Part shown: positions 1 through 24,470 of the stretch, piece after piece
Position numbering within the stretch: the stretch's first letter is position 1
How the letters are laid out: each line of letters starts with the position of its first letter
Source of the DNA: a virus
Taxonomy: Duplodnaviria > Heunggongvirae > Uroviricota > Caudoviricetes
DNA: 24,470 bases
Reading direction: 5' to 3' (one strand)
Virus record (IMG/VR): IMGVR_UViG_2909272501_000001
Made by a program: the position numbers and the translations under genes
Notes under the pieces: model-generated
What the model saw: only the letters and a program-made list of their open reading frames with translations
What the model was told of the DNA's origin: nothing
The model's database searches: none

Positions 1-411
1 ATGCCTGCCCCCGTCGTCCTGATCCTTGCGGCCGGGCGTGGAGAGCGCTTTCTCGCCTCCGGGGGAAATACCCATAAGTGTATCGGCTGGCGTCAGTCCC
101 CGGAGGTTGCGCCTTATCGCTGGCCATTTGAAGAAAACGGGAGAACTTTCGACCTTGCGATTGAACCGCAGATTACGACTAATGATCTGCGTCTGATGTT
201 GAGGCTGGCTCTTGCCGGCGGAGGAATAACAATTGCCACTCAGGAAACTTTCAGGCCATATATTGAAAGCGGTAAGCTTGTATCGCTGCTTGATGACTTT
301 CTTCCACAATTTCCGGGCTTCTATCTGTATTTCCCACAGCGTCGCAATATTGCACCAAAGCTCCGCGCCCTGATTGACTACGTCAAAGAATGGCGGCAGC
401 AATTGGTTTAA
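1..411 (+). CDS. LysR-family transcriptional regulator, C-terminal (effector-binding) part; 5' end lies outside the window
   Basis: ORF runs from the window edge to a stop at 411. The C-terminal residues ...GKLVSLLDDFLPQFPGFYLYFPQRRNIAPKLRALIDYV... fit the characteristic LysR-type C-terminal pattern. GC-rich, chromosome-like composition. Confidence 0.55.
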   Translation: MPAPVVLILAAGRGERFLASGGNTHKCIGWRQSPEVAPYRWPFEENGRTFDLAIEPQITTNDLRLMLRLALAGGGITIATQETFRPYIESGKLVSLLDDFLPQFPGFYLYFPQRRNIAPKLRALIDYVKEWRQQLV

Positions 412-536
412 ATAGCTGCACCTGCACTGCCTGATGTCAGAACAGTATTTTGATGAATTGCCAAGGTTACAATGGCACAAATGCGGCACAGGAGGAAACG
501 TGGTGTATTTAAATATGGGGTAACTCTTTGATTTTA

Positions 537-556
537 ATGGTGCGATAATAGGAATG
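537..556. repeat. Left copy of an imperfect direct repeat ATGGTGC(C)GATAATAGGA; candidate att core bounding the P4-like element
   Basis: ATGGTGCGATAATAGGAATG here versus ATGGTGCCGATAATAGGAGT at 11862-11881; identical over 17 positions with one 1-nt indel. The two copies bracket the whole P4-like gene set. Confidence 0.5.
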
Positions 557-612
557 AATATTAAAAGTTAAGACATTGATTTATAATAGATTATTATATT
601 CAAAAAATATAA

Positions 613-633
613 CTATACACATATCTATACACA
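613..633. repeat. Two direct copies of the 9-mer CTATACACA (613-621, 625-633); candidate integrase arm-type binding sites
   Basis: Same 9-mer recurs at the other end of the element (11741-11749, and inverted at 11698-11706). Position just inside the putative att core. Confidence 0.3.
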
Positions 634-675
634 CTGCGCGCATCGCTTGTTTTTTACACAATTAAAAGTAAGAAA

Positions 676-972
676 AAAGTTTTTTTTCGAAAGAACTGTT
701 CACACTGTTCACCTTTCTTTTGTCTCCTTTTATTTCAGAGTGATAGGTGGTGAATAATGGGTGAAGGGTGAACATTCGATTCTTCACCTCCGGCATTCTG
801 CCGGTGTGACTCATACCGGTGATTAATCCCCCATACTGAAATCACACAGGGAGAAAAAAAAGTTTTTTTTGATTTGATTGTTCACACTGTTCACCTTTCG
901 TTTTTCTCTTTTAATTTCAGTGTGATAACGGGTGAATACACGGTGAAGGGTGAACAGTGGATTGTTCACCTT
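676..972. repeat. crr-like cis replication region: two ~115-bp direct repeats (period ~182 bp), each with TGTTCACA/TGTTCACC and GGTGAACA-type octamers
   Basis: Octamers at 698-705, 707-714, 767-774, 781-788 and again at 880-887, 889-896, 949-956, 963-970. Lies immediately downstream of the alpha gene, as crr does in P4. TGTTCACC is the alpha-protein binding octamer of P4 (established knowledge). Confidence 0.7.
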
Positions 973-986
973 CGGGGAATTCAGGG

Positions 987-1013
987 ATAAAAAAAGACCG
1001 GCAGATGCCGGTC
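987..1013 (-). terminator. Rho-independent terminator candidate downstream of alpha
   Basis: Perfect 8-bp inverted repeat GACCGGCA/TGCCGGTC (996-1013) followed on the minus strand by a T-run (plus-strand A-run 989-995), 17 nt after the alpha stop. Confidence 0.55.
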
Positions 1014-1029
1014 AGATGAGTCATGATGG

Positions 1030-3363
1030 TCAGGTTGTCGCAGGGTCGTCACATTTTGGCAGCCAGTCGCCGTAGCTTTCCTCTTTCAGCGTCAGGTTGG
1101 TCTGTATCCCCTGTTTGGTATGGCGCTTCTCGTAATTCAGTCCGTATTCCTTCAGCATCACCGGCAGCCCCAGCCCGAACATTTTCAGACTGAGTACATT
1201 CCGGTAGCCGTTTGCCTCCATGTAGGCCAGATAGGCGTGATAGAGGTATTTACGGTAATTGCGCGGGATGATACTGGCGTTCCCCATATACATGCCGCTG
1301 GTCTGCGGCAGGGTTTCCAGATAGCCGATAAAATCAAACGTCGGGTCGGCATCCCGTTTGATGTTCAGCGCCTCGTCTGAGTTCTGCTGGGACTGAAGCA
1401 GTGACCGGGCGAGCATCGGGTCGCTGAACTTCTGCATCAGGTGACGCACGATGACCGCCAGCTCGCGGGTGATTTTGTCCTTAAGCTGCGGGTCGCGCTC
1501 CTGCGGGGCTATCTGTTCCGGGAAGTGAATAATCACCCGCCGGCGTGACACGCCGCCGCTGCGGTCGGTGAAGCGCATCGGGTTATTGTTCACGGCCAGA
1601 ATTACCGCCGGGATATGCGTGGAGTATGCATCCCGGTATTTCGGGTCAACGGACACCGCATCGCCGCCGGTGATGGCCTTGAGTCCGGCACCGTCGCCGC
1701 TCCATTTTTCCTGGTCCGGCAGGCGTATCAGTGAGAAGCCAGTTAACGCGGCACGTTCACGCGGGGATTCCAGCGTCTCGATGGTGGCCGACGTGGCGTT
1801 ATCCTCCCCGGCCAGCAGGGTGGCTATTTCGGCCATGATACTTTTGCCGCTGCCGCCGGGACCGGTCACCTCCAGAAAGAGCTGCCAGTCGTAGCGGTTT
1901 GCCAGCACCATAAACAGTGCGGCCAGAATCACGTCGCGTTTTTCCGCACGACCACCGGCGGCACGGTCAAGCCAGCGCCAGAACGCGGGGGCGTGGGTTT
2001 CCAGCGTTTCCCCTTCCACCGGCGGGGTGAAATCCACATCGCACAGGGTGCGCATCCAGTGTGACGGACTGTGCGGGTGGAACGTGCCGCTCTGCGTGTC
2101 GAGCACGCCGTTACGAAAGCCAATCAGGCGGCGGGAGGGGGCTTCCTGCTGCGGAATAATCAGCTTCAGGGTGTCCACCACGGAGGCCACCTTCCCGGAG
2201 GAGAACGGCGCGCGCAGACGCTGAAACAGCCCGGCCACATCCCGGGCAAAGTCCTGTGGCGGCAGCACCTTCCAGACACCATTTTCATAGCGGGACAGAA
2301 GCTGGCCGTTGGCATCGACCGCGAGCGCCTCGCCGTAATGCTCATAGATACGCATGGCCTTTTCGCTGGTACTCATGGCGGAAAACTCCGCTTCGCTCAT
2401 GGTGTCGAACGGGCTTTCAGCCGGTGGCCGGATGGCATCATAAATGGCCTTACGGGTGGCTTCCCCGCCGTACTGCGTGAAGGCATCATTCCAGTCACCG
2501 AAGACCGGCGGCAGGGCAACAACACCTTCACACGCATCTGCGGCTGCGGCGGCTTTTGTCTGGCCGTCACCGCTGAGGTCACGGTCAGCAGCAAGGACAA
2601 TCTGACAGGCCGGATGCTTCTGCCGGGCAAGGCTGGCCAGAGAAAGGAGGTTCACGGAAGAAAGCGCCACCATCACCGTTTCACCGGTCAGGTGATGCAC
2701 GGTAAGTGCGGTCGCGTATCCCTCCGCTATCCACAGACGTTTTCCGGCCTGATTCTGTCCTTCAAGGGTGTGACAGGTGCCCCTGACCTGTCCGCCTTTC
2801 AGGGTGCGCTTACGGCCGTCAGCGCTGATTAACTGAAGGTTAACCAGTTCGCCGCTGTCGTCATACAGTGGCACCACAAGGTCACCGGCGCACCAGCTCA
2901 CGCCACCGGCTCTGTGTGTGCCGGTCAGCATCCGGCATTCCCGGCCGGGAAAACCCTTGCGGGTCAGGTAGGCGTTACCGGTTCCGGGACGGGTTTTCGC
3001 CATCAGGGTTTGTGCCAGTGCGGCGGCGTTCTTCCGGGCAGCGTCTGTTTCAGCACCGGCGGCGGCCGTCACTGCCGGGTCAGCCGGGGGCAGACAGCCG
3101 GTCACGGCAGCCACCTTTGCGGCCGCGTCGGACGGGGAAACACCAAACACCTTTTCAACTAGTTTCAGGCCGTCACCGGCACCACACTGATTGCAGTACC
3201 AGGTGCCGCGCCCCTCCCTGTCATCAAAACGGAAGCGGTCACTCCCGCCACAGACCGGACAGGGCTGATGACGGTTTTTCAGCACCTGAATCCCCAGCGC
3301 CGGGAGAATACGCGGCCAGTGGCCGAGCGCATGGCTGACGGTGGCGGTTACGTTCATTTTCAT
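1030..3363 (-). CDS. alpha: P4 alpha-type primase-helicase (replication protein)
   Basis: 777-aa ORF, the length I recall for P4 alpha. N-terminal zinc-binding primase motif CPVCGGSDRFRFDD...WYCNQCG, Walker A GPGGSGKS in the C-terminal half. RBS AAGGAGA before the ATG. Flanked by TGTTCACC iterons at both crr-like and ori-like positions. Confidence 0.9.
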   Translation of the reverse strand: MKMNVTATVSHALGHWPRILPALGIQVLKNRHQPCPVCGGSDRFRFDDREGRGTWYCNQCGAGDGLKLVEKVFGVSPSDAAAKVAAVTGCLPPADPAVTAAAGAETDAARKNAAALAQTLMAKTRPGTGNAYLTRKGFPGRECRMLTGTHRAGGVSWCAGDLVVPLYDDSGELVNLQLISADGRKRTLKGGQVRGTCHTLEGQNQAGKRLWIAEGYATALTVHHLTGETVMVALSSVNLLSLASLARQKHPACQIVLAADRDLSGDGQTKAAAAADACEGVVALPPVFGDWNDAFTQYGGEATRKAIYDAIRPPAESPFDTMSEAEFSAMSTSEKAMRIYEHYGEALAVDANGQLLSRYENGVWKVLPPQDFARDVAGLFQRLRAPFSSGKVASVVDTLKLIIPQQEAPSRRLIGFRNGVLDTQSGTFHPHSPSHWMRTLCDVDFTPPVEGETLETHAPAFWRWLDRAAGGRAEKRDVILAALFMVLANRYDWQLFLEVTGPGGSGKSIMAEIATLLAGEDNATSATIETLESPRERAALTGFSLIRLPDQEKWSGDGAGLKAITGGDAVSVDPKYRDAYSTHIPAVILAVNNNPMRFTDRSGGVSRRRVIIHFPEQIAPQERDPQLKDKITRELAVIVRHLMQKFSDPMLARSLLQSQQNSDEALNIKRDADPTFDFIGYLETLPQTSGMYMGNASIIPRNYRKYLYHAYLAYMEANGYRNVLSLKMFGLGLPVMLKEYGLNYEKRHTKQGIQTNLTLKEESYGDWLPKCDDPATT

Positions 3364-3377
3364 GGTGTTGTTCTCCT

Positions 3378-3698
3378 TCAGTGCAGTACCGGCGCTTTTA
3401 TGTGACGGGCACAGAGTTCATCCATCACAACCAGCCCGAGAAAGGACAGCGACGGCGCGGCCTTCAGGGGGCCGGATTCCATTAAATCTTCCAGCAGGGC
3501 ACAGGCTATCTGACGCCCTTTTTCCTCACCGTGCTGGCGCAGATAAAAGCCCTCCAGCTCAGCGGCGATGGCCGCCTCCAGTGACTCAAGGGTGAGATGC
3601 GGGTAGCGGTGCTGACGTTCGCACACGGTCAGCCAGGCACAGGCGACAGCGCGACGGTAAAGGGCAGCGCGTAAGACGGGCGGTAAGGGTGTTTTCAT
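3378..3698 (-). CDS. Hypothetical protein, 106 aa, immediately upstream of alpha (position and length match what I recall as P4 orf106)
   Basis: ORF with RBS GGGAGGA upstream; stop 15 bp before the alpha start; GC-rich backbone codon usage. Confidence 0.5.
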
Positions 3699-3833
3699 TT
3701 GCTTTCCTCCCTGTGACAGATGACTGCATTCCGTGCCGGTTGCATTAACTGATAAGGCATATCTGCGTCTCCTGAAGACGTGCGTATCCCTGCGCGAATA
3801 CGCACATTTAATTTTTCGGGTGTCGTTTTTTAA

Positions 3834-4289
3834 TTACAGATAATTGCGGTAACTGTTATCCGGGGTGGTTTCCGGGTCAGGCTCCGTGCGGGGAATTTCC
3901 CGCCATTCCCGCGCTACCGGTGCTGCCCGGCTGACCGGAACAGTGTCCTGCGGGTAAATATCCAGATATTTCTCCCGCCATTTCTGTAATTCCGGGTCTC
4001 CGGCCATTTCTTTCAGTACCGCATGCCGGTTTACGGGGCTGCGTTTAAACAGGTCAGGACGGTCACAGGTAAATTCCCGCAGAAAACGCCCCAGCGGGAT
4101 GTCTGTGGTGCGTCCGTCAGCGAGGATACGCACAAGGATACTGAATTTACGGCGGTACGGGTTCCAGACAATGTCCGGGCAGCGGTACGGCATTTCCCAC
4201 GGAATACCGTCTTCCAGAATGCCGACCACGGCCACATCGGGAAAACCGGCAGAACGGTAAATCTCACCGGGCTGGGGAAAATCAAACAT
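3834..4289 (-). CDS. Hypothetical protein, 151 aa if started at the internal ATG at 4289 (track ORF extends to 4331)
   Basis: ATG at 4289-4287 overlaps the stop of the upstream 95-aa gene (ATGTTTGA), indicating translational coupling. Length matches what I recall as P4 orf151. Confidence 0.45.
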   Translation of the reverse strand: MFDFPQPGEIYRSAGFPDVAVVGILEDGIPWEMPYRCPDIVWNPYRRKFSILVRILADGRTTDIPLGRFLREFTCDRPDLFKRSPVNRHAVLKEMAGDPELQKWREKYLDIYPQDTVPVSRAAPVAREWREIPRTEPDPETTPDNSYRNYL

Positions 4290-4569
4290 GCGTCCTGTCT
4301 CCCCGGTCTTTCTGCTGGGCGAGAAAATCACGGCACAGGCCTTTGGCTTTCAGCTCATTCAGCACAAAATCAATATCCTCATTCAGGTAGCTGAAAATAT
4401 GCGGAATGTAGAGCTGATGCAGGCCGGAGAGTTCACGGTGAATCAAATCACCCCCAACAAACTGGGATACGGCGCTGGCGCGGTTGAGCTTATGGTAAGC
4501 CTCAATGCTGAGGTGTTCACGGGCGTCATGACGCGCTGAGACGGTCTGAGGGGCTTTTTTATTACGCAC
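4282..4569 (-). CDS. Hypothetical small protein, 95 aa, GTG start; possibly the epsilon-equivalent of the P4 left operon
   Basis: ORF in operon context. GTG start overlaps the stop of the upstream ORF (GTGCGTAA). The epsilon assignment rests only on length and order, not on recognised sequence. Confidence 0.45.
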
Positions 4570-5161
4570 GGGACACCCCCATCACCGGCAGACGGGCAGC
4601 AAGGGAGAGCACATAGTCACGGACAAGGGAACGGCGGGCACTGCGTTCATCACCGGCGACGGTGCGAAGCATGCAGATACGGGGATGACGGTCTGCGCGA
4701 CGGACAGCCGCAAACACAAAGACAAATTCAGGGTGTGAAGGGGTAAGGGTCGTAGCCATAAGGCAACCTCCGATAACAGCATAAATGACGCTATCGCCGG
4801 AGTTTCCACGCTCGATGGCGATAGCCCAGACGGGGGTGGAAATACCGGCGTTATCGGAAACCGGCCAGCCCGGAGGCTGCCCCGCCTGAGCTACCATTGA
4901 CTCTGCGGTATAATGAGCGGACGCGGGCAGAATGCACGGAGTGCCATTTGCTCGACTGACCACACACCACACCATAATCTGGCGCTCTGTGGCGTTGATT
5001 GCGACACAAAAAAAGACGCATGGCGCGTCATATGTCGCCGATAACATACTCGGGTTTCCACGCCCGGCTGCCGATTTTGCGGCAGCGGAAAAACTATATC
5101 CGCAAATGCCGGAAAAAGGCAAGCCAGAAAAAGGGAGTTTTTGCAGAGCGGGCATCATCAT
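4562..5161 (-). CDS. Uncertain ORF (199 aa from the internal Met; 214 aa on the track) covering the position where P4 carries its kil/eta/cI immunity region
   Basis: Open frame whose stop overlaps the next gene's start, but the translation is low-complexity and several other frames are also open in this GC-rich stretch. May be a misread of small genes and/or an RNA locus. Confidence 0.2.
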
Positions 5162-5424
5162 GCGTCGTACCCCCGTTTGCGTCCGGCAATGCGTCCGGCC
5201 ATCCATGCGGTGACTTCAGAGTGCAGCCAGGCCACATTTTTACCGCCAAGACTCACCTGCGGCGGAAATTCCCCCTTACGGATGAGTTCGTAGATGGTCG
5301 AGCGTGACAGGCCGCACAGGTGCATCACTTCCGGAAGACGCAAAAAACGCTCCTGTGTGATGTCCGGCAGCGGCATCAGTGGCGTCACAGGGGCAGGAGA
5401 CGGGGAAGAAAAAACAGCTTGCAT
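5158..5424 (-). CDS. AlpA/Vis-like small DNA-binding regulator (88 aa)
   Basis: Motif ...[29 protein letters not shown]... is typical of the AlpA/excisionase-like HTH family. RBS GAGG 8 nt upstream of the ATG at 5424. Same position and length as what I recall as P4 orf88 (vis). Confidence 0.65.
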
Positions 5425-5702
5425 CGGGCTACCTCGTTAATGTCCATACAGCACCGGATAAGTCCGTCCGGCTTCGGGTAGCGCTTTATTTTGTGAATAT
5501 TTTTGGCAGACGCAACAGGGGGGATTTGTTCCGGCAGCCTTACAATGGCTGTGTGTTTTTTGCACATCAGCGCCAGATAGCTTTAAAACGCTCTGGAAGG
5601 AGCTGGAAAAAATTATAGTGAAATACAAATTGTTTTTTCTTATTTATTTCAGTTAATTAATAAAAATAAAAAGTAATAAACAGCACAAAAAGTCCATGAA
5701 CG

Positions 5703-5806
5703 GGTGAACAGTGGTGAACAGACGGTGAACAGTCATTACTGCGATTGTTCACCCTTTAACTTACTGTATTACTTATCTTTTTTCTTATGGTGAACAGAGG
5801 TGAACA
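5703..5806. repeat. ori-like iteron cluster: six copies of GGTGAACA/TGTTCACC
   Basis: Octamers at 5703-5710, 5713-5720, 5724-5731, 5746-5753 (inverted), 5789-5796, 5799-5806, inside an AT-rich intergenic region ~4.8 kb from the crr-like repeats. P4 ori1 lies about 4.5 kb from crr and carries the same octamer (established knowledge). Confidence 0.65.
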
Positions 5807-5885
5807 GTAAAATATAAAAAAACAAACAGTAAGCCGGTTTTTCCTGCGACCTTTTCCTGGCTTGCCGGTCTGAGGATGAGTCTCC

Positions 5886-5903
5886 TGTGTCAGGGCTGGC
5901 ACA
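5886..5903 (+). promoter_or_regulatory. TGT-N12-ACA dyad; candidate Ogr/Delta-type activator site of the late promoter upstream of sid
   Basis: TGT (5886-5888), 12 nt, ACA (5901-5903), located ~75-90 bp upstream of the sid ATG. P2/P4 late promoters carry this dyad upstream of the -35 region (established knowledge). Confidence 0.4.
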
Positions 5904-5975
5904 TCTGCAATGCGTCGTGTTGTTGTCCGGTGTACGTCACAATTTTCTCAACCTGAAGTGACGAGGAGCCGGAAA

Positions 5976-6710
5976 ATGTCTGACAACACCATCCCTGAAT
6001 ATCTGCAACCCGCACTGGCACAACTGGAAAAGGCCAGAGCCGCCCACCTTGAGAACGCCCGCCTGATGGATGAGACCGTCACGGCCATTGAACGGGCAGA
6101 GCAGGAAAAAAATGCGCTGACGCAGGCCGACGGAAACGACGCTGACGACTGGCGCACGGCCTTTCGTGCAGCCGGTGGTGTCCTGAGCGACGAGCTGAAA
6201 CAGCGCCACATTGAGCGCGTGGCACGCCGGGAGCTGGTACAGGAATATGACAATCTGGCCGTGGTGCTGAATTTTGAACGCGAACGCCTGAAAGGGGCGT
6301 GTGACAGCACGGCCACCGCCTACCGGAAGGCACATCATCACCTTCTGAGTCTGTATGCAGAGCATGAGCTGGAACACGCCCTGAATGAAACCTGTGAGGC
6401 GCTTGTCCGGGCAATGCATCTGAGCATTCTGGTACAGGAAAATCCGCTCGCCAACACCACCGGGCATCAGGGCTACGTCGCACCCGATAAAGCTGTCATG
6501 CAGCAGGTGAAATCATCGCTGGAACAGAAAATAAAACAGATGCAAATCAGCCTCACCGGCGAGCCGGTTCTCCGGCTGACCGGACTGTCAGCGGCAACAC
6601 TTCCGCACATGGATTATGAGGTGGCAGGCACACCGGCACAGCGCAAGGTGTGGCAGGACAAAATAGACCAGCAGGGAGCAGAGCTTAAGGCCAGAGGACT
6701 GCTGTCATGA
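5976..6710 (+). CDS. sid: Sid, capsid size determination (external scaffold) protein
   Basis: 244 aa from the ATG at 5976 preceded by RBS GAGGAG (track ORF starts earlier at 5910). Length matches recalled P4 Sid. Followed by delta and psu in P4 order. Stop overlaps the delta start (ATGA). Confidence 0.85.
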   Translation: MSDNTIPEYLQPALAQLEKARAAHLENARLMDETVTAIERAEQEKNALTQADGNDADDWRTAFRAAGGVLSDELKQRHIERVARRELVQEYDNLAVVLNFERERLKGACDSTATAYRKAHHHLLSLYAEHELEHALNETCEALVRAMHLSILVQENPLANTTGHQGYVAPDKAVMQQVKSSLEQKIKQMQISLTGEPVLRLTGLSAATLPHMDYEVAGTPAQRKVWQDKIDQQGAELKARGLLS

Positions 6711-7207
6711 TTTACTGCCCGTCGTGTGGACATGTTGCTCACACCCGTCGCGCACATTTCATGGACGATGGCACCAAGATAATGATTGCACAGTGCCGGA
6801 ATATTTATTGCTCTGCGACATTTGAAGCGAGTGAAAGCTTTTTCTCTGACTGTAAAGATTCAGGAATGGAATACATTTCAGGCAAACAGAGATACCGCGA
6901 TTCACTGACGTCAGCCTCCGGCAGTATGAAACGCCCGAAAAGAATGCTTGTTACCGGATATTGTTGTCGGAGATGTAAAGGCCTTGCACTGTCAAGAACA
7001 TCGCGGCGTCTGTCTCAGGAAGTCACCGAGCGTTTTTATGTGTGCACGGATCCGGGCTGTGGTCTGGTGTTTAAAACGCTTCAGACCATCAACCGCTTCA
7101 TTGTCCGCCCGGTCACGCCGGACGAACTGGCAGAAAGCCTGCATGAAAAACAGGAACTGCCGCCAGTACGCTTAAAAACACAATCATATTCGCTGCGTCT
7201 GGAATGA
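6707..7207 (+). CDS. delta: Delta, Ogr-family zinc-finger late transcription activator (tandem Ogr-like domains)
   Basis: 166 aa. Two Cys4 Ogr-type motifs: CPSCGH...CRNIYCSATF and CCRRCKG...CTDPGCGLVF. Confidence 0.85.
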   Translation: MIYCPSCGHVAHTRRAHFMDDGTKIMIAQCRNIYCSATFEASESFFSDCKDSGMEYISGKQRYRDSLTSASGSMKRPKRMLVTGYCCRRCKGLALSRTSRRLSQEVTERFYVCTDPGCGLVFKTLQTINRFIVRPVTPDELAESLHEKQELPPVRLKTQSYSLRLE

Positions 7208-7280
7208 GGGCTGCCGGTTAACACCGGCCGTCGCCGCACACCGTATTTTTATTCTTCAGCATGATGAGAAAGAGATAACG

Positions 7281-7853
7281 ATGGAAAGCACAGCCTTACA
7301 GCAGGCCTTTGACACCTGTCAGAATAACAAAGCAGCATGGCTGCAACGCAAAAATGAGCTGGCAGCGGCCAAACAGGAATATCTGCGGCTTCTGTCAGGA
7401 GAAGGCAGAAACGTCAGCCGCCTGGACGAATTACGCAATATTATCGAAGTCAGAAAATGGCAGGTGAATCAGGCCGCCGGTCGTTATATTCGTTCGCATG
7501 AAGCCGTTCAGCACATCAGCATCCGCGACCGGCTGAATGATTTTATGCAGCAGCACGGCACAGCACTGGCGGCGGCACTGGCACCGGAGCTGATGGGCTA
7601 CAGTGAGCTGACGGCCATTGCCCGAAACTGTGCCATACAGCGTGCCACAGATGCCCTGCGTGAAGCCCTTCTGTCCTGGCTTGCGAAGGGGGAAAAAATT
7701 AATTATTCCGCACAGGATAGCGACATTTTAACGACCATCGGATTCAGGCCTGACGCGGCTTCGGTGGATGACAGCCGTGAAAAATTCACCCCTGCGCAGA
7801 ACATGATTTTTTCGCGTAAAAGTGCGCAACTGGCATCACGTCAGTCTGTGTAA
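7281..7853 (+). CDS. psu: Psu, polarity suppression / capsid decoration protein
   Basis: 190 aa, N-terminus MESTALQQAFDTCQNNKAAWLQRKNELAAA..., last gene of the sid-delta-psu operon. Confidence 0.85.
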   Translation: MESTALQQAFDTCQNNKAAWLQRKNELAAAKQEYLRLLSGEGRNVSRLDELRNIIEVRKWQVNQAAGRYIRSHEAVQHISIRDRLNDFMQQHGTALAAALAPELMGYSELTAIARNCAIQRATDALREALLSWLAKGEKINYSAQDSDILTTIGFRPDAASVDDSREKFTPAQNMIFSRKSAQLASRQSV

Positions 7854-7888
7854 AATTCCCCGAAAATCCGCCCGTTTTTACTGAAAAA

Positions 7889-7972
7889 AGCCATGCATCG
7901 ATAAGGTGCATGGCTTTGCATGCGTTTCCCTGCCTCATTTTCTGCAGACCGCGCCATTCCCGGCGCGGTCTG
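7889..7972 (+). other. Two strong hairpins after psu (7889-7915, 9-bp stem; 7945-7972, 11-bp perfect stem); possible terminator and/or packaging-region structure
   Basis: AGCCATGCA...TGCATGGCT and CAGACCGCGCC...GGCGCGGTCTG inverted repeats. Only the first is followed by a weak T-rich tract. Confidence 0.3.
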
Positions 7973-8017
7973 AGCGTGTCAGTGCAACTGCATTAAAACC
8001 GCCCCGCAAAGCGGGCG

Positions 8018-8036
8018 GGCGTGGCGGGGGGAGCAT
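8018..8036. other. cos-like site (candidate cohesive-end sequence)
   Basis: GGCGTGGCGGGGGGAGCAT matches 15 of 19 positions of the P2/P4 cohesive end as I recall it (GGCGAGGCGGGGAAAGCAC). It sits right after psu, where cos lies in P4, next to a GC-rich imperfect palindrome (7999-8019). Confidence 0.35.
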
Positions 8037-8118
8037 TGCGCGCTAAGGCTGATATTATAATTTTCTTTAATTCTATTTGGTATTTTGGCTTTATTCGTCA
8101 GAAGGAACGTTTAGAAAT

Positions 8119-8146
8119 AGACCACTACAATGGATTGTAGCGGTCT
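8119..8146 (-). terminator. Hairpin terminator candidate ending the int-RT-partner operon
   Basis: 12-bp inverted repeat AGACCACTACAA/TTGTAGCGGTCT (one G-U-compatible mismatch), 4-nt loop, ~10 nt downstream of the partner gene stop, followed by a modest T-rich tract on the minus strand. Confidence 0.4.
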
Positions 8147-8155
8147 GCATGATAT

Positions 8156-8896
8156 CTAGCGTTGCATTTCAGTTACTATGAAATTTTCTTCTGTAATAGA
8201 ATTCATTATCTCAAAGTACAATTCTTCAGGTTGAATAAACGCCAACTCTTTGCAAAGGTTGACAATGGTATCACTATAAGTGATACCCATCCGAGGATTG
8301 AAAAGCTCAAATCTCTTGATGTTTCTTTTGTTTTTTGAGTAAAAGTTTAAAGTGAAATATATTAGCACCTGTCTAAGATCGTAAACACTAAACTTCCTAT
8401 CTCCTGATTTTATTTCCACAAGAACATTTGAATAATAAATATCGCCATATGAATTATTTATTACTCCGCATCCATCGAATTGTGGAGACACTTCAATTTG
8501 GTTTTCCATTCCATATCGAGACAAAATGTTTCTTGCTATTTCCCTTATGGCATTGTACTCAACCATGCTTAAGGGTAGCTTGAAGTTAGAACCGTAAGCG
8601 AACCGCTGTAGATATTCTTTTGTTTTTTCAAAAACAACCTGAAAATCAGCATTATGGAAGATATCATGTGCTGAAAGAATATTTCTGTCTAACGAATCAT
8701 TCTGTATTGCCCTATATAAATTAAATGCGCACTCATTAACAAAGACGTTATTTGACCTATTAGCGCAGTCATCTAGAGGAGGATAAACGTCCTCGATGAG
8801 ACTGCCGTTAATGATGCGTATGAAATTATTAGCATTTGGAAGCAATTGATTCCAAAATGAAGTGAATTTTCGAGAAAACGTTAATTCAGATATCAT
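8156..8896 (-). CDS. Hypothetical 246-aa protein, partner of the reverse transcriptase; possible nuclease-like effector
   Basis: ATG overlaps the RT stop (ATGA at 8893-8896), with RBS GAGGA inside the RT 3' end. Very AT-rich. Segment GDIYYSNVLVEIKSG could be a D...ExK (PD-(D/E)xK-like) core, but this is unverified. Confidence 0.75.
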   Translation of the reverse strand: MISELTFSRKFTSFWNQLLPNANNFIRIINGSLIEDVYPPLDDCANRSNNVFVNECAFNLYRAIQNDSLDRNILSAHDIFHNADFQVVFEKTKEYLQRFAYGSNFKLPLSMVEYNAIREIARNILSRYGMENQIEVSPQFDGCGVINNSYGDIYYSNVLVEIKSGDRKFSVYDLRQVLIYFTLNFYSKNKRNIKRFELFNPRMGITYSDTIVNLCKELAFIQPEELYFEIMNSITEENFIVTEMQR

Positions 8897-10521
8897 AGCG
8901 CATCCTCAAGATTTCTTGCGGTATGCCTTTTACTTGCCCAATCCCTGTAAATCACCTCTACAAAGTTGAATGTTTTCTTATTATGCTCTCTCCAGTGCCG
9001 TCCTTCATCACCTAAGATGTAACTGGAAACGATCAATAGTCTTCTCTGCAACGGATGCATTGCAGAGAAATTTTTTTTGATATCAGAAAGCCATGCGTAA
9101 GAATTAATTTTTGCCATTGACTGTGTAACTATGTTCTTGACTAAGATGCTTTCTGGATTGTTATTGTATATTTCACTAAGGATTAGGGTGGATTTTTCTG
9201 AATTTTCTTTTGAGAGCATTCGGGCTACATAGGCTAAGTTGAGCTCAGTACTCAAAATATATGAATCTTGTTTAATTAGTGCAGTTATTTTATCAAGAAT
9301 AATATCTTTGGTTTCTGTGCTTAATTTTTGCCAGTTGGAGTTAGCTACTTGAATTATAGTTGTAAATATTGGATATAACTCATGCAAGTTATTAAACATT
9401 ACTTTGAAAGCACTACTTATTATTTCATCTGATGTTGCTGAGAATGCCTTTATCAAATGCTTGCTAAAAGATTGGTTAATTTTTGATTTTTGTAACTCAC
9501 TACTCAGCATAGCTAACAAGTCAAAATCTTTTAAAGATTCCTTTATCTCTTCATATTCCTCTATCGCATTTGCTGAGTAAGGATCGAATCTTATAGGAAG
9601 ACTCATAAATTTAGCCTTCATAGGAGATTCTTCATCTTCATCATTACCATGCAACTTAGCTTTAGTTACTGAAAGGAACTCTTCTTTAGTAACAATATTG
9701 GTTTTTTGTTTCTGTAAAGTTAGCCCTTCATTTTCCATCAGTTTTTTACTAAGCAAAGTTAAAATCTTATGAGCATCCTCTCTAGAGTTACAAAAAATAA
9801 CAAAGTCGTCGACATAACGCTTATAGTTGATTCTATTCATAGACAATAATTTATCAATAGAATCTAGAGCTAGTTCTGCTAATATTCTAGAGGCAGGACA
9901 TCCAACTGGTACTCCATATGATTTTGTTTCACTAAATGTCTGTAGTAATTTCTTGATTTTCCCAGAGTAATCTTTATTGGGGTCGACTCTATCTAACGCA
10001 TTTTCTAAACGGTGGTGATAAATACGCGGATAGAAATCTGCTATATCGCATGTAAGTACATACTTTATTTCATCGTTAGAACATTCAGAGATACTGTCTT
10101 CTTGATATTTTCTCCAAGAGATCTCTTTATCAAAAAGAGAACCATCAGCAAGGTTTGGTTTAAAGCGATATGAATAAACCTGCGTTTTAGTAGATCTATT
10201 CCTTTCAATATCATCAGCGATTTTTAAAACTAACCCAAGAAAAAAAGCATTCCAGAATGGATCAATTTGGGTCGCCCACCTGTAACCATAATAACCAATA
10301 CTTGAAAAGCTATTAATTATGTTTGGTGGAATCTCGATCCTTTTATTTTCAAAGTCATTAAATGTTTGCATTAATGCAGTTTTTACTTTCTCCTTATCAT
10401 CTTCAAATAACCGACTTTCAAATGGGTAAGGGAAAATATCTGTATCGCCGTGCTTTATAATATTTTCCAATGCAAGCTCAAAGCAATTTTCTAGTTTACT
10501 ACTATCAAACTCGTTACTCAT
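8893..10521 (-). CDS. Reverse transcriptase, 542 aa, with ~230-aa alpha-helical C-terminal extension; UG/Abi-like defence-associated RT candidate
   Basis: RT motifs in canonical order: LTCDIADFYPRIYHHRL (motif A-like), SYGVPVGCPASRILAELAL (motif B'-like), KRYVDDFVIF (YVDD catalytic motif C), NEGLTLQKQKTNIV (motif D/E-like). RBS AAGGAGA; start overlaps the int stop by 8 nt. No retron-type VTG motif seen. Confidence 0.85.
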   Translation of the reverse strand: MSNEFDSSKLENCFELALENIIKHGDTDIFPYPFESRLFEDDKEKVKTALMQTFNDFENKRIEIPPNIINSFSSIGYYGYRWATQIDPFWNAFFLGLVLKIADDIERNRSTKTQVYSYRFKPNLADGSLFDKEISWRKYQEDSISECSNDEIKYVLTCDIADFYPRIYHHRLENALDRVDPNKDYSGKIKKLLQTFSETKSYGVPVGCPASRILAELALDSIDKLLSMNRINYKRYVDDFVIFCNSREDAHKILTLLSKKLMENEGLTLQKQKTNIVTKEEFLSVTKAKLHGNDEDEESPMKAKFMSLPIRFDPYSANAIEEYEEIKESLKDFDLLAMLSSELQKSKINQSFSKHLIKAFSATSDEIISSAFKVMFNNLHELYPIFTTIIQVANSNWQKLSTETKDIILDKITALIKQDSYILSTELNLAYVARMLSKENSEKSTLILSEIYNNNPESILVKNIVTQSMAKINSYAWLSDIKKNFSAMHPLQRRLLIVSSYILGDEGRHWREHNKKTFNFVEVIYRDWASKRHTARNLEDAL

Positions 10522-11698
10522 TCACATTCTCCTTAATAAAAATATAATCTGAATACCACTGCATCATATCACGGCGTTTATCAATATATTGAGCATGATT
10601 ATACGTACCTCTAATATTATTCTTATCTATATGAGCAAGCTGTATTTCTATCCAAGCCGAATCATATCCTTTTTCGTGGAGGATAGTAGATAAGGAATGT
10701 CGAAATCCATGACCAGTAAGTTTTCCACCATAACCAATACGCTTGATAACTTGGTTAATACTCGCCTCACTCATAGGCTTGTTCGGATCGTTCCGCCCCG
10801 GAAAAACATAACTATACTTCCCTGTCATCATCTTGAGTTCATTTAGCAAATCTAACGCTTGAGTCGACAAAGGCACAAGGTGTGATCTGCGCATTTTCAT
10901 CCTTTCAGCAGGAATTTCCCAAATAGCGTTATCTAAATCAAATTCTGACCATAATGCCGCACGTAATTCGATGGTTCTAACACCTGTAATCATGAGCAAT
11001 TTCGTGGCAATCAGGACAAGCCGACTTCCGGTATATCCGTTTAAGGCGCGAAGAAAATCAGGTATCTCATTAGCCTTTAAGAACGGGAAATGATTTGATT
11101 GGTGTACATTGAGGGCGCTTGAAAGATCCGCAGCAGGGTTAAACTCAGCCCTTCCAGTAGCAATGGCATAGCGGAAAACTTCTGAGCATCGCTGCCGAAC
11201 TTTGCGCATTTTTTCTAATGCACCGCGCTTTTCGATTTTACGCAGCACATTAAGCAGTTCTAGCGGTTTAATCTCTCCCACTGGCCTTGTTCCCACATAA
11301 GGAAAAATGTCGTTCTTAAACGCTTCCATGATGTCTGATGCATATCCCGCCGACCATTTGGTAGACTTCTGTTGATGCCACTCTCTGGCTATCTTTTCGA
11401 AGGCGTTCTCTGACTCTGTTTGCAGAGCCAGCTTTTGCTCTTTTCGAACCTCACTAGGGTTCTTTCCTTCTGCCACAAGTTTTCGAGCTTCATCACGACG
11501 GGAACGAGCATCAGCAAGAGTGATCGTTGGGTAAACACCAAGCGAGATCATTTTGGGTTTACCGGCATAGCGATAACGAAATCGCCAGCTTTTACTTCCA
11601 TTTGGCTCTACAAGTAAAGACAACCCTTGCCCATCCCCAAGTGTATAGGCTTTAGCTTCAGGTTTAGCACGGCGAATCTGCATATCATTTAGGGGCAT
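10514..11698 (-). CDS. int: P4-type (DUF4102-family) tyrosine integrase
   Basis: 394 aa. N-terminal ...RRAKPEAKAYTLGDGQGLSLLVEPNGSKSWRFRYRYAGKPKMISLGVYP... is characteristic of P4/CP4-57-type integrases. Catalytic R...HxxR...H...Y residues (GVRTIEL, GHGFRHSLS, LAHIDKN..RGTYNHAQY). Confidence 0.88.
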   Translation of the reverse strand: MPLNDMQIRRAKPEAKAYTLGDGQGLSLLVEPNGSKSWRFRYRYAGKPKMISLGVYPTITLADARSRRDEARKLVAEGKNPSEVRKEQKLALQTESENAFEKIAREWHQQKSTKWSAGYASDIMEAFKNDIFPYVGTRPVGEIKPLELLNVLRKIEKRGALEKMRKVRQRCSEVFRYAIATGRAEFNPAADLSSALNVHQSNHFPFLKANEIPDFLRALNGYTGSRLVLIATKLLMITGVRTIELRAALWSEFDLDNAIWEIPAERMKMRRSHLVPLSTQALDLLNELKMMTGKYSYVFPGRNDPNKPMSEASINQVIKRIGYGGKLTGHGFRHSLSTILHEKGYDSAWIEIQLAHIDKNNIRGTYNHAQYIDKRRDMMQWYSDYIFIKENVNE

Positions 11699-11749
11699 GT
11701 GTATAGAATTCCAAAATCGAACAGGAACATATACATAATCCTATACACA
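11698..11749. repeat. Arm-type 9-mers near the int start: TGTGTATAG (11698-11706, inverted) and CTATACACA (11741-11749)
   Basis: Same 9-mer as at 613-633; the first copy overlaps the int start codon. Confidence 0.3.
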
Positions 11750-11861
11750 TTTAGTACTGGATTCTACTGGAAAGTTATGGACTAATACGAACAGTAAAAA
11801 CAAAAAATCTTTTATAAAACAGTGCGGTTATGGATAAATACGGATGTTTGAAGAAGTGGAG

Positions 11862-11881
11862 ATGGTGCCGATAATAGGAGT
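11862..11881. repeat. Right copy of the imperfect direct repeat; candidate att core shared by both elements
   Basis: ATGGTGCCGATAATAGGAGT, see 537-556. The first 9 nt (TGGTGCCGA) resemble the reverse complement of a tRNA 3' end, but no T-arm follows. Confidence 0.5.
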
Positions 11882-12023
11882 AAAACACTCGATTAATCTC
11901 GTGTTAATGCCATCACCTACGACCATTACTAATTGATTGAATCTGATAGAAAAATTATCATTTTCTATACCTTACAATCAATTTACACATTACAAACGCT
12001 CCGACACTTTAGCCGGAGATTTT

Positions 12024-13301
12024 ATGAGATACAAGCCTAACCAATACTTAATCTGTGATTCTTACGGTAACTACTATTTAAGGATCACGCTGCCTGTGTA
12101 TATGCAGCCCTTTTTTGAAGGAAAAAGGACGTTTGTCAGAAGTCTACACACAAGTAATCTTCGTGTGGCACGTCGAAAGCGTGATCAGATTGCAGATGAA
12201 TACCATTGCTTACGGGAGAGTGTTGCCCCTGTAAACAGCACAATAGAAAACACGCTGGAACTGTTACGCAGTAAGGCTAAATACGCCAAAACAGCTACCA
12301 GAATGCAAGATACAGCGTCTTCGTGTCCGTCATTGCTTAAAATTCTTGAAATCTACCTGACAATTAACAGCACGAAGAAGAAGCCAGCCACTTTAGCTAA
12401 GGCAAGAAAAGCGGTAGAGATGTTTCTCTCCTACCGTAAAAAGCCTGATATTGCATTGCAAGATGTAAGCCGCACCACTGTTACAGGCTGGATTGAACAC
12501 ATGCAAAAAACCCTTTCACAACAATCAATTGCAAATTATATCAGCCCAATGGTCCAGCTATGGGAGTTAGCTTCATCACGTTACCACGATGCGCCAGAAA
12601 GGGCGCTCTCCCCCTGGCGAGGGCATAGGCTTGATGTGGCACAAAGTAGAGAGAGCTACGAGGCATTTTCTAACAAAGAGCTATTGCAGGTGTTGCAAGT
12701 ATTTTCCGGTGATTCAGCAGAAAACAAAGAAATGACGGCTTTGTGTCTTATCGGTTTATATACAGGTATGCGGATCAATGAGATAGCAAGTATCACAATA
12801 GACGATGTGAAAGAGATCGAAGGTGTGCTGTGTTTTGAAATCACACAGGGAAAAACGAAAGCTGCGGCACGTCTTGTGCCTGTGCATAACCTTATCACTC
12901 CGTTGGTGTTGTCGCTGCGTGAAAAGCCTCACAATGGCTTTTTGTTCTATCACGCCAGCATTACAGAACGTGCTGACGGTAAACGCTCTACGTGGCATAC
13001 ACAACGATTTACAAGAGCTAAACGAAAGGCTTTAGGGGAAAAGGGAACAGAAAGGAAAGTGTTTCATTCTCTGAGACACGGAGTAGCACAGCTTCTTGAT
13101 CGAAATCAAATTCCAGAAGACAGGATCGCCCTTCTCCTGGGCCATACACGCGGCAATACAGAAACATTCCGCACATATAGCAAGAATGCAGCTTCTCCAG
13201 TAGAGCTTAAAAAATATATTGAGCTTTTACGCTACCCTGAAATAGAGAAAGGCTTATCAATCAATAAAAAATCAAATTTAAGGCGTAAAACAACGCCATA
13301 G
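12024..13301 (+). CDS. Second tyrosine recombinase/integrase (425 aa from the ATG at 12024; track ORF begins at a TTG at 11937)
   Basis: Catalytic signature GMRINEI (R), FHSLRHGVAQ (HxxR), LLGHT (H), TYSKN (Y). RBS GGAG 5 nt before the ATG. AT-rich. Confidence 0.75.
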   Translation: MRYKPNQYLICDSYGNYYLRITLPVYMQPFFEGKRTFVRSLHTSNLRVARRKRDQIADEYHCLRESVAPVNSTIENTLELLRSKAKYAKTATRMQDTASSCPSLLKILEIYLTINSTKKKPATLAKARKAVEMFLSYRKKPDIALQDVSRTTVTGWIEHMQKTLSQQSIANYISPMVQLWELASSRYHDAPERALSPWRGHRLDVAQSRESYEAFSNKELLQVLQVFSGDSAENKEMTALCLIGLYTGMRINEIASITIDDVKEIEGVLCFEITQGKTKAAARLVPVHNLITPLVLSLREKPHNGFLFYHASITERADGKRSTWHTQRFTRAKRKALGEKGTERKVFHSLRHGVAQLLDRNQIPEDRIALLLGHTRGNTETFRTYSKNAASPVELKKYIELLRYPEIEKGLSINKKSNLRRKTTP

Positions 13302-13381
13302 ACGTAATAAAGAGGCTTCAATATAGATTGATGCCTCTTTTATGATTATCTCGTTACAGAGCGTTTCATAGGCGTTTAAGG

Positions 13382-14059
13382 CTATTGTTTAAATACTGGC
13401 GTTACAACGTCTTGCCCTGGGCTTTTTTGATTTTTCTGTTCTGTTGTATTTACCTGCATTTTAACCTGTCCCCCTACAGATTTATTTGGTGCTGTTTTTA
13501 CAGCAATAGCATTAGTGGTGGCCTTAGAGACAAGACGAATTTGCTCAAAATCAAGAGTAAACAATAAGCTTTCGCTTGCTTCTTCTTCGTAAGACATGCC
13601 AACTAACACAACGTTGTCATAATTTTTTAACTCAGTGACAAGTAGGAAAGGTTGGCGACTGTCCATCAACTGATTTAGGTATTCAAGCATAAGCATACGT
13701 CGATTGCCGTTAATTCCCGCATTCTTAATCATATCGGGATTGAGTTTCAATACGGTTTCAGAGATACGCCCCTGTAATGTGAACTTGTTATTCCGTATTT
13801 GAACATGATCACTAACTTCTGATCCTGATTCGACGGCATAGCTTGTAACGTCTGCATTTCGGCTAACTTTCGTCGATTCCACGTTATCAAATGATAATGC
13901 CCGGTAGTCATTGTAAGCAGCATTTGCACCACTGCCGAGGTTAGAGGTAATAATCGCAAAGCCGTTACCCCCTTTAGTTGTTCTACCGTTGCTATCGTTG
14001 CTTGTGCTGTTGATTTTCGCCTCAGTCGGGCGACCAATGGTTAACGGACCCATTGCCAT
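13382..14059 (-). CDS. Hypothetical protein, 225 aa (possible virion-associated protein)
   Basis: ORF with RBS AAGGA; last gene of a co-oriented leftward block that includes capsid-like candidates. No recognisable motif. Confidence 0.45.
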   Translation of the reverse strand: MAMGPLTIGRPTEAKINSTSNDSNGRTTKGGNGFAIITSNLGSGANAAYNDYRALSFDNVESTKVSRNADVTSYAVESGSEVSDHVQIRNNKFTLQGRISETVLKLNPDMIKNAGINGNRRMLMLEYLNQLMDSRQPFLLVTELKNYDNVVLVGMSYEEEASESLLFTLDFEQIRLVSKATTNAIAVKTAPNKSVGGQVKMQVNTTEQKNQKSPGQDVVTPVFKQ

Positions 14060-14106
14060 AATTTGTAATCCTTATTTAAGGGGGCTAAACAGCCCCACAG
14101 TGATGA

Positions 14107-15948
14107 TTAATAGGTTGACCCGCCTGACATAACACCCAGCGTTAATAGCTTGCTAAACTCAGCGGAGGATGCCTTTGATTTGAAGTCGATAAATTCGCTC
14201 AATCGTCCGGTGTCTGATTCGATAGTTAGCGGCACTTCTGCATTTACTTGTAATTCTGGATTGAAGTTAATAACAGGTGCAAAGGTGTAAGAAGGAGTCT
14301 TGATAGCTTGTTGTGCTGCACTCTGTTTCAGATTTGCAATGTTTTGTCCTTCGAGAGTGTATTGATTTACAGCCTGCGCCCCGCCTACCGTTTCTTCTGG
14401 CGTAAACCAGCCTTTAATAGTGTTAAACAGGGAATTGCTGTTATCTGGCTTAGTTGTTCCGGTGCCAGCGCCTTTATATTGATCAGGAACGAGATTAGAA
14501 AGATTCTGTTTCATCCCTTCGTTAGACAGTGGCGGTGCATCACCTAAATTCTTCTGAATAGCTTCCGTCTTCTCGTCGTTTTTCATCAGCCAGTTGATTG
14601 CTTTCATTACGGCGTTAACCAATCCGCCGATAGCCTCGCCTAATTTGGTAAACATTGGCAGCATTGCAACCATACTCTTTTTGAACTCTTCAATCACAGC
14701 AGGATCGAGAGATTTCATAAAGCCATCAACAAAGGCGATCCCTTGTGAGTCAGAAAGCCCACTAAGTGCATTATTCAGTTCACGGAATTTAATAACGCTT
14801 TCCTGTTGTGCCTGTGTTACCCAGCGCCCTGATTCTCGTTGTTCTCGTGCTGATTGTTCCACTTCTTTAGCGGAGCGTGTCCAGTATTTAGAGGTGAGCA
14901 TCAAATCATCAGCCAGATCTTCCAGACGACTACCGATTTGTGCATCTGAATAGCCTTTAGCTACCATTCCCTGAACTGCTTTACTAACCAGACCAGCCGG
15001 ATTATCAGCAAAGTCTTTTAGATCCTTTTTAGTTAGGAATCCTTCATTCATTAAAGTATTGATGCCGCTATCGCCGCCCTTCCATTCTCCTTTACCAGTT
15101 TTCTTATCAACTACATATTCAGCTTCATCATAAGATTTGGTTGCACGTTCACGCACATCTTTCATCTGATCCAGATACTTACGTTTACCTTGTTCGCCCA
15201 TCATTGAATCAACGCCGTTTTTATACGCCCATTGTTCAACATCGTTCATCTGGTTAACGTCTACACCGCCCAGCTTCGCACGGCTATACAATTCACCCAG
15301 CGTTTCAGCATTCGCAAAGCTGTTAGTAACAAATTCAGAGGCTTTGCTCATAGCCATATACGTAGCGCCAGCGCCTAAGCCACCCAGCATAACAGCCGCA
15401 GCACCGCCGCCAATACTCCCGCTACCCTTAACAGGTGCATAGGCTTTAGCGTGAGCGTTACGATTGCCATTAATCTTACGTTGTTGCTGTTGTAGGCGTT
15501 TCATTTGGCTATTCATACGTGCCAGACTAATAGCGCCTCTTTCATATTGGAGGGCAATTTCTCTAGCCTGTGCAATAGCTTTATATTGTTCCGCTACAGA
15601 AAGACGGTGCATTGCACTAATGCTTGATCCAACGTCTAAAAGCTTTAATTCTGCCTTCTCTTTGCGTGCTGCCAGGGCTTTTTGTTCTCTTGCAACTACA
15701 CGTTGAGCGGCTAATTGTGCTTTAGCATTGGCTTTATCTGCCTGTGCTTGCTTTTTAGCAATATCGTCTACGTCTTTTTTTGCTTTAGCGGTTGATTGTT
15801 TATGTGTCTTAACACGCAATTCTATATCTTTCACCGCCGCCATTTGTTTACGAAGTTTTTCTACTTCTGCTTTTGCTTTCTCTAATGATGGTCGATCAAC
15901 CTGGAAGGTGACAACGTTTGATAAGCGGCTGACGTTAAGTTCTAACAT
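14107..15948 (-). CDS. Large coiled-coil / Gly-rich protein, 613 aa; tape-measure-like or other minor virion structural protein candidate
   Basis: N-terminal ~170 aa is Lys/Ala/Gln-rich with heptad-like periodicity, followed by a Gly-rich hydrophobic segment (GSIGGGAAAVMLGGLGAGATYMAM) and then a globular region. RBS AGGGA. Confidence 0.55.
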   Translation of the reverse strand: MLELNVSRLSNVVTFQVDRPSLEKAKAEVEKLRKQMAAVKDIELRVKTHKQSTAKAKKDVDDIAKKQAQADKANAKAQLAAQRVVAREQKALAARKEKAELKLLDVGSSISAMHRLSVAEQYKAIAQAREIALQYERGAISLARMNSQMKRLQQQQRKINGNRNAHAKAYAPVKGSGSIGGGAAAVMLGGLGAGATYMAMSKASEFVTNSFANAETLGELYSRAKLGGVDVNQMNDVEQWAYKNGVDSMMGEQGKRKYLDQMKDVRERATKSYDEAEYVVDKKTGKGEWKGGDSGINTLMNEGFLTKKDLKDFADNPAGLVSKAVQGMVAKGYSDAQIGSRLEDLADDLMLTSKYWTRSAKEVEQSAREQRESGRWVTQAQQESVIKFRELNNALSGLSDSQGIAFVDGFMKSLDPAVIEEFKKSMVAMLPMFTKLGEAIGGLVNAVMKAINWLMKNDEKTEAIQKNLGDAPPLSNEGMKQNLSNLVPDQYKGAGTGTTKPDNSNSLFNTIKGWFTPEETVGGAQAVNQYTLEGQNIANLKQSAAQQAIKTPSYTFAPVINFNPELQVNAEVPLTIESDTGRLSEFIDFKSKASSAEFSKLLTLGVMSGGSTY

Positions 15949-15982
15949 GCTAATTGTTTCCCTGTATTATGATTGTTGTTTA

Positions 15983-16180
15983 TTATTGTTTTTTAGAGCA
16001 ATAGTATTGAATTGCTTCGAAAGTGCTGCATCCAGTCTGAAAGACACGCTGACGCACATTATTTGCATCAATTTCTAAAAGGCGGCAAAGCGCCGATGTG
16101 TTTATAACTGATTCCTCGCTAATAGCTGCCAGTTCTTTTACAGATTTAAGAATTAATGCCTGTGAATTTTCTGCGTTCAT
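15983..16180 (-). CDS. Small hypothetical protein, 65 aa
   Basis: ORF between the 343-aa and 613-aa genes; no motif recognised. Confidence 0.3.
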   Translation of the reverse strand: MNAENSQALILKSVKELAAISEESVINTSALCRLLEIDANNVRQRVFQTGCSTFEAIQYYCSKKQ

Positions 16181-16335
16181 TGGTTTTCTCTCACATATAT
16201 ATTTTTATTTGGGTTTGTAGACAGTAGAAAAAAAATAAGGGCAAGAGACAGCGCATATTTTGCTTATATGATTATCCCTTACCCTTATTGCCCCGATTAT
16301 TTCCAGACGATGGGGAATCGTCTATTAACGCTTTA

Positions 16336-17367
16336 TTACGCAGCAGATCCGAAGATGATAGCTTGCGGAATGTTGTTTACTGGCAGATAAGATGTCTCAG
16401 TAACCACAGATGGGAATTGGAATTCATCCTTGATTAGATATTGGTGATGTAACACGGCATCTTGACCTAACTCAGCATGACGCACACCAACGCCGCTATG
16501 AAGCTGATAGCACTGTGCCGCTTTATCCATTACTGGAACAATTGCGAAACCGTTCTCTCCGATGTGAGCAACAATCTCAGGAAACATTGACACATCAATA
16601 ACAGTGATCCCACCAATCTGGAAAGAGTCATAGGCTGGGTTAGAATCAACCATACGGGTAAACAGGGCCGTAGCACTCGCATCACCTGCATATTTCACCA
16701 TGTCACTGATCAGCGGGTTAGATGACAAACCATCAGCAGCAGCGCCAGCAGCAAAGATAATTACACCAGTTCGCTTTGCAGCAAGACCAGACCCCAGCTT
16801 TTCACTCTGTAAGCGCACCGCTTTACGAATAGCAAGGAACGGGTTAACAGTAGTCGATGCAAAGTCGATAGCGGGTACCGTGGTTTTAGCCTGACCGTCG
16901 AGGAAGTCGAGATCACCTTGTCCGGCATATTCAGATTCAACTTTCAGGCCCAGCAGCGCGGTAATCAGATCCACTTCAACACGGTTTGCGTGTGAACGGT
17001 AATGTGCCTCAGAGAAATCATTAACCGCTACCAGCATAGCATCAGAACGGTTTGGATATTGGCGGCTGTATTGTTCCAGGTCACGAGAAGTAACAGCGTT
17101 AATACTGCCGACGTGTTTCATCTGGAAAAGTTTGTTTGACCATTCCTGACGTTTAGAGGCGTTCCAGTCGCTTTGAGCGTAAGGCGAGGTTTCCCCAGCT
17201 ACCTGCACAAACTGATCAATCAGGTCGGTAAGAAGAATGCTGTTTTCTGTATGATATTGCACATCGAACAGATCGAGATTAGTAATCAGGGTATTAAGTG
17301 CATTCTCATAAGCAAATGGAGTTACTACCGCAGTATTAACGCCAAAATATGTTGATAAATCATTCAT
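16336..17367 (-). CDS. Hypothetical protein, 343 aa; major-capsid-like candidate (speculative)
   Basis: Size and position directly after a ~125-aa decoration-like gene resemble the lambda D/E arrangement. No direct sequence similarity to lambda gpE that I can confirm by eye. Confidence 0.5.
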   Translation of the reverse strand: MNDLSTYFGVNTAVVTPFAYENALNTLITNLDLFDVQYHTENSILLTDLIDQFVQVAGETSPYAQSDWNASKRQEWSNKLFQMKHVGSINAVTSRDLEQYSRQYPNRSDAMLVAVNDFSEAHYRSHANRVEVDLITALLGLKVESEYAGQGDLDFLDGQAKTTVPAIDFASTTVNPFLAIRKAVRLQSEKLGSGLAAKRTGVIIFAAGAAADGLSSNPLISDMVKYAGDASATALFTRMVDSNPAYDSFQIGGITVIDVSMFPEIVAHIGENGFAIVPVMDKAAQCYQLHSGVGVRHAELGQDAVLHHQYLIKDEFQFPSVVTETSYLPVNNIPQAIIFGSAA

Positions 17368-17381
17368 TATTATTTTCCTTG

Positions 17382-17765
17382 TTAAGTCGTAGGGATCGCA
17401 AGTTCTTCATAACCAGCAATTACAAAGCCGAGAGATTGCAGTTTTGCAATAACACTTGCCTTTTCCATACTGTTAAATTCAATCCCATCTTCAGCCAGAA
17501 TAACGAAAGTAGGATGTGCAACCACTACGCTTTCCTGTCCTTCATAAGCCGGTTCAACCACTACGTGAGCAATATCAGAAGCGGTTGTTGCTTTGGTGCC
17601 ATCGGCTTTCAGCAAAGCCCCGACAATAAGATCGTCAGTGAGAGGTGAAGCCAGTTTGACGAGGCGATCTTGCAGCACTGGATCAGCAGCGTAAGCTACT
17701 ACCTTACAGCGTGAACGGGAATTATCCGCATTCACTGCTTTTAATTTTCCATATGGGTTAGCCAT
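17382..17765 (-). CDS. Hypothetical protein, 127 aa; head-decoration-like candidate (speculative)
   Basis: Small Ala/Val-rich beta-type protein starting MANPYGKLKAVNADN..., immediately upstream of the 343-aa gene. Confidence 0.45.
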   Translation of the reverse strand: MANPYGKLKAVNADNSRSRCKVVAYAADPVLQDRLVKLASPLTDDLIVGALLKADGTKATTASDIAHVVVEPAYEGQESVVVAHPTFVILAEDGIEFNSMEKASVIAKLQSLGFVIAGYEELAIPTT

Positions 17766-17769
17766 AAGA

Positions 17770-17967
17770 TTATTTTCCTTTCAGTTGTTTAATTTTAGAT
17801 TTAAGGGCATCAGCAAGACTAACCGCATCAGCCGATTTAAATAATTGAGCAGTGGTAGAACGAAGACTTTCGGGAGTAACTCCCAACAGTGCGGCAACCT
17901 TAATGAGGTTTTCATCACTAACAATCATCGTTTCCCCGTCTTTGCTGATAATCATTTCTTGTTTCAT
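17770..17967 (-). CDS. Small hypothetical protein (65 aa from the ATG with RBS AGGAAC; track ORF extends to 18009)
   Basis: ORF with plausible RBS; first gene of the leftward structural-like block. Confidence 0.3.
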   Translation of the reverse strand: MKQEMIISKDGETMIVSDENLIKVAALLGVTPESLRSTTAQLFKSADAVSLADALKSKIKQLKGK

Positions 17968-18948
17968 AAATAACGTTCCTGTTAGTGCCAGACAAATAAA
18001 AAGCCCCAATGCCGTAAGAGGTTCTGACCAGCAAAGGGGCTTTAACGTGCGGGCAATTACATAATTGATAAGTTAAACTATAAGAGGATTAAACATATCA
18101 GCAAATACACTTTTTAAATATACTTGATGATATGCTTAAAGGGTGAATAGATACTCCTGAAAACATGCTCTTAAGAAAACATGCGGAATCAATCAGGAAT
18201 ATCTATTCGGGGCGCGGTGGCTAACCGCTATCTTTCATGGTGTGGATGCACCAGTCAGATTTTAAGGAATCACTATTCCAATCTACTCACAGATTAAATT
18301 TTTAATAAGGATTAACTACACCAACAGTAATCTACCGTTTCAGAAAATCGTTTCACAACCAAAGATTATAGATCCGCATTCTATAAAACCCGTTTTGCTA
18401 TCAATATTTCCAAAGTTTATTGCACCATTCTTAGCTAAACTCTCTCTACTTGCGGCTAACGCTATGCAGATGATAGTTTTTTGACAACAACTTAATAGAT
18501 TATTCTGTTACTAACTTCCGTCATTAAATAAGAGTTTAATGATGTTAGTAAATAGTTATAAAATATAACTATCAGTGTAAGGCTCTTTAATGTTTTCGGA
18601 CAAAATAAGGAGCTTTAGGATAAGCATAGATGAAAAATAAGAGCGGGAAGGGCAAGGAGATAACACCTACCCGCTTTTATCAAAAATTAAGCACAATGCC
18701 TAACAACATTCATCAACACAACGTAGAAACAATCAACAATCAAAGAGGGAGTTATGATTATTCTAAAACTTCTTGATAGATGGAAGGTAATATTTGTTAG
18801 AGGTTAATGCCACTCAACCTTTGAGGCTATCACCTTCCATATGCAGGGATTTATGACAGTAGAAGGATTAACACCAACTAAAATCTTTTAATCTACCCCT
18901 AAAATTATTATATAACAAAATCATCATAAATGCAAATGATTTTCATTA

Positions 18949-19251
18949 TCATTTAGAGAAAATAGCACTTTTTGCTAAATCATTTACTAATTGCTGAATC
19001 TCTTCACTTGCAGCCTTTAACGTGCTGGCGGTGTCTGTGATGGTTTGAGTGCACATCTTGGCATCTGATAGCTCTAAATCGCTCACCAGAGAGACAAAAT
19101 CTTCTAAGCATACATTGAGCTTCATTAAGCTAATAACGCATTGAGAGAGCGTATAATCGCATAAATCTGAATAGGCTTGATTTATTCTTGTTTGTAGTGA
19201 GATAGTCAGATCTAAAAGTTGTTCCATTGCATTGCTAATATCTTCTTCCAT
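18949..19251 (-). CDS. Hypothetical acidic helical protein, 100 aa
   Basis: ORF; start ATG overlaps the stop of the upstream 81-aa gene. Confidence 0.4.
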   Translation of the reverse strand: MEEDISNAMEQLLDLTISLQTRINQAYSDLCDYTLSQCVISLMKLNVCLEDFVSLVSDLELSDAKMCTQTITDTASTLKAASEEIQQLVNDLAKSAIFSK

Positions 19252-19496
19252 TATGCGTATTCTCCTTGTAATGCATCATTAATCATATTCAATACGATGT
19301 TAAAAGGTGTCTTGAGCGTCAGCACTTCATCACGGTAACGTTCTAATGCTTCGTAGTCTTCTGTTTCTTTTGCCAGCCGGATTAACTCAGCATAGTTTTT
19401 TGCATCAGACAGGAGCATCTGAAATAATTGTGTTTCTTGAATATAGCCAATCATTATTTTTCCTTTTTCGAATATTTTCATTGGGCGCTTATACAT
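19251..19496 (-). CDS. Hypothetical protein, 81 aa
   Basis: ORF in the co-oriented operon downstream of the rep-like gene. Confidence 0.4.
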   Translation of the reverse strand: MYKRPMKIFEKGKIMIGYIQETQLFQMLLSDAKNYAELIRLAKETEDYEALERYRDEVLTLKTPFNIVLNMINDALQGEYA

Positions 19497-19511
19497 ACGC
19501 CCGTCTTTCTA

Positions 19512-19892
19512 TTAGTTAGAACGTTTGTTAGATGCGAGAGTGTCGATCAGGTGCTGCATCAGATCTGTTTCTGTAACGCCGCCTACCTGATTGTTGAACG
19601 AATTGAAGCCTGTATAGTGACGAAATGAGGTAAAGCCTAACAATTGCCATTTCTTCAATGTGCCAGGTTCTATAATCGTTGTCTTTCTTGTTCTGGGTTT
19701 GAAATACACACCATCACCCATTGATTGAATAATTTCTAATTCTTCGTTTGTAAGTGGTGGGCTGTTAGATTCTAAAATGAAGACTATCTCTTCACCTGCT
19801 TCTTCATTATTCTTATAAACTTGCTTTCTTACGTCGTTGAAGGTGTTCCCTTGCTCAATACGTTTTAAGTTGTTCTTTTTCTTTCTTCCCAT
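19512..19892 (-). CDS. Hypothetical protein, 126 aa, basic N-terminus
   Basis: ORF with RBS GAGGGA; N-terminal MGRKKKNNLKR. Confidence 0.45.
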   Translation of the reverse strand: MGRKKKNNLKRIEQGNTFNDVRKQVYKNNEEAGEEIVFILESNSPPLTNEELEIIQSMGDGVYFKPRTRKTTIIEPGTLKKWQLLGFTSFRHYTGFNSFNNQVGGVTETDLMQHLIDTLASNKRSN

Positions 19893-20026
19893 TTTCCCTC
19901 TTTTTATGTGGATTATAAAAACTGAATGCCATAGTTACGATGAATATTGCTACAAATGCACTTGCCATATGTATTGCCCGATCTGTTGTTACTGATTGTT
20001 TGTGATGTTATAAATCATTTATTTCC

Positions 20027-20596
20027 TTAAAAGGGTAGTGAATCATATATTGTGCTCTCACTTTTGAGATCAATTATCAAAGAGTCAAAATCATTTTCAC
20101 AAAGATAGATATTCTTTGAATCTAATGCTCGTTTTACAAAATCTTCTGTTTCTTCGTGCGGTGGTTTCTTCTTATCAAGGGAAAGAAGCCAAGTAAAAAT
20201 TTCGGGCCGCTCAGGGAACTCTGGCTCTTGTGTTTCTTCTTCAACGATGATTTCGGAAACATTCAATATTTCATTAGATTCGTCTTCTTTCTCAGAAGGA
20301 TCAGGTAGTGATGATTCTCCTTTTGGAATATCAAGCACTCGATAAAGGTTAGAGCTTCCTGGTCGTGCATCTTTTATAATTAATCCCATTTCGAGCAATT
20401 TCTTAACCCTTTCTTCTGCTGCTCTTGGTGTTATGCCAAAAACATCGCCTATCTTAGCGTAAGAGGGAAATGCACGATCAAACCCTCTCAGATAGCAGTA
20501 AAGGTTTTTAGCACTATCTGTAAATTTATGCCCGTTTACTTGGCTTATTTTTAGAATCCACATAGGAACTTTTACAAATTGTTCTTCATTAATCAT
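20027..20596 (-). CDS. Winged-helix DNA-binding protein, 189 aa from the ATG at 20596; replication initiator / replisome-organiser-like candidate
   Basis: RBS AAGGAGA 5 nt before the ATG. Segment NLYCYLRGFDRAFPSYAKIGDVFGITPRAAEERVKKLLEMGLIIK resembles wHTH initiator N-domains. Acidic C-terminal half. Same operon as an RHH protein and downstream of the iteron cluster. Confidence 0.5.
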   Translation of the reverse strand: MINEEQFVKVPMWILKISQVNGHKFTDSAKNLYCYLRGFDRAFPSYAKIGDVFGITPRAAEERVKKLLEMGLIIKDARPGSSNLYRVLDIPKGESSLPDPSEKEDESNEILNVSEIIVEEETQEPEFPERPEIFTWLLSLDKKKPPHEETEDFVKRALDSKNIYLCENDFDSLIIDLKSESTIYDSLPF

Positions 20597-20649
20597 TAAA
20601 AATCTCCTTGATGTAATCACGCTCTACGGCGCTACTATGGTGATAAAAA

Positions 20650-20820
20650 TCACTTGCTTTTGTTTGAGAGTGTTTCAGCCTCTCTTTTCAACATATCAAG
20701 AATGTAATCTGTAACAGTGATACGTTTACTTCTGGCTTCTTTAAACAACACCTGAAATACTTCATCAGGAATATGAAAGCAAGTGCGTGGTTGCCTTTTC
20801 TTTTCTGTAGTTTCGCTCAT
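20650..20820 (-). CDS. Ribbon-helix-helix (CopG/Arc-like) DNA-binding protein, 56 aa from the internal ATG
   Basis: Strong RBS AAGGAGA before the ATG at 20820. Sequence KRQPRTCFHIPDEVFQVLFKEARSKRITVTDYILDMLK fits the RHH beta-strand-helix-helix pattern. Confidence 0.55.
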   Translation of the reverse strand: MSETTEKKRQPRTCFHIPDEVFQVLFKEARSKRITVTDYILDMLKREAETLSNKSK

Positions 20821-20839
20821 AGTTTTCTCCTTCTCTTCT

Positions 20840-21040
20840 TTACTCTGTTTCAGATTCTTTTTCAGATCCTTTTTCATTTTTTCTTAATTCATCAATAATT
20901 TTTAGTGCATCGTCAAAGCATTTTTCACGCTCTGGATAACCACAGCGTCGCGCTGTGTTCCTGTTCATCCTTACTTTAAAACGGTTGATCTCACCACGTT
21001 TCCAGGCTTCCACAATATCCTGTGGAGTGAAATATTTCAT
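20840..21040 (-). CDS. Hypothetical small protein, 66 aa
   Basis: Strong RBS AGGAGG before the ATG at 21040; first gene of the leftward operon below the iteron region. Confidence 0.45.
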   Translation of the reverse strand: MKYFTPQDIVEAWKRGEINRFKVRMNRNTARRCGYPEREKCFDDALKIIDELRKNEKGSEKESETE

Positions 21041-21883
21041 TAATTAACCTCCTATTCTATTTAGTTAAAAGAAATAGACACCTTGCAAGCCTTGGGCTTC
21101 AAAGTGCGATGCATTGGTTTAATTATTTAAAGGATAAGAATGTTTTCCTGCCCCTAATATTACTTTACCACGACTAAAGGCTTTTGTCAACCCCCCAGCC
21201 ATAAAAATATTGATCATTTTCAGTGTGTTATGATTTTTCTTAGCAATTCGTGCTCTTACGAATACTCCAATTCTTCATTATTGTCTAAAACGCTCTAAAA
21301 CGCGTTCTAACGAGGTTTTGATAAAAACAATACATTCCCTTATGTAATGGCTGTTTAGCTCGCCTACGGTTTGATTTAAGCGGTAGAAACTCATCTACTA
21401 CCTAACATCTTTAAACCATATTTTTCTTTTTTGTCTGTTTGATGGTTGATCTATAGTTATGCGTTAGCATCCCCAAAGGGGTAACGCTACCCTAATTGCA
21501 TTCGCAAGAACATTGCACAAGAAATTTATTTTAGATGATTGATGATCGTTAGATGGTAGTTAGTTAATTATCGTTCTGCGCACAGCGCAAGACTATTTAG
21601 CCTTACGCAAGCCGTAGGCTATTTGCACATAGTAGATTACATATTCGTTGTGAGCGGAAAGCGAACATAGATCTACTAACTAACATTAACAAACAAAAAC
21701 TATGTGTTATGAGAAGTATCAGTCTAACTGACTAACACTCTAACTTGTGCAAGGTTCTGGCGAATGCCAATAGATTAAGGGATAGTCGAAGACTCCCTAA
21801 CGGGTATCCCTATAATTATTCTTTAAAGATAAAAGAATTTATAAAAGATAATTTAATTGTAGTTTGATAGTTGATCTAATAGG

Positions 21884-22021
21884 TAACAAAATTCTGTAGG
21901 GGTGGCTAACAGTTTTCTGTGGGGGTGTCTAACATAATTCTGTTAGGGTTGGGGTAACAGTTTTCTGTTAGGGTGCATATTTCTTTAAAAGTTAAGGATA
22001 ACAGAATTCTGTGGGGGTAGC
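21884..22021. repeat. Iteron cluster: five ~23-bp direct repeats, consensus TAACA(n)3TTCTGT(n)GGGGT
   Basis: Copies begin at 21884, 21907, 21930, 21955 (tandem, 23-25 bp spacing) and 21999 (after an AT-rich spacer), upstream of the operon containing the RHH and wHTH genes. Confidence 0.6.
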
Positions 22022-22854
22022 TCACAGTGACCTACCGTTACATCCATCACATAACATCTGTGCAATGATCTTCTTATAATCAGTAAAAGTCTTTCTTGCT
22101 ATCAAAAATTAAACATCTAAAACAAGCTTAAATTCAAGATTAATTGATGATTAATCCCTGTGTAATTCCATACTAAAAAATCCAAGAAAAATGGCTTCAA
22201 AATGCAATTCTTACTTTCTTCACTTTTGCGTCATCATCAGCAAAGCCTTATGTTATGCGGCATATAGCGCATCACTGCAAAATTGTTGCTCAATAAACGT
22301 TCTATCATTTGTTGAACAAGTTCTTTCACGTGTTGAAAATTTATGTTTAAATTTGCTTTCAATCTTTAATGTGCAATCACTATCAACATAAAAATAAAAA
22401 ATCTTCTATTATATTTCATAGCATACAAAAGTCAATAGAAGCCCTCTCGTGCTCCTACGTAAAAAATCCACCATTTTTCCCCTGATACATCAACTCAAGG
22501 CGTTCTATGTGTTCCTTAGTGCATATTACGATTATTATGTTAAATGTATTTTGGCCTATATTTTGACCTGCACCCGCATAAACACTGGTTTCATCGCTTA
22601 CAGCCCTTGTGAGACGTGGTGCTGTTTCTAGCATCTGATCCGACATAAAACCGATCATTCTCGTGTTTAGTGAAAGTTTAGTGAGAGACATTACAGAAAG
22701 GCTTTCTGTGTAATGATTTAATAGGTAAAAACGATGTTGATTACGCAAGAAAATTCCTTGCTGATATTTGGGGATTCTGGATTTTCCAGATCGGGGGGCG
22801 CTGAAAATCGCGTTAAGCACCTCTCGCAATCTAGCCATAAGGGAGGGGATTCAT

Positions 22855-22929
22855 ATGTATTTAGATGTATTTATAGCTATTTATGGCTATTTATTTTTTA
22901 TTTACCTTTATTTGAAAACAACCTTATAA
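22855..22929 (+). CDS. Candidate 24-aa hydrophobic peptide MYLDVFIAIYGYLFFIYLYLKTTL
   Basis: ATG 5 nt after a strong SD (AAGGGAGGGG). Very short, so a coding call is tentative. Confidence 0.25.
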   Translation: MYLDVFIAIYGYLFFIYLYLKTTL

Positions 22930-23146
22930 ATCAATAAGATACAGAACAACCTGTTTATATTTTAATCACTTAAATTACGTTTAATACCCTTAAATCACCT
23001 GAAAATAACCTTAAATACCCCAATAATTAATTTTAACGATTCCTGTGCTCTCTTCTACATTGCAAAAAGGCAAAAAAAGCCCATAGAGGCACAAAAATAT
23101 TAAAACCAATAACTCAATAATGCCTCTACAAGAGCTTCTCTAACTG

Positions 23147-23698
23147 TTATTTTTGATTGAGCTTACATCGATCCCATTGTTCTGTCGTTCTTGTGATACG
23201 ATCGCTTATTGCAAAATTTAATAGCCAAGAATCATAAGCATAAACCTTGCTTTTATCATCTGCCATCATAAACTTGCCGTTAGCATTCAGTTTTGGCGAT
23301 ATCAAATATGTTCCATTTAATCTGTTAGCCTTGAAGCTATCTGCATATAAAGTTACTTGTGCGTATCCCTGAACACGTAATGCCCCTAAACGTCCGTTTT
23401 CGATTGATGCAATAGAGTATTGGCAAAGATAATTTTTGGCAGCAGGAGTCGTTTTCACTCCTTCAGTTTTTCGTGAATTATTTGATTGCGAGCTTCGAAT
23501 AGAGGATGAAGGATAAGAGTATGAATGATTTTTATAAGATGAAGGGGCATAAGAGCCAATCCGGCACGTCTTACCAACAGCTATACACGAGTTACCACAA
23601 GGTATTCCTTTTTTGCAGTTTTTAGCAACTGCGGTAGAAGTTCCCCCTACAAACAACGTTGTAAAAATCATCATCCTCACAAATGCAGACCTGCGCAT
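23147..23698 (-). CDS. Secreted Cys-rich protein, 183 aa
   Basis: N-terminal signal-peptide-like segment (MRRSAFVRMMIFTTLFVGGTSTAVA), then a 4-Cys cluster (CKKGIPCGNSCIAVGKTC), a Ser/Tyr-rich linker and a C-terminal domain. Confidence 0.55.
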   Translation of the reverse strand: MRRSAFVRMMIFTTLFVGGTSTAVAKNCKKGIPCGNSCIAVGKTCRIGSYAPSSYKNHSYSYPSSSIRSSQSNNSRKTEGVKTTPAAKNYLCQYSIASIENGRLGALRVQGYAQVTLYADSFKANRLNGTYLISPKLNANGKFMMADDKSKVYAYDSWLLNFAISDRITRTTEQWDRCKLNQK

Positions 23699-24092
23699 AT
23701 AACCTCCCTTTTTAGATTATTCTTATGCTATACACTTGCTTAAAAAAATAAAAGTGCCCTCTAACCTTTATCGTTCTCCATCACAATTTGAGAAGTAAGA
23801 GCAGCAACCTCAAGCGATGATCACGTTTGCGCCGATTTCAGAGAAAAAGACAGTAACTGAACTCACTATGAAGGCTAAACGTATCTTTACACTTGATGAA
23901 AACGTTCAAAAAACAACCTAACCCCAAAATTCAACAAATAACAACATATTGTTTTTAAAAGAAAATTAAATCTACATCAAATATTGGTTGACGTAGATTG
24001 AGGTGAATAGTAGACTATTAGGGTAAATTGCCATTCTTGCAACATCATTTAATGCATGTTCTAATCCTCCTATCCCAAAACCGGAGGAAGTT

Positions 24093-24251
24093 ATGCATTT
24101 ACTTTCAAAACATCTTCACACTATTCACTTTCTCGTTATTGATGTATTCATTGTGGCTATTAGTTACCGCATTTGCATCGCTTCCAGTGAAGAGATGGAC
24201 GCTGTTGCAATTATTGCTCAAGCAATGGCGATGTTAACTAAACGACTTTAA
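24093..24251 (+). CDS. Candidate small protein, 52 aa, hydrophobic N-terminal half
   Basis: ATG 5 nt after SD GGAGGAAG; below the 60-aa cut-off of the ORF track. Possible -35/-10 pair (TTGACG, 17 nt, TAGACT) at 23979-24007. Confidence 0.3.
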   Translation: MHLLSKHLHTIHFLVIDVFIVAISYRICIASSEEMDAVAIIAQAMAMLTKRL

Positions 24252-24320
24252 TAATTTCACTATCAGGCGCATAAACACATCTTTGATCGCTGGATGTGTT
24301 ATGCGCCTACTGGTGATTCA

Positions 24321-24470
24321 ATCCTTAAGCCATTTCAACTCACTAAGGAGTTTTCTTTCTTCGTTCTCTCTCTGTTTACGCTCTAGCCAGGCTTTTCCTT
24401 CTGGCGTAGACAGGAACTTACGAGCGTGAATCTTGCGGTTATTACGTTTGATAGCTGCAATATTTTTCAT
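24321..24470 (-). CDS. Partial small basic ORF running off the right window edge
   Basis: Open frame ...MKNIAAIKRNNRKIHARKFLSTPEGKAWLERKQRENEERKLLSELKWLKD with stop at 24318-24320; the true start may lie beyond the window. Confidence 0.2.

Follow-up and report, generated by a model that had tools for sequence, protein, structure and literature searches.

Divergent tyrosine integrase genes at the internal junction of a very probable tandem array of integrative elements at the Escherichia coli thrW gene

The thrW gene, which encodes tRNA-Thr(CGU), is a known integration hotspot of Escherichia coli, and the integration site of phage P4 is leuX. Tandem arrays of integrative elements at tRNA genes (tDNAs) are routine, and the Islander survey lists 125 arrays of two or more (PMC4383910). 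In the arrays described by Islander and TIGER (PMC4383910; PMC7192596) an intact tDNA lies at one end, co-oriented 3' fragments of it mark all junctions, internal as well as outer, and every unit has a tyrosine integrase of its own. Either remade core may receive a later element in such arrays, and a minor deletion within the fragment of the tDNA, located 3 bp upstream of the discriminator, is known for certain islands (PMC4383910). P4-like elements have been found beside other elements that have their own integrase (de Sousa and Rocha 2021, PMC8628076). Those P4-like satellites whose defence hotspot lies between int and psu (Rousset et al. 2022, PMC9122126; PMC8628076) have the order int, variable cargo, psu, delta, sid, immunity RNA region and alpha and carry C4 and isrK RNAs and TGTTCACC iterons; where such an element is alone, its integrase adjoins the tRNA gene.

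The window analysed here, a stretch of 24,470 nucleotides (IMG/VR record IMGVR_UViG_2909272501_000001), lies in the thrW hotspot of E. coli, between yagP'/paoD and thrW-proA. It very probably shows two independent integrative elements, a P4-like satellite and a phage-like island of 13 kb that we call island 2, arranged head to tail as a tandem array in which both use the 3' end of thrW. Such an array is of an ordinary, well-known kind and implies no new mechanism. It shares all of the Islander/TIGER features listed above, including the small deletion in the displaced fragment, and differs from those arrays in nothing essential; it pairs integrases from opposite sides of the attP core, so that the int genes stand head-to-head at the internal junction. 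CP4-6 of E. coli K-12 is alike in using the same thrW and the same yagP/paoD flank and in having a tRNA-distal, inward-reading integrase (IntF) beside a displaced thrW fragment, but IntF is not the orthologue of the island 2 integrase, the cargo is unrelated, and the identity with thrW extends over at least 47 nt in CP4-6 versus 20 nt in island 2. The satellite matches the P4-like elements described above in gene order, RNAs, iterons and position when alone; unlike them it lies at thrW, carries DRT type 8 as cargo and, in the window, is displaced from the tRNA gene by island 2.

The chromosomal flank (positions 1 to 536, plus strand) comprises the end of paoD, a fragment of the LysR-type pseudogene yagP' and the native sequence that lies downstream of thrW, which ends ...TTGATTTTA; its RefSeq annotation was taken from identical sequence in AH25, W150 and WWCOL-256. 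The satellite and island 2 meet at the internal copy of the shared att core, at 11862 to 11881 on the minus strand. Its 20 nt, ATGGTGCCGATAATAGGAGT, represent the thrW 3' end (tRNA positions ~58-76) plus 1 nt, and its last 19 nt, TGGTGCCGATAATAGGAGT, match the final 19 nt of thrW exactly as their reverse complement; this 19-mer gave no chance matches in 100 shuffles. The satellite's left boundary is a damaged, outermost and tRNA-distal thrW 3'-end fragment at 537 to 553 on the minus strand (ATGGTGC-GATAATAGGA). The original prediction had treated 11862-11881 as the right copy of a direct repeat; the copy is real and so is its left partner, but the latter is non-identical, lacking one C (in the tRNA sense one G of G70/G71). 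This 1-nt indel hides the left copy from an ungapped repeat search and from a search allowing 3 mismatches, and k-mer and fuzzy searches recover it. The same deletion is found in the outer copy of A7 and of KSC9, in which the satellite is alone between the flank and thrW. Because of it, excision of the satellite may no longer be clean.

ARAGORN found no intact tRNA in the window. We read the tRNA end of the array from near-identical genomes, which differ there, AH25 having thrW directly and WWCOL-256 a lambdoid prophage first. The original prediction had called for a search for a third repeat copy beyond the right edge, and such a copy does start 607 bp past position 24470. It is thrW itself in AH25 and W150, both of which match the window at ~100% identity, and a 46-nt thrW fragment in WWCOL-256, where the lambdoid prophage precedes thrW. 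In WWCOL-256 the outer-copy deletion is also 2 nt larger than in the window, and AH25 differs from the window by an ISEc12 in psu. IntF and a lambdoid prophage likewise use the thrW 3' end. The core copies at 537 and 11862 and the thrW gene beyond the edge all lie on the same strand and are thus direct repeats. Since every core copy is co-oriented with thrW, the array is a regular head-to-tail one and not a mirror-image integration. The earlier description of the junction as a mirror arrangement and not a tandem one must be given up; the mirror look comes only from where each int gene lies relative to its attP core.

The P4-like satellite is an 11.3-kb unit (554 to 11861, minus strand) recognised from Pfam, RefSeq products, Rfam and PADLOC. 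It contains the gene for the alpha primase-helicase (1030-3363, minus strand), C4/isrK immunity RNAs (4814-5099, minus strand; Rfam C4, isrK and c4-a1b1), a sid-like gene (5910-6710), delta (6707-7207) and psu (7281-7853), and its TGTTCACC iterons are grouped at 706-970 and 5703-5806. The sid assignment is putative and comes from position and a 'glycoprotein 3' label in strain A7. With an alpA-type regulator, int and the CI/C4 immunity RNA, these genes make up the core set by which P4-like satellites are recognised, and the element carries this set. The cargo at 8156-10521 (minus strand) is DRT type 8 (PADLOC Drt8 5e-166; RT-associated PD-(D/E)XK 6e-69). The satellite's int (10514 to 11698, minus strand, start codon 163 bp from the core) encodes a P4-family tyrosine integrase of 394 aa with the N-terminal arm-binding (DUF4102/Arm-DNA-bind_3), central and catalytic domains of that family (Arm-DNA-bind_3 9e-28, Phage_int_M 2e-35, Phage_integrase 1e-25). 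It matches NCBIfam PRK09692 at 8e-95 with 318 bits, below the 434-bit cut-off, and has about 46% identity with integrases of P22-like and other temperate phages.

The second integrase gene, int2 (12024 to 13301, plus strand), lies at the tRNA-distal end of island 2 and reads inward. It encodes a DUF6538-type tyrosine integrase of 425 aa from its ATG. The domains found were DUF6538 (3e-09), Phage_int_SAM_5 (4e-07) and Phage_integrase (6e-17), with a PHROG integrase match at 6e-32. In alignments to XerA and to the integrase of a third element, E3 (below), the motifs TGMRINE (Arg), HSLRH, LLGH and RTY supply the catalytic residues of a tyrosine recombinase (Arg...His-x-x-Arg...His...Tyr). Int2 had been called a tyrosine recombinase at the outset, and the Pfam, PHROG and XerA-aligned evidence places it in a true integrase family; both int genes are labelled tyrosine-type recombinase/integrase in the RefSeq annotation of genomes with a 100%-identical junction. 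Int2 is not a relative of the P4-like integrase, with which no similarity was detectable outside the catalytic fold. Nor is IntF of CP4-6 its orthologue: the two share 24% identity over 152 aa (E = 3e-05) and the same architecture, but they belong to different lineages. Its catalytic domain is 32% identical to that of the E3 integrase. Among 50,697 phage records we found no close relative of int2, the best match having 28% identity, and neither int2 nor island 2 corresponded to a known phage in that set. Our literature search found no mention of DUF6538. The 13.2-kb unit has core copies at its ends and int2 as its only recombinase, from which we infer that int2 carries out both the integration of island 2 at the thrW core and its excision from there.

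The two divergent genes had been predicted to lie ~325 bp apart around the core, and the ORFs and a spacer of exactly 325 bp (11699-12023) confirm this. The spacer consists of a 163-bp P4-side arm, the 20-bp core and a 142-bp int2-side arm. The P4-side arm, the int-proximal arm of the satellite's attP (11699 to 11861), has candidate arm-type sites CTATACACA at 11698-11706 (minus) and 11741-11749 (plus), with matching copies in the opposite satellite arm at 613-621 and 625-633; these four are the exact copies in the window, and each is no farther than about 165 bp from one of the satellite's two ends. The int2-proximal arm of island 2 (11882 to 12023) includes a GGAG ribosome-binding site at 12013-12016, and a search for arm-type repeats of island 2 gave a single inverted pair of 10 bp (GCGTTTGTAA), no more than chance would produce. 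A promoter and terminator scan of the spacer found three promoter-like sites versus 1.8 expected, which is uninformative. When ten junctions were aligned, the core was invariant and the left and right arms were freely recombined: the P4-side arm accompanies its int gene in every junction context, and the int2-side arm stays with int2 regardless of what adjoins it on the left (chromosomal flank, P4-like int or E3 int).

Junctions were counted in 5,426 complete genomes, which are not phylogenetically independent. The window's chromosomal flank adjoins the CP4-6 end in K-12, and in 948 of the 5,426 genomes it adjoins thrW directly, which is the empty site. Flank, core and int2 are joined, at up to 100% identity to the predicted junction, in 277/5,426 genomes (CFSAN029787, for example, has island 2 alone between the flank and thrW); it had been asked whether the core copy would be missing from genomes with one element only, and at these int2 junctions it is present with no satellite on that side. 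The junction of P4-like int, core and intact thrW was found in 120/5,426 genomes, and the window junction (P4-like int, core, int2) in 28/5,426, in variants of 100%, 99.1%, 98.6% and 98.2%. Two of the 5,426 have the reverse order (flank, int2 with island 2, P4-like int, thrW), in which the int genes are outermost. Finally, 17/5,426 have E3, an element of 12.7 kb with a 645-aa integrase, inserted exactly at the core between both int genes, the elements on either side being otherwise ~100% identical to those of the window; E3 adjoins intact thrW in 24 genomes. Thus the two elements are separable and occur in either order, with the core co-oriented. The features by which Islander recognises tandem arrays were found here: an intact tDNA at one end (seen in the near-identical genomes), co-oriented 3' fragments at the junctions, a tyrosine integrase for each unit, and the units alone as well as the empty site. 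The claim that the int genes belong to two different elements with one target, each reading inward from the shared att core, is likewise borne out.

These findings are best explained by a simple model, which is very probably right. Each element would enter by a tyrosine-recombinase crossover in the common core of ~20 bp (the last 19 nt of thrW and one base), and each integration would remake the core at both ends, so that a later element may use either copy. The two elements have only the 20-bp core in common, each int gene carrying its own upstream arm of 142-163 bp. The satellite int lies on the attP side that ends up tRNA-proximal and int2 on the opposite side, which places it at the tRNA-distal end, as with IntF in K-12 CP4-6. 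With the satellite distal to island 2, the int genes are neighbours that diverge across one internal core copy; they diverge because the satellite attP has its int gene on one side of the core and the island 2 attP has int2 on the other. That each integrase recombines its own element, and the positions of the crossovers, we infer from presence and absence at the population level.

The order of arrival we leave undecided, because both orders predict the observed sequences; judged by its junctions the product would be identical either way, and the first arrival is not deducible from them. Insertion of the satellite at the att junction of an older island had been offered as the alternative to back-to-back elements; the common target stands, and the insertion is one of two histories with the same product. 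In that history, to which we give slightly under an even chance, island 2 was first in thrW and the satellite then entered its tRNA-distal core copy (flank, core, int2). The needed target is the junction present in 277 genomes at up to 100% identity to prediction, commoner than the satellite at thrW (120), and a crossover in ATGGTG, to the left of the 1-nt deletion, would yield both observed copies; however, the distal copy is without the tRNA-body side of attB (AAAACAC instead of CGAACC). The opposite history, whose probability we place just short of one half, has the satellite first and island 2 entering the regenerated intact thrW, displacing the satellite outward. Its target (P4-like int, core, intact thrW) exists in the 120 genomes, the P4-like element and E3 both occur distal to island 2, and island 2 adjoins thrW or the next thrW-proximal element in 45 arrays (28+17) versus 2, although these counts are clonally biased. 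Against it, A7 has island 2 distal, and its outer fragment bears the deletion that is typical of P4-like ends; the simplest reading is that island 2 entered a fragment copy there. Either site preference or clonal sampling could lie behind the bias of 45 to 2. Elements at icd are reported to use the recombinant att sites within arrays differentially (cited in PMC7192596), which is a possible explanation, but the bias could be clonal.

We consider it unlikely that the window junction is instead a scar left by the loss of E3, through excision, from a W150-type triple array. At least 13 genomes have both window elements at ~100% identity with E3 precisely at the core, and excision between the E3 core copies would recreate the window exactly (P4-like int arm, core, int2 arm), but entry of E3 into an existing window-type junction explains the data equally well, and window-type junctions occur in the several variants given above. 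A single composite element with two cooperating recombinases (a module of the pair or trio kind), or an inverted integration, head to head, is suggested by nothing but the adjacency and divergence of the two genes and is highly improbable, as each half is found alone between the same core copies, some genomes have the halves in the other order or split by a third element, the cores are direct and not inverted, and the two proteins are without detectable similarity outside the catalytic fold. The genes of a recombinase pair or trio are always together; these two are apart in hundreds of genomes and occur in other orders too.

The tandem array bears in practice on how elements in the thrW hotspot are delimited: two divergent int genes across a tRNA fragment mark a boundary between elements and not one element. 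One 20-bp core here serves at least three unrelated integrase lineages (P4-family, int2 and E3), and DRT8 and a type XII retron, both defence cargo, are shuffled at thrW by stacking.

The remainder of island 2 (13302 to 24470, minus strand; the 13.2-kb unit continues to the next core copy, about 606 bp beyond the window edge) includes a tail-tube-initiator/Dit-like gene (13382-14059), a tape-measure-like gene (14107-15948), a capsid-like gene (16336-17367), a RepO-like/wHTH gene (20027-20596) and iterons (21881-22026). It might, as a tentative and somewhat doubtful suggestion, be an undescribed phage satellite family or a tail-interference element directed against the ~150-kb lytic Stephanstirmvirinae myophages (phi92-, phAPEC8-like). 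The junction would then be two stacked satellites with P2-type and phi92-type helpers, and the 20-bp core a docking hub for defence cargo shared by at least three unrelated integrases, possibly with different crossover points. A literature search found nothing that links Phapecoctavirus to satellites of the island 2 type. As a possible satellite of lytic myophages, island 2 could outweigh the array finding itself. Its tape-measure and tail-tube-initiator pair has homologues in 204 phage records at about 37% protein identity, and a 355-bp patch of island 2 is 98.9% identical to a Phapecoctavirus gene.

The original prediction of two divergent integrase genes around an att-like core proved real, as both open reading frames and their integrase domains were confirmed. 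The P4-like int gene (10514-11698, minus strand) is an open reading frame for a 394-aa protein that, in a domain search, has the complete P4-family architecture (Arm-DNA-bind_3, Phage_int_M and Phage_integrase). The other gene, int2 (12024-13301, plus strand), belongs to a neighbouring unit that we call island 2; its start is the RefSeq ATG at 12024, and its 425-aa product carries DUF6538, a SAM-like domain and a Phage_integrase catalytic domain, matches a PHROG integrase family (6e-32), and has the Arg, His-x-x-Arg, His and Tyr motifs in alignments to XerA and another integrase. Kinship between int2 and the P4-like integrase was considered and rejected; the two proteins are unrelated beyond their fold. 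The 325-bp spacer between the genes contains the core, ATGGTGCCGATAATAGGAGT, at 11862-11881, whose 19-mer TGGTGCCGATAATAGGAGT matches exactly, as its reverse complement, the 3'-terminal 19 nt of the E. coli tRNA-Thr(CGU) gene thrW (the annotated tRNA of strain AH25), with 0 chance matches in 100 shuffles. The outer, left copy (537-553) reads ATGGTGC-GATAATAGGA and is one C short, and so escapes ungapped searches. An ARAGORN scan of the window returned no tRNA; thus both core copies are displaced 3' fragments.

The window lies in the E. coli chromosome at thrW, a recognised integration hotspot (PMC7545054), where the locus order is paoD, yagP' (a LysR pseudogene), the window elements and thrW-proA-proB. 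A search for a third repeat copy past the right edge had been proposed, and that copy is thrW itself: in AH25 and W150, which match the window at ~100% identity, thrW starts 607 bp past position 24470 and lies on the minus strand in the same orientation as the two fragments. The sole uninterrupted ~100% match, WWCOL-256, has a 46-nt thrW fragment in thrW's place, followed by a lambdoid prophage and then thrW, and this prophage between island 2 and thrW makes its array one of at least three elements. The prophage carries an RnlAB module.

We constructed the junction sequences expected if each element were present by itself and screened 5,426 complete E. coli genomes for them. The empty site, with the tRNA-distal chromosomal flank joined to thrW, is present in 948 genomes; flank-core-int2 is found in 277 (in several of them as a 100% match to the synthetic junction), P4-int-core-intact thrW in 120, the window's own P4-int-core-int2 junction in 28, and the reverse order, in which the right end of island 2 is joined through the core to the P4 alpha end, in 2. 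Inspection of individual loci confirmed island 2 on its own in CFSAN029787, the satellite by itself in KSC9, whose Int, RT and alpha proteins are identical, and the reverse order in A7, where each end of the array carries one of the two int genes. When ten junctions are aligned, a single core is invariant and the arms on both sides are exchangeable: the flank, the P4-int arm, the island 2 right arm and the arm of a third element's integrase on the left, and the P4 alpha arm, the int2 arm, the tRNA body and the third element's left arm on the right. This third, thrW-targeting element, E3 (12.7 kb; 14882-27581 in the W150 locus), sits exactly at the internal core between the two int genes in 17 genomes whose flanking elements otherwise match the window at ~100% identity, and directly on an intact thrW in 24 genomes; its attP and thrW have 42 nt in common. 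Its presence or absence between otherwise ~100%-identical elements demonstrates recent site-specific insertion or excision at the internal core in nature. E3 encodes a 645-aa DUF6538-type integrase, a type XII retron RT-TIR (6e-182), a TIGR04141 protein, a DUF4062 protein and a resolvase.

The reading of this locus as a mirror arrangement departing from tandem integration is not supported, since every core copy is a direct repeat co-oriented with thrW; the arrangement is an ordinary head-to-tail array in att polarity. In the P4-like element 163 bp separate int from the core, and int lies on the side that becomes joined to the tRNA gene upon integration; int2 lies 142 bp from the core on the opposite side and thereby lands at the tRNA-distal junction. 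Thus, when the satellite is the more distal of the two elements, the int genes are adjacent and divergent, and in the opposite order, as in A7, they lie well apart. The two have just the 20-bp core in common; whatever the context, the upstream arm of each int stays with its gene. A classical precedent for an integrase at the distal end exists at thrW itself: in K-12 CP4-6, IntF is likewise tRNA-distal and reads inward, next to the yagP flank seen here and a thrW fragment of 47 nt. IntF and int2 share just 24% identity over 152 aa. It is common for elements to be stacked in tandem at tDNAs (Islander counts 125 such arrays with two or more members; PMC4383910), TIGER/Islander resolves these arrays explicitly (PMC7192596), P4-like elements have been reported next to others that carry an integrase of their own (PMC8628076), and thrW is a known hotspot; the divergent-integrase observation is therefore correct and its explanation ordinary.

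Two histories of such an array are possible: the satellite entered the distal core copy of island 2, or the satellite was resident first and island 2 entered the thrW regenerated beside it. Both give the same final sequence, so junctions cannot decide the order of arrival. The bias in element order (28+17 versus 2 genomes) may reflect a site preference of one integrase, as att-site preferences are reported for arrays at icd in work cited in PMC7192596, or it may reflect clonal sampling. The 1-nt deletion of the outer copy (G70/G71 in the tRNA sense) is beside the P4-like alpha arm in the window, AH25, W150 and KSC9 and adjoins int2 in A7; the outer copy is undamaged in CFSAN029787 and K-12 and has a 3-nt deletion in WWCOL-256. 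The KSC9 fragment has an additional A-to-T change. The 1-nt deletion thus recurs across strains and beside different elements. It corresponds to a small deletion described in certain islands, 3 bp upstream of the discriminator (PMC4383910). We propose that the P4-like attP already bears the deletion; on this model P4-like Int would cross over 3' of it (within ATGGTG, plus strand) and the int2 crossover would fall on its opposite side. The segment in which the P4-family crossover takes place may end at the deletion.

Island 2 is the less ordinary item of the locus. It is a 13.2-kb unit extending from 11882 to ~606 bp past the window edge, with int2, tail-tube-initiator/Dit-like (13382-14059), tape-measure-like (14107-15948), capsid-like and RepO-like wHTH genes and iterons. 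The only matches to its tape-measure-like and tube-initiator-like proteins are two neighbouring genes of lytic myophages of the phi92, phAPEC8 and Phapecoctavirus types (phi92 gp134/gp135 type; ~37% identity, 204 phage records). A 355-bp stretch at 20283-20637, the N-terminal wHTH of the RepO-like gene, matches Phapecoctavirus Mt1B1_P17 at 98.9% identity. Four iterons of ~20-31 nt (TAACAnnnTTCTGTnGGGGT; 21881-22026) and a 30-nt inverted repeat (21492-21773) upstream of the RepO-like gene probably form an origin. Two AT-rich stretches of ~1 kb (17968-18948 and 21041-22454) have no annotated genes, and no Rfam family matched there. Our literature search found no element like island 2, and we offer as a lead, not a conclusion, that its gene content could be that of a so far undescribed satellite or parasite of lytic Stephanstirmvirinae myophages with genomes of ~150 kb.

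Its neighbour at 554-11861 is a complete P4-like satellite, with a 777-aa alpha primase-helicase, an Icd-like protein, an AlpA/HTH regulator, C4, isrK and c4-a1b1 RNAs, and sid-like, delta and psu genes. Eleven exact TGTTCACC octamers (expected 0.56), which we take to be the alpha-binding iterons of P4 ori and crr, form two clusters (706-970 and 5703-5806), the first inside a 121-nt direct repeat (673-793 / 855-975). Four exact CTATACACA repeats, restricted to the arms beside the two satellite ends, are candidate arm-type Int sites. The variable psu-int hotspot holds a DRT type 8 defence pair (8156-10521, minus strand), comprising a Drt8 reverse transcriptase (5e-166) and an RT-associated PD-(D/E)XK nuclease (6e-69). 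A Gabija-like nuclease and a UvrD helicase occupy this slot in strain A7, and psu is interrupted by ISEc12 in AH25.

Follow-up and report, generated by a model that had tools for sequence, protein, structure and literature searches.

A putative phage satellite in Escherichia coli encodes a capsid, cement protein, tape measure and tube initiator related to those of phi92/phAPEC8-type myophages

What does a compact block of possible virion genes do in an element that seems to carry little else of a phage? This question is raised by IMG/VR record IMGVR_UViG_2909272501_000001, a 24,470-nucleotide caudoviricete stretch that we refer to as the window. A first-pass annotation, made from the sequence without database searches, had described six co-oriented leftward ORFs, and all six were found on the minus strand at the same coordinates (Table 1). 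The sole change concerns the outer end at 18009, which corresponds to a TTG start and a 79-aa product. The ATG start at 17967 (65 aa) is preferred because the TTG version would enter the hairpin upstream of it, and the RefSeq annotation of this ORF is also 65 aa. All six ORFs are intact, are kept in related islands and are under purifying selection, with dN/dS values of 0.08-0.20 for the four genes with assigned functions and 0.05-0.55 for the two small 65-aa ORFs. Given that four have significant homologs, that all six are conserved and that dN/dS is low, these ORFs are real genes and not chance reading frames.

Table 1. Coordinates of features in and around the structural block, numbered from the first letter of the window
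Feature	Coordinates	Strand	Remarks
att repeat GATGGTGCCGATAATAGGAGT	11861..11881	.	21-bp repeat; left border of element
Tyrosine integrase, 425 aa	12024..13301	+	Domains DUF6538, SAM-like, Phage_integrase
Hairpin then T-rich tail	13306..13340	-	3' of tube-initiator gene, between block and integrase
Tail-tube initiator, 225 aa	13382..14059	-	Homolog of phi92 gp135, phAPEC8 gp103
Tape measure protein (TMP), 613 aa	14107..15948	-	Homolog of phi92 gp134, phAPEC8 gp104
65-aa ORF, first of tail unit	15983..16180	-	Present in 10 loci
Strong intrinsic terminator	16228..16289	-	Long stem and T8; directly after capsid gene
Major capsid protein (MCP), HK97 fold, 343 aa	16336..17367	-	Distant full-length homolog of phi92 gp124, phAPEC8 gp114
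Capsid cement/decoration protein, beta-tulip fold, 127 aa	17382..17765	-	Counterpart of phi92 gp123 (phAPEC8 gp115)
65-aa ORF, first of head unit	17770..17967	-	Conserved in E. coli variants
Intrinsic terminator	17994..18043	-	Immediately upstream of head unit
Non-coding leader, ~900 nt	18044..18948	-	Upstream of block
Rep-like winged-helix protein	20027..20596	-	O-like initiator N-terminal domain
Candidate replication origin	21881..22019	+	Five iterons, ~23 bp, GGnTAACAGwwTTCTGTkrGGGTG
40-bp non-coding sequence	22790..22829	-	Identical to single-copy phi92-like phage sequence

The suggestion that the block contains a decoration-like and capsid-sized pair was borne out. Alignment of the 343-aa protein with phi92-type MCPs using hhalign gave a probability of 98.3% (E 1.7e-14, 303 columns), and 11 of the 15 members of this MCP family match PF03864. 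The AlphaFold2 (AF2) model of this protein is of low confidence (pLDDT 55, pTM 0.57), and the fold search with it, which the first-pass annotation had proposed as a check, returned only HK97-fold capsid or encapsulin proteins among its significant matches (phiTE, E 1e-9). For the 127-aa protein (AF2 model pLDDT 78, pTM 0.70), the best Foldseek matches were the decoration proteins of phiTE, Sf14 and Bas63 (E 1.5e-5 to 2.5e-4, TM ~0.6), followed by SHP and lambda gpD, while hhalign against phage cement proteins gave a probability of 76% (E 2e-5; controls <0.3%). Both head proteins are remote from the phage versions (~20-24% identity), and the MCP gene has a dN/dS of 0.11-0.20.

The statement that no terminase, portal or tail genes are present holds for the first two, which are absent across the element, but fails for the third, as the 613-aa and 225-aa products both belong to the tail. 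The former, previously described as tape-measure-like, is a TMP by its matches to phrog_16051 (E 3e-33), the phAPEC8 TMP (E 2e-24) and Phi92_gp134 (E 1e-21). It is 46-49 aa shorter than phi92 gp134 and phAPEC8 gp104 and 25-31% identical to phage TMPs, whose N- and C-termini it conserves; the C-terminus is the part visible inside the hub in the phi92 cryo-EM structure (PMC13450770). Between genera the island TMPs are 22-36% identical, yet in 13 islands their length stays within 600-627 aa; the gene has a dN/dS of 0.13-0.15. The 225-aa protein matches Pfam family PF21821 (Dit_like, E 2e-27), is 53% identical to phAPEC8 gp103 and, among PDB chains, matches Phi92_gp135 (E 1e-53), the phiTE tube initiator (E 1e-9) and Pam3 gp17. 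Its gene has a dN/dS of 0.08-0.10.

The four proteins are therefore homologs of phi92 gp123, gp124, gp134 and gp135 and their phAPEC8 equivalents, and their genes stand in the same order as in these two lytic myophages; for what the phi92 counterparts do we follow the cryo-EM study (PMC13450770). Stephanstirmvirinae-type phages lead the phage homologs of the TMP and tube initiator, and more remote tube-initiator homologs are found in other large myophages. Window positions 13479-13855, within the tube-initiator gene, have 85-92% nucleotide identity to Phapecoctavirus, and altogether three DNA patches are shared with present-day Phapecoctavirus/Justusliebigvirus genomes, at 85-92%, 98.9% and 100% identity. 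In phi92-like phages, the 40-bp sequence in Table 1 precedes the first early gene. The Rep-like protein matches the gp053 N-terminus of Phapecoctavirus Mt1B1_P17 at every position over residues 1-104.

Encapsulins also have the HK97 fold and some appear among the weaker fold matches of the MCP, and a bioRxiv study (10.1101/2025.06.18.659913) describes small elements that encode an HK97 protein but have no portal or tail genes. A non-viral use of these proteins, as an encapsulin-like compartment or a domesticated particle unrelated to any helper, is nevertheless most improbable: the partner genes encode a phage cement protein, TMP and tube initiator with helper-like termini, the closest structural matches of the head proteins are T=13 myophage capsids and not encapsulins, the DNA patches are near-identical to current lytic phages, and the element has no cargo or enzyme genes.

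The terminator after the capsid gene divides the block into a head unit and a tail unit; it recurs in most related islands, and phAPEC8 has an annotated terminator at the same place, after its MCP gene. Most related islands also have an equivalent of the terminator upstream of the head unit, and the hairpin between the block and the integrase is a probable terminator of the tail unit. The leader contains a sigma70-like promoter at 18936-18907 and, at 18214-18273, a stretch of 60 nt that two E. coli variants conserve; it may perhaps form a two-hairpin structure, which a third variant does not keep. Each unit begins with a 65-aa ORF. That of the head unit has no family match, Pfam and PHROGs included. 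That of the tail unit, with nothing in Pfam or PHROGs, is possibly a small HTH protein, given a weak HTH_28 match in a remote counterpart. It was also considered as a counterpart of phi92 gp133 or of a TAC protein and no relation was found, and hhalign against the phage structural module found no TAC homolog in the island.

The block belongs to an element of ~13.2 kb integrated at the tRNA-Thr gene thrW of E. coli and bordered by 21-bp att repeats, the right one being the identical 21-mer at the thrW 3' end, ~630 bp past the right end of the window. The element recurs in strain AR436, where it meets another neighbour exactly at the left att repeat. The integrase gene, for which an upstream TTG at 11937 would give a 454-aa product, is convergent with the structural block, and DUF6538 integrase orthologs stand at the end of every related island. 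Directly to the left lies a P4-like satellite (window 1-11698), so that two elements sit in tandem at thrW; the element studied here is independent of it. Across the whole element there is no Pfam or PHROG match to terminase, portal, protease, sheath or tube, and scaffold, neck, fibres and connectors are absent. The remaining island proteins reach a maximum hhalign probability of 3% against phage structural-module proteins, which is no match.

Islands of the same compact build were found in ten or more Enterobacterales genera (E. coli, Klebsiella, Citrobacter, Buttiauxella, Kosakonia, Phytobacter, Kluyvera, Scandinavium, Raoultella and Yersinia), inserted at tRNA-Thr, tRNA-Gly or tRNA-Leu, with elements spanning 12.7-14.3 kb where both borders could be mapped. 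The tube initiator is present in only some members and one distant 9-kb relative has no TMP, so substitution of the tail core is not universal in the family. The IMG/VR matches are predicted prophage regions in isolate genomes, not virome particles, and no description of this element family was found in the searchable literature.

The first-pass annotation had offered a capsid-forming satellite or a degraded prophage, and these observations favour the former. A remnant of a once-complete temperate phage, akin to phi92/rV5-type phages and now in decay at thrW, would account for phage structural genes standing beside an integrase without the rest of a virion module, in regions that IMG/VR marks as viral. 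However, the genes are intact and under purifying selection (dN/dS 0.08-0.20), ten or more genera retain the same minimal set and order with MCP identity falling to 29%, the att borders are exact, and the identical element lies beside different neighbours in different strains. Moreover, tblastn at E <= 1e-3 found the island MCP in none of 50,697 phage genomes, and no integrase was present in the records of related phages seen. Selection, conservation and exact borders largely refute the remnant reading, which we regard as very unlikely.

On balance, the block is probably the virion-protein module of an element that integrates, replicates itself and preys on large virulent myophages of the phi92/phAPEC8 type (Stephanstirmvirinae); such helper dependence is suggested by gene content and by shared DNA. 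The head unit gives the element an HK97-fold capsid protein and a beta-tulip cement protein of its own, the tail unit a TMP and tube initiator, and nothing further for virion building is encoded. Because the E. coli island has its own copies of just these four virion parts, related to those of phi92/phAPEC8-type phages, it probably represents a family of phage satellites not described before, whose particles would be part own, part stolen. Upon helper infection, the element would leave thrW and replicate from its iteron origin, and transcription would pass through the terminators that bracket both structural units. Using the portal and scaffold of the helper, island capsid and cement proteins would then form a shell that is most likely sized for ~13 kb and smaller than the T=13 helper head; the helper's terminase would fill it. 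The island TMP and tube initiator may dock by their helper-like ends into helper baseplate hubs, around which helper tube and sheath would polymerise to give chimeric tails, predicted to be shorter by ~7 nm (roughly two tube rings), a small change. Such particles would spread the island via the helper's fibres and receptor, and diversion of helper parts would probably lower helper yield.

Alternatively, the four proteins could act mainly as poison or decoy subunits of helper assembly in a defence island that protects the bacterial population and is itself neither packaged nor transferred. Tail assembly is a known target of satellites and defence islands, as with Rta of PLE11 (PMC11838301) and the Tai systems (PMC11364771), the island proteins retain helper-like interaction ends, and the element showed neither a packaging signal nor a small terminase. 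However, the MCP is full-length and strongly conserved, it has a matching cement protein, and TMP length is constrained, all of which argues for proteins that build rather than merely block. With an integrase, att sites and a replicon of its own, the element is found in many genera and at three tRNA sites, a spread that implies a transfer route. None of its proteins matches a PADLOC defence family, and interference and transduction can coexist in known satellites. We consider assembly interference as the main function unlikely, and retain the satellite reading for the comparisons below.

The module resembles that of Stephanstirmvirinae phages in its four genes and in the terminator after the MCP gene, but these ~148-kb phages have about 20 more structural genes between and around the four, all missing from the integrative ~13-kb island. 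P4-like satellites are likewise tRNA-integrated in E. coli, measure ~11-13 kb and redirect myophage morphogenesis, as the island is predicted to do. P4 has no virion proteins and resizes the P2 capsid by Sid and Psu, whereas homologs of Sid, Psu, Delta and alpha-primase are missing from the island, which brings its own shell protein.

The cf-PICIs are integrative Enterobacterales islands of ~12-19 kb that encode their own HK97-fold capsid and use a helper for the rest of the particle, a likeness that extends to the island's putative helper need. They carry a full head and packaging module (small and large terminase, portal, protease, capsid and head-tail connectors) and no tail genes, taking only tails, from temperate helpers. 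In contrast, the island has no terminase, portal, protease or connectors, adds a cement protein, TMP and tube initiator, and has virulent T=13 myophages as its phage relatives. EPIPs (extracellular prophage-inducing particles) of Mycolicibacterium encode both MCP and TMP and form small heads with altered tail length, according to a preprint (PMC12822802); the island shares this pair at the level of genes. Unlike the island, EPIPs have genes for a small terminase, scaffold, adaptor, stopper and serine integrase, have an actinobacterial host and a long-tailed prophage as helper, and lack the cement protein and tube initiator.

PLEs, too, are small satellites that integrate and exploit a virulent phage with a contractile tail, as the island appears to do. 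They differ in host clade and helper lineage, and the island integrase is a tyrosine recombinase. PLEs rely on the coat protein of ICP1, which the external scaffold TcaP remodels (PMC10945586), whereas the island encodes its own MCP and cement. PLEs replace the TMP of ICP1 and, in some PLEs, a hub protein; the PLE TMP and central baseplate protein are 19-41% identical to the helper's and are built into chimeric tails that are 10 nm shorter (PMC11838301). Both systems have their own TMP and a baseplate-side gene that is optional within the family, this part being the hub protein BhuB in PLEs and the tube initiator in the island. The island would combine its own shell, as in cf-PICIs and EPIPs, with its own tail core, as in PLEs.

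The window is E. coli chromosomal DNA, 100% identical to strain AH25 over 11700-24470, and a 21-bp sequence at 11861-11881 recurs as the 3′ end of a tRNA-Thr gene (thrW) about 630 bp past the window end, which delimits an integrated element of ~13.2 kb. An identical element in strain AR436 meets a different island precisely at this repeat. Alongside the block of putative structural genes, the element encodes a DUF6538-type tyrosine integrase, a winged-helix Rep-like protein, an Arc-like protein and several small ORFs without known function, and it carries five iterons that are likely to constitute a replication origin. It thereby shows several generic features of a phage satellite: an integrase, att sites, replication functions, a size far below that of a phage genome and an incomplete set of virion and packaging genes. 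PADLOC detected no defence families within it. Repeats similar to the iterons occupy the equivalent place in a related Klebsiella island (about 5084-5153 of L003).

The remainder of the window, positions 1-11698, is a P4-like satellite that lies in tandem with the element at thrW; the element is independent of it. In strain AH25, the psu gene of the P4-like satellite is interrupted by an IS21-family element, an insertion that is missing from the window. The hotspot of the P4-like satellite carries a DRT type 8 defence pair, consisting of a 542-aa Drt8 reverse transcriptase (PADLOC E 5e-166) and a 246-aa PD-(D/E)XK partner (E 6e-69).

Features of the P4-like satellite and of the integrated element at thrW, in window coordinates
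Feature	Position (strand)	Remarks
P4-like satellite, alpha primase-helicase	1030-3363	
P4-like satellite, Sid-like ORF	5910-6710	
P4-like satellite, Delta	6707-7207	
P4-like satellite, Psu	7281-7853	intact
P4-like satellite, hotspot	8156-10521	low GC (~33%)
P4-like satellite, P4-type integrase	10514-11698	
P4-like satellite, DUF5375		
P4-like satellite, Ash		
Element, 21-bp border repeat	11861-11881	
Element, terminator	13306-13340	at the end of the block
Element, 225-aa ORF	13382-14059 (-)	predicted tube initiator
Element, hairpin	14081-14096	between the TMP and tube-initiator genes
Element, 613-aa ORF	14107-15948 (-)	predicted tape measure protein (TMP)
Element, 65-aa ORF	15983-16180 (-)	opens the tail unit
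Element, strong terminator	16228-16289	after the MCP gene, as in phAPEC8
Element, 343-aa ORF	16336-17367 (-)	predicted major capsid protein (MCP)
Element, 127-aa ORF	17382-17765 (-)	predicted cement protein
Element, 65-aa ORF	17770-17967 (-)	opens the head unit
Element, intrinsic terminator	17994-18043	directly upstream of the head unit
Element, non-coding leader	18044-18948	~900 nt
Element, conserved leader blocks	18214-18273; 18863-18876	
Element, phage-shared start of Rep-like gene	20283-20637	
Element, five iterons	21881-22019	~23 bp each; core TAACAGwwTTCTGT, palindrome-like; in a 1.15-kb non-coding gap
Element, phage-shared 40-mer	22790-22829	non-coding
Element, AT-rich stretch	22850-23030	

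The six co-oriented minus-strand ORFs reported at 13382-18009 in the first-pass annotation are present at the sizes given there. The outermost is best started at the ATG at 17967, giving the 65 aa that RefSeq also annotates, because a TTG start at 18009 would overlap the hairpin of the intrinsic terminator. A Pfam scan of the 343-, 613- and 127-aa proteins and both 65-aa proteins returned nothing above threshold, and assignment of the three larger proteins took PHROGs, a PDB sequence search, profile–profile comparison and structure prediction. Neither 65-aa ORF could be assigned to a family by Pfam, PHROGs or profile comparison, and profile comparison ruled out that the small ORF preceding the 613-aa gene is a homolog of phi92 gp133 or of a tail assembly chaperone (TAC).

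The 225-aa protein contains the Pfam domain Dit_like (PF21821, E 2e-27; score 96 bits, cutoff 24), shares 53% identity with phAPEC8 gp103 and matches the solved chains of Phi92_gp135 (E 1e-53), the phiTE tube initiator (E 1e-9) and Pam3 gp17 (E 8e-4). In the cryo-EM structure of phi92, gp135 is a hexameric tail-tube initiator seated on the baseplate hub (PMC13450770), and the domain match and homology to this baseplate chain identify the 225-aa protein as a predicted tail-tube initiator. The 613-aa protein matches the tape measure family phrog_16051 (E 3e-33), phAPEC8 gp104 (E 2e-24) and Phi92_gp134 (chain 21vq_V, E 1e-21). Its homology to a TMP present in a virion structure, along with the position of its gene upstream of the tube initiator, identifies it as a predicted TMP of phi92/phAPEC8-type myophages. 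The earlier view that no tail genes were in sight is thus overturned by the matches to Phi92_gp134 and Phi92_gp135. The island TMPs retain a helper-like N-terminal region of ~25 residues and a C-terminal 'LTL..SGQSSTGG' tail, and the TMP C-terminus is the portion resolved in the interior of the phi92 hub (PMC13450770). The island TMP is 46-49 residues shorter than those of the presumed helpers, which at 1.5-1.6 Å per residue predicts a correspondingly shorter tail.

For the head unit, an hhalign comparison of the island MCP profile with a profile of the phi92, phAPEC8, slur12 and K54_rec5 MCPs gave a full-length match (probability 98.3%, E 1.7e-14, 303 columns). The 343-aa protein has a weak PHROG match to major head proteins (phrog_29, E 1e-4), and PF03864 was found in 11 of the 15 members of its family (relatives at 42-56% identity); the window protein itself does not match it. 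The first-pass annotation had pointed to this protein as capsid-sized and as a candidate for an HK97-like fold; when its AlphaFold2 (AF2) model, which is of low confidence (pLDDT 55, pTM 0.57), was used for a fold search, all 30 matches at E ≤ 1e-3 were HK97-fold capsid or encapsulin proteins. The best of these were phiTE, the ICP1 coat protein, Bas63, Sf14 and lambda (top E 1e-9, TM about 0.5). Full-length homology and predicted fold thus identify the 343-aa protein as an HK97-fold MCP of the lambda gpE/PF03864 lineage and phi92 gp124 type. A tblastn search with this MCP against 50,697 phage genomes gave zero matches.

The initial homolog search with the 127-aa protein recovered close E. coli copies only and was rerun with an alignment of diverse island copies. 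The profile matched phage cement proteins with a probability of 76% (E 2e-5; hhalign), with controls at <0.3%. Its AF2 model is good (pLDDT 78, pTM 0.70), and the top Foldseek matches were the trimeric beta-tulip decoration chains of phiTE, Sf14 and Bas63 (E 1.5e-5 to 2.5e-4), followed by SHP and lambda gpD. The gene lies directly upstream of the MCP gene, with 14 bp between its end and the MCP start. This placement and the modelled fold identify the protein as a predicted beta-tulip capsid cement (decoration) protein comparable to lambda gpD, phi92 gp123 and phiTE DEC.

These four are the only virion homologs in the element. Their order (cement protein, MCP, then TMP and tube initiator) is that of phAPEC8 and phi92; some 20 genes that the phages carry in between are absent. 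The earlier remark that terminase and portal genes were missing from view holds for the whole element, which has no Pfam, PHROG or profile match to a terminase, portal, protease, scaffold, connector, TAC, sheath, tube, hub, spike or fibre. An all-against-all profile screen of the other island proteins against the phi92 structural module, including the portal, scaffold, adaptor, TAC and hub, reached a maximum probability of 3%, and neither a packaging signal nor a small terminase was found in the element.

A recurring layout of small ORFs, Arc-like protein and Rep, followed by a small ORF, cement protein, MCP, small ORF, TMP, optional tube initiator and DUF6538 integrase, is seen in Klebsiella, E. 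coli variants, Citrobacter, Buttiauxella, Kosakonia, Phytobacter, Kluyvera, Scandinavium, Raoultella and Yersinia. Where both borders could be mapped, these islands span 12.7-14.3 kb; their insertion sites are tRNA-Thr, tRNA-Gly(CCC) or tRNA-Leu, and their TMPs are 600-627 aa long. When 1.84 billion proteins were searched by a sensitive profile method, only 60 representatives were recovered, which indicates a small and specific family. Among 5,426 complete E. coli genomes, 88 carry most of the element and 870 carry parts of it. The first-pass annotation had left room for a degraded prophage module, and such a decaying remnant is largely refuted because the layout is conserved across genera, dN/dS between E. 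coli variants is 0.08-0.20 for the four structural genes, and these variants are mosaic, with MCP identities of 84% to one and 56% to another but a TMP identity of 87% to both. A search of IMG/VR for packaged units of ~13 kb returned prophage-type predictions from isolate genomes only. More distant relatives vary in content: L026 and L027 (8065-8544, 13348-13806) additionally encode a phiTE-type head-tail adaptor (PF26075) and a PF26210 protein, and where the tube initiator would be they have a 152-aa ORF, while L024, a 9.2-kb contig, encodes a cement protein and MCP without a TMP, along with a shorter integrase and a resolvase.

The TMP and tube-initiator homologs found in phages are headed by those of Stephanstirmvirinae-type phages, as is also the case for the Klebsiella island TMP, and other large lytic myophages carry more distant tube-initiator homologs. 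In addition, three patches of the element are near-identical to the DNA of present-day phages. One covers part of the tube-initiator gene and has 85-92% identity to Phapecoctavirus. Another consists of codons 1-104 of the Rep-like gene, which encode the winged-helix domain, together with 17 bp upstream, and is 98.9% identical at the nucleotide level to gp053 of Phapecoctavirus Mt1B1_P17 (94% for this N-terminal region in phage BI-EHEC). The latter identity indicates that island and phage exchanged this sequence very recently. The 328-aa gp053 appears to hold a second, similar winged-helix repeat, and the island iterons were absent from the 6-kb segment examined around the shared domain in Mt1B1_P17. 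The third patch is a 40-mer identical at 40/40 positions to phi92-like and related phages, with about 80-96% identity over 46-78 bp (22763-22840). Each phage has a single copy, located in the large non-coding region that lies upstream of its first early gene. The island copy is inverted relative to the direction in which its surroundings are transcribed, so that any transcript made from it there would be antisense to that of the phage. The 40-nt sequence, perfectly complementary to a helper early-region transcript, might serve in sensing or regulation; candidate roles are a regulatory RNA, a binding site, an origin and a packaging site. It was not found in other islands of the family. The adjoining AT-rich stretch contains repeated ATAAATA(G/C) and TTAAAT(A/C)CC motifs. 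Collectively, the shared patches imply recent recombination and therefore that island and phages have been co-resident in the same cells. In the GenBank record of phi92 (L020), a 'hypothetical tRNA' is annotated within the tail sheath gene (9044-9136), which is probably an annotation artefact.

The block is organised as two units, and the arrangement of terminator, head unit and terminator is repeated across the island family. The leader that precedes the head unit contains a sigma70-like promoter. We infer that expression of the block requires read-through of the terminators. Parts of the leader are conserved in two E. coli variants whose MCPs are otherwise about 56% identical. The first of these blocks (60 nt) can form two hairpins with compensatory changes between two variants that are not clearly kept in a third; the two variants suggest, short of proof, a covarying two-hairpin leader RNA, for which there was no Rfam family match. 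A helper-specific late promoter motif common to island and phage was rejected, as the phages have ordinary sigma70-type promoters after terminators, and the conserved leader motifs were absent from the phage segments examined.

Taken together, these gene-level data make it most likely that the element is a phage satellite of phi92/phAPEC8-type virulent myophages. Its putative dependence on a helper for induction, packaging and transfer has indirect support in the relatedness of its proteins to those of Stephanstirmvirinae and in the patches that match DNA of these phages at 85-100% identity. Such a satellite would build its own shell from the island MCP and cement protein, probably smaller than the ~T=13 shell of the helper, on the helper portal and scaffold. 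Tails would be seeded by the island TMP and tube initiator on helper hubs, with all remaining parts supplied by the helper, and the resulting chimeric tails are predicted to be ~7 nm, or about two rings, shorter. There are functional precedents for this, as PLEs substitute the TMP of ICP1, and in some cases the hub protein too, to give chimeric tails 10 nm shorter (PMC11838301; preprint), and EPIPs encode an MCP and TMP and are associated with small heads and altered tails (PMC12822802; preprint). We give about an even chance to the fuller reading that the element is the first representative of an Enterobacterales satellite family, so far undescribed, that parasitises large phi92/phAPEC8/phiTE-type virulent myophages. 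Satellites of this family would carry out a dual substitution, in which their own MCP and cement protein replace the shell and their own TMP, with or without a tube initiator, replaces the tail core, whereas portal, terminase, neck, sheath, tube, baseplate and fibres would come from the helper. On this reading, expression may be gated by terminator read-through. Literature searches, limited to open-access papers and preprints, turned up no account of satellites of phAPEC8, phi92, rV5-type, Stephanstirmvirinae, Vequintavirinae, Phapecoctavirus or Justusliebigvirus phages. Members of the proposed family would, to our knowledge, be the first satellites known for the phi92/phAPEC8 group of virulent coliphages.

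The presumed helpers (phi92, phAPEC8 and further Stephanstirmvirinae) are in wide use for therapy and biocontrol of E. coli and Klebsiella, and a resident satellite could reduce the yield of such phages or mobilise host DNA in the course of treatment. The element would also provide a natural experiment for asking how an MCP that shares only about 20% identity with that of the helper works with a foreign portal and scaffold, and which factors determine T number and tail length.

Satellites known to date fall into those that remodel a capsid taken from the helper (P4, SaPIs and PLE) and those that come with an entire head module (cf-PICIs); the first demonstration of tail-part substitution dates from 2025 and concerns PLE. 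A satellite that supplies only the shell, cement, tail ruler and tube initiator would, if this is true, represent a third strategy and extend tail-core substitution to Enterobacterales. The Acinetobacter element Phanie, which appears to be a phi29-like satellite, was set aside. P4-like satellites are characterised by Sid, Psu and Delta with an alpha primase-helicase, none of which occur in 11861-24470; they are present only in the neighbouring element. The cf-PICIs encode their own small and large terminase, portal, protease and head-tail connectors, none of which were detected here by Pfam, PHROG or profile searches, and they have no tail genes and take tails alone from the helper, whereas this element encodes a predicted TMP and tube initiator. 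In the PLE system of Vibrio cholerae and ICP1, the helper coat protein is resized by the satellite external scaffold TcaP, in contrast to the E. coli element with its own predicted MCP and cement protein. The PLE TMP, with or without a baseplate protein, replaces that of the helper in chimeric tails, and the element has corresponding genes with helper-like ends, whose products may do likewise. By analogy, the element would work most like a cf-PICI or EPIP, with its own capsid, combined with a PLE, with its own tail core.

Follow-up and report, generated by a model that had tools for sequence, protein, structure and literature searches.

A predicted structured leader RNA preceding capsid and tail genes in a phage-satellite-like element of Enterobacteriaceae

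The window, i.e. the whole stretch of 24,470 nucleotides analysed here, includes a 13.2 kb integrative element located at tRNA-Thr, which encodes, all on the minus strand, a capsid protein resembling lambda gpE, a tape-measure-like protein, a Dit-like protein and an O-like Rep. Upstream of the capsid block an intergenic gap of 981 nt is found (17968-18948), 34% in GC content and free of annotation in the identical RefSeq sequence. The other spacers of the element measure from -1 to 155 nt, with two outliers, this gap and a second one of 2106 nt. A long AT-rich gap in a tightly packed element had been pointed out in the initial annotation: length and composition are as described, while the element, judging from its genes, is not an ordinary phage but a small, apparently undescribed, phage-satellite-like island of 13 kb.

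Related elements, 12-13 kb long, integrated at tRNA genes and devoid of terminase and portal, are present in about 5% of complete E. coli genomes, O104:H4 among them; the family spans five named genera, in addition to metagenomes. The synteny of the capsid-block genes is conserved across relatives, whose capsid homologues carry PF03864. No phage homologue of the capsid protein was detectable by tblastn against 50,697 phage records, a scan of one genome per species found no relatives, and a literature search on the element or its leader returned nothing relevant. Elements of the family are highly mosaic, with a module junction inside the gap, at about 18100-18400. The sole universally conserved early protein is one of 126 aa, featuring a basic N-terminus, whose AlphaFold model (pLDDT 46) is unusable; the acidic proteins encoded upstream of the promoter in different lineages share no detectable homology (hhalign probability 1.9%). 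A 183-aa ORF (23147-23698), considered as the inverted recombinase of an invertible switch, was rejected as such: it is an unrelated signal-peptide protein, which replaces the recombinase.

The reported absence, over about 0.9 kb, of ORFs of at least 60 aa was borne out by a mechanical scan, which found none in 18065-18948; 18010-18064 is touched by two ORFs only, the 65-aa gene in its TTG-extended version (17770-18009) and, antisense to this gene, a plus-strand ORF of 70 aa (17852-18064). About 270 complete E. coli genomes feature the gap at full length, and in none of them is a gene annotated inside it. Since 59% of dinucleotide shuffles of the gap are likewise free of such ORFs, their absence matches random sequence of the same composition, and the gap behaves as non-coding; its unusual feature is size, not the absence of ORFs. 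On neither strand does any ORF survive in the diverged alleles L009 and L010, where the peptide similarity of the best ORFs (0.29-0.51) is at noise level. Four close alleles carry a frameshift in a 48-aa ORF of the plus strand, and the Klebsiella-type leader contains a 44-nt indel. A protein-coding gene, or pseudogene, is not supported: no ORF or remnant is kept between diverged alleles, frameshifting indels occur in close ones, and the gap lacks coding capacity.

Short ORFs preceded by ribosome binding sites, such as the one starting with the ATG at 18754 after AGAGGGA, had initially been cited as evidence. These signals are on the wrong strand. The 17-aa plus-strand ORF at 18754 does exist, but is unconserved, being frameshifted in L006 and devoid of usable SD spacing in L009. 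The plus strand appears Shine-Dalgarno-rich because the predicted minus-strand transcript holds CU-rich anti-SD-like pentamers (19, vs 7.4 +/- 3.2 in shuffles), several of which are located in apical loops; for annotation purposes, the SD-like signals and small ORFs seen here on the plus strand are best regarded as artefacts, arising from a CU-rich RNA of the opposite strand.

Dispersed intergenic repeats (REP, ERIC, MITE) were ruled out by the number of copies of the gap, which occupies a median of 1 place and a maximum of 3 per genome, all within the same element family. No tRNA or tmRNA was found by scanning, and no match among the 50,697 phage records was obtained with the gap (megablast, blastn) or with the leader of another lineage (blastn). 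The AT-rich composition, at about 1 kb from the gene for the O-like initiator, might recall a replication origin; yet no iterons or tandem repeats occur in 17900-19000, while five iterons of about 20 nt are arrayed at 21884-22018, in the 2106 nt gap, where the origin, from this array, appears to sit. It is hardly conceivable that the origin lies in the gap described here.

Table 1. Predicted features in and around the gap, with positions in the window.
Feature	Position	Strand	Basis
Palindrome AAATGAT-N7-ATCATTT, candidate operator	18934..18954	-	sequence reading
Leader promoter, predicted sigma-70	18907..18936	-	promoter scan, positional conservation
Predicted non-coding leader transcript, about 0.9 kb, chain of long hairpins	17994..18900	-	folding, no conserved ORF
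Repeat motif copy 1, about 25 nt, AGAUUUUAGUUGGUGUUAAUCCUU, at leader 5' end	18863..18886	-	direct repeats D1 and D3
Hairpin, 13-nt arms AUGGAAGGUGAUA/UAUUACCUUCCAU, apical AACCUCUAAC motif	18780..18840	-	inverted repeat I8
T1, internal terminator-like hairpin (AAAAGCGGG...CCCGC), then UCUUAUUUUU	18633..18680	-	-17.9 kcal/mol, z = -4.3
Repeat motif copy 2, AGAUUACUGUUGGUGUAGUUAAUCCUU	18307..18333	-	direct repeats D1 and D3
Small hairpin GCGGU-UAGCC-ACCGC (helix 2)	18214..18228	-	compensated to GCGAU/AUCGC in L010
HP-A, long bulged hairpin	18139..18251	-	unguided RNAalifold prediction, covariation
HP-B, second long hairpin, 24-nt arms, 79% complementary	18089..18139	-	inverted repeat I1
T2, two-tier predicted intrinsic terminator	17994..18043	-	-30.7 kcal/mol, z = -3.0
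RBS region and start codon, first capsid-block gene	17965..17985	-	sequence, predicted helix
T3, second predicted intrinsic terminator, AAUAAGGGUAAG...CUUGCCCUUAUU, then U8	16226..16289	-	scan and spacer reading
Late operon	13382..17967	-	Pfam and PHROG matches, synteny

The predicted promoter of the leader (Table 1) is the top promoter-like match in 17600-19400 (10/12). Its -35 hexamer, TTTGCA (18936-18931), is separated by an 18 nt spacer from the -10 hexamer, TATAAT (18912-18907), which would set the transcription start near 18900. Over the entire region there is no excess of promoter-like matches (3 found vs 6 expected), and the case for this promoter consequently rests on positional conservation. 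Most E. coli-type alleles conserve it, the scan threshold missing L004 (a -35 variant) and L009. In every other lineage, TTGACA or TTGACT, a 17-18-nt spacer and a TAnnnT -10, with up to 12 matches out of 12, occupy an equivalent position, 412-775 nt before the capsid-block ATG; scores of 10-12.5 out of 12 are obtained at the 5' edge of the gap in nearly all unique upstream regions scanned, which include several unrelated leader lineages. The upstream 100-aa ORF ends with a stop codon (18951-18949) inside the candidate operator, which extends into the -35 hexamer and is kept in all E. coli-type alleles, L009 included. No terminator was seen between the early operon and the leader, so that early transcripts would also enter T1 and T2. 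A further -10-like sequence, TAGATT, may be read about 6-11 nt past the inferred start. No site for a P2/P4 Ogr/Delta-type activator (TGT-N12-ACA) occurs in the gap.

At the opposite end of the gap, the stem AAAGCCCC...GGGGCTTT with its minus-strand U-run, already noticed in the initial annotation, proved real and corresponds to T2. It is composed of the stem AAAGCCCC/GGGGCUUU, an inner stem GCUG/CGGC, the loop GAACCUCUUAC and the tail UUUUUAUUU, and ends about 27 nt upstream of the first capsid-block ATG. Other alleles show compensation in both stems, with GCUA/UAGC for the inner and AAUCCCCC/GGGGGAUU for the outer one. An equivalent GC-stem/U-run terminator, 32-110 nt before the ATG, was called in all scanned lineages but L009, for which visual reading of the alignment revealed it. 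The scan of 17600-19400 gave no promoter-like site between T2 and the ATG. The SD sequence of the first gene, AGGAA (17980-17976), lies in a small predicted hairpin, UAAC-AGGAAC-GUUA, followed by the ATG at 17967-17965.

Two more terminator-like hairpins are predicted. T1 is located about 265 nt past the inferred start; it is more stable in the L004 allele (-21.6 kcal/mol, z = -6.9), while L009, L010 and the Klebsiella type feature, at comparable positions, stable hairpins with different stem sequences. T3, also conserved, lies directly 3' of the capsid gene, with the tape-measure and Dit genes downstream; it was called by the scan in the window, in L009 and in L011, with a weaker one in L013, and was read by eye from the spacers in L002, L010 and L014. 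The late operon encodes, in all, a 65-aa protein including an HTH-like stretch (LIKVAALLGVTPESL), a 127-aa protein, the gpE-like capsid protein, a second 65-aa protein, and the tape-measure-like and Dit-like proteins. Pfam, PHROGs and NCBIfam matched none of the tested ORFs of the element to a Q, N or other antiterminator family.

The predicted leader transcript has a minimum free energy of -259 kcal/mol (z = -7.95); leaders of seven other lineages range from z = -6.4 to -11.6, coding controls from +1.1 to -1.8. Its internal modules are lineage-specific and freely exchanged, with stems that vary while loops stay conserved. The first copy of the repeat motif, conserved in L009 and L010, is about 555 nt apart from the second, and no complement to the motif is present among the inverted repeats of the gap. 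The hairpin at 18780-18840 appears in both the MFE and the centroid folds; its module is missing from L009. HP-A features outer arms at 18208-18193 and 18160-18145, and an apical loop, UUUUCUUAAGAGC in the window, which reads (A)CCUCCUAAGAGC in most alleles. Compensated pairs are found in HP-B as well (RNAalifold on A4), e.g. CAUCAAG/UUUGCUG vs CUCUAAG/CUUAGAG. A kissing interaction between the loops of HP-A (UAAGAG) and T2 (CUCUUA) was considered and dropped, as it is not kept in L010.

A covariance-model scan, proposed in the initial annotation, did not assign the gap to any known RNA family. At Rfam 15 gathering thresholds the only matches in the window, at 4814-5099, correspond to a C4/isrK locus in a different island; when 17900-19050 was scanned permissively, the best E-value was about 1 and scores stayed far under gathering, and nine loci from other lineages yielded only a tRNA. 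A covariance model of HP-A matches the window, L009 and L010 only, and does not reach beyond E. coli-type leaders.

Lack of transcription and of a conserved structure in homologous elements had been named as the result that would speak against the initial observation; a conserved structure was found, with compensatory changes, significant as covariation, in two lineages. In the E. coli type, 98.5% of cells are paired, vs 29-51% in slid controls, and 12 pairs show double changes, vs 7.5 +/- 1.5 in shuffles (0/500). For HP-A, both sides change in 10 of the 15 pairs, all cells (100%) are paired and none of 500 shuffles reaches the observed values; the sample consists of few independent allele replacements, the HP-A stem being present in four versions. 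The Enterobacter/Cronobacter type features 26 pairs with double changes, vs 13.9 +/- 2.3 in shuffles (0/500), and 93% of cells paired, vs 43-50% in slid controls. The contrast with slid controls is inflated by the derivation of the tested structures from the same alignments. The structure is assigned to the minus-strand RNA because G-U pairs number 15 on this strand and 1 on the plus strand. Selection is seen at the level of RNA base pairs.

This asymmetry bears on a different interpretation of the hairpins, as sites acting in the DNA: a packaging (cos/pac) region, or protein-binding palindromes, before the first gene of the head region. The position of the gap is analogous to that of lambda cos/cosB upstream of Nu1; the element must hold a packaging signal, and none was located; the first late protein contains an HTH-like stretch, and a palindrome adjoins the promoter. 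A 15-to-1 excess of G-U pairs on one strand, however, is not explicable by double-stranded DNA palindromes, and variable stems with conserved loops are the opposite of what is expected from sequence-specific recognition of a duplex. Nor is there similar phage DNA, or any lambda-cos-like sequence beyond chance: the one match to the cosN-like sequence GGGCGGCGACCT in the window, with 2 mismatches, falls at 17889, outside the gap, and is at chance level (60/100 shuffles). DNA sites are thus an improbable explanation for the hairpins, although a small one could be embedded in the leader.

The same data weigh upon the possibility of a decayed gene, or of a functionless AT-rich spacer at a recombination junction. 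The mosaic nature of the family, with a module junction in the gap, and an ORF content equal to that of random sequence are what such a spacer would show. Yet all lineages retain a gap of 0.4-1 kb, even with flanking proteins that share only 19-50% identity; promoter and terminator are conserved in position, compensatory changes occur in two lineages, extreme folding z-scores are confined to the leaders, and no ORF remnants are common to the alleles. This explanation is very improbable. Three options had initially been put forward. Of these, the regulatory RNA and the promoter hub are supported by the minus-strand promoter (18936-18907), the covarying RNA and the T2 terminator; the decayed gene is not supported.

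A layout of predicted promoter, leader and terminator recurs in all the lineages found, even where sequences are unrelated. We consider it probable that the late (capsid-tail) operon is controlled from the gap, its expression being gated in cis by a structured leader with terminators. That the region is transcribed, and that termination is efficient, we infer. Minus-strand transcription would start from the sigma-70 promoter directly past the last early gene; the polymerase would cross about 0.9 kb of untranslated, hairpin-dense RNA, passing T1, and would meet the strong intrinsic terminator T2 about 27 nt short of the first late gene. As this gene has no promoter of its own, late expression would occur only upon read-through of T2 by RNA polymerase, and the tail genes would further require read-through of T3, after the capsid gene. 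Read-through may be triggered by an antitermination factor of the element or of a helper phage, and the conserved structure and CU-rich anti-SD-like motifs probably contribute a control of translation or of RNA stability. Terminators after capsid genes can alternatively serve plain stoichiometric attenuation, free of any antiterminator. If confirmed, the gate would provide a defined and testable switch, by which a satellite times the production of capsids to the cycle of its helper, and would add a new family of large structured RNAs in very well-studied bacteria.

In lambda, late genes are controlled by the PR' promoter, the 6S RNA (194 nt), the tR' terminator and the Q antiterminator. The two systems share a strong sigma-70 promoter, placed directly past the final early or regulatory gene, a non-coding transcript leading to an intrinsic terminator just before promoterless late genes, additional terminators within the late operon and a distantly gpE-like capsid protein. 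They differ in the leader, which is here 0.4-1 kb long and hairpin-dense, vs the 194 nt of 6S RNA, in the lack of a Q-family gene among the ORFs tested and in the absence of sequence similarity to any phage.

In the immunity system of P4, the PLE transcript includes the CI RNA, a member of the C4 antisense RNA family (RF01695), which pairs with seqA and seqC and controls the replication operon. P4 is likewise a satellite, in which a constitutive promoter, a structured untranslated leader and premature termination keep downstream genes off; here, in contrast, the leader precedes capsid genes, and the RF01695 and c4-a1b1 models have no match in the gap. The put RNA of HK022 is a cis-acting antiterminator of about 70 nt, composed of two defined stem-loops. 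A promoter-proximal structured RNA, acting in cis on the polymerase to carry it past downstream terminators, would be common to both systems; the leader described here is 5-14 times longer, and modular. A put-like action would account for the missing antiterminator protein; being protein-independent, it would make late expression constitutive, unless the promoter is repressed. The leader, at 0.4-1 kb, far exceeds the length required by a simple terminator gate.

Alternatively, the gap may encode one or more free-standing, trans-acting non-coding RNAs, either a promoter-to-T1 RNA of about 265 nt or the entire 0.9 kb RNA ending at T2, involved, much as the P4 CI RNA, in immunity, helper interference or SD sequestration, with gating as a secondary effect. 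A near-consensus promoter followed by terminators would yield discrete and abundant RNAs, even in the integrated state; the structure is much more extensive than a terminator gate requires, and CU-rich anti-SD-like motifs, several in apical loops, are strongly enriched. However, no complementarity to a target was identified, neither a C4/CI-like fold nor an Rfam family was found, lineage-specific, freely exchanged modules are unusual for a fixed trans target, and the invariant features (promoter, terminator, position before the late operon) are of the cis type. A trans-acting RNA is on the whole rather unlikely as the main function. It is compatible with gating in cis.

Large structured RNAs are known from prophage-like elements: GOLLD and ROOL are Rfam families of non-coding RNAs of 0.5-0.8 kb, whose function is unknown. 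In size, degree of structure and type of carrier the leader resembles them; it differs in being a string of long simple hairpins, made up of lineage-specific modules, rather than a conserved, ornate multi-junction fold, in its occurrence in Enterobacteriaceae at a fixed position before capsid genes and in the lack of an Rfam match. The succession of promoter, non-coding RNA, terminator and gene also recalls type III toxin-antitoxin systems (ToxIN), which consist of a promoter, a repeat RNA (tandem repeats of about 36 nt), a leaky terminator and an endoribonuclease gene. Here the downstream genes are instead for capsid and tail, and the gap contains no tandem repeat array: TRF reported only a trivial 7-nt repeat in 2.3 copies, and no direct-repeat family was found.

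More tentatively, the RNA of the gap may represent an unclassified class, large (0.4-1 kb), modular, hairpin-dense and specific to undescribed Enterobacteriaceae satellites carrying capsid and tail genes, which would itself sense or relay infection by the helper phage. It might do so by switching antitermination or processing at the RNA level, or by serving as a decoy with multiple anti-Shine-Dalgarno sites, directed at the late mRNAs of the element or at mRNAs of the helper; its role would then exceed that of a passive leader bearing terminators.

As to the element itself, a satellite-encoded capsid homologue, Ccm, has been described on the Gram-positive PICI SaPIbov5 (PMC8569155). Both are small islands featuring a homologue of a phage major capsid protein, and lacking terminase, portal and most tail genes. 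The present element belongs to another family, with a different regulation, and additionally encodes the tape-measure-like and Dit-like proteins.

The 981-nt gap (34% GC) that RefSeq leaves unannotated between a 65-aa gene starting at 17967 and a 100-aa gene ending at 18949 appears, on sequence grounds, to be a conserved cassette of promoter, structured leader and terminator, placed on the minus strand, where it precedes the late genes of a small satellite-like island. No curated family includes the leader RNA. The observation behind the initial annotation, which had suggested a regulatory RNA, a promoter hub or a decayed gene, is real, and the outcome is more specific than that proposal. The window derives from the E. 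coli chromosome, at the thrW integration hotspot (tRNA-Thr, next to proA); strain ECCRA-119 is identical to positions 12554–22876.

The initial annotation reported about 0.9 kb without ORFs of 60 aa or more, and this is confirmed by an ORF scan, by RefSeq and by all of the approximately 270 complete genomes with the full-length stretch (roughly 960–1005 nt, 87.6–100% identity), where it is also unannotated: the interval 18010–18948 is touched only by the 65-aa gene, when this is extended upstream, and by an antisense ORF opposite it. Since 59% of dinucleotide shuffles of the gap also lack any ORF of at least 60 aa, the gap behaves as non-coding. What stands out is its size: the other spacers of the element measure -1 to 155 nt, save a second outlier of 2106 nt. 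No leader ORF survives in L009 and L010, two diverged E. coli-type alleles; four close alleles carry frameshifts in a 48-aa ORF of the plus strand. The 17-aa plus-strand ORF at the ATG at 18754, earlier singled out as preceded by an RBS, is frameshifted in allele L006 and badly spaced in L009.

Promoter and terminator prediction located the signals of the cassette on the minus strand, as listed in the table. The leader promoter is the best-scoring promoter-like site within 1.8 kb, is conserved in most alleles and adjoins a palindrome, AAATGAT-N7-ATCATTT. The stem with a minus-strand T-run, previously noticed at the gap end, corresponds to the leader-end terminator T2, whose end is separated by about 27 nt from the ATG at 17967; no promoter-like site is found between the two, and the SD of this first late gene lies inside a small hairpin. 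As another terminator, T3, directly follows the capsid gene, the tail genes also are behind a terminator. The promoter/terminator scanner missed T3, because its loop exceeds 8 nt; this second terminator is seen in each lineage examined, called by a scan in 4 of 7 and by eye in the other 3.

Features of the element and of its leader region, with window positions
Feature	Position	Strand	Remarks
Dit-like protein		minus	PF21821, 2e-27
Tape-measure-like protein		minus	phrog_16051, 3e-33
T3, strong intrinsic terminator	16289–16226	minus	12-bp stem with one G-U pair, then U8
Capsid-like protein, 343 aa	16336–17367	minus	homologues carry PF03864 (lambda gpE capsid family)
Two small proteins		minus	upstream of capsid gene
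T2, terminator	18043–17994	minus	AAAGCCCC...GGGGCUUU plus inner stem, tail UUUUUAUUU; -30.7 kcal/mol, z = -3.0
HP-A, long bulged hairpin	18208–18193 / 18160–18145 (outer arms)	minus	RNAalifold
T1, internal terminator-like hairpin	18680–18633	minus	about 265 nt past inferred start
Leader		minus	about 0.9 kb, without conserved ORF
Leader promoter	18936–18907	minus	TTTGCA-N18-TATAAT; 13 nt past stop codon of last early gene
Set of small proteins		minus	after gap
126-aa protein	19512–19892	minus	early operon; basic N-terminus (MGRKKKNNLKRIEQ), conserved FKPRxRK motif
O-like HTH initiator gene	20027–20620	minus	after gap

The architecture was compared in 48 unique upstream regions extracted from the loci. 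In nearly every full region, a promoter (score 10–12.5 of 12; typically TTGACA-N17-TAnnnT outside the E. coli type) is located 412–1000 nt before the first capsid-block ATG, and a GC-stem/U-run terminator 32–110 nt before it; the promoters of loci L004 and L009 and the terminator of L009, missed by the scan, were read from the alignment. This layout is common to at least six leader lineages without mutual blastn similarity.

The product of the gap is predicted to be a highly structured RNA. The putative window transcript reaches -259 kcal/mol (folding-energy z-score, z = -7.95); leaders of seven other lineages score from -6.4 to -11.6, against +1.1 to -1.8 for coding segments of the same elements. 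E. coli-type covariation was evaluated by unguided RNAalifold on nine distinct sequences. Hairpin HP-A occurs in four stem versions, and 10 of its 15 pairs stay paired despite changes on both sides: all cells are paired, values that 0 of 500 shuffles reach, while sliding the partner leaves 29–51% paired. Compensated changes are also present in HP-B, a second long leader hairpin, in a small GCGGU/ACCGC stem and in both tiers of T2. A palindrome of double-stranded DNA is ruled out by the G-U pairs of the structure, 15 when read as minus-strand transcript versus 1 on the plus strand, which also fix the strand as minus. In the independent Enterobacter/Cronobacter lineage, 26 of 99 predicted pairs show double changes, where shuffles give 13.9 ± 2.3 and none of 500 reaches the observed count; the paired share of cells is 93%, versus 43–50% after sliding. 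Covariation rests on few independent allele replacements, the structures derive from the tested alignments, and the shuffle control ignores phylogeny. In the covariance-model scan, as proposed in the initial annotation, no Rfam family matches the gap or the leaders of other lineages at any threshold.

Neither tRNAs, nor tandem or iteron repeats, nor lambda-cos-like sequences, nor P2/P4-type activator sites were found in the gap, which shows no similarity to any phage or unrelated plasmid DNA. A replication origin was rejected, as the five iterons of the element lie in its other gap, at 21884–22018; a dispersed repeat was rejected too, the median number of copies in a genome being one.

At 11861–11881, immediately upstream of the tyrosine integrase (DUF6538 + Phage_integrase), 21 nt of the tRNA-Thr 3' end are duplicated; this copy and the tRNA-Thr itself, about 600 nt past the right end of the window, set the limits of a 13.2 kb AT-rich island, whose genes, integrase excepted, are all on the minus strand. 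Its gene order is repeated in E. coli, both at tRNA-Thr and at tRNA-Gly, in metagenomes from the gut and elsewhere, and in contigs with capsid homologues labelled Citrobacter, Klebsiella, Cronobacter, Pluralibacter and Enterobacter. Mosaicism is strong across the family, modules of 99% identity lying beside allelic replacements: capsid identity between members goes down to 19–50%, and two capsid alleles, 19–20% identical, are swapped between otherwise near-identical elements. Among complete E. coli genomes, about 5% contain a capsid homologue; no relatives are present in a one-genome-per-species collection, and 50,697 phage genomes gave no match to the capsid protein (tblastn, E <= 1e-3). Terminase, portal and tail-tube genes are absent from all family members. 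From the conserved gene order, the lack of these genes and the lack of phage matches to the capsid, we infer a maintained satellite-like element, not a decaying prophage. No description of the family was found in the searchable literature. One copy (hit H21, NZ_CP126938.1 36487–38094, 96.5% identity) is carried not by a chromosome but by a conjugative plasmid of E. coli, 166 kb in size.

The transcript strand of the leader contains 19 CU-rich anti-SD-like pentamers, versus 7.4 ± 3.2 expected (1 of 1000 shuffles reaches 19), and only 2 SD-like ones; the same bias is present in 9 of 10 other leaders tested. The RBS-like strings initially seen on the plus strand result from this bias of the minus-strand transcript. 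Several motifs of the form UUAAUCCUCUUA occupy apical loops or directly follow hairpins; the HP-A loop, (A)CCUCCUAAG in most alleles, is close to the 16S rRNA 3' end. For two lineages, RNAalifold predicts a partly compensated helix between a CU-rich 5' segment and the SD of the first late gene; this predicted pairing is suggestive only. A motif of about 25 nt occurs in two direct copies (18886–18863 and 18333–18307).

The best-supported reading is that the leader acts in cis, as a gate on the late operon. Transcripts from the leader promoter would stop at T1 and T2, as would those reading through from the early operon, since no terminator separates it from the leader. The capsid block, and likewise the tail genes beyond T3, would be made only once termination is overcome, helper-encoded factors or early proteins of the element being candidate effectors. 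Such a gate would work like lambda PR'-6S-tR'/Q and, more loosely, resemble the P4 immunity leader; the element, where no Q-, N- or C4-type component was found, belongs to neither. The 126-aa protein, the only early-operon product conserved in all family lineages, has no match in Pfam, NCBIfam or PHROG; because its AlphaFold model is unusable (pLDDT 46), its role as effector is a lead, not a finding. An acidic protein of about 100 aa is always encoded just upstream of the leader promoter, with no homology detectable between lineages. As length, modularity and CU motifs go well beyond the needs of a terminator gate, the leader plausibly has a further role, whether as an RNA acting in trans, in sequestering SDs, as a substrate for RNase III or as the location of a packaging site.

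The second unannotated gap (21041–23146) shows partial conservation within the family (79–86% identity to other members) and features strong minus-strand promoter-like sites at 22435–22408 and 21190–21162. Its iterons, about 20 nt long (TAACAnnnTTCTGTnGGGGT; spacing 23, 23, 25 and 44 nt) and near the O-like initiator gene, very likely represent the replication origin of the element.

Elsewhere in the window, a GC-rich segment (55–62%), in a different island, has gathering-level Rfam matches on the minus strand to C4 antisense RNA (4814–4901), isrK (5009–5086) and the c4-a1b1 target (5047–5099), and resembles an RNA immunity region of the P4/P1 type. The tRNA hotspot also hosts, in tandem, a separate island at 8156–11881, with a 246-aa ORF, a 542-aa RNA-directed DNA polymerase (8893–10521) and a tyrosine integrase (10514–11698), which in locus L001 is adjoined by an extra tRNA-Thr 3'-end copy; at the corresponding place ECCRA-119 has a second, different reverse-transcriptase gene. 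Finally, the 183-aa minus-strand ORF at 23147–23698 has an N-terminal signal-peptide-like segment, MRRSAFVRMMIFTTLFVGGTSTAVA. An inversion was rejected here, as this ORF replaces a 183-aa serine recombinase found in other copies; Klebsiella, Cronobacter and Enterobacter copies have a tyrosine recombinase there, about 190 aa long, and the differing occupants thus indicate a variable cargo or recombinase slot.

What the first reader, a model, noticed from the sequence alone, without database searches (positions are those of the whole stretch)
20027..22021. Iteron-type replication module in the second element
Five ~23-bp direct repeats (consensus TAACA...TTCTGT.GGGGT) lie upstream of a leftward operon encoding a strongly initiated 66-aa protein, an RHH repressor-like protein and a wHTH initiator-like protein with an acidic tail. 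This is the organisation of an autonomous iteron origin with its initiator and copy-control regulator. Together with the integrase it suggests an integrative element that can also replicate, such as a phage satellite or phage-plasmid.
Basis: partly seen in the sequence, partly recalled or inferred. Interest (0 to 1): 0.5.

Follow-up and report, generated by a model that had tools for sequence, protein, structure and literature searches.

The report
Iteron replication origin of E. coli phage satellite
The five repeats are almost certainly the binding sites of the neighbouring 189-aa DNA-binding protein and most likely form the replication origin of a 13-kb phage satellite inserted at the thrW tRNA gene of E. 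coli; some lytic phages carry near-identical copies of that DNA-binding domain fused to a predicted nuclease, which points to an arms race.

Summary
Five same-oriented 20-nt repeats lie at 21884-22018, spaced 23/23/25/44 bp, each with the core ACAGwwTTCTGT. None are expected by chance. Leftward genes encode 66-aa, 56-aa and 189-aa proteins.

The repeats are the cognate sites of the 189-aa protein's N-terminal winged-helix domain. In 12 related loci, four domain types (A-D) each pair with their own 22-23-bp semi-palindromic repeat at the same position (12/12). The RHH-like protein, the C-terminal half and the flanks do not track the repeats. An ~80% A+T tract adjoins every aligned array.

The domain hits phage replication-initiator families. 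Its model sits nearest DnaD-NTD and RepA_N initiators, including the Vibrio satellite PLE's RepA, but only marginally above generic wHTH regulators.

The protein has no helicase or primase domain. Most relatives end in an acidic [I/L]PF tip resembling the SSB C-terminus.

The host element (11862 to ~25096) is a thrW-integrated island. Its Dit-like and 613-aa proteins resemble adjacent genes of lytic phage Mt1B1_P17. Four related phages fuse copies of domains A, C or D (86-100% identical) to a predicted endonuclease, like ICP1 Odn.

Verdict: iteron replication module supported. "Autonomous" and "RHH copy control" are not.

The parts
21884..22018 (+). Array of five type-A iterons (21884-21903, 21907-21926, 21930-21949, 21955-21974, 21999-22018). 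Consensus TAACAGAATTCTGTGGGGGT; each has the inverted core ACAG-wwTT-CTGT.
   Evidence: The same array lies beside type-A N-domains in L006, L007 and L020.
21812..21880 (.). A+T-rich tract of about 70 bp (about 80% A+T) abutting the gene-proximal side of the iterons. Candidate DNA-unwinding element.
   Evidence: composition; an A+T-rich tract adjoins the array in all nine aligned sequences, including L006/L007, whose neighbouring spacer is unrelated.
20027..20596 (-). 189-aa initiator-like protein. N-terminal wHTH domain at aa 1-93 (20318-20596), disordered acidic linker at aa 94-131, three low-confidence helices, and a C-terminal tip ...TIYDSLPF (20030-20053).
20650..20820 (-). 56-aa protein, possibly ribbon-helix-helix. 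Probably a transcriptional regulator of unknown target; it is not the iteron reader.
   Evidence: PHROG 582 Arc-like repressor E 0.0018 only; no Pfam, NCBIfam or PDB match. Its allele is uncoupled from the iteron type. Near-identical DNA copies lie upstream of the chimeric nuclease gene in phages inny and muut.
20840..21040 (-). 66-aa protein with a strong RBS; first gene of the leftward operon. A homologue was found in most related loci; function unknown.
   Evidence: no family match.
21162..21190 (-). Best sigma-70-like promoter for the leftward 66-aa / 56-aa / 189-aa operon (TTGACA-17-TAAAGT with TG).
   Evidence: consensus scan only. The TTGTCAA motif is conserved in the alignment.
21440..21800 (.). 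Hairpin-rich spacer between the operon promoter and the origin, closed by a 30-bp inverted repeat (21492-21521 / 21744-21773). Role unknown.
   Evidence: inverted repeat I1. RNA fold z -7.9 on the minus strand and -5.5 on the plus strand. An unrelated sequence at the same place in L006 is equally structured, z -6.3 and -7.0. No Rfam match.
22017..22036 (-). Single type-B iteron copy (GGTAGGTCACTGTGAGCTAc, 1 mismatch) at the distal edge of the type-A array. Also present beside type-C arrays. Likely a recombination scar or a shared site.
22120..22350 (.). Conserved non-coding block distal to the iterons, shared by the backbones examined. Contains GTGTAAT and TGTGCAAT motifs. Role unknown.
11862..11881 (+). 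Copy of the 3' end of thrW (ATGGTGCCGATAATAGGAGT) next to the integrase gene (11937-13301). The other copy lies in the tRNA just beyond the window end (about 25076). Together they bound the ~13.2-kb element that carries the module.

Best explanation
The finding is the replication module of a ~13.2-kb integrative phage satellite inserted at thrW.

Proposed mechanism. The leftward operon makes a 189-aa initiator. Its N-terminal winged-helix domain, of the RepA_N / DnaD-NTD type, binds (probably as dimers) the five semi-palindromic iterons at 21884-22018. The 23-bp spacing puts the bound proteins on one face of the helix. The adjoining ~70-bp A+T-rich tract is then the place where the duplex opens.

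The initiator has no helicase or primase. I propose that its disordered acidic C-terminal half, ending in ...YDSLPF, imitates the C-terminal tip of SSB (DDDIPF). That tip would bring an SSB-tip-binding replisome or primosome protein of the host or of the helper phage to the opened origin.

Replication is therefore probably conditional: it would follow excision during infection by a phage of the Stephanstirmvirinae, rather than being plasmid-like.

Status of each step. Shown by comparison: the pairing of domain and repeat. Inferred: origin function, DNA opening at the A+T tract, recruitment through the tip, and helper dependence.
For: 1) Specific pairing. Four N-domain types (A-D) each have their own 22-23-bp semi-palindromic repeat array of 3-9 copies at the same position in 12 loci, 12/12 concordant. 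There is one array per locus. Proteins that share only the N-domain share the iterons: window versus L006/L007 (different C-terminal half and different spacer) and Franconibacter L020 (different element). The RHH allele, the C-terminal half and the flanks vary independently.

2) Origin anatomy. The repeats are same-oriented and in helical phase, with a flanking ~80% A+T tract that adjoins the array in all nine aligned sequences.

4) Conserved tip. 24 of 43 family representatives of at least 140 aa end in P[FW], mostly [I/L]PF after acidic residues, and 3 more end in EAF. Further relatives end in DDIAF or DDIVF. The preceding linker is not alignable, which is the same pattern as in SSB.

5) Satellite context. 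The element has att repeats and an integrase. Its Dit-like protein is 53% identical to a protein of phage Mt1B1_P17, and its 613-aa protein is 29% identical (53% at the N-terminus) to the product of the adjacent phage gene.

6) Phage counter-part. Phages Mt1B1_P17, inny, muut and BI-EHEC encode wHTH-X + wHTH-C + a predicted endonuclease domain. X is type A (100% over 95 aa; 98.9% nt over 355 nt) in Mt1B1_P17, type D (97.5%) in inny, and a further type in muut; BI-EHEC's protein is 90.5% identical to Mt1B1_P17's. The complete Mt1B1_P17 genome has no A-D iteron. This is the architecture of ICP1 Odn, which cuts the PLE origin at its iterons (PMC8263062).
Confidence: 0.72

Rival explanations
1. 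Operator array. The wHTH protein is an ordinary transcription factor (MarR, ArsR or LexA-like) and the repeats are its operators. They would control read-through transcription across the non-coding region or a switch of the satellite, and would have no role in replication.
For: Databases name the protein 'transcriptional regulator' or 'ArsR family'. LexA and MarR-type folds score almost as well as RepA_N / DnaD. A strong promoter-like site at 22435-22408 (minus strand, 11/12) reads toward the array. The protein has no helicase or primase.
Against: The profile hits are to replication initiators, not regulators. Five phased same-oriented repeats next to a conserved A+T tract are not a typical operator. 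No iteron core lies at the operon's own promoter. The conserved SSB-like tip has no obvious role in a repressor.
Confidence: 0.1
2. Packaging or partition site. The repeats are a pac or centromere-like site, and the wHTH protein is a small-terminase-like or centromere-binding adaptor. Its C-terminal tail would recruit the helper's large terminase or a motor.
For: A satellite needs packaging specificity, and no terminase gene was recognised in the element. Small terminases and centromere binders are wHTH proteins that read repeat arrays. TubR and AspA appear low in the sequence and fold hit lists. A phage nuclease aimed at a pac site would also cripple a satellite.
Against: There are no terminase or ParA/ParM-type matches; the PHROG and fold neighbours are initiators. 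The A+T tract and the SSB-type tip point to replication. Franconibacter carries the same module in an island with no recognisable structural genes.
Confidence: 0.08
3. Fully autonomous replicon. The module alone, using only host proteins, maintains the excised element as a plasmid (a phage-plasmid-like lifestyle).
For: The tip resembles the E. coli SSB tip, so host PriA, DnaG or chi could in principle suffice. SaPI and P4 replicons work without a helper once they are expressed (stated in PMC7145576).
Against: All copies seen are integrated: chromosomal at two insertion sites (thrW, and a second site next to a LysM/M23 peptidase gene), or inside large plasmids. No stand-alone plasmid in PLSDB carries it. 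The protein has no helicase or primase, and its analogue PLE RepA is not sufficient without phage.
Confidence: 0.07

Closest known systems
PLE RepA / PLE ori of Vibrio cholerae, and the ICP1 origin-directed nuclease Odn (PMC7145576, PMC8263062)
   Same: A satellite of a lytic myophage. The initiator has a RepA_N-type DNA-binding N-domain and no helicase or primase. The iterons are semi-palindromic and lie in a long non-coding region. The N-domain and iterons are exchanged as a module between elements. The phage encodes a chimera of that N-domain with a T5orf172/GIY-YIG-type nuclease.
RepA_N plasmid initiators of Gram-positive bacteria (pSK41, pTZ2162; PDB 4pta, 4pt7, 5kbj)
   Same: They are the best structural neighbours of the N-domain. 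They bind semi-palindromic direct repeats. They have a two-part design: a DNA-binding N-terminal domain plus a host-specific C-terminal domain thought to recruit host proteins.
   Different: The Pfam RepA_N model is not matched. The host is Enterobacterales. In RepA_N plasmids the origin is usually inside or next to the rep gene (from memory). Here the C-terminal part is mostly disordered and ends in an SSB-like tip.
Lambdoid O protein / ori-lambda and phage 'O-like' or DnaD-like initiators
   Same: PHROG 'replication initiation O-like' families are hit at about 1e-5. They have a wHTH N-domain that reads about four phased repeats next to an A+T-rich tract, and a C-terminal part that recruits the helicase loader (established knowledge).
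   Different: Pfam Phage_rep_O is sub-threshold (E 0.014, and only in the type-C domain of the phage chimera). Here the origin is not inside the gene. No P/DnaC-like loader gene is adjacent.
Classical iteron plasmids (RepE of F, pi of R6K, TrfA of RK2, RepA of pPS10)
   Same: Arrays of about 22-bp direct repeats in phase next to an A+T-rich unwinding element, each with a cognate initiator.
   Different: Those initiators have two winged-helix domains (Rep_3 fold), usually have DnaA boxes at the origin, and autoregulate through inverted half-iterons at their own promoter (established knowledge). None of these three features is present here.
SaPI/PICI Pri-Rep and P4 alpha origins
   Same: Satellite-encoded initiators that read satellite-specific iterons flanking an A+T-rich region.
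   Different: Those proteins carry primase and helicase domains (stated in PMC7145576). This one has neither. The P4-like satellite in the same window (1-11.7 kb) has its own 777-aa ORF at the expected position for the alpha protein.
SSB C-terminal tip (E. coli ...MDFDDDIPF)
   Same: A disordered, poorly conserved acidic linker ends at the very C-terminus in acidic residues followed by [I/L]-P-F. Examples here are ...YEDFDIPF, ...IYDSLPF and ...EEFELPF.
   Different: It is attached to a sequence-specific dsDNA-binding domain rather than an OB fold. Some alleles have few acidic residues (the window protein's last 12 residues contain only 2). No binding to any partner has been tested.

Membership tests
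RepA_N-type initiator / iteron replicon (Pfam PF06970; includes PLE RepA) | N-terminal DNA-binding domain with the RepA_N / DnaD-NTD winged-helix fold | tested here: inconclusive
RepA_N-type initiator / iteron replicon (Pfam PF06970; includes PLE RepA) | Match to the family's sequence profile | tested here: not met
   No RepA_N hit at E <= 0.1 in Pfam for the 189-aa protein. The best hit is HTH_36 at 19.9 bits, below the cut-off of 25. PLE RepA was also assigned to the family by structure and not by BLASTP similarity (PMC7145576).
RepA_N-type initiator / iteron replicon (Pfam PF06970; includes PLE RepA) | Semi-palindromic direct repeats (iterons) recognised specifically by the N-domain | tested here: met
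   All four repeat types contain inverted sub-repeats (ACAGAA/TTCTGT; TCAC-T-GTGA; AGGAA..TTCCT; GTAACG..CGTTAC) and co-vary 12/12 with the N-domain type. Physical binding was not tested.
RepA_N-type initiator / iteron replicon (Pfam PF06970; includes PLE RepA) | The protein and repeats drive replication | not testable with these tools
   Needs replication assays.
Classical iteron-plasmid Rep (Rep_3: RepE, pi, TrfA) | Two tandem winged-helix domains; Rep_3 profile match | tested here: not met
   One wHTH domain followed by a disordered region. No Rep_3 hit.
Classical iteron-plasmid Rep (Rep_3: RepE, pi, TrfA) | DnaA boxes at the origin, and inverted half-iterons at the rep promoter for autoregulation | tested here: not met
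   No TTATNCACA with at most 1 mismatch in 21000-22500. The iteron core occurs only in the array.
Classical iteron-plasmid Rep (Rep_3: RepE, pi, TrfA) | Phased direct repeats of about 22 bp next to an A+T-rich tract | tested here: met
Lambda O-type initiator (Pfam Phage_rep_O) | Profile match, with the origin repeats inside the initiator gene | tested here: not met
   Phage_rep_O reaches only E 0.014 (16.4 bits, cut-off 28.7), and only in the type-C domain of the phage chimera. PHROG O-like families score about 1e-5. The repeats lie 1.3 kb outside the gene.
Satellite replicon targeted by a phage origin-directed chimeric nuclease (PLE / ICP1 Odn type) | The phage protein shares the satellite initiator's DNA-binding domain and carries a GIY-YIG/T5orf172-type nuclease domain | tested here: met
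   Mt1B1_P17 QNJ49226 has aa 1-95 100% identical to the window protein (98.9% nt over 355 nt), followed by a type-C domain. Its C-terminus (aa 230-326) hits PHROG 681 'endonuclease' at 2.4e-18. Pfam MUG113 scores 21.2 bits (cut-off 22.3) and T5orf172 15 bits (cut-off 20). tblastn finds annotated homing endonucleases of T5-like phages. The nuclease fold could not be modelled.
Satellite replicon targeted by a phage origin-directed chimeric nuclease (PLE / ICP1 Odn type) | The nuclease cuts the satellite origin in an iteron-dependent way and rescues the phage | not testable with these tools
   One indirect point: the complete phage genome has no A-D iteron with at most 4 mismatches of 20, so any cognate site lies outside the phage.
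PICI/SaPI or P4-like satellite replicons | Initiator with primase and/or helicase domains (Pri-Rep, alpha) | tested here: not met
   The protein is 189 aa, and no such domain appears in Pfam, PHROG or NCBIfam.
SSB-C-terminal-tip motif | The extreme C-terminus has acidic residues followed by a hydrophobic residue, Pro and Phe, after a disordered linker | tested here: met
   The window protein ends ...TIYDSLPF; relatives end ...YEDFDIPF...EEFELPF...DDDDLPW. 24 of 43 representatives end in P[FW]. The linker is disordered in the model.
SSB-C-terminal-tip motif | Binds SSB-tip client proteins (PriA, chi, DnaG and others) | not testable with these tools
   No complex prediction or binding assay is available.

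The most novel reading that the evidence does not exclude
This module may belong to an undescribed family of E. coli satellites of virulent Stephanstirmvirinae phages; at least part of the 3.1-kb stretch around it occurs in 725 of 5,426 complete E. coli genomes. Its helicase-less initiator would start replication by presenting an SSB-C-terminus-like tip at the origin, recruiting an SSB-tip-binding primosome or replisome protein of the host or the helper. This would be a new way for an origin-binding protein to load a replisome. The helper phages would have answered by repeatedly capturing initiator DNA-binding domains (types A, C, D and a further type) onto a homing-endonuclease domain. That would be a second, independent 'origin-directed nuclease' arms race, and the first in E. 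coli.
Probability: 0.35. Interest if true: 0.85.

Novelty: new variant of a known kind. Interest (0 to 1): 0.68.

Why it matters
If correct, three things follow.

1. E. coli would gain a tractable counterpart of the Vibrio PLE/ICP1 system. It would offer a satellite of lytic myophages with exchangeable initiator/iteron cassettes and matching phage-encoded chimeric nucleases, all available in sequenced strains and in isolated phages (Mt1B1_P17, inny, muut, BI-EHEC).

2. It addresses an open question raised in the PLE work (PMC7145576): how a RepA_N-type initiator that lacks a helicase and a primase recruits a replisome. The conserved SSB-like tip gives a directly testable answer.

3. There are practical consequences. 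These elements could affect the host range of Stephanstirmvirinae phages, which are considered for therapy. The four orthogonal domain/iteron pairs could also serve as engineering parts.

Tried and rejected
- Rfam. A gathering scan of the whole window found only the C4/isrK RNAs of the P4-like element. E-value scans of 20900-23200 and 17950-19000 found nothing credible.
- DnaA boxes and IHF consensus in 21000-22500: none.
- RHH as the iteron reader: rejected, because the same allele sits beside iteron types A, B and D. The RHH allele also does not track the promoter-region variant.
- Partition system: no ParA/ParM-type gene was found in the element.
- Iterons in the phage. None lie within 4 kb of the chimeric gene, and none in the whole 151,202-nt genome. 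The phage protein is therefore not the phage's own origin binder at such sites.
- Stand-alone plasmids with this Rep: none. PLSDB gave four hits. The two inspected are satellite-like islands inside large plasmids, one record is chromosome-sized, and the fourth is near-identical to an inspected one.
- PDB sequence search with the family profile: only generic wHTH matches at E >= 0.014. NCBIfam: nothing.
- AF2 of the phage chimera P0057. Both wHTH domains were modelled, but the nuclease domain was not (pLDDT below 40), so it was unusable for a fold search.
- Homologue search with the nuclease domain alone returned nothing.
With a narrower one it gave a single locus, in Franconibacter.
- Covariation in the 21440-21800 spacer was not attempted, because the relatives are either nearly identical or unalignable there.
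- Literature. Six searches for a description of this element, or of satellites of Stephanstirmvirinae, found none in the held library. One search for SSB-tip mimicry by initiators also found none. That is absence from this library, not proof of novelty.
Full report
OBSERVATION. The repeats are real. The repeat finder reports five copies starting at 21884, 21907, 21930, 21955 and 21999, spaced 23, 23, 25 and 44 bp. Four match TAACAGAATTCTGTGGGGGT with at most 3 mismatches. These are the only matches in the 24.5-kb window, and 100 shuffles gave none. The fifth copy has 4 mismatches by my reading. Each copy contains the inverted core ACAG-wwTT-CTGT, and that core occurs nowhere else in the window (8 strand hits against 0.68 expected).

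The three leftward genes exist as described. The 66-aa gene is 20840-21040 and has an AGGAGG ribosome-binding site. The 56-aa gene is 20650-20820. The 189-aa gene is 20027-20596.

First, the array is 844 nt from the first start codon and about 700 nt beyond the best promoter-like site (21190-21162, minus strand). Second, the 'RHH' label has only a weak PHROG hit behind it (E 0.0018), with no Pfam, NCBIfam or PDB sequence support.

CONTEXT. The window is E. coli chromosome next to thrW and proA. Positions 1 to about 11.7 kb hold a P4-like satellite: C4 and isrK RNAs, a P4-type integrase and a reverse-transcriptase gene.

The finding lies in a second element. A 20-nt copy of the thrW 3' end sits at 11862-11881, and the other copy is in the tRNA gene just past the window end, so the element is about 13.2 kb. 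It encodes:
- an integrase with DUF6538 plus Phage_integrase domains;
- a Dit-like protein;
- a 613-aa protein that hits a PHROG tape-measure family;
- a capsid-like protein (a weak PHROG major-head hit here, Phage_cap_E in relatives);
- small genes of unknown function.

Parts of the 19500-22600 stretch occur in 725 of 5,426 complete E. coli genomes, and the whole stretch occurs in 68. Relatives sit at thrW or at a second site, next to a LysM/M23 peptidase gene.

THE KEY EVIDENCE: CO-VARIATION. I fetched loci that encode diverged homologues of the 189-aa protein. The protein is modular, with four N-terminal domain types:
- A: MINEEQFVKVPMW...
- B: MINQPTFTK...
- C: MIKNIKTIAEAK...
- D: MSKIKLIREK...

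These are joined to interchangeable C-terminal halves. At the same position upstream, each type has its own array of 3-9 direct repeats of 22-23 bp:
- A: ACCCCCACAGAATTCTGTTA
- B: GGTAGGTCACTGTGAGCTAGGG
- C: ACCTAGGAAATGAGTTCCTACCT
- D: TGGTAGTAACGATnCGTTACAT

All four repeat types contain inverted sub-repeats. A scan of every locus with all four consensus sequences gives 12/12 concordance, with one array per locus (with L003 typed).

Three cases show that the N-domain, and nothing else, tracks the repeats. L006 and L007 share only the N-domain with the window protein (86% identity): their C-terminal half differs and their spacer is unrelated, yet they have the same type-A iterons. Franconibacter helveticus carries a type-A domain (87% identity) with type-A iterons in a much smaller island that has no recognisable structural genes. 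By contrast, one and the same RHH allele lies beside arrays of types A, B and D, so the RHH-like protein is not the iteron reader.

ORIGIN ANATOMY. In the multiple alignment the array is a variable cassette between conserved flanks. On the gene-proximal side lies an A+T-rich tract of about 70 bp (window 21812-21880, about 80% A+T). Such a tract adjoins the array in all nine aligned sequences, including L006/L007, where the neighbouring spacer has been replaced. On the distal side, type-A and type-C loci keep a single type-B repeat copy (window 22017-22036). There is no DnaA box (at most 1 mismatch) and no IHF consensus. No iteron core lies at the operon promoter.

THE PROTEIN. PHROGs places residues 20-126 in 'replication initiation protein' (phrog_270, 1.2e-8) and in several 'replication initiation O-like' families (about 1e-5). 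Pfam gives only a sub-threshold HTH_36 hit for type A. The type-C domain passes that model (43.6 bits).

An exhaustive search of 1.84 billion cluster representatives found only 52 related clusters. Named relatives come from Escherichia, Shigella, Klebsiella, Serratia and Raoultella.

A CONSERVED C-TERMINAL TIP. The C-terminal halves of the family cannot be aligned with each other, yet 24 of 43 representatives of at least 140 aa end in P[FW]. Most of these are [I/L]PF preceded by acidic residues. Three more end in EAF, and further relatives end in DDIAF or DDIVF. Examples are ...IYDSLPF (window)...YEDFDIPF...EEFELPF and ...DDDDLPW.

This is the design of the bacterial SSB C-terminus: a disordered linker followed by DDDIPF. 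That hexapeptide is known to mediate SSB's interactions with other proteins, DnaG among them (abstract of PMC5872125). That PriA and the chi subunit of Pol III are also clients is from my own knowledge. I infer that the tip recruits a replisome or primosome component to the origin. This step is not shown.

THE PHAGE CONNECTION. A tblastn search of 50,697 phage records found the N-domain in lytic Stephanstirmvirinae phages. Mt1B1_P17 protein QNJ49226 (328 aa) has three parts:
- a type-A domain, 100% identical over 95 aa and 98.9% identical in DNA over 355 nt, including 41 nt upstream of the ATG;
- a type-C domain, 86% identical;
- a C-terminal domain.

The C-terminal domain hits PHROG 681 'endonuclease' (2.4e-18), comes just under the Pfam MUG113 and T5orf172 thresholds, and resembles annotated homing endonucleases of T5-like phages.

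Phage inny carries D (97.5%) + C + the same nuclease domain. Phage muut carries a further domain type + C + nuclease. BI-EHEC resembles Mt1B1_P17. Phages inny and muut also carry the satellite's RHH gene at 96-100% DNA identity just upstream. The complete Mt1B1_P17 genome contains no A-D iteron with at most 4 mismatches of 20. None of the chimeras has the SSB-like tail.

This is the architecture of ICP1 Odn. Its N-terminus is 42% identical to the PLE1 RepA_N domain, its C-terminus is a T5orf172 domain, and it cuts the PLE origin only when the iterons are present (PMC8263062). In PLE, too, the initiator and origin are exchanged between elements as a module.

Independently, the satellite's Dit-like protein is 53% identical to a Mt1B1_P17 protein, and its 613-aa protein is 29% identical (53% over the first 34 residues) to the product of the adjacent phage gene. 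I conclude that the element is most likely a satellite of this phage group. I also conclude that these phages and satellites have exchanged initiator DNA-binding domains, very recently in at least two cases. The direction of transfer and the nuclease activity are not shown.

MECHANISM AND CONFIDENCE.
- Shown by comparison: the N-domain and the repeats are a specificity pair (about 0.9).
- Inferred: the array plus the A+T tract is the satellite's replication origin (about 0.7).
- Inferred: replication depends on a helper or on induction rather than being plasmid-like. Every copy seen is integrated, and no stand-alone plasmid among 72,556 PLSDB records uses this protein.
- Inferred: the tip recruits the replisome (about 0.4).
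- Inferred: the phage chimeras are anti-satellite nucleases (about 0.6).

RIVALS. An operator array for a transcription factor, and a packaging or partition site, are both compatible with the co-variation and with the phage chimeras. They fit less well with the initiator-family matches, the conserved A+T tract and the SSB-type tip.

UNEXPLAINED.
- The spacer at 21440-21800 is exceptionally structured on both strands (z -7.9 and -5.5). The unrelated sequence that replaces it in L006 is just as structured (z -6.3 and -7.0).
- A conserved block at 22120-22350 and a strong promoter-like site at 22435-22408 lie distal to the array.
- Positions 21284-21326 share 36-44 nt at about 91% identity with non-coding DNA of T5-like phages.
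- A second ORF-free stretch, 18010-18948, looks like a structured-RNA gene.

NOVELTY. An iteron origin with a RepA_N-like initiator in a satellite is a known kind (PLE). The new points are the host, the element family, the SSB-like tip and the two-headed phage chimeras. I found no description of any of them in the held library, but absence from one library does not prove novelty.

Noticed in passing
L011:4001-4987 (phage Mt1B1_P17 MT496970 20722-21708); L017:238-1341 (phage inny); L016:199-1197 (phage muut); L012 (phage BI-EHEC): Lytic Stephanstirmvirinae phages encode chimeras of two satellite-type initiator DNA-binding domains (A+C, D+C, or a further type+C; 86-100% identical to the satellite proteins) fused to a predicted homing-endonuclease-type domain. 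They lack the SSB-like tail. This is the same design as ICP1 Odn. The complete Mt1B1_P17 genome contains no cognate iterons.
   Followed up: yes
window 20030-20053, and the C-termini of family members P0003-P0190: The initiator family ends in an acidic stretch followed by [I/L]PF at the extreme C-terminus, after a non-conserved disordered linker (24 of 43 representatives end in P[FW]). This resembles the SSB C-terminal tip DDDIPF.
   Followed up: partly
window 18010-18948 (minus strand): A second ORF-free stretch of the satellite. It starts with a conserved sigma-70-like promoter (18936-18907). Its RNA fold z-score is -6.7, and 34 of 247 predicted pairs show compensatory double changes across 8 satellites. 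It has no Rfam match. It is a candidate structured non-coding RNA of about 0.9 kb. The L006/L007 backbone has only about 350 nt here.
   Followed up: partly
window 21440-21800: A hairpin-rich spacer between the operon promoter and the origin, closed by a 30-bp stem (21492-21521 / 21744-21773). Fold z-scores are -7.9 and -5.5. An unrelated but equally structured sequence occupies the same place in L006/L007, and it shares small motifs (CTGCGCACAGCGCAA, GTGAGCGGAA). It could act as RNA or as single-stranded DNA; the role is unknown.
   Followed up: partly
window 21284-21326: TCTAAAACGCTCTAAAACGCGTTCTAACGAGG..., upstream of the operon promoter, matches non-coding DNA of T5-like phages over 36-44 nt at about 91% identity (Klebsiella phage KPN4, E 2e-5; Salmonella phage Sw2 terminal repeat). 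A TTTTGTCAACCCC motif recurs near it in both the window and KPN4. It is absent from phage Mt1B1_P17.
   Followed up: partly
window 22017-22036: One type-B iteron copy is retained at the distal edge of type-A and type-C arrays in several loci. It may be a scar of cassette exchange or a site shared by all types.
   Followed up: partly
window 22120-22460: A conserved non-coding block with repeated GTGTAAT and TGTGCAAT motifs; 4 of the window's 7 TGTGCAAK sites fall in 21512-22377. A near-consensus promoter-like site (TTGACT-16-TATAAT, 22435-22408, minus strand) reads toward the iterons.
   Followed up: no
window 13382-15948, and L014:27699-30515: The satellite's Dit-like protein (53% identical) and its 613-aa tape-measure-like protein (29% identical; 53% at the N-terminus) are homologues of two adjacent genes of phage Mt1B1_P17. 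The 343-aa capsid-like protein has only a marginal match to the phage (E 0.13). The satellite appears to bring its own versions of two phage tail components.
   Followed up: partly
L017:18-200 (inny_185) and L016:1-147 (muut_153): Phages inny and muut carry, just upstream of the chimeric nuclease gene, DNA 96-100% identical to the satellites' 55-aa RHH-like gene.
   Followed up: partly
L020:3526-9157 (Franconibacter helveticus LMG 23732): A minimal island made of a resolvase, type-A iterons, an RHH-like gene, an initiator (tail ...GRFGIPF), two small genes and a DUF6538-type integrase. It has no capsid or tail genes, so the replication module travels between different element backbones.
   Followed up: partly
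L014:5862-6794 (phage Mt1B1_P17 SSB): The phage SSB contains the E. coli-like tip PPMDFDDDIPF, but it is followed by 15 further residues (APIGLQYGRNFLHCF).
   Followed up: no
window 1-11700: A P4-like satellite sits in tandem at the same att site. It has C4 antisense and isrK RNAs (4814-5099), a 777-aa ORF at the position of the alpha protein, a P4-type integrase (10514-11698) and a cargo of a reverse-transcriptase protein (8893-10521) plus a 246-aa protein (8156-8896), which may be a defence system.
   Followed up: partly
L023 (Klebsiella pneumoniae plasmid NZ_CP084170) and L024 (E. coli plasmid NZ_CP126938): Related satellite-like islands (recombinase, small genes, HTH protein, capsid protein) are inserted in large plasmids. 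In the Klebsiella version the HTH protein is only 140 aa and is followed by a 263-aa protein.
   Followed up: no

Follow-up and report, generated by a model that had tools for sequence, protein, structure and literature searches.

A probably non-coding 10-bp repeat array beside a likely copy of a phi92-type phage genome-end site in a putative phage satellite from Escherichia coli

The segment of interest in this study (22855-22929) lies in a 24,470-nt stretch of DNA (IMG/VR record IMGVR_UViG_2909272501_000001), referred to here as the window, which originates from an E. coli chromosomal island at the tRNA-Thr gene thrW. Two satellite-like elements stand in tandem at this site (Table 1). A P4-like satellite occupies 1-11900, and its variable hotspot (8156-10521) encodes a type 8 defence-associated reverse transcriptase (Drt8 RT, E 5e-166) together with a partner PD-(D/E)xK protein (RTasPDDEXK, E 5.5e-69). 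The second element, referred to as the thrW element, contains the segment. In strain KY202 the thrW element is present alone between thrW and the distal tyrosine integrase, and it measures about 12.3 kb.

Several proteins of the thrW element resemble virion proteins. The Dit-like protein is 53% identical to proteins of Escherichia phages of about 150 kb, including ESCO5, ESCO13 and nieznany, and the tape-measure-like protein shows 29-31% identity to Stephanstirmvirinae tape measure genes. The relatives of the capsid-like protein (42-56% identity) belong to Pfam PF03864 (Phage_cap_E) and are named major capsid protein. This protein had no match in sequenced phages by tblastn, and a locus search with it for close relatives returned near-identical E. 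coli elements only. Profile searches of the 16 element ORFs (all against PHROGs, the 10 largest also against Pfam and an overlapping 10 against NCBIfam) identified no terminase or portal. No tRNA or tmRNA was found in the window, and an Rfam scan of the whole window at the gathering threshold identified only C4, isrK and c4-a1b1, all in the neighbouring P4-like satellite. Two stretches of about 1-1.4 kb, 17967-18949 and 21040-22455, are without convincing ORFs, and the second holds the iterons. In O26:H11 the position matching this second stretch has about 3 kb without an annotated gene.

The thrW element is widespread. Of 5426 complete E. coli genomes, 427 have homologues of 22700-23150, and the identity is at least 99% in only 65 of these and 90-95% in 280. 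Relatives of the element occur in Klebsiella, Enterobacter, Cronobacter and Citrobacter. Elements of Klebsiella, Cronobacter and Enterobacter share the architecture and gene order but have a diverged form of the phage-like block described below. The variants also differ in the recombinase genes near this block. A gene for a Hin-type serine invertase lies just left of the conserved module in some E. coli variants (in KY202, L024 20310-20849), and one for a small tyrosine recombinase (186-192 aa) lies just right of the block, in the same orientation, in the variants from Klebsiella, Cronobacter and Enterobacter. Neither convincing crossover sites nor flanking inverted repeats were found that would define an invertible segment for the Hin-type invertase. 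In addition, a 4-kb contig labelled “MAG: Bacillota bacterium” (L008, JAEYLX010000052.1) carries a nearly unchanged module of the E. coli invertase type and is most likely a binning contaminant.

Table 1. Positions of features in the window and, where a locus handle is given, in variant elements
Feature	Position	Strand	Remark
P4-like satellite: 777-aa alpha-like primase	1030-3363		
P4-like satellite: C4/CI antisense RNA	4814-4901		
P4-like satellite: isrK	5009-5086		
P4-like satellite: sid/delta/psu-like genes	5910-7853		
P4-like satellite: integrase	10514-11698	-	Back to back with 11937-13301 (+)
Tyrosine integrase, thrW-distal end	11937-13301	+	PF00589
Dit-like tail or baseplate protein	13382-14059	-	PF21821, E 2e-27
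Tape-measure-like protein, 613 aa	14107-15948	-	phrog_16051
Capsid-like protein (lambda-E-like)	16336-17367	-	phrog_29, E 1e-4
Replication-initiator-like HTH protein	20027-20620	-	phrog_270, E 1.2e-8
Arc-like protein	20650-20877		
Five iterons (TAACAnnnTTCTGTnGGGGT), 23-nt period	21884-22030	.	Presumed element origin
Terminator-like hairpin	22745-22761	+	Directly 5' of block
Conserved non-coding module, whole	22762-23079	.	Homology limits in 427 E. coli genomes, KY202, O26
Helper-phage-like block	22762-22838	+	TGATATTTG (22762-22770), 19-nt variable spacer, 29-mer 22801-22829
Purine-rich AAGGGAGGGG (SD of the sequence-only reading)	22839-22848	+	Conserved cis motif of module
10-bp variable-number tandem repeat, six TATTTR units	22849-22914	.	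TRF period 10
24-codon ORF and stop	22855-22929	+	Judged a fortuitous reading frame
Weak sigma-70-like site (TTGAAA, 17-nt spacer, TAAGAT)	22912-22940	+	Just 3' of array; 9/12 positions match
Three CTTAAAT-centred repeats (22969, 22989, 23010)	22965-23024	.	20 and 21 bp start-to-start
Recombinase genes in variants	L062 3835-4395; L065 3907-4485; L067 4213-4773		

The sequence-only reading described the segment as a strongly initiated hydrophobic peptide of 24 amino acids in an AT-rich intergenic region, similar to type I toxins or small membrane regulators, with a near-consensus Shine-Dalgarno (SD) sequence at a spacing of 5 nt. The setting is as described, with 27-33% GC and no convincing gene. 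The frame is also present, with an ATG start, 24 codons (MYLDVFIAIYGYLFFIYLYLKTTL) and a TAA at 22927-22929, and it is preceded by the purine-rich motif. The spacing differs from that description, being 6 nt (ATTCAT) from the end of the G run to the ATG, or 8 nt from the GGAGG core, and not 5 nt. With either gap, initiation at ATG 22855 is plausible on paper. The occurrence of this ORF with its SD is no more than chance gives, since 200 first-order Markov simulations of the window gave, per window, 4.6 +/- 2.2 ATG-initiated ORFs that were 24 codons or longer and had a strong SD pentamer 4-16 nt before the start.

Homologous loci (n = 39) were collected from genomes, IMG/VR and metagenomes and represented about 23 alleles. 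The SD and the 24-codon ORF are both intact in only two of these alleles, each 101 nt in length. The commonest allele (10 loci) contains no ATG and no frame of more than 10 codons, and in allele L011 the peptide is recreated from a different ATG, which lacks an SD, through repetition of the unit. The alleles measure 89, 99, 100, 101, 108, 109, 119, 121 or 129 nt, so lengths change in steps of about 10 nt and not of 3 nt, and the indels among them are of 10 nt or of 1-2 nt. For example, ATTCATATG is replaced by AT--ATAGG in O26:H11 and KY202, with loss of the start codon and a weakened SD; compared with the window, O26:H11 has a 1-nt insertion and KY202 has three extra 10-nt units. The purine motif (AAGGGARGG) persists as AAGGGAAGGGAT, AAGGGAAGGAAT or AAGGAAGGGAT in alleles without any ATG, and a Klebsiella relative has it as AAGGGAGATTC after the block. 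AAGGGARGG is part of the DNA module and is not a ribosome-binding site under selection.

The peptide reading was rejected with high confidence for several reasons. First, ORF 22855 is not conserved across homologous loci, since most of these loci lack the start codon, the SD and the frame, and the lengths change in 10-nt steps. Secondly, the peptide matched no toxin family in a Pfam scan with E values up to 10, which returned noise only (DUF7859 at E 0.45 and S-antigen at E 3.4), and it had no match among PHROG families. Third, an antisense RNA promoter on the opposite strand had been suggested as a check of the toxin reading. A consensus scan, which an unconventional promoter could escape, identified no promoter-like site on the minus strand over 22840-22960, and an Rfam search of 21000-23200 with E values up to 1 returned no credible sRNA; one implausible cyanobacterial match lay elsewhere. 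Lastly, the hydrophobic and aromatic composition of the peptide follows directly from the T-rich codons (TAT, TTA, TTT and ATT) of the repeat. The peptide does resemble type I toxins such as Hok, Ldr, Ibs, TisB, ShoB and Zor in its length of 24 amino acids, in its hydrophobicity and in lying between genes of a mobile element. It differs from them as a DNA repeat read in one frame, with neither conservation of the ORF, nor a family match, nor an antisense RNA signal.

A narrower version of the peptide reading is that the window's allele gave rise de novo to a lineage-specific small hydrophobic protein, either toxin-like or a membrane peptide, whose translation makes use of the strong SD. In this allele the GGAGG core and the ATG are suitably placed and the frame is open for 24 codons, and the allele is not rare, as indicated by the 65 element-carrying genomes of at least 99% identity noted above. 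However, this version is very improbable, because the commonest alleles do not conserve the ORF, the ORF and SD are expected by chance, no family, antisense promoter or sRNA supports the peptide, and its composition is dictated by the DNA repeat. In addition, the promoter-like segment found upstream in relatives is degenerate in the window's variant. The segment 22855-22929 is, in all likelihood, non-coding, and neither a toxin nor a small protein should be annotated at ORF 22855. The fallback offered by the sequence-only reading, that of a DNA element rather than a gene, is the one supported, in the form of a 10-bp variable-number tandem repeat within a conserved non-coding module.

The segment had also been called a TATTTA-rich low-complexity repeat. 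A TATTTR-rich repeat is indeed present, but it is more specifically a tandem array of period 10 as identified by Tandem Repeats Finder (TRF). The TATTTR units start at 22858, 22868, 22878, 22888, 22899 and 22909, at spacings of 10, 10, 10, 11 and 10 nt, and the KY202 array has 5.7 copies with a 97% match (TRF). The two-unit motif GCTATTTATRGCTATTTAT occurs nowhere else in the window, where 0.01 occurrences are expected, and none of 100 shuffles reached the observed count. Single copies of the unit show no enrichment in the rest of the window. The simple measure of A/T-tract phasing that was applied, with units 10-11 bp apart, placed the array region at the 74th percentile of the window. This phasing is unexceptional and does not support intrinsic bending. 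The array was also considered as the iterons or the unwinding element of an origin, and this candidate was rejected, since the iterons have a 23-nt period, lie about 830 bp away and are unrelated in sequence.

The array is restricted to the E. coli lineage, and in the relatives from other genera its position is occupied by the promoter of the recombinase gene. The array therefore does not belong to the core of the module in this family, and it may be neutral. It could be a slippage-prone, microsatellite-like spacer with no function of its own that is tolerated beside a functional site in AT-rich DNA. Its copy number varies freely among otherwise near-identical elements, and its absence from other genera, its lack of dispersed copies and its ordinary tract phasing would all be expected of such a spacer. 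On the other hand, all of the approximately 23 alleles at the 39 loci retain at least five units when these are loosely defined ([TG]ATT[TCA]A), although strict TATTTA counts drop to four, and no collapsed allele was found. The unit sequence and the 10-11 bp register are also preserved, and the array keeps a fixed short distance to the strongly conserved site on its left. A purely neutral spacer is considered unlikely, while a functional contribution of the array is itself rather doubtful.

The array is one part of a module whose order is TGATATTTG, a 19-nt variable spacer, a 29-mer, AAGGGARGG, the 10-bp array, the weak promoter-like site and the CTTAAAT repeats. The CTTAAAT repeats are highly conserved among alleles. 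The total number of sigma-70-like sites in the region equals the shuffle expectation, so the site at 22912-22940 is only a lead. The first part of the module, 22762-22838, hardly varies among 28 distinct satellite sequences, while the DNA on either side of it is polymorphic or has been replaced. The KY202-type variant has a different hairpin at the position of the terminator-like hairpin, and this hairpin lies at the end of its invertase gene. RNAalifold analysis of nine diverse versions of the block gave -1.04 kcal/mol, two invariant pairs and no covariation. A site acting at the DNA level was favoured because of this lack of consensus RNA structure and covariation, and the reading of the block as structured RNA was rejected. 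Sigma-70, sigma-54, IHF and boxB-like readings of the block were compared by eye, and none fits across the variants.

Two further reading frames adjoin or overlap the module. A 127-aa ORF on the minus strand (22455-22838) runs antisense through the phage-like block, and RefSeq annotates 22455-22748 as a 97-aa hypothetical protein. The 127-aa ORF has no family match, its 5' part overlaps sequence that is conserved as DNA in phages, and it is probably not a gene. To the right of the module, 23147-23698 encodes a 183-aa protein with an N-terminal hydrophobic segment and a Cys-rich region (phrog_2578), with its own terminator. In the window's variant this gene forms an insertion directly beside the module, and it is missing from the O26 and KY202 variants.

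The block closely resembles a specific site in phages. Positions 22791-22836 match 62 phage records with 44 of 46 nt identical, and nearly all of these records are Stephanstirmvirinae, namely phi92-like Justusliebigvirus and relatives that infect Klebsiella or Citrobacter. The invariant 29-mer at 22801-22829, CTGAAAATCGCGTTA/AGCACCTCTCGCAA (the slash marks the boundary discussed here), is identical to phi92-like phages at all 29 positions. In phi92 the match lies at 318-363 and straddles the inner edge of the left direct terminal repeat (DTR-L, annotated as 1-343), which reads ...AAAATCGCGTTA/AGCACCTCTCGCAA. In window coordinates the phage DTR boundary falls between 22815 and 22816. The placement of this boundary agrees among phages. 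Phage UAB_1 has the same DTR annotation as phi92, and a DTR of 342 bp was determined for BME3 by PhageTerm (PMC12210895). A Klebsiella phage record from another laboratory ends with ...AAAATCGCGTT and starts with AGCACCTTCTC, which places the boundary within 1 nt of that of phi92, and an AGCACCT motif follows both ends. Phage genera share the 26-mer AAAATCGCGTTAAGCACCTCTCGCAA without variation but differ in the sequences that flank it, and the DTR boundary is at the centre of this 26-mer.

These comparisons identify the 26-mer AAAATCGCGTTAAGCACCTCTCGCAA, with fair confidence, as the probable end-formation site of phi92-type phages. The exact genome-end site of these phages would thus be the conserved 26-29-mer, for which no mapping paper was found in the literature searched; the same literature contained no experimental mapping of phi92-type packaging signals. 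The block of the thrW element very probably derives from, or mimics, the DTR boundary of such a phage. In satellites of other genera the block has diverged and the core CGTTAAGCAC is intact, and the Klebsiella and Cronobacter blocks matched either nothing in the phage collection or the promoter-like part only.

The edges of the phage terminal repeat were also compared with each other. A similar motif follows each edge, and GTTG or GTTA precedes it. The edge motifs are AGCCTACTTTC and AGCACCTCTCGC in phi92 (L006, 1-20 against 344-360), and AGCACCTTCTC and AGCACCTCTC in the Klebsiella phage (L005, 1-20 against 345-360). This pattern suggests that one nuclease specificity, GTTR/AGCMC, may serve both DTR cuts. 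Each element has one GTTR/AGCMC site in the expected place. No mimic of the left DTR boundary was found in the element by a strict motif search or by blastn against the phi92 concatemer junction, to which only 22738-22835 of the window aligns. Two candidates for a left boundary were rejected: AGCCCTCTC at 22440 is a single near-match that is absent from the invertase-type variants, and GTTG/AGCCT near thrW in KY202 is on the wrong side. With only one boundary-like site found per element, the elements could not produce a terminal repeat of the phi92 type by the same route.

The best explanation of the observations as a whole, which is tentative and falls a little short of probable, is that the segment is cis-acting, non-coding DNA, a 10-bp variable-number tandem repeat that adjoins a copied end-formation site of the phi92 (Stephanstirmvirinae) type. 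In the putative helper phage, this site would form the inner edge of the 343-bp DTR and hence the mature genome end. The thrW element would be a satellite that presents the end-formation site of its helper to the packaging enzymes of the helper. The array, at 23-100 bp to the right of the cut site, would serve as an accessory array for protein binding or spacing, and its copy number would be expanded and contracted by slippage. Packaging was proposed because the element has tail genes related to those of the helper, its own capsid-like gene, no terminase and an exact copy of the helper end-site. We infer that a helper enzyme would act on the site, that the element would be packaged and that the array would contribute to this process. 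A packaging role for the module is possible on these grounds, although it is held with less than even confidence. Against packaging, all 21 metagenome contigs that carry the element look chromosomal or are fragments, and none of them is a free or circular copy.

A more specific form of this explanation may also be considered. The region 22762-23079 could be the cis signal of a group of undescribed satellites of about 12 kb in Enterobacteriaceae, with capsid-like, tape-measure-like and Dit-like proteins of their own, that hijack virulent phi92-type myoviruses. The helper terminase would recognise and cut the 29-mer, and the array would tune the success of the satellite in competing for this terminase. 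In this detailed form the proposal is improbable as it stands. In metagenome IMG 3300045988, a phi92-like phage contig and a contig with the capsid-like gene of the element (L009 and L059) are found together, which is a co-occurrence only.

An alternative to packaging is transcriptional mimicry. The block and its surroundings could copy the early promoter and leader region within the terminal repeat of the helper, so that genes of the element or a non-coding transcript would be switched on together with the immediate-early genes of the helper. In this case the array would supply upstream or operator sites, either to the weak promoter at 22912-22940 or to the Arc-like repressor of the element. 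Several observations are in agreement with this alternative. The Klebsiella, Enterobacter and E. coli KY202 relatives have a second segment that is homologous to 136-196 of the phage DTR, and this segment looks like a good sigma-70 promoter (TTGGCA, a 16-17 nt spacer and TATAAAT; in phi92, TTGACA, a 17 nt spacer and TAGACT). In KY202 the Hin-type invertase gene lies between this promoter-like segment upstream and the block downstream, and in the other genera the gene after the block is that of the small tyrosine recombinase, in the same orientation. Also, a promoter-like site is present directly 3' of the array, and the element encodes an Arc-like protein.

Other observations do not agree with transcriptional mimicry. 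The promoter-like segment is degenerate in the window's variant, in which only a weak similarity of 33 nt remains at 22324-22356, and the common variants have no plus-strand gene after the module. A conserved RNA structure is absent, and promoter-like sites in the region are no commoner than in shuffles. Moreover, mimicry leaves unexplained why the phage genome end is at the exact centre of the invariant 26-mer. Transcriptional mimicry as a whole is thus regarded as unlikely, although the promoter-like segment common to the relatives and the phage DTR, taken by itself, would fit a transcriptional role at least as well as a role in packaging. The two roles may also be connected. Packaging in T3 and T7 depends on transcription, and the segment resembling DTR 136-196 could be part of a transcription-coupled packaging signal.

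The explanation of a cis-acting array beside a mimic of the helper end-site may be compared with several known systems. The T7/T3 Pac signal at the concatemer junction consists of PacB for recognition and PacC for cleavage, and T7 packages a plasmid that carries both parts of its Pac signal (PMC9860248). The likeness is that a short cis segment from the junction suffices for the packaging of foreign DNA in a DTR phage. The satellites described here similarly keep a promoter-like DTR segment and a boundary site, although no sequence similarity to Pac is present. The layout of lambda cosN-cosB, in which cosN is the nicking site, is also shared, since short repeats in helical register form an array that lies within about 25-100 bp after a cut site. 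However, cosB consists of terminase and IHF sites, whereas the array described here has no sequence similarity to it, is lineage-specific, varies in copy number and would bind proteins only putatively.

Among satellites, a close parallel is with P4 and the P2 cos site, since P4 is likewise an integrative element of about 12 kb that has no terminase of its own and carries a near-exact copy of the end-site of its helper. The system described here differs in that the site is the inner DTR boundary of a virulent myovirus of about 148 kb and not the cohesive-end site of a temperate phage. It also differs in that one of two boundaries is copied, in that the element has its own capsid-like, tape-measure-like and Dit-like proteins, and in that packaging is proposed. 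The alpha primase, sid, delta and psu of P4 are absent from the thrW element, and these hallmarks belong to its neighbour at 1-11900. PICI, cf-PICI, PLE and PICMI resemble the thrW element in their integrase and replication module, their compactness and an apparent dependence on a helper, and PLE and PICMI also exploit virulent phages. The gene set of the thrW element differs from all of these, with its tape-measure-like and Dit-like genes, and of the terS, portal, protease, capsid and connector genes of cf-PICI only a capsid-like gene is present. Judged by the genes it carries, the thrW element is not a member of the P4-like, PICI, cf-PICI, PLE or PICMI groups. No description of a satellite of phi92-type phages was found in the limited literature searched, which included a December 2025 commentary on satellite classes.

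The element thus combines an apparent copy of the phi92-type end site with tail and capsid genes related to the same phages, and phi92-like phages are used in therapeutic cocktails. Should the element prove to be a satellite of virulent phages, both the efficacy of phages and the transfer of genes would be affected in E. coli, with EHEC of serogroups O26 and O103 among the strains concerned. The packaging explanation, if true, would also provide a simple plasmid-transduction assay for the packaging signals of DTR phages. In addition, sequences resembling the Fur-box consensus (for example, AATGATAATCATTATC) were observed in the phage terminal repeat just upstream of TGATATTTG, at 78-96 and 268-286 in phi92 (L006) and at about 262-285 in the Klebsiella phage (L005), which hints that early transcription in phi92-type phages may be regulated by iron.

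Follow-up and report, generated by a model that had tools for sequence, protein, structure and literature searches.

Two small open reading frames lie back to back in an Escherichia coli mobile element, one encoding a predicted exported protein of 183 residues and the other a hydrophobic peptide of 52 residues, and the locus raises the question whether they work together and what each of them might do. The window analyzed here, a stretch of 24,470 nucleotides, belongs to the E. coli chromosome and lies at the tRNA gene thrW, where two mobile elements sit in tandem: a P4-like satellite (about 1030–11698), which carries DRT8, and a ~13-kb phage-derived integrative element, which extends from 11863 to thrW just past the window end and carries both ORFs. 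The far boundary of the latter is a 19/20-nt copy of the 3' end of tRNA-Thr (thrW) at 11863..11882 on the plus strand (0 matches expected by chance), while the intact thrW gene lies ~600 bp past the window end. The phage-derived location proposed in an earlier sequence-only reading is borne out by integrase, Dit-like, tape-measure-like, capsid-like and RepO-like genes as well as iterons, and the carrier resembles a satellite and is no complete phage. Beyond the iteron origin, the thrW-proximal part is a mosaic of exchangeable accessory modules, holding a secreted protein, a serine recombinase, a YecR-like lipoprotein or a small peptide depending on the strain. As this end of the element family is an accessory-gene hotspot with varied cargo that adjoins a DRT8-carrying satellite, it is a reasonable locus for seeking new phage-host interference functions. 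A 127-aa ORF at 22455–22838 was also considered as a gene and rejected; it is probably no gene, since it has neither a family nor a phage match and the segment is mostly unannotated in 428 genomes.

The 183-aa gene (23147..23698, minus strand; RefSeq WP_001323651.1, hypothetical protein) and the 52-aa ORF (24093..24251, plus strand; RefSeq WP_000550449.1, hypothetical protein) have the positions and lengths given in the sequence-only reading, which had described them as a divergent pair and the shorter one as missed by a 60-aa ORF cut-off. The 52-aa ORF is already in RefSeq and did not escape annotation, and of the pairing only the geometry holds, with the two ORFs divergent and 394 bp between them. 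Their interpretation as one functional unit, e.g. an exported effector with a membrane partner or regulator, could draw on this adjacency and on co-occurrence in the 78 E. coli genomes in which 22800–24470 is present in full, but it is opposed by a homology breakpoint at 23812–23817, between the ORFs. On one side of it, a ~730-bp cassette (23080..23811) with the 183-aa gene, its Shine-Dalgarno (SD) sequence and its terminator lies between the segment 22323–23079 and a conserved block beginning at 23812; on the other side, the 52-aa ORF module (23812–24319) is present in other element relatives without the 183-aa gene. In O104:H4, a serine-recombinase gene replaces 22323–23811 and the match resumes from 23818 with the 52-aa module present, while in strain 2013C-3513 the match breaks off after 23079 and returns at 24320, so that 23080–24319 and with it both ORFs are missing. 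Where orthologues of the 183-aa gene occur in other genera or in E. coli elements integrated at glyU, homology with the window is confined to 23147–23713, and the family is present in six other contexts without the 52-aa ORF. Related thrW and glyU elements with conserved flanks either lack the cassette 23080–23811 or have other DNA in its place, which is the pattern of a moron insertion, and no recombination-site repeats were found at the junctions of the cassette. The 183-aa-type gene occurs in 130 of 5426 E. coli genomes; 23699–24470 is matched in 588 genomes, a count that includes genomes matching only the neighboring 50-aa ORF. Because of the breakpoint at 23812 and because each ORF occurs without the other, the sequence comparisons indicate that the two belong to different modules and are no functional pair, and we regard their reading as one unit as largely refuted and very improbable.

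The 183-aa cassette carries its own SD sequence, GGGAGG at 23703..23708 on the minus strand (4 nt 5' of the ATG, as read from the sequence), and a terminator-like hairpin with U-runs at 23062..23144 on the same strand, directly 3' of the stop codon, which reaches −30.3 kcal/mol (z = −4.2; 0/200 shuffles as stable) and ends in the tail CUUUUUUUGCCUUUUUGC. No convincing sigma-70 promoter was found in 23699–23811 on the minus strand, and the base composition is not distinct, with a GC content of 0.36–0.41 across the gene vs 0.30–0.41 in the surrounding element. With 68 database relatives, six invariant Cys residues and low dN/dS, the gene can be considered real. Relatives of ~188 aa from Enterobacter, Klebsiella, Citrobacter, Kosakonia and Serratia show 56–69% identity and retain all six Cys. 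Against five relatives, dN/dS amounts to 0.10–0.14 with saturated synonymous sites, and by region it is 0.06–0.08 for the C-domain and 0.33–0.65 for the linker, with a pN of 0–0.11 in the Cys module. The gene is thus under strong purifying selection.

Its product displays all sequence hallmarks of Sec export, in line with the signal peptide, 4-Cys cluster and Ser/Tyr-rich linker that the sequence-only reading had listed. The predicted signal peptide (residues 1–25; 23624–23698, minus strand) comprises the N-terminus MRRSAFVR with three Arg and the hydrophobic stretch MMIFTTLFVGG (Kyte-Doolittle (KD) 10-mer maximum 2.0), followed by TSTAVA|KN, an A-x-A signal-peptidase I site, so that n-region, h-region and the −3/−1 residues are those of a Sec/signal-peptidase-I substrate; cleavage would most likely occur after Ala25. 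The same layout is found in 28/28 aligned relatives. A lipobox Cys is absent, A-K-N preceding the first Cys, and the protein is hence not of the lipoprotein type. The 4-Cys module (residues 26–47; 23558–23623, minus strand) leads into the Ser/Tyr-rich linker (residues 48–85; 23444–23557, minus strand), with Ser at 12/39 and Tyr at 4/39 positions over residues 47–85, and then into a C-domain (residues 86–183; 23150–23443, minus strand). Structure prediction, suggested as a check alongside the sequence-only reading, yielded a confident AF2 model of an all-beta C-domain with a pLDDT of about 90 over residues 88–180, together with a helix at 2–18 and a beta-hairpin at 32–39 in the N-terminal part; the model of the Cys module is only moderate, with a pLDDT of about 85 over roughly 10 residues. 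The six invariant Cys (residues 28, 34, 38, 45, 92 and 178) most likely form three periplasmic disulfide bonds, of which Cys92–Cys178 would close the C-domain.

Neither module has a match in Pfam, NCBIfam or the PDB, and both are previously undescribed. Scans of both proteins and the neighboring ORFs against Pfam and NCBIfam (for the 183-aa protein at E<=1) and with PADLOC gave 0 matches, and PHROG matches of the 183-aa protein were limited to families without assigned function, which agrees with the earlier expectation that no housekeeping family would be matched. A Foldseek search of the PDB with the full model returned nothing significant (best E-value 0.025); the top folds are generic (PH-like, LolB-like and RseB-like beta) and include no known exclusion protein or lysozyme inhibitor. 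The model of the Cys module returned zero fold matches in the PDB, profile searches of PDB sequences found nothing, and literature searches by accessions and by the Cys motif found no paper. The C-domain matches PHROG families 2578 and 14768 (1e-17) and, by fold, uncharacterized phage proteins. As an isolated domain (~95 aa) it directly follows the signal peptide in proteins of 175–350 aa with varied C-termini, among them a Klebsiella prophage protein.

The Cys module, with the pattern CX5CX3CX6C and the basic motif [AQ][KR]NC[KR]KGxPCGN[ST]CI[SA]xxK[TV]C[RH][IV]G, is widespread and position-locked on secreted proteins of Proteobacteria and their phages. Of 254 cluster representatives matching the 183-aa protein, most do so by this module alone; in 112/113 examined representatives the first Cys lies at median residue 26, and a hydrophobic stretch precedes it in 109/112. 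The module sits 2–3 residues past the signal-peptide cleavage site in more than 100 protein clusters, and probably in about 200. Its passengers include SH3_3/SH3_4 (23/113), SNase, Ada-like and Excalibur domains. This distribution led us to consider the basic 4-Cys motif as an undescribed Gram-negative envelope sorting or anchoring signal, with the 183-aa protein as one phage-element passenger. We rate this idea as improbable; if true, the motif would do with protein what the lipobox does with lipid, and diverse passengers would be tethered via a flexible linker to a fixed component of the envelope.

Clues to the role of the protein come from its genomic context. The orthologues of Klebsiella pneumoniae and Enterobacter ludwigii have a true SieB gene (PF14163, E=4.6e-25) 27 bp downstream, and the Morganella orthologue lies within a prophage beside glycosyltransferase genes and a Q antiterminator. 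In three genera the downstream neighbor is a secreted 165-aa protein, not SieB. A relationship between the 162-aa SieB and this 165-aa neighbor was considered and rejected, as both proved unrelated on comparison. Neither SieB nor another conserved partner was found in the window. The superinfection exclusion proposed by the sequence-only reading is guilt by association, with no exclusion or defense family matched in PADLOC, Pfam or PHROG. The broader proposal of a phage-related accessory role agrees with the context (SieB and prophage neighbors, C-domain in exported phage proteins). We propose that the gene, which brings along an SD and a terminator of its own, is a self-contained cassette of the moron kind. 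After signal-peptide removal, its product would begin with the basic CX5CX3CX6C module, continue with a flexible, fast-evolving Ser/Tyr-rich linker and end in the ~95-aa all-beta domain, an arrangement that may correspond to anchor, tether and binding domain. We infer, purely from this layout, that the Cys module would attach the protein to some part of the envelope, while the beta domain would bind a periplasmic or outer-membrane target. From context only, the most likely role would be an envelope function that hinders an incoming phage at adsorption or DNA entry or otherwise alters the cell surface; phage exclusion or envelope modification is plausible.

Turning to the 52-aa ORF, its size is unremarkable among the 16 ORFs of at least 30 aa overlapping the 2 kb examined, and support comes from conservation and regulatory RNA structure, not from length. 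The strong SD and the hydrophobic segment described in the sequence-only reading were found again: GGAGGA (24083–24088, plus strand) lies 4 nt 5' of the ATG at 24093, and the best 19-residue window, starting at residue 11, has a KD value of 2.11, from which one membrane-spanning segment is predicted at about residues 11–30. In glyU-integrated relatives, the ORF is open as a 55-aa version with 58% amino-acid identity. At the nucleotide level, thrW and glyU elements are about 75% identical over the ORF (37/150 positions differ); the dN/dS of 0.57 and the distribution of differences by codon position (12/10/15) are weak coding signals. A protein-database search retrieved only near-identical copies, a DNA search for the region in phages retrieved nothing, and plasmid records contained three Escherichia entries only, 2/3 of which are chromosome-sized. 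A scan of a genome collection with the palindrome pattern described below found only two Escherichia loci besides chance matches, and the family is confined to Escherichia. The small ORF at the corresponding site of the diverged U1 version was considered as a homologue and rejected, since it shows no detectable similarity.

Upstream of the ORF, the block 23812..24034 (plus strand) is nearly invariant between thrW and glyU elements and better conserved than the ORF itself. It contains a sigma-70-like promoter for the 52-aa ORF (TTGACG-17-TAGACT; 23988..24016, plus strand), which occupies the same position in all three diverged versions, with AATAAT and an upstream TG as −10 region in U1. Overlapping the −35 hexamer is a 12-bp inverted repeat, AATCTACATCAA-N7-TTGACGTAGATT (23969..23999; −12.5 kcal/mol, z = −6.2), whose outer arms are kept in the U1 variant while the spacer differs. 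This palindrome could be an operator or, as the hairpin is followed by UUAAUUUUCUUUU, a minus-strand intrinsic terminator. A structured sRNA in the hyper-conserved part 23819–23968 was considered and rejected, as z-scores of −0.9 and +1.1 indicate no stable fold on either strand. Rfam gave no meaningful match in the block, the one chance-level match (E = 0.64) lying outside it at 22311–22362.

The most informative feature of the 52-aa ORF, absent from the sequence-only reading, is a covarying hairpin in the 5'UTR and translation-initiation region (24021..24106, plus strand) that sequesters both SD and start codon. Here, the anti-SD UCCUCC (24065–24070) pairs with the SD GGAGGA (24083–24088), an upstream AUGCAU (24052–24057) pairs with the start-codon AUGCAU (24093–24098), and the mRNA 5' end GGGUAAAU pairs with codons 3–5, with a G-C to A-U swap among versions. 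In the window the inner stem is CCUCC/GGAGG, as against CCCCCU/AGGGGG in ETEC4075 and CACUCC/GGAGUG in U1. Two-sided compensatory changes occur at three pairs among only 4 distinct sequences, and the single-sequence z-scores are modest (−1.7 to −2.2). Downstream, repeat I6 forms a very stable hairpin (24257..24316) in the gap towards the 50-aa ORF, which converges with the 52-aa ORF. This hairpin (plus strand, −32.4 kcal/mol, z = −6.4; minus strand, −28.8 kcal/mol, z = −4.9) probably serves as 3' end and stabilizer of both transcripts. The 52-aa mRNA would accordingly span from the conserved promoter to this strong 3' hairpin and, because SD and AUG are paired in the conserved 5'UTR hairpin, it would be translationally closed as transcribed. 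The product would be a single-helix membrane peptide, most likely type-I-toxin-like, i.e. membrane-damaging and made only after refolding or processing of the mRNA. A nearby anti-SD that sequesters the SD has been described as a key determinant of mRNAs for type I toxins (PMC8594479), and the locus shares with these both a hydrophobic peptide of less than ~60 aa and an SD-sequestering mRNA structure. On the minus strand, a terminator-like hairpin (23999–23955) and one promoter-like site (24237–24210) were detected near the ORF; the latter is not conserved across the diverged versions, and no conserved antisense promoter was found at the locus. A search for a trans-acting antitoxin RNA by nearby complementarity of at least 12 nt likewise found none.

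Our best explanation of the locus, two independent modules consisting of an exported 183-aa envelope accessory and a type-I-toxin-like 52-aa peptide, is held with moderate confidence, and other readings of each gene have to be weighed against it. The 183-aa protein could be an exported accessory unrelated to phages, such as an orphan immunity protein or inhibitor against a competitor's periplasmic toxin or lytic enzyme, or a surface or fitness factor of the lysogenic-conversion type. A small, presumably disulfide-bonded all-beta periplasmic protein in a genomic island would suit such a function, as would the secreted protein that takes the place of SieB in three genera, the association of the Cys module with SH3, SNase and LRAT/NlpC-type domains acting on cell wall or nucleic acid, and an IalB-like domain on one C-domain relative. 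However, no known lysozyme or amidase inhibitor fold is among the best 50 PDB matches listed, toxin and secretion-system genes are absent nearby, and every located relative sits in a phage-derived element, so that we consider this alternative possible, if doubtful.

For the 52-aa ORF, the weak dN/dS and codon-position signal, the higher conservation of the non-coding block upstream, the unrelated ORF behind the same promoter in U1 and the serine-recombinase gene that abuts the block in other strains would fit an ORF that is untranslated or encodes an irrelevant peptide, the conserved signals then being a regulatory RNA or a DNA site such as a recombinase or repressor target. We nevertheless judge this to be rather unlikely: every version retains SD and ATG, with the ORF open, the region holds no Rfam family and the upstream block no stable fold, and compensatory changes keep exactly the structure that pairs SD and start codon, which is hard to understand unless translation is important. 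Among the small membrane proteins of E. coli, many act as regulators, and the peptide may also be made and be harmless, e.g. a modulator of a transporter or sensor, a reading favored by the failed search for an antitoxin RNA. The double SD/AUG lock with additional 5'-end pairing is, however, typical of genes not to be expressed accidentally (PMC8594479), and mobile elements such as the one carrying the gene often harbor addiction and abortive-infection modules, which leaves a harmless peptide as an unlikely outcome, although one to be kept in mind.

Taken one by one, the two genes would only add to the hypothetical ones of a mobile island. Yet each module of the 183-aa protein shows conservation and strong constraint, and Pfam, NCBIfam and the PDB lack both. 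The covarying lock on SD and AUG makes the 52-aa ORF a good candidate for a type-I-like toxin family not described before, which is limited to Escherichia satellite-like elements and can be tested cheaply.

Among known systems, T4 Sp (spackle), T5 Llp and Cor of phi80/N15 are small exported phage proteins that act in the envelope against incoming phages; Llp depends on a disulfide, and Llp and Cor are lipoproteins. The 183-aa protein resembles them in its small size, predicted export and phage origin, and Llp also in its predicted disulfide bonds, but it shows no sequence similarity to them and no significant PDB fold match; it lacks the lipobox of the lipoproteins Llp and Cor, and its two modules are joined by a long linker. 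Excalibur (PF05901), which binds calcium via a DxDxDGxxCE motif, is likewise a short Cys-containing module on secreted proteins and shares passengers such as SNase with the 4-Cys module, whereas the latter has a different motif, gives no profile match and is fixed at the mature N-terminus. SieB (PF14163), the immediate downstream neighbor of the orthologue in K. pneumoniae and E. ludwigii, is a different, membrane-associated protein that is absent from the window and from most other contexts. HK97 gp15, in turn, resides in the inner membrane and is not known to be related in sequence to the 183-aa protein. Phage morons, of which gp15 is an example (Cumby et al.), share with the cassette the single-gene insertion in collinear relatives, own expression signals (in the cassette, the SD and a terminator-like hairpin), a phage-derived carrier and an envelope-targeted product, here predicted from sequence, and they often encode superinfection exclusion (review PMC3594210). 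The cassette departs from them in its GC content, which at about 37–41% is not distinct from that of the element, in the promoter, which was not found, and in its satellite-like carrier.

The 52-aa ORF differs from type I toxin-antitoxin systems in that no antitoxin RNA was found for it. To our knowledge, the peptide has no sequence similarity to any known toxin. Systems of this type with a structured 5'UTR, namely tisB/istR-1, zorO/orzO, dinQ/agrB and hok/sok (PMC8594479, PMC3919570, PMC7708055), are nonetheless its closest counterparts, sharing a hydrophobic single-helix peptide of less than 60 aa, sequestration by an anti-SD, pairing of the mRNA 5' end with the initiation region, a strong 3' stem-loop and a location in mobile elements.

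We regard the product of the 183-aa gene (23147-23698, minus strand) as an exported protein of the moron kind and the 52-aa ORF (24093-24251, plus strand) as a candidate type-I-like small toxin, both previously uncharacterised. The stretch 22800-24470 is matched at 100% identity in many E. coli chromosomes and the full-length window in 30 genomes; in strain AR436 the stretch lies ~600 bp from tRNA-Thr (thrW), adjoining proA and proB. The WWCOL-256 annotation and our own scans revealed two mobile elements in tandem. A P4-like satellite (~1030-11698) carries a primase-helicase, an Icd-like gene, ogr/delta, Psu and an integrase, and in its hotspot adjoining the integrase a DRT type 8 defence pair (8156-10521, minus strand), composed of a 542-aa reverse transcriptase (Drt8, E=4.9e-166) and a 246-aa partner (RT-associated PD-(D/E)xK model, E=5.5e-69). 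A copy of the thrW 3' end (19/20 nt; 11863-11882) separates this satellite from a second, ~13-kb element that begins after the copy and extends to thrW; the left-hand neighbour differs in AR436, featuring IS1, a reverse transcriptase, a recombinase and a TIGR04141 protein.

The second element has a low GC content (0.30-0.41) and encodes a DUF6538-type tyrosine integrase and, on the minus strand within 13382-17765, a Dit-like tail protein (PF21821, 2e-27), a 613-aa tape-measure-like protein (phrog_16051, 3e-33) and a weakly capsid-like 343-aa protein (phrog_29, 1e-4). Scans of the window showed neither a terminase nor a portal gene; the element is a heavily reduced prophage or else an unusual set of satellite-like genes. 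Downstream of a gene for a RepO-like HTH protein (20027-20620), five iteron-like repeats TAACAnnnTTCTGTnGGGGT with 23-44-nt spacing (21881-22026) probably mark its replication origin; in the O104 relative, this position is occupied by another set of iterons. Both ORFs belong to the thrW-proximal part beyond these iterons.

This thrW-proximal end is an accessory-gene hotspot, for which three configurations were found in E. coli. Configuration A, that of the window, comprises the segment 22323-23079, the cassette 23080-23811 with the 183-aa gene, the block 23812-24319 with the 52-aa ORF, a 50-aa ORF and thrW. In configuration B (O104:H4), a serine-recombinase gene takes the place of 22323-23811 and the 52-aa block persists with 97.5% identity. 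Configuration C (2013C-3513) lacks 23080-24319, and the 50-aa ORF comes almost immediately after the segment 22370-23079. The recombinase, of 183-185 aa, is encoded on the opposite strand in this slot of other E. coli (comparison loci L020, 2154-3000, L018 and L021), and in the versions integrated at glyU, a gene for a YecR-family lipoprotein is additionally found close to the tRNA. The highly basic 50-aa ORF (24318-24470, minus strand; WP_000788776.1, MKNIAAIKRNNRKIHARKF...) occurs in all three configurations and is the most widespread piece of this end, being retained at 93-98% identity in further genomes where the match to 23699-24470 covers little or nothing else. A total of 428 E. coli genomes contain the segment 22323-23079, for the most part without annotation. 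The 127-aa ORF within it (22455-22838), which has neither a family nor a phage match, is probably not a gene, and a 41-nt stretch (22558-22598) shares 73% identity with 24251-24291, just past the 52-aa ORF.

The sequence-only reading had treated the 183-aa gene and the 52-aa ORF as a divergent pair. Both ORFs are present as it described them, and their orientation in the window is indeed divergent; however, a breakpoint at 23812-23817 lies between them and each is found without the other: they are not a functional pair. Divergence here is the result of a cassette landing beside a backbone module. Elements with ~75-85% identity in their flanking genes show almost no variation in the block 23812-24034, which begins at this breakpoint and is more conserved than the coding sequence alongside; the block yielded no stable RNA fold or Rfam match and adjoins the serine-recombinase gene in other strains. 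A 34-aa ORF (23817-23921) lies inside it, with its first ATG lost in O104.

The 183-aa protein (RefSeq WP_001323651.1, hypothetical protein) has a GGGAGG Shine-Dalgarno sequence (SD) 4 nt upstream of its ATG and begins with MRRSAFVRMMIFTTLFVGGTSTAVA before and KNCKKGIPCGNSCIAVGKTCRIG after the predicted cleavage site. The n-region carries three positive charges, the h-region (Kyte-Doolittle (KD) 10-mer maximum 2.0) is followed by an A-V-A cleavage site, and inspection of the sequence revealed no lipobox. With Cys at residues 28, 34, 38 and 45, then 92 and 178, and a linker (residues 47-85) of 31% Ser and 10% Tyr, the previously described signal peptide, 4-Cys cluster and Ser/Tyr-rich linker were all recovered. 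A search of 5.8 billion proteins returned 68 relatives, those of ~188 aa with 56-69% identity coming from Enterobacter, Klebsiella, Citrobacter, Kosakonia, Serratia and other genera, and those of Morganella sharing 33-37%; a 28-sequence alignment shows no variation in any of the six Cys or in a TEQW motif. Codon-level comparison against five orthologues gave dN/dS values of 0.10-0.14 for the whole gene, with synonymous sites near saturation, 0.06-0.08 for the C-domain and 0.33-0.65 for the linker, and a pN of 0-0.11 for the Cys module. The gene, members of whose family occur in 130 of 5426 complete E. coli genomes, is thus real and under selection, and the regional values identify two constrained modules joined by a relaxed tether.

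These modules also occur apart. Searched exhaustively with phmmer, 1.84 billion cluster representatives gave 254 hits at E<=1e-3, just a handful of which share the full architecture. About 10 of the 254 (175-350 aa) have the C-domain directly after a signal peptide, followed by variable C-terminal regions (one IalB-like), and most of the remainder carry the Cys module only. The motif [AQ][KR]NC[KR]KGxPCGN[ST]CI[SA]xxK[TV]C[RH][IV]G is present in 112 of the 113 module-only representatives examined; its first Cys lies at median residue 26 and a hydrophobic stretch precedes it in 109/112, placing the module at the mature N-terminus. Pfam passenger domains among these 113 are SH3_3 (17/113), SH3_4 (6/113), SNase and Ada-like (3/113 each), Excalibur (2/113), LRAT and TonB_C (1/113 each), and named carriers include SH3-domain proteins of Vibrio and Oceanobacter. 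Pseudoalteromonas phage C5a gp23 (comparison locus L017, 2986-3411) combines this 4-Cys module with a signal peptide and an SH3 domain; the module hence also travels on phages of marine Gammaproteobacteria.

Structure prediction had been proposed along with the original reading. AlphaFold2 with 28 sequences gave a confident all-beta model of seven strands for residues 88-180 (pLDDT about 90) and low confidence for residues 1-84. Given 110 diverse sequences, it folded the Cys module into a short beta-hairpin (pLDDT about 85 over residues 32-39) that follows the helix of the signal peptide. As Cys92 and Cys178 fall in the first and last strand of the C-domain model, a disulfide closing the domain is plausible. 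Neither module has a Pfam or NCBIfam model, a PDB sequence match or a significant PDB fold match; the C-domain matches two functionally uncharacterised PHROG families (1e-17), and its fold matches are uncharacterised phage proteins only, one annotated as a putative lipoprotein.

The genomic behaviour of the gene is that of an independent unit. A strong terminator-like hairpin directly follows its stop codon (-30.3 kcal/mol, z = -4.2), no consensus promoter was found for the cassette, and only the gene itself (23147-23713) has homology in other genera or in the E. coli elements integrated at glyU. There, the orthologue is the first gene inside the element, adjoining the tRNA or core genes, and the following genes vary. 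One is a genuine SieB gene (PF14163, E=4.6e-25), which lies 27 bp downstream in K. pneumoniae and E. ludwigii. The orthologues of E. coli, the E. cloacae complex and Serratia precede a gene for an unrelated, conserved secreted 165-aa protein (comparison loci L007, 6590-7087, and L012, 6585-7082). This protein has its own signal peptide (MKKLLIAFVVLTLPLLSFA before cleavage, KG... after) and only a sub-threshold match to DUF6301, and may be another exported accessory product of the orthologue's operon. The Morganella gene resides in a prophage beside glycosyltransferase genes and a Q antiterminator, and in Klebsiella phage ST11-VIM1phi8.1 a C-domain protein is encoded next to Arc and Bro-N genes, within an accessory island.

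Sequence features of export, conservation pattern, modular architecture and association with phage-derived elements together bear out the earlier view of an exported protein of phage-element origin. The protein would be exported via Sec, cleaved after Ala25 and oxidised by DsbA to form three disulfides; its Cys module would then anchor the N-terminus, with the beta domain doing the binding at the end of a flexible Ser/Tyr-rich tether. We propose an anchor on two grounds: whichever of its many unrelated passenger domains it accompanies, the module stays at the mature N-terminus, and the layout resembles that of lipoproteins, where a disordered linker connects a globular domain to a lipid anchor. 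Judged from context, the protein might interfere with incoming phage at the envelope or otherwise modify the surface to the benefit of the element, a possibility we put forward tentatively, and superinfection exclusion keeps the standing of a candidate role. A periplasmic role unconnected with phage, for example as an immunity, inhibition or fitness factor, appears somewhat less likely. The original interpretation is partly supported, with no functional pairing of the two genes.

The 52-aa ORF has the features ascribed to it, with a strong SD (GGAGGA, 4 nt upstream of the ATG) and a hydrophobic N-terminal half (best 19-mer from residue 11, KD 2.11). It was said to have been missed by a 60-aa cut-off, but RefSeq annotates both ORFs, this one as WP_000550449.1 (hypothetical protein), so annotation had not overlooked it. 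Protein searches returned near-identical copies only and a scan of one genome per species placed the locus in Escherichia only; the evidence therefore consists of three diverged DNA versions. Relative to the thrW version of the window and O104, the glyU version of ETEC4075, 2003-3014 and SCPM-O-B-8794 is 84-85% identical over the matched region and about 75% over the ORF, and keeps the ATG, an SD and an open 55-codon frame with 58% amino-acid identity. The coding signal is weak (dN/dS 0.57; differences by codon position 12/10/15). In the glyU version of U1, the upstream block is about 73% identical and the ORF region unmatched by blastn; a different hydrophobic ORF of about 64 aa takes its position, showing no BLASTP similarity to the 52-aa protein.

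What is conserved across the versions is the expression architecture. The promoter TTGACG-17-TAGACT (AATAAT in U1) keeps its position in all of them, with a palindrome AATCTAC...GTAGATT overlapping the -35. In the 5'UTR of about 70 nt, the SD is base-paired to an anti-SD, and the AUGCAU of the start codon to another AUGCAU farther upstream. The inner stem is CCUCC/GGAGG in the window, CCCCCU/AGGGGG in the ETEC4075 type and CACUCC/GGAGUG in U1. RNAalifold on four distinct sequences found three pairs with two-sided compensatory changes, one being a G-C to A-U swap where the mRNA 5' end (GGGUAAAU) pairs with codons 3-5; single-sequence z-scores of the fold are modest (-1.7 to -2.2). A 3' hairpin lies 6 nt past the stop codon (-32.4 kcal/mol, z = -6.4). 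The minus-strand face of the palindrome resembles an intrinsic terminator (z = -6.2, then a U-run) and a single, non-conserved antisense promoter-like site lies at 24237-24210; U1 has neither an antisense promoter nor a minus-strand terminator. Overall, we consider the region of moderate interest, mainly for its two unmodelled domains and this covarying translational lock.

Type I toxin mRNAs are recognised by an anti-SD that sequesters the neighbouring SD, by interactions of the 5' end and by strong stem-loops at the 3' end (PMC8594479). Since the 52-aa mRNA displays these features, we read its product as a translationally gated small membrane peptide of this kind; that it works like a type I toxin has, by analogy, an even chance or slightly less. 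Type I systems include an antitoxin RNA, whereas no trans-complementary stretch was found near the 52-aa ORF, and its membership of the class is thus unproven. Morons are independent accessory units moving between phage-derived genomes (PMC3594210), and although the 183-aa gene departs from them in composition, it likewise behaves as an independent accessory unit that moves between such genomes.
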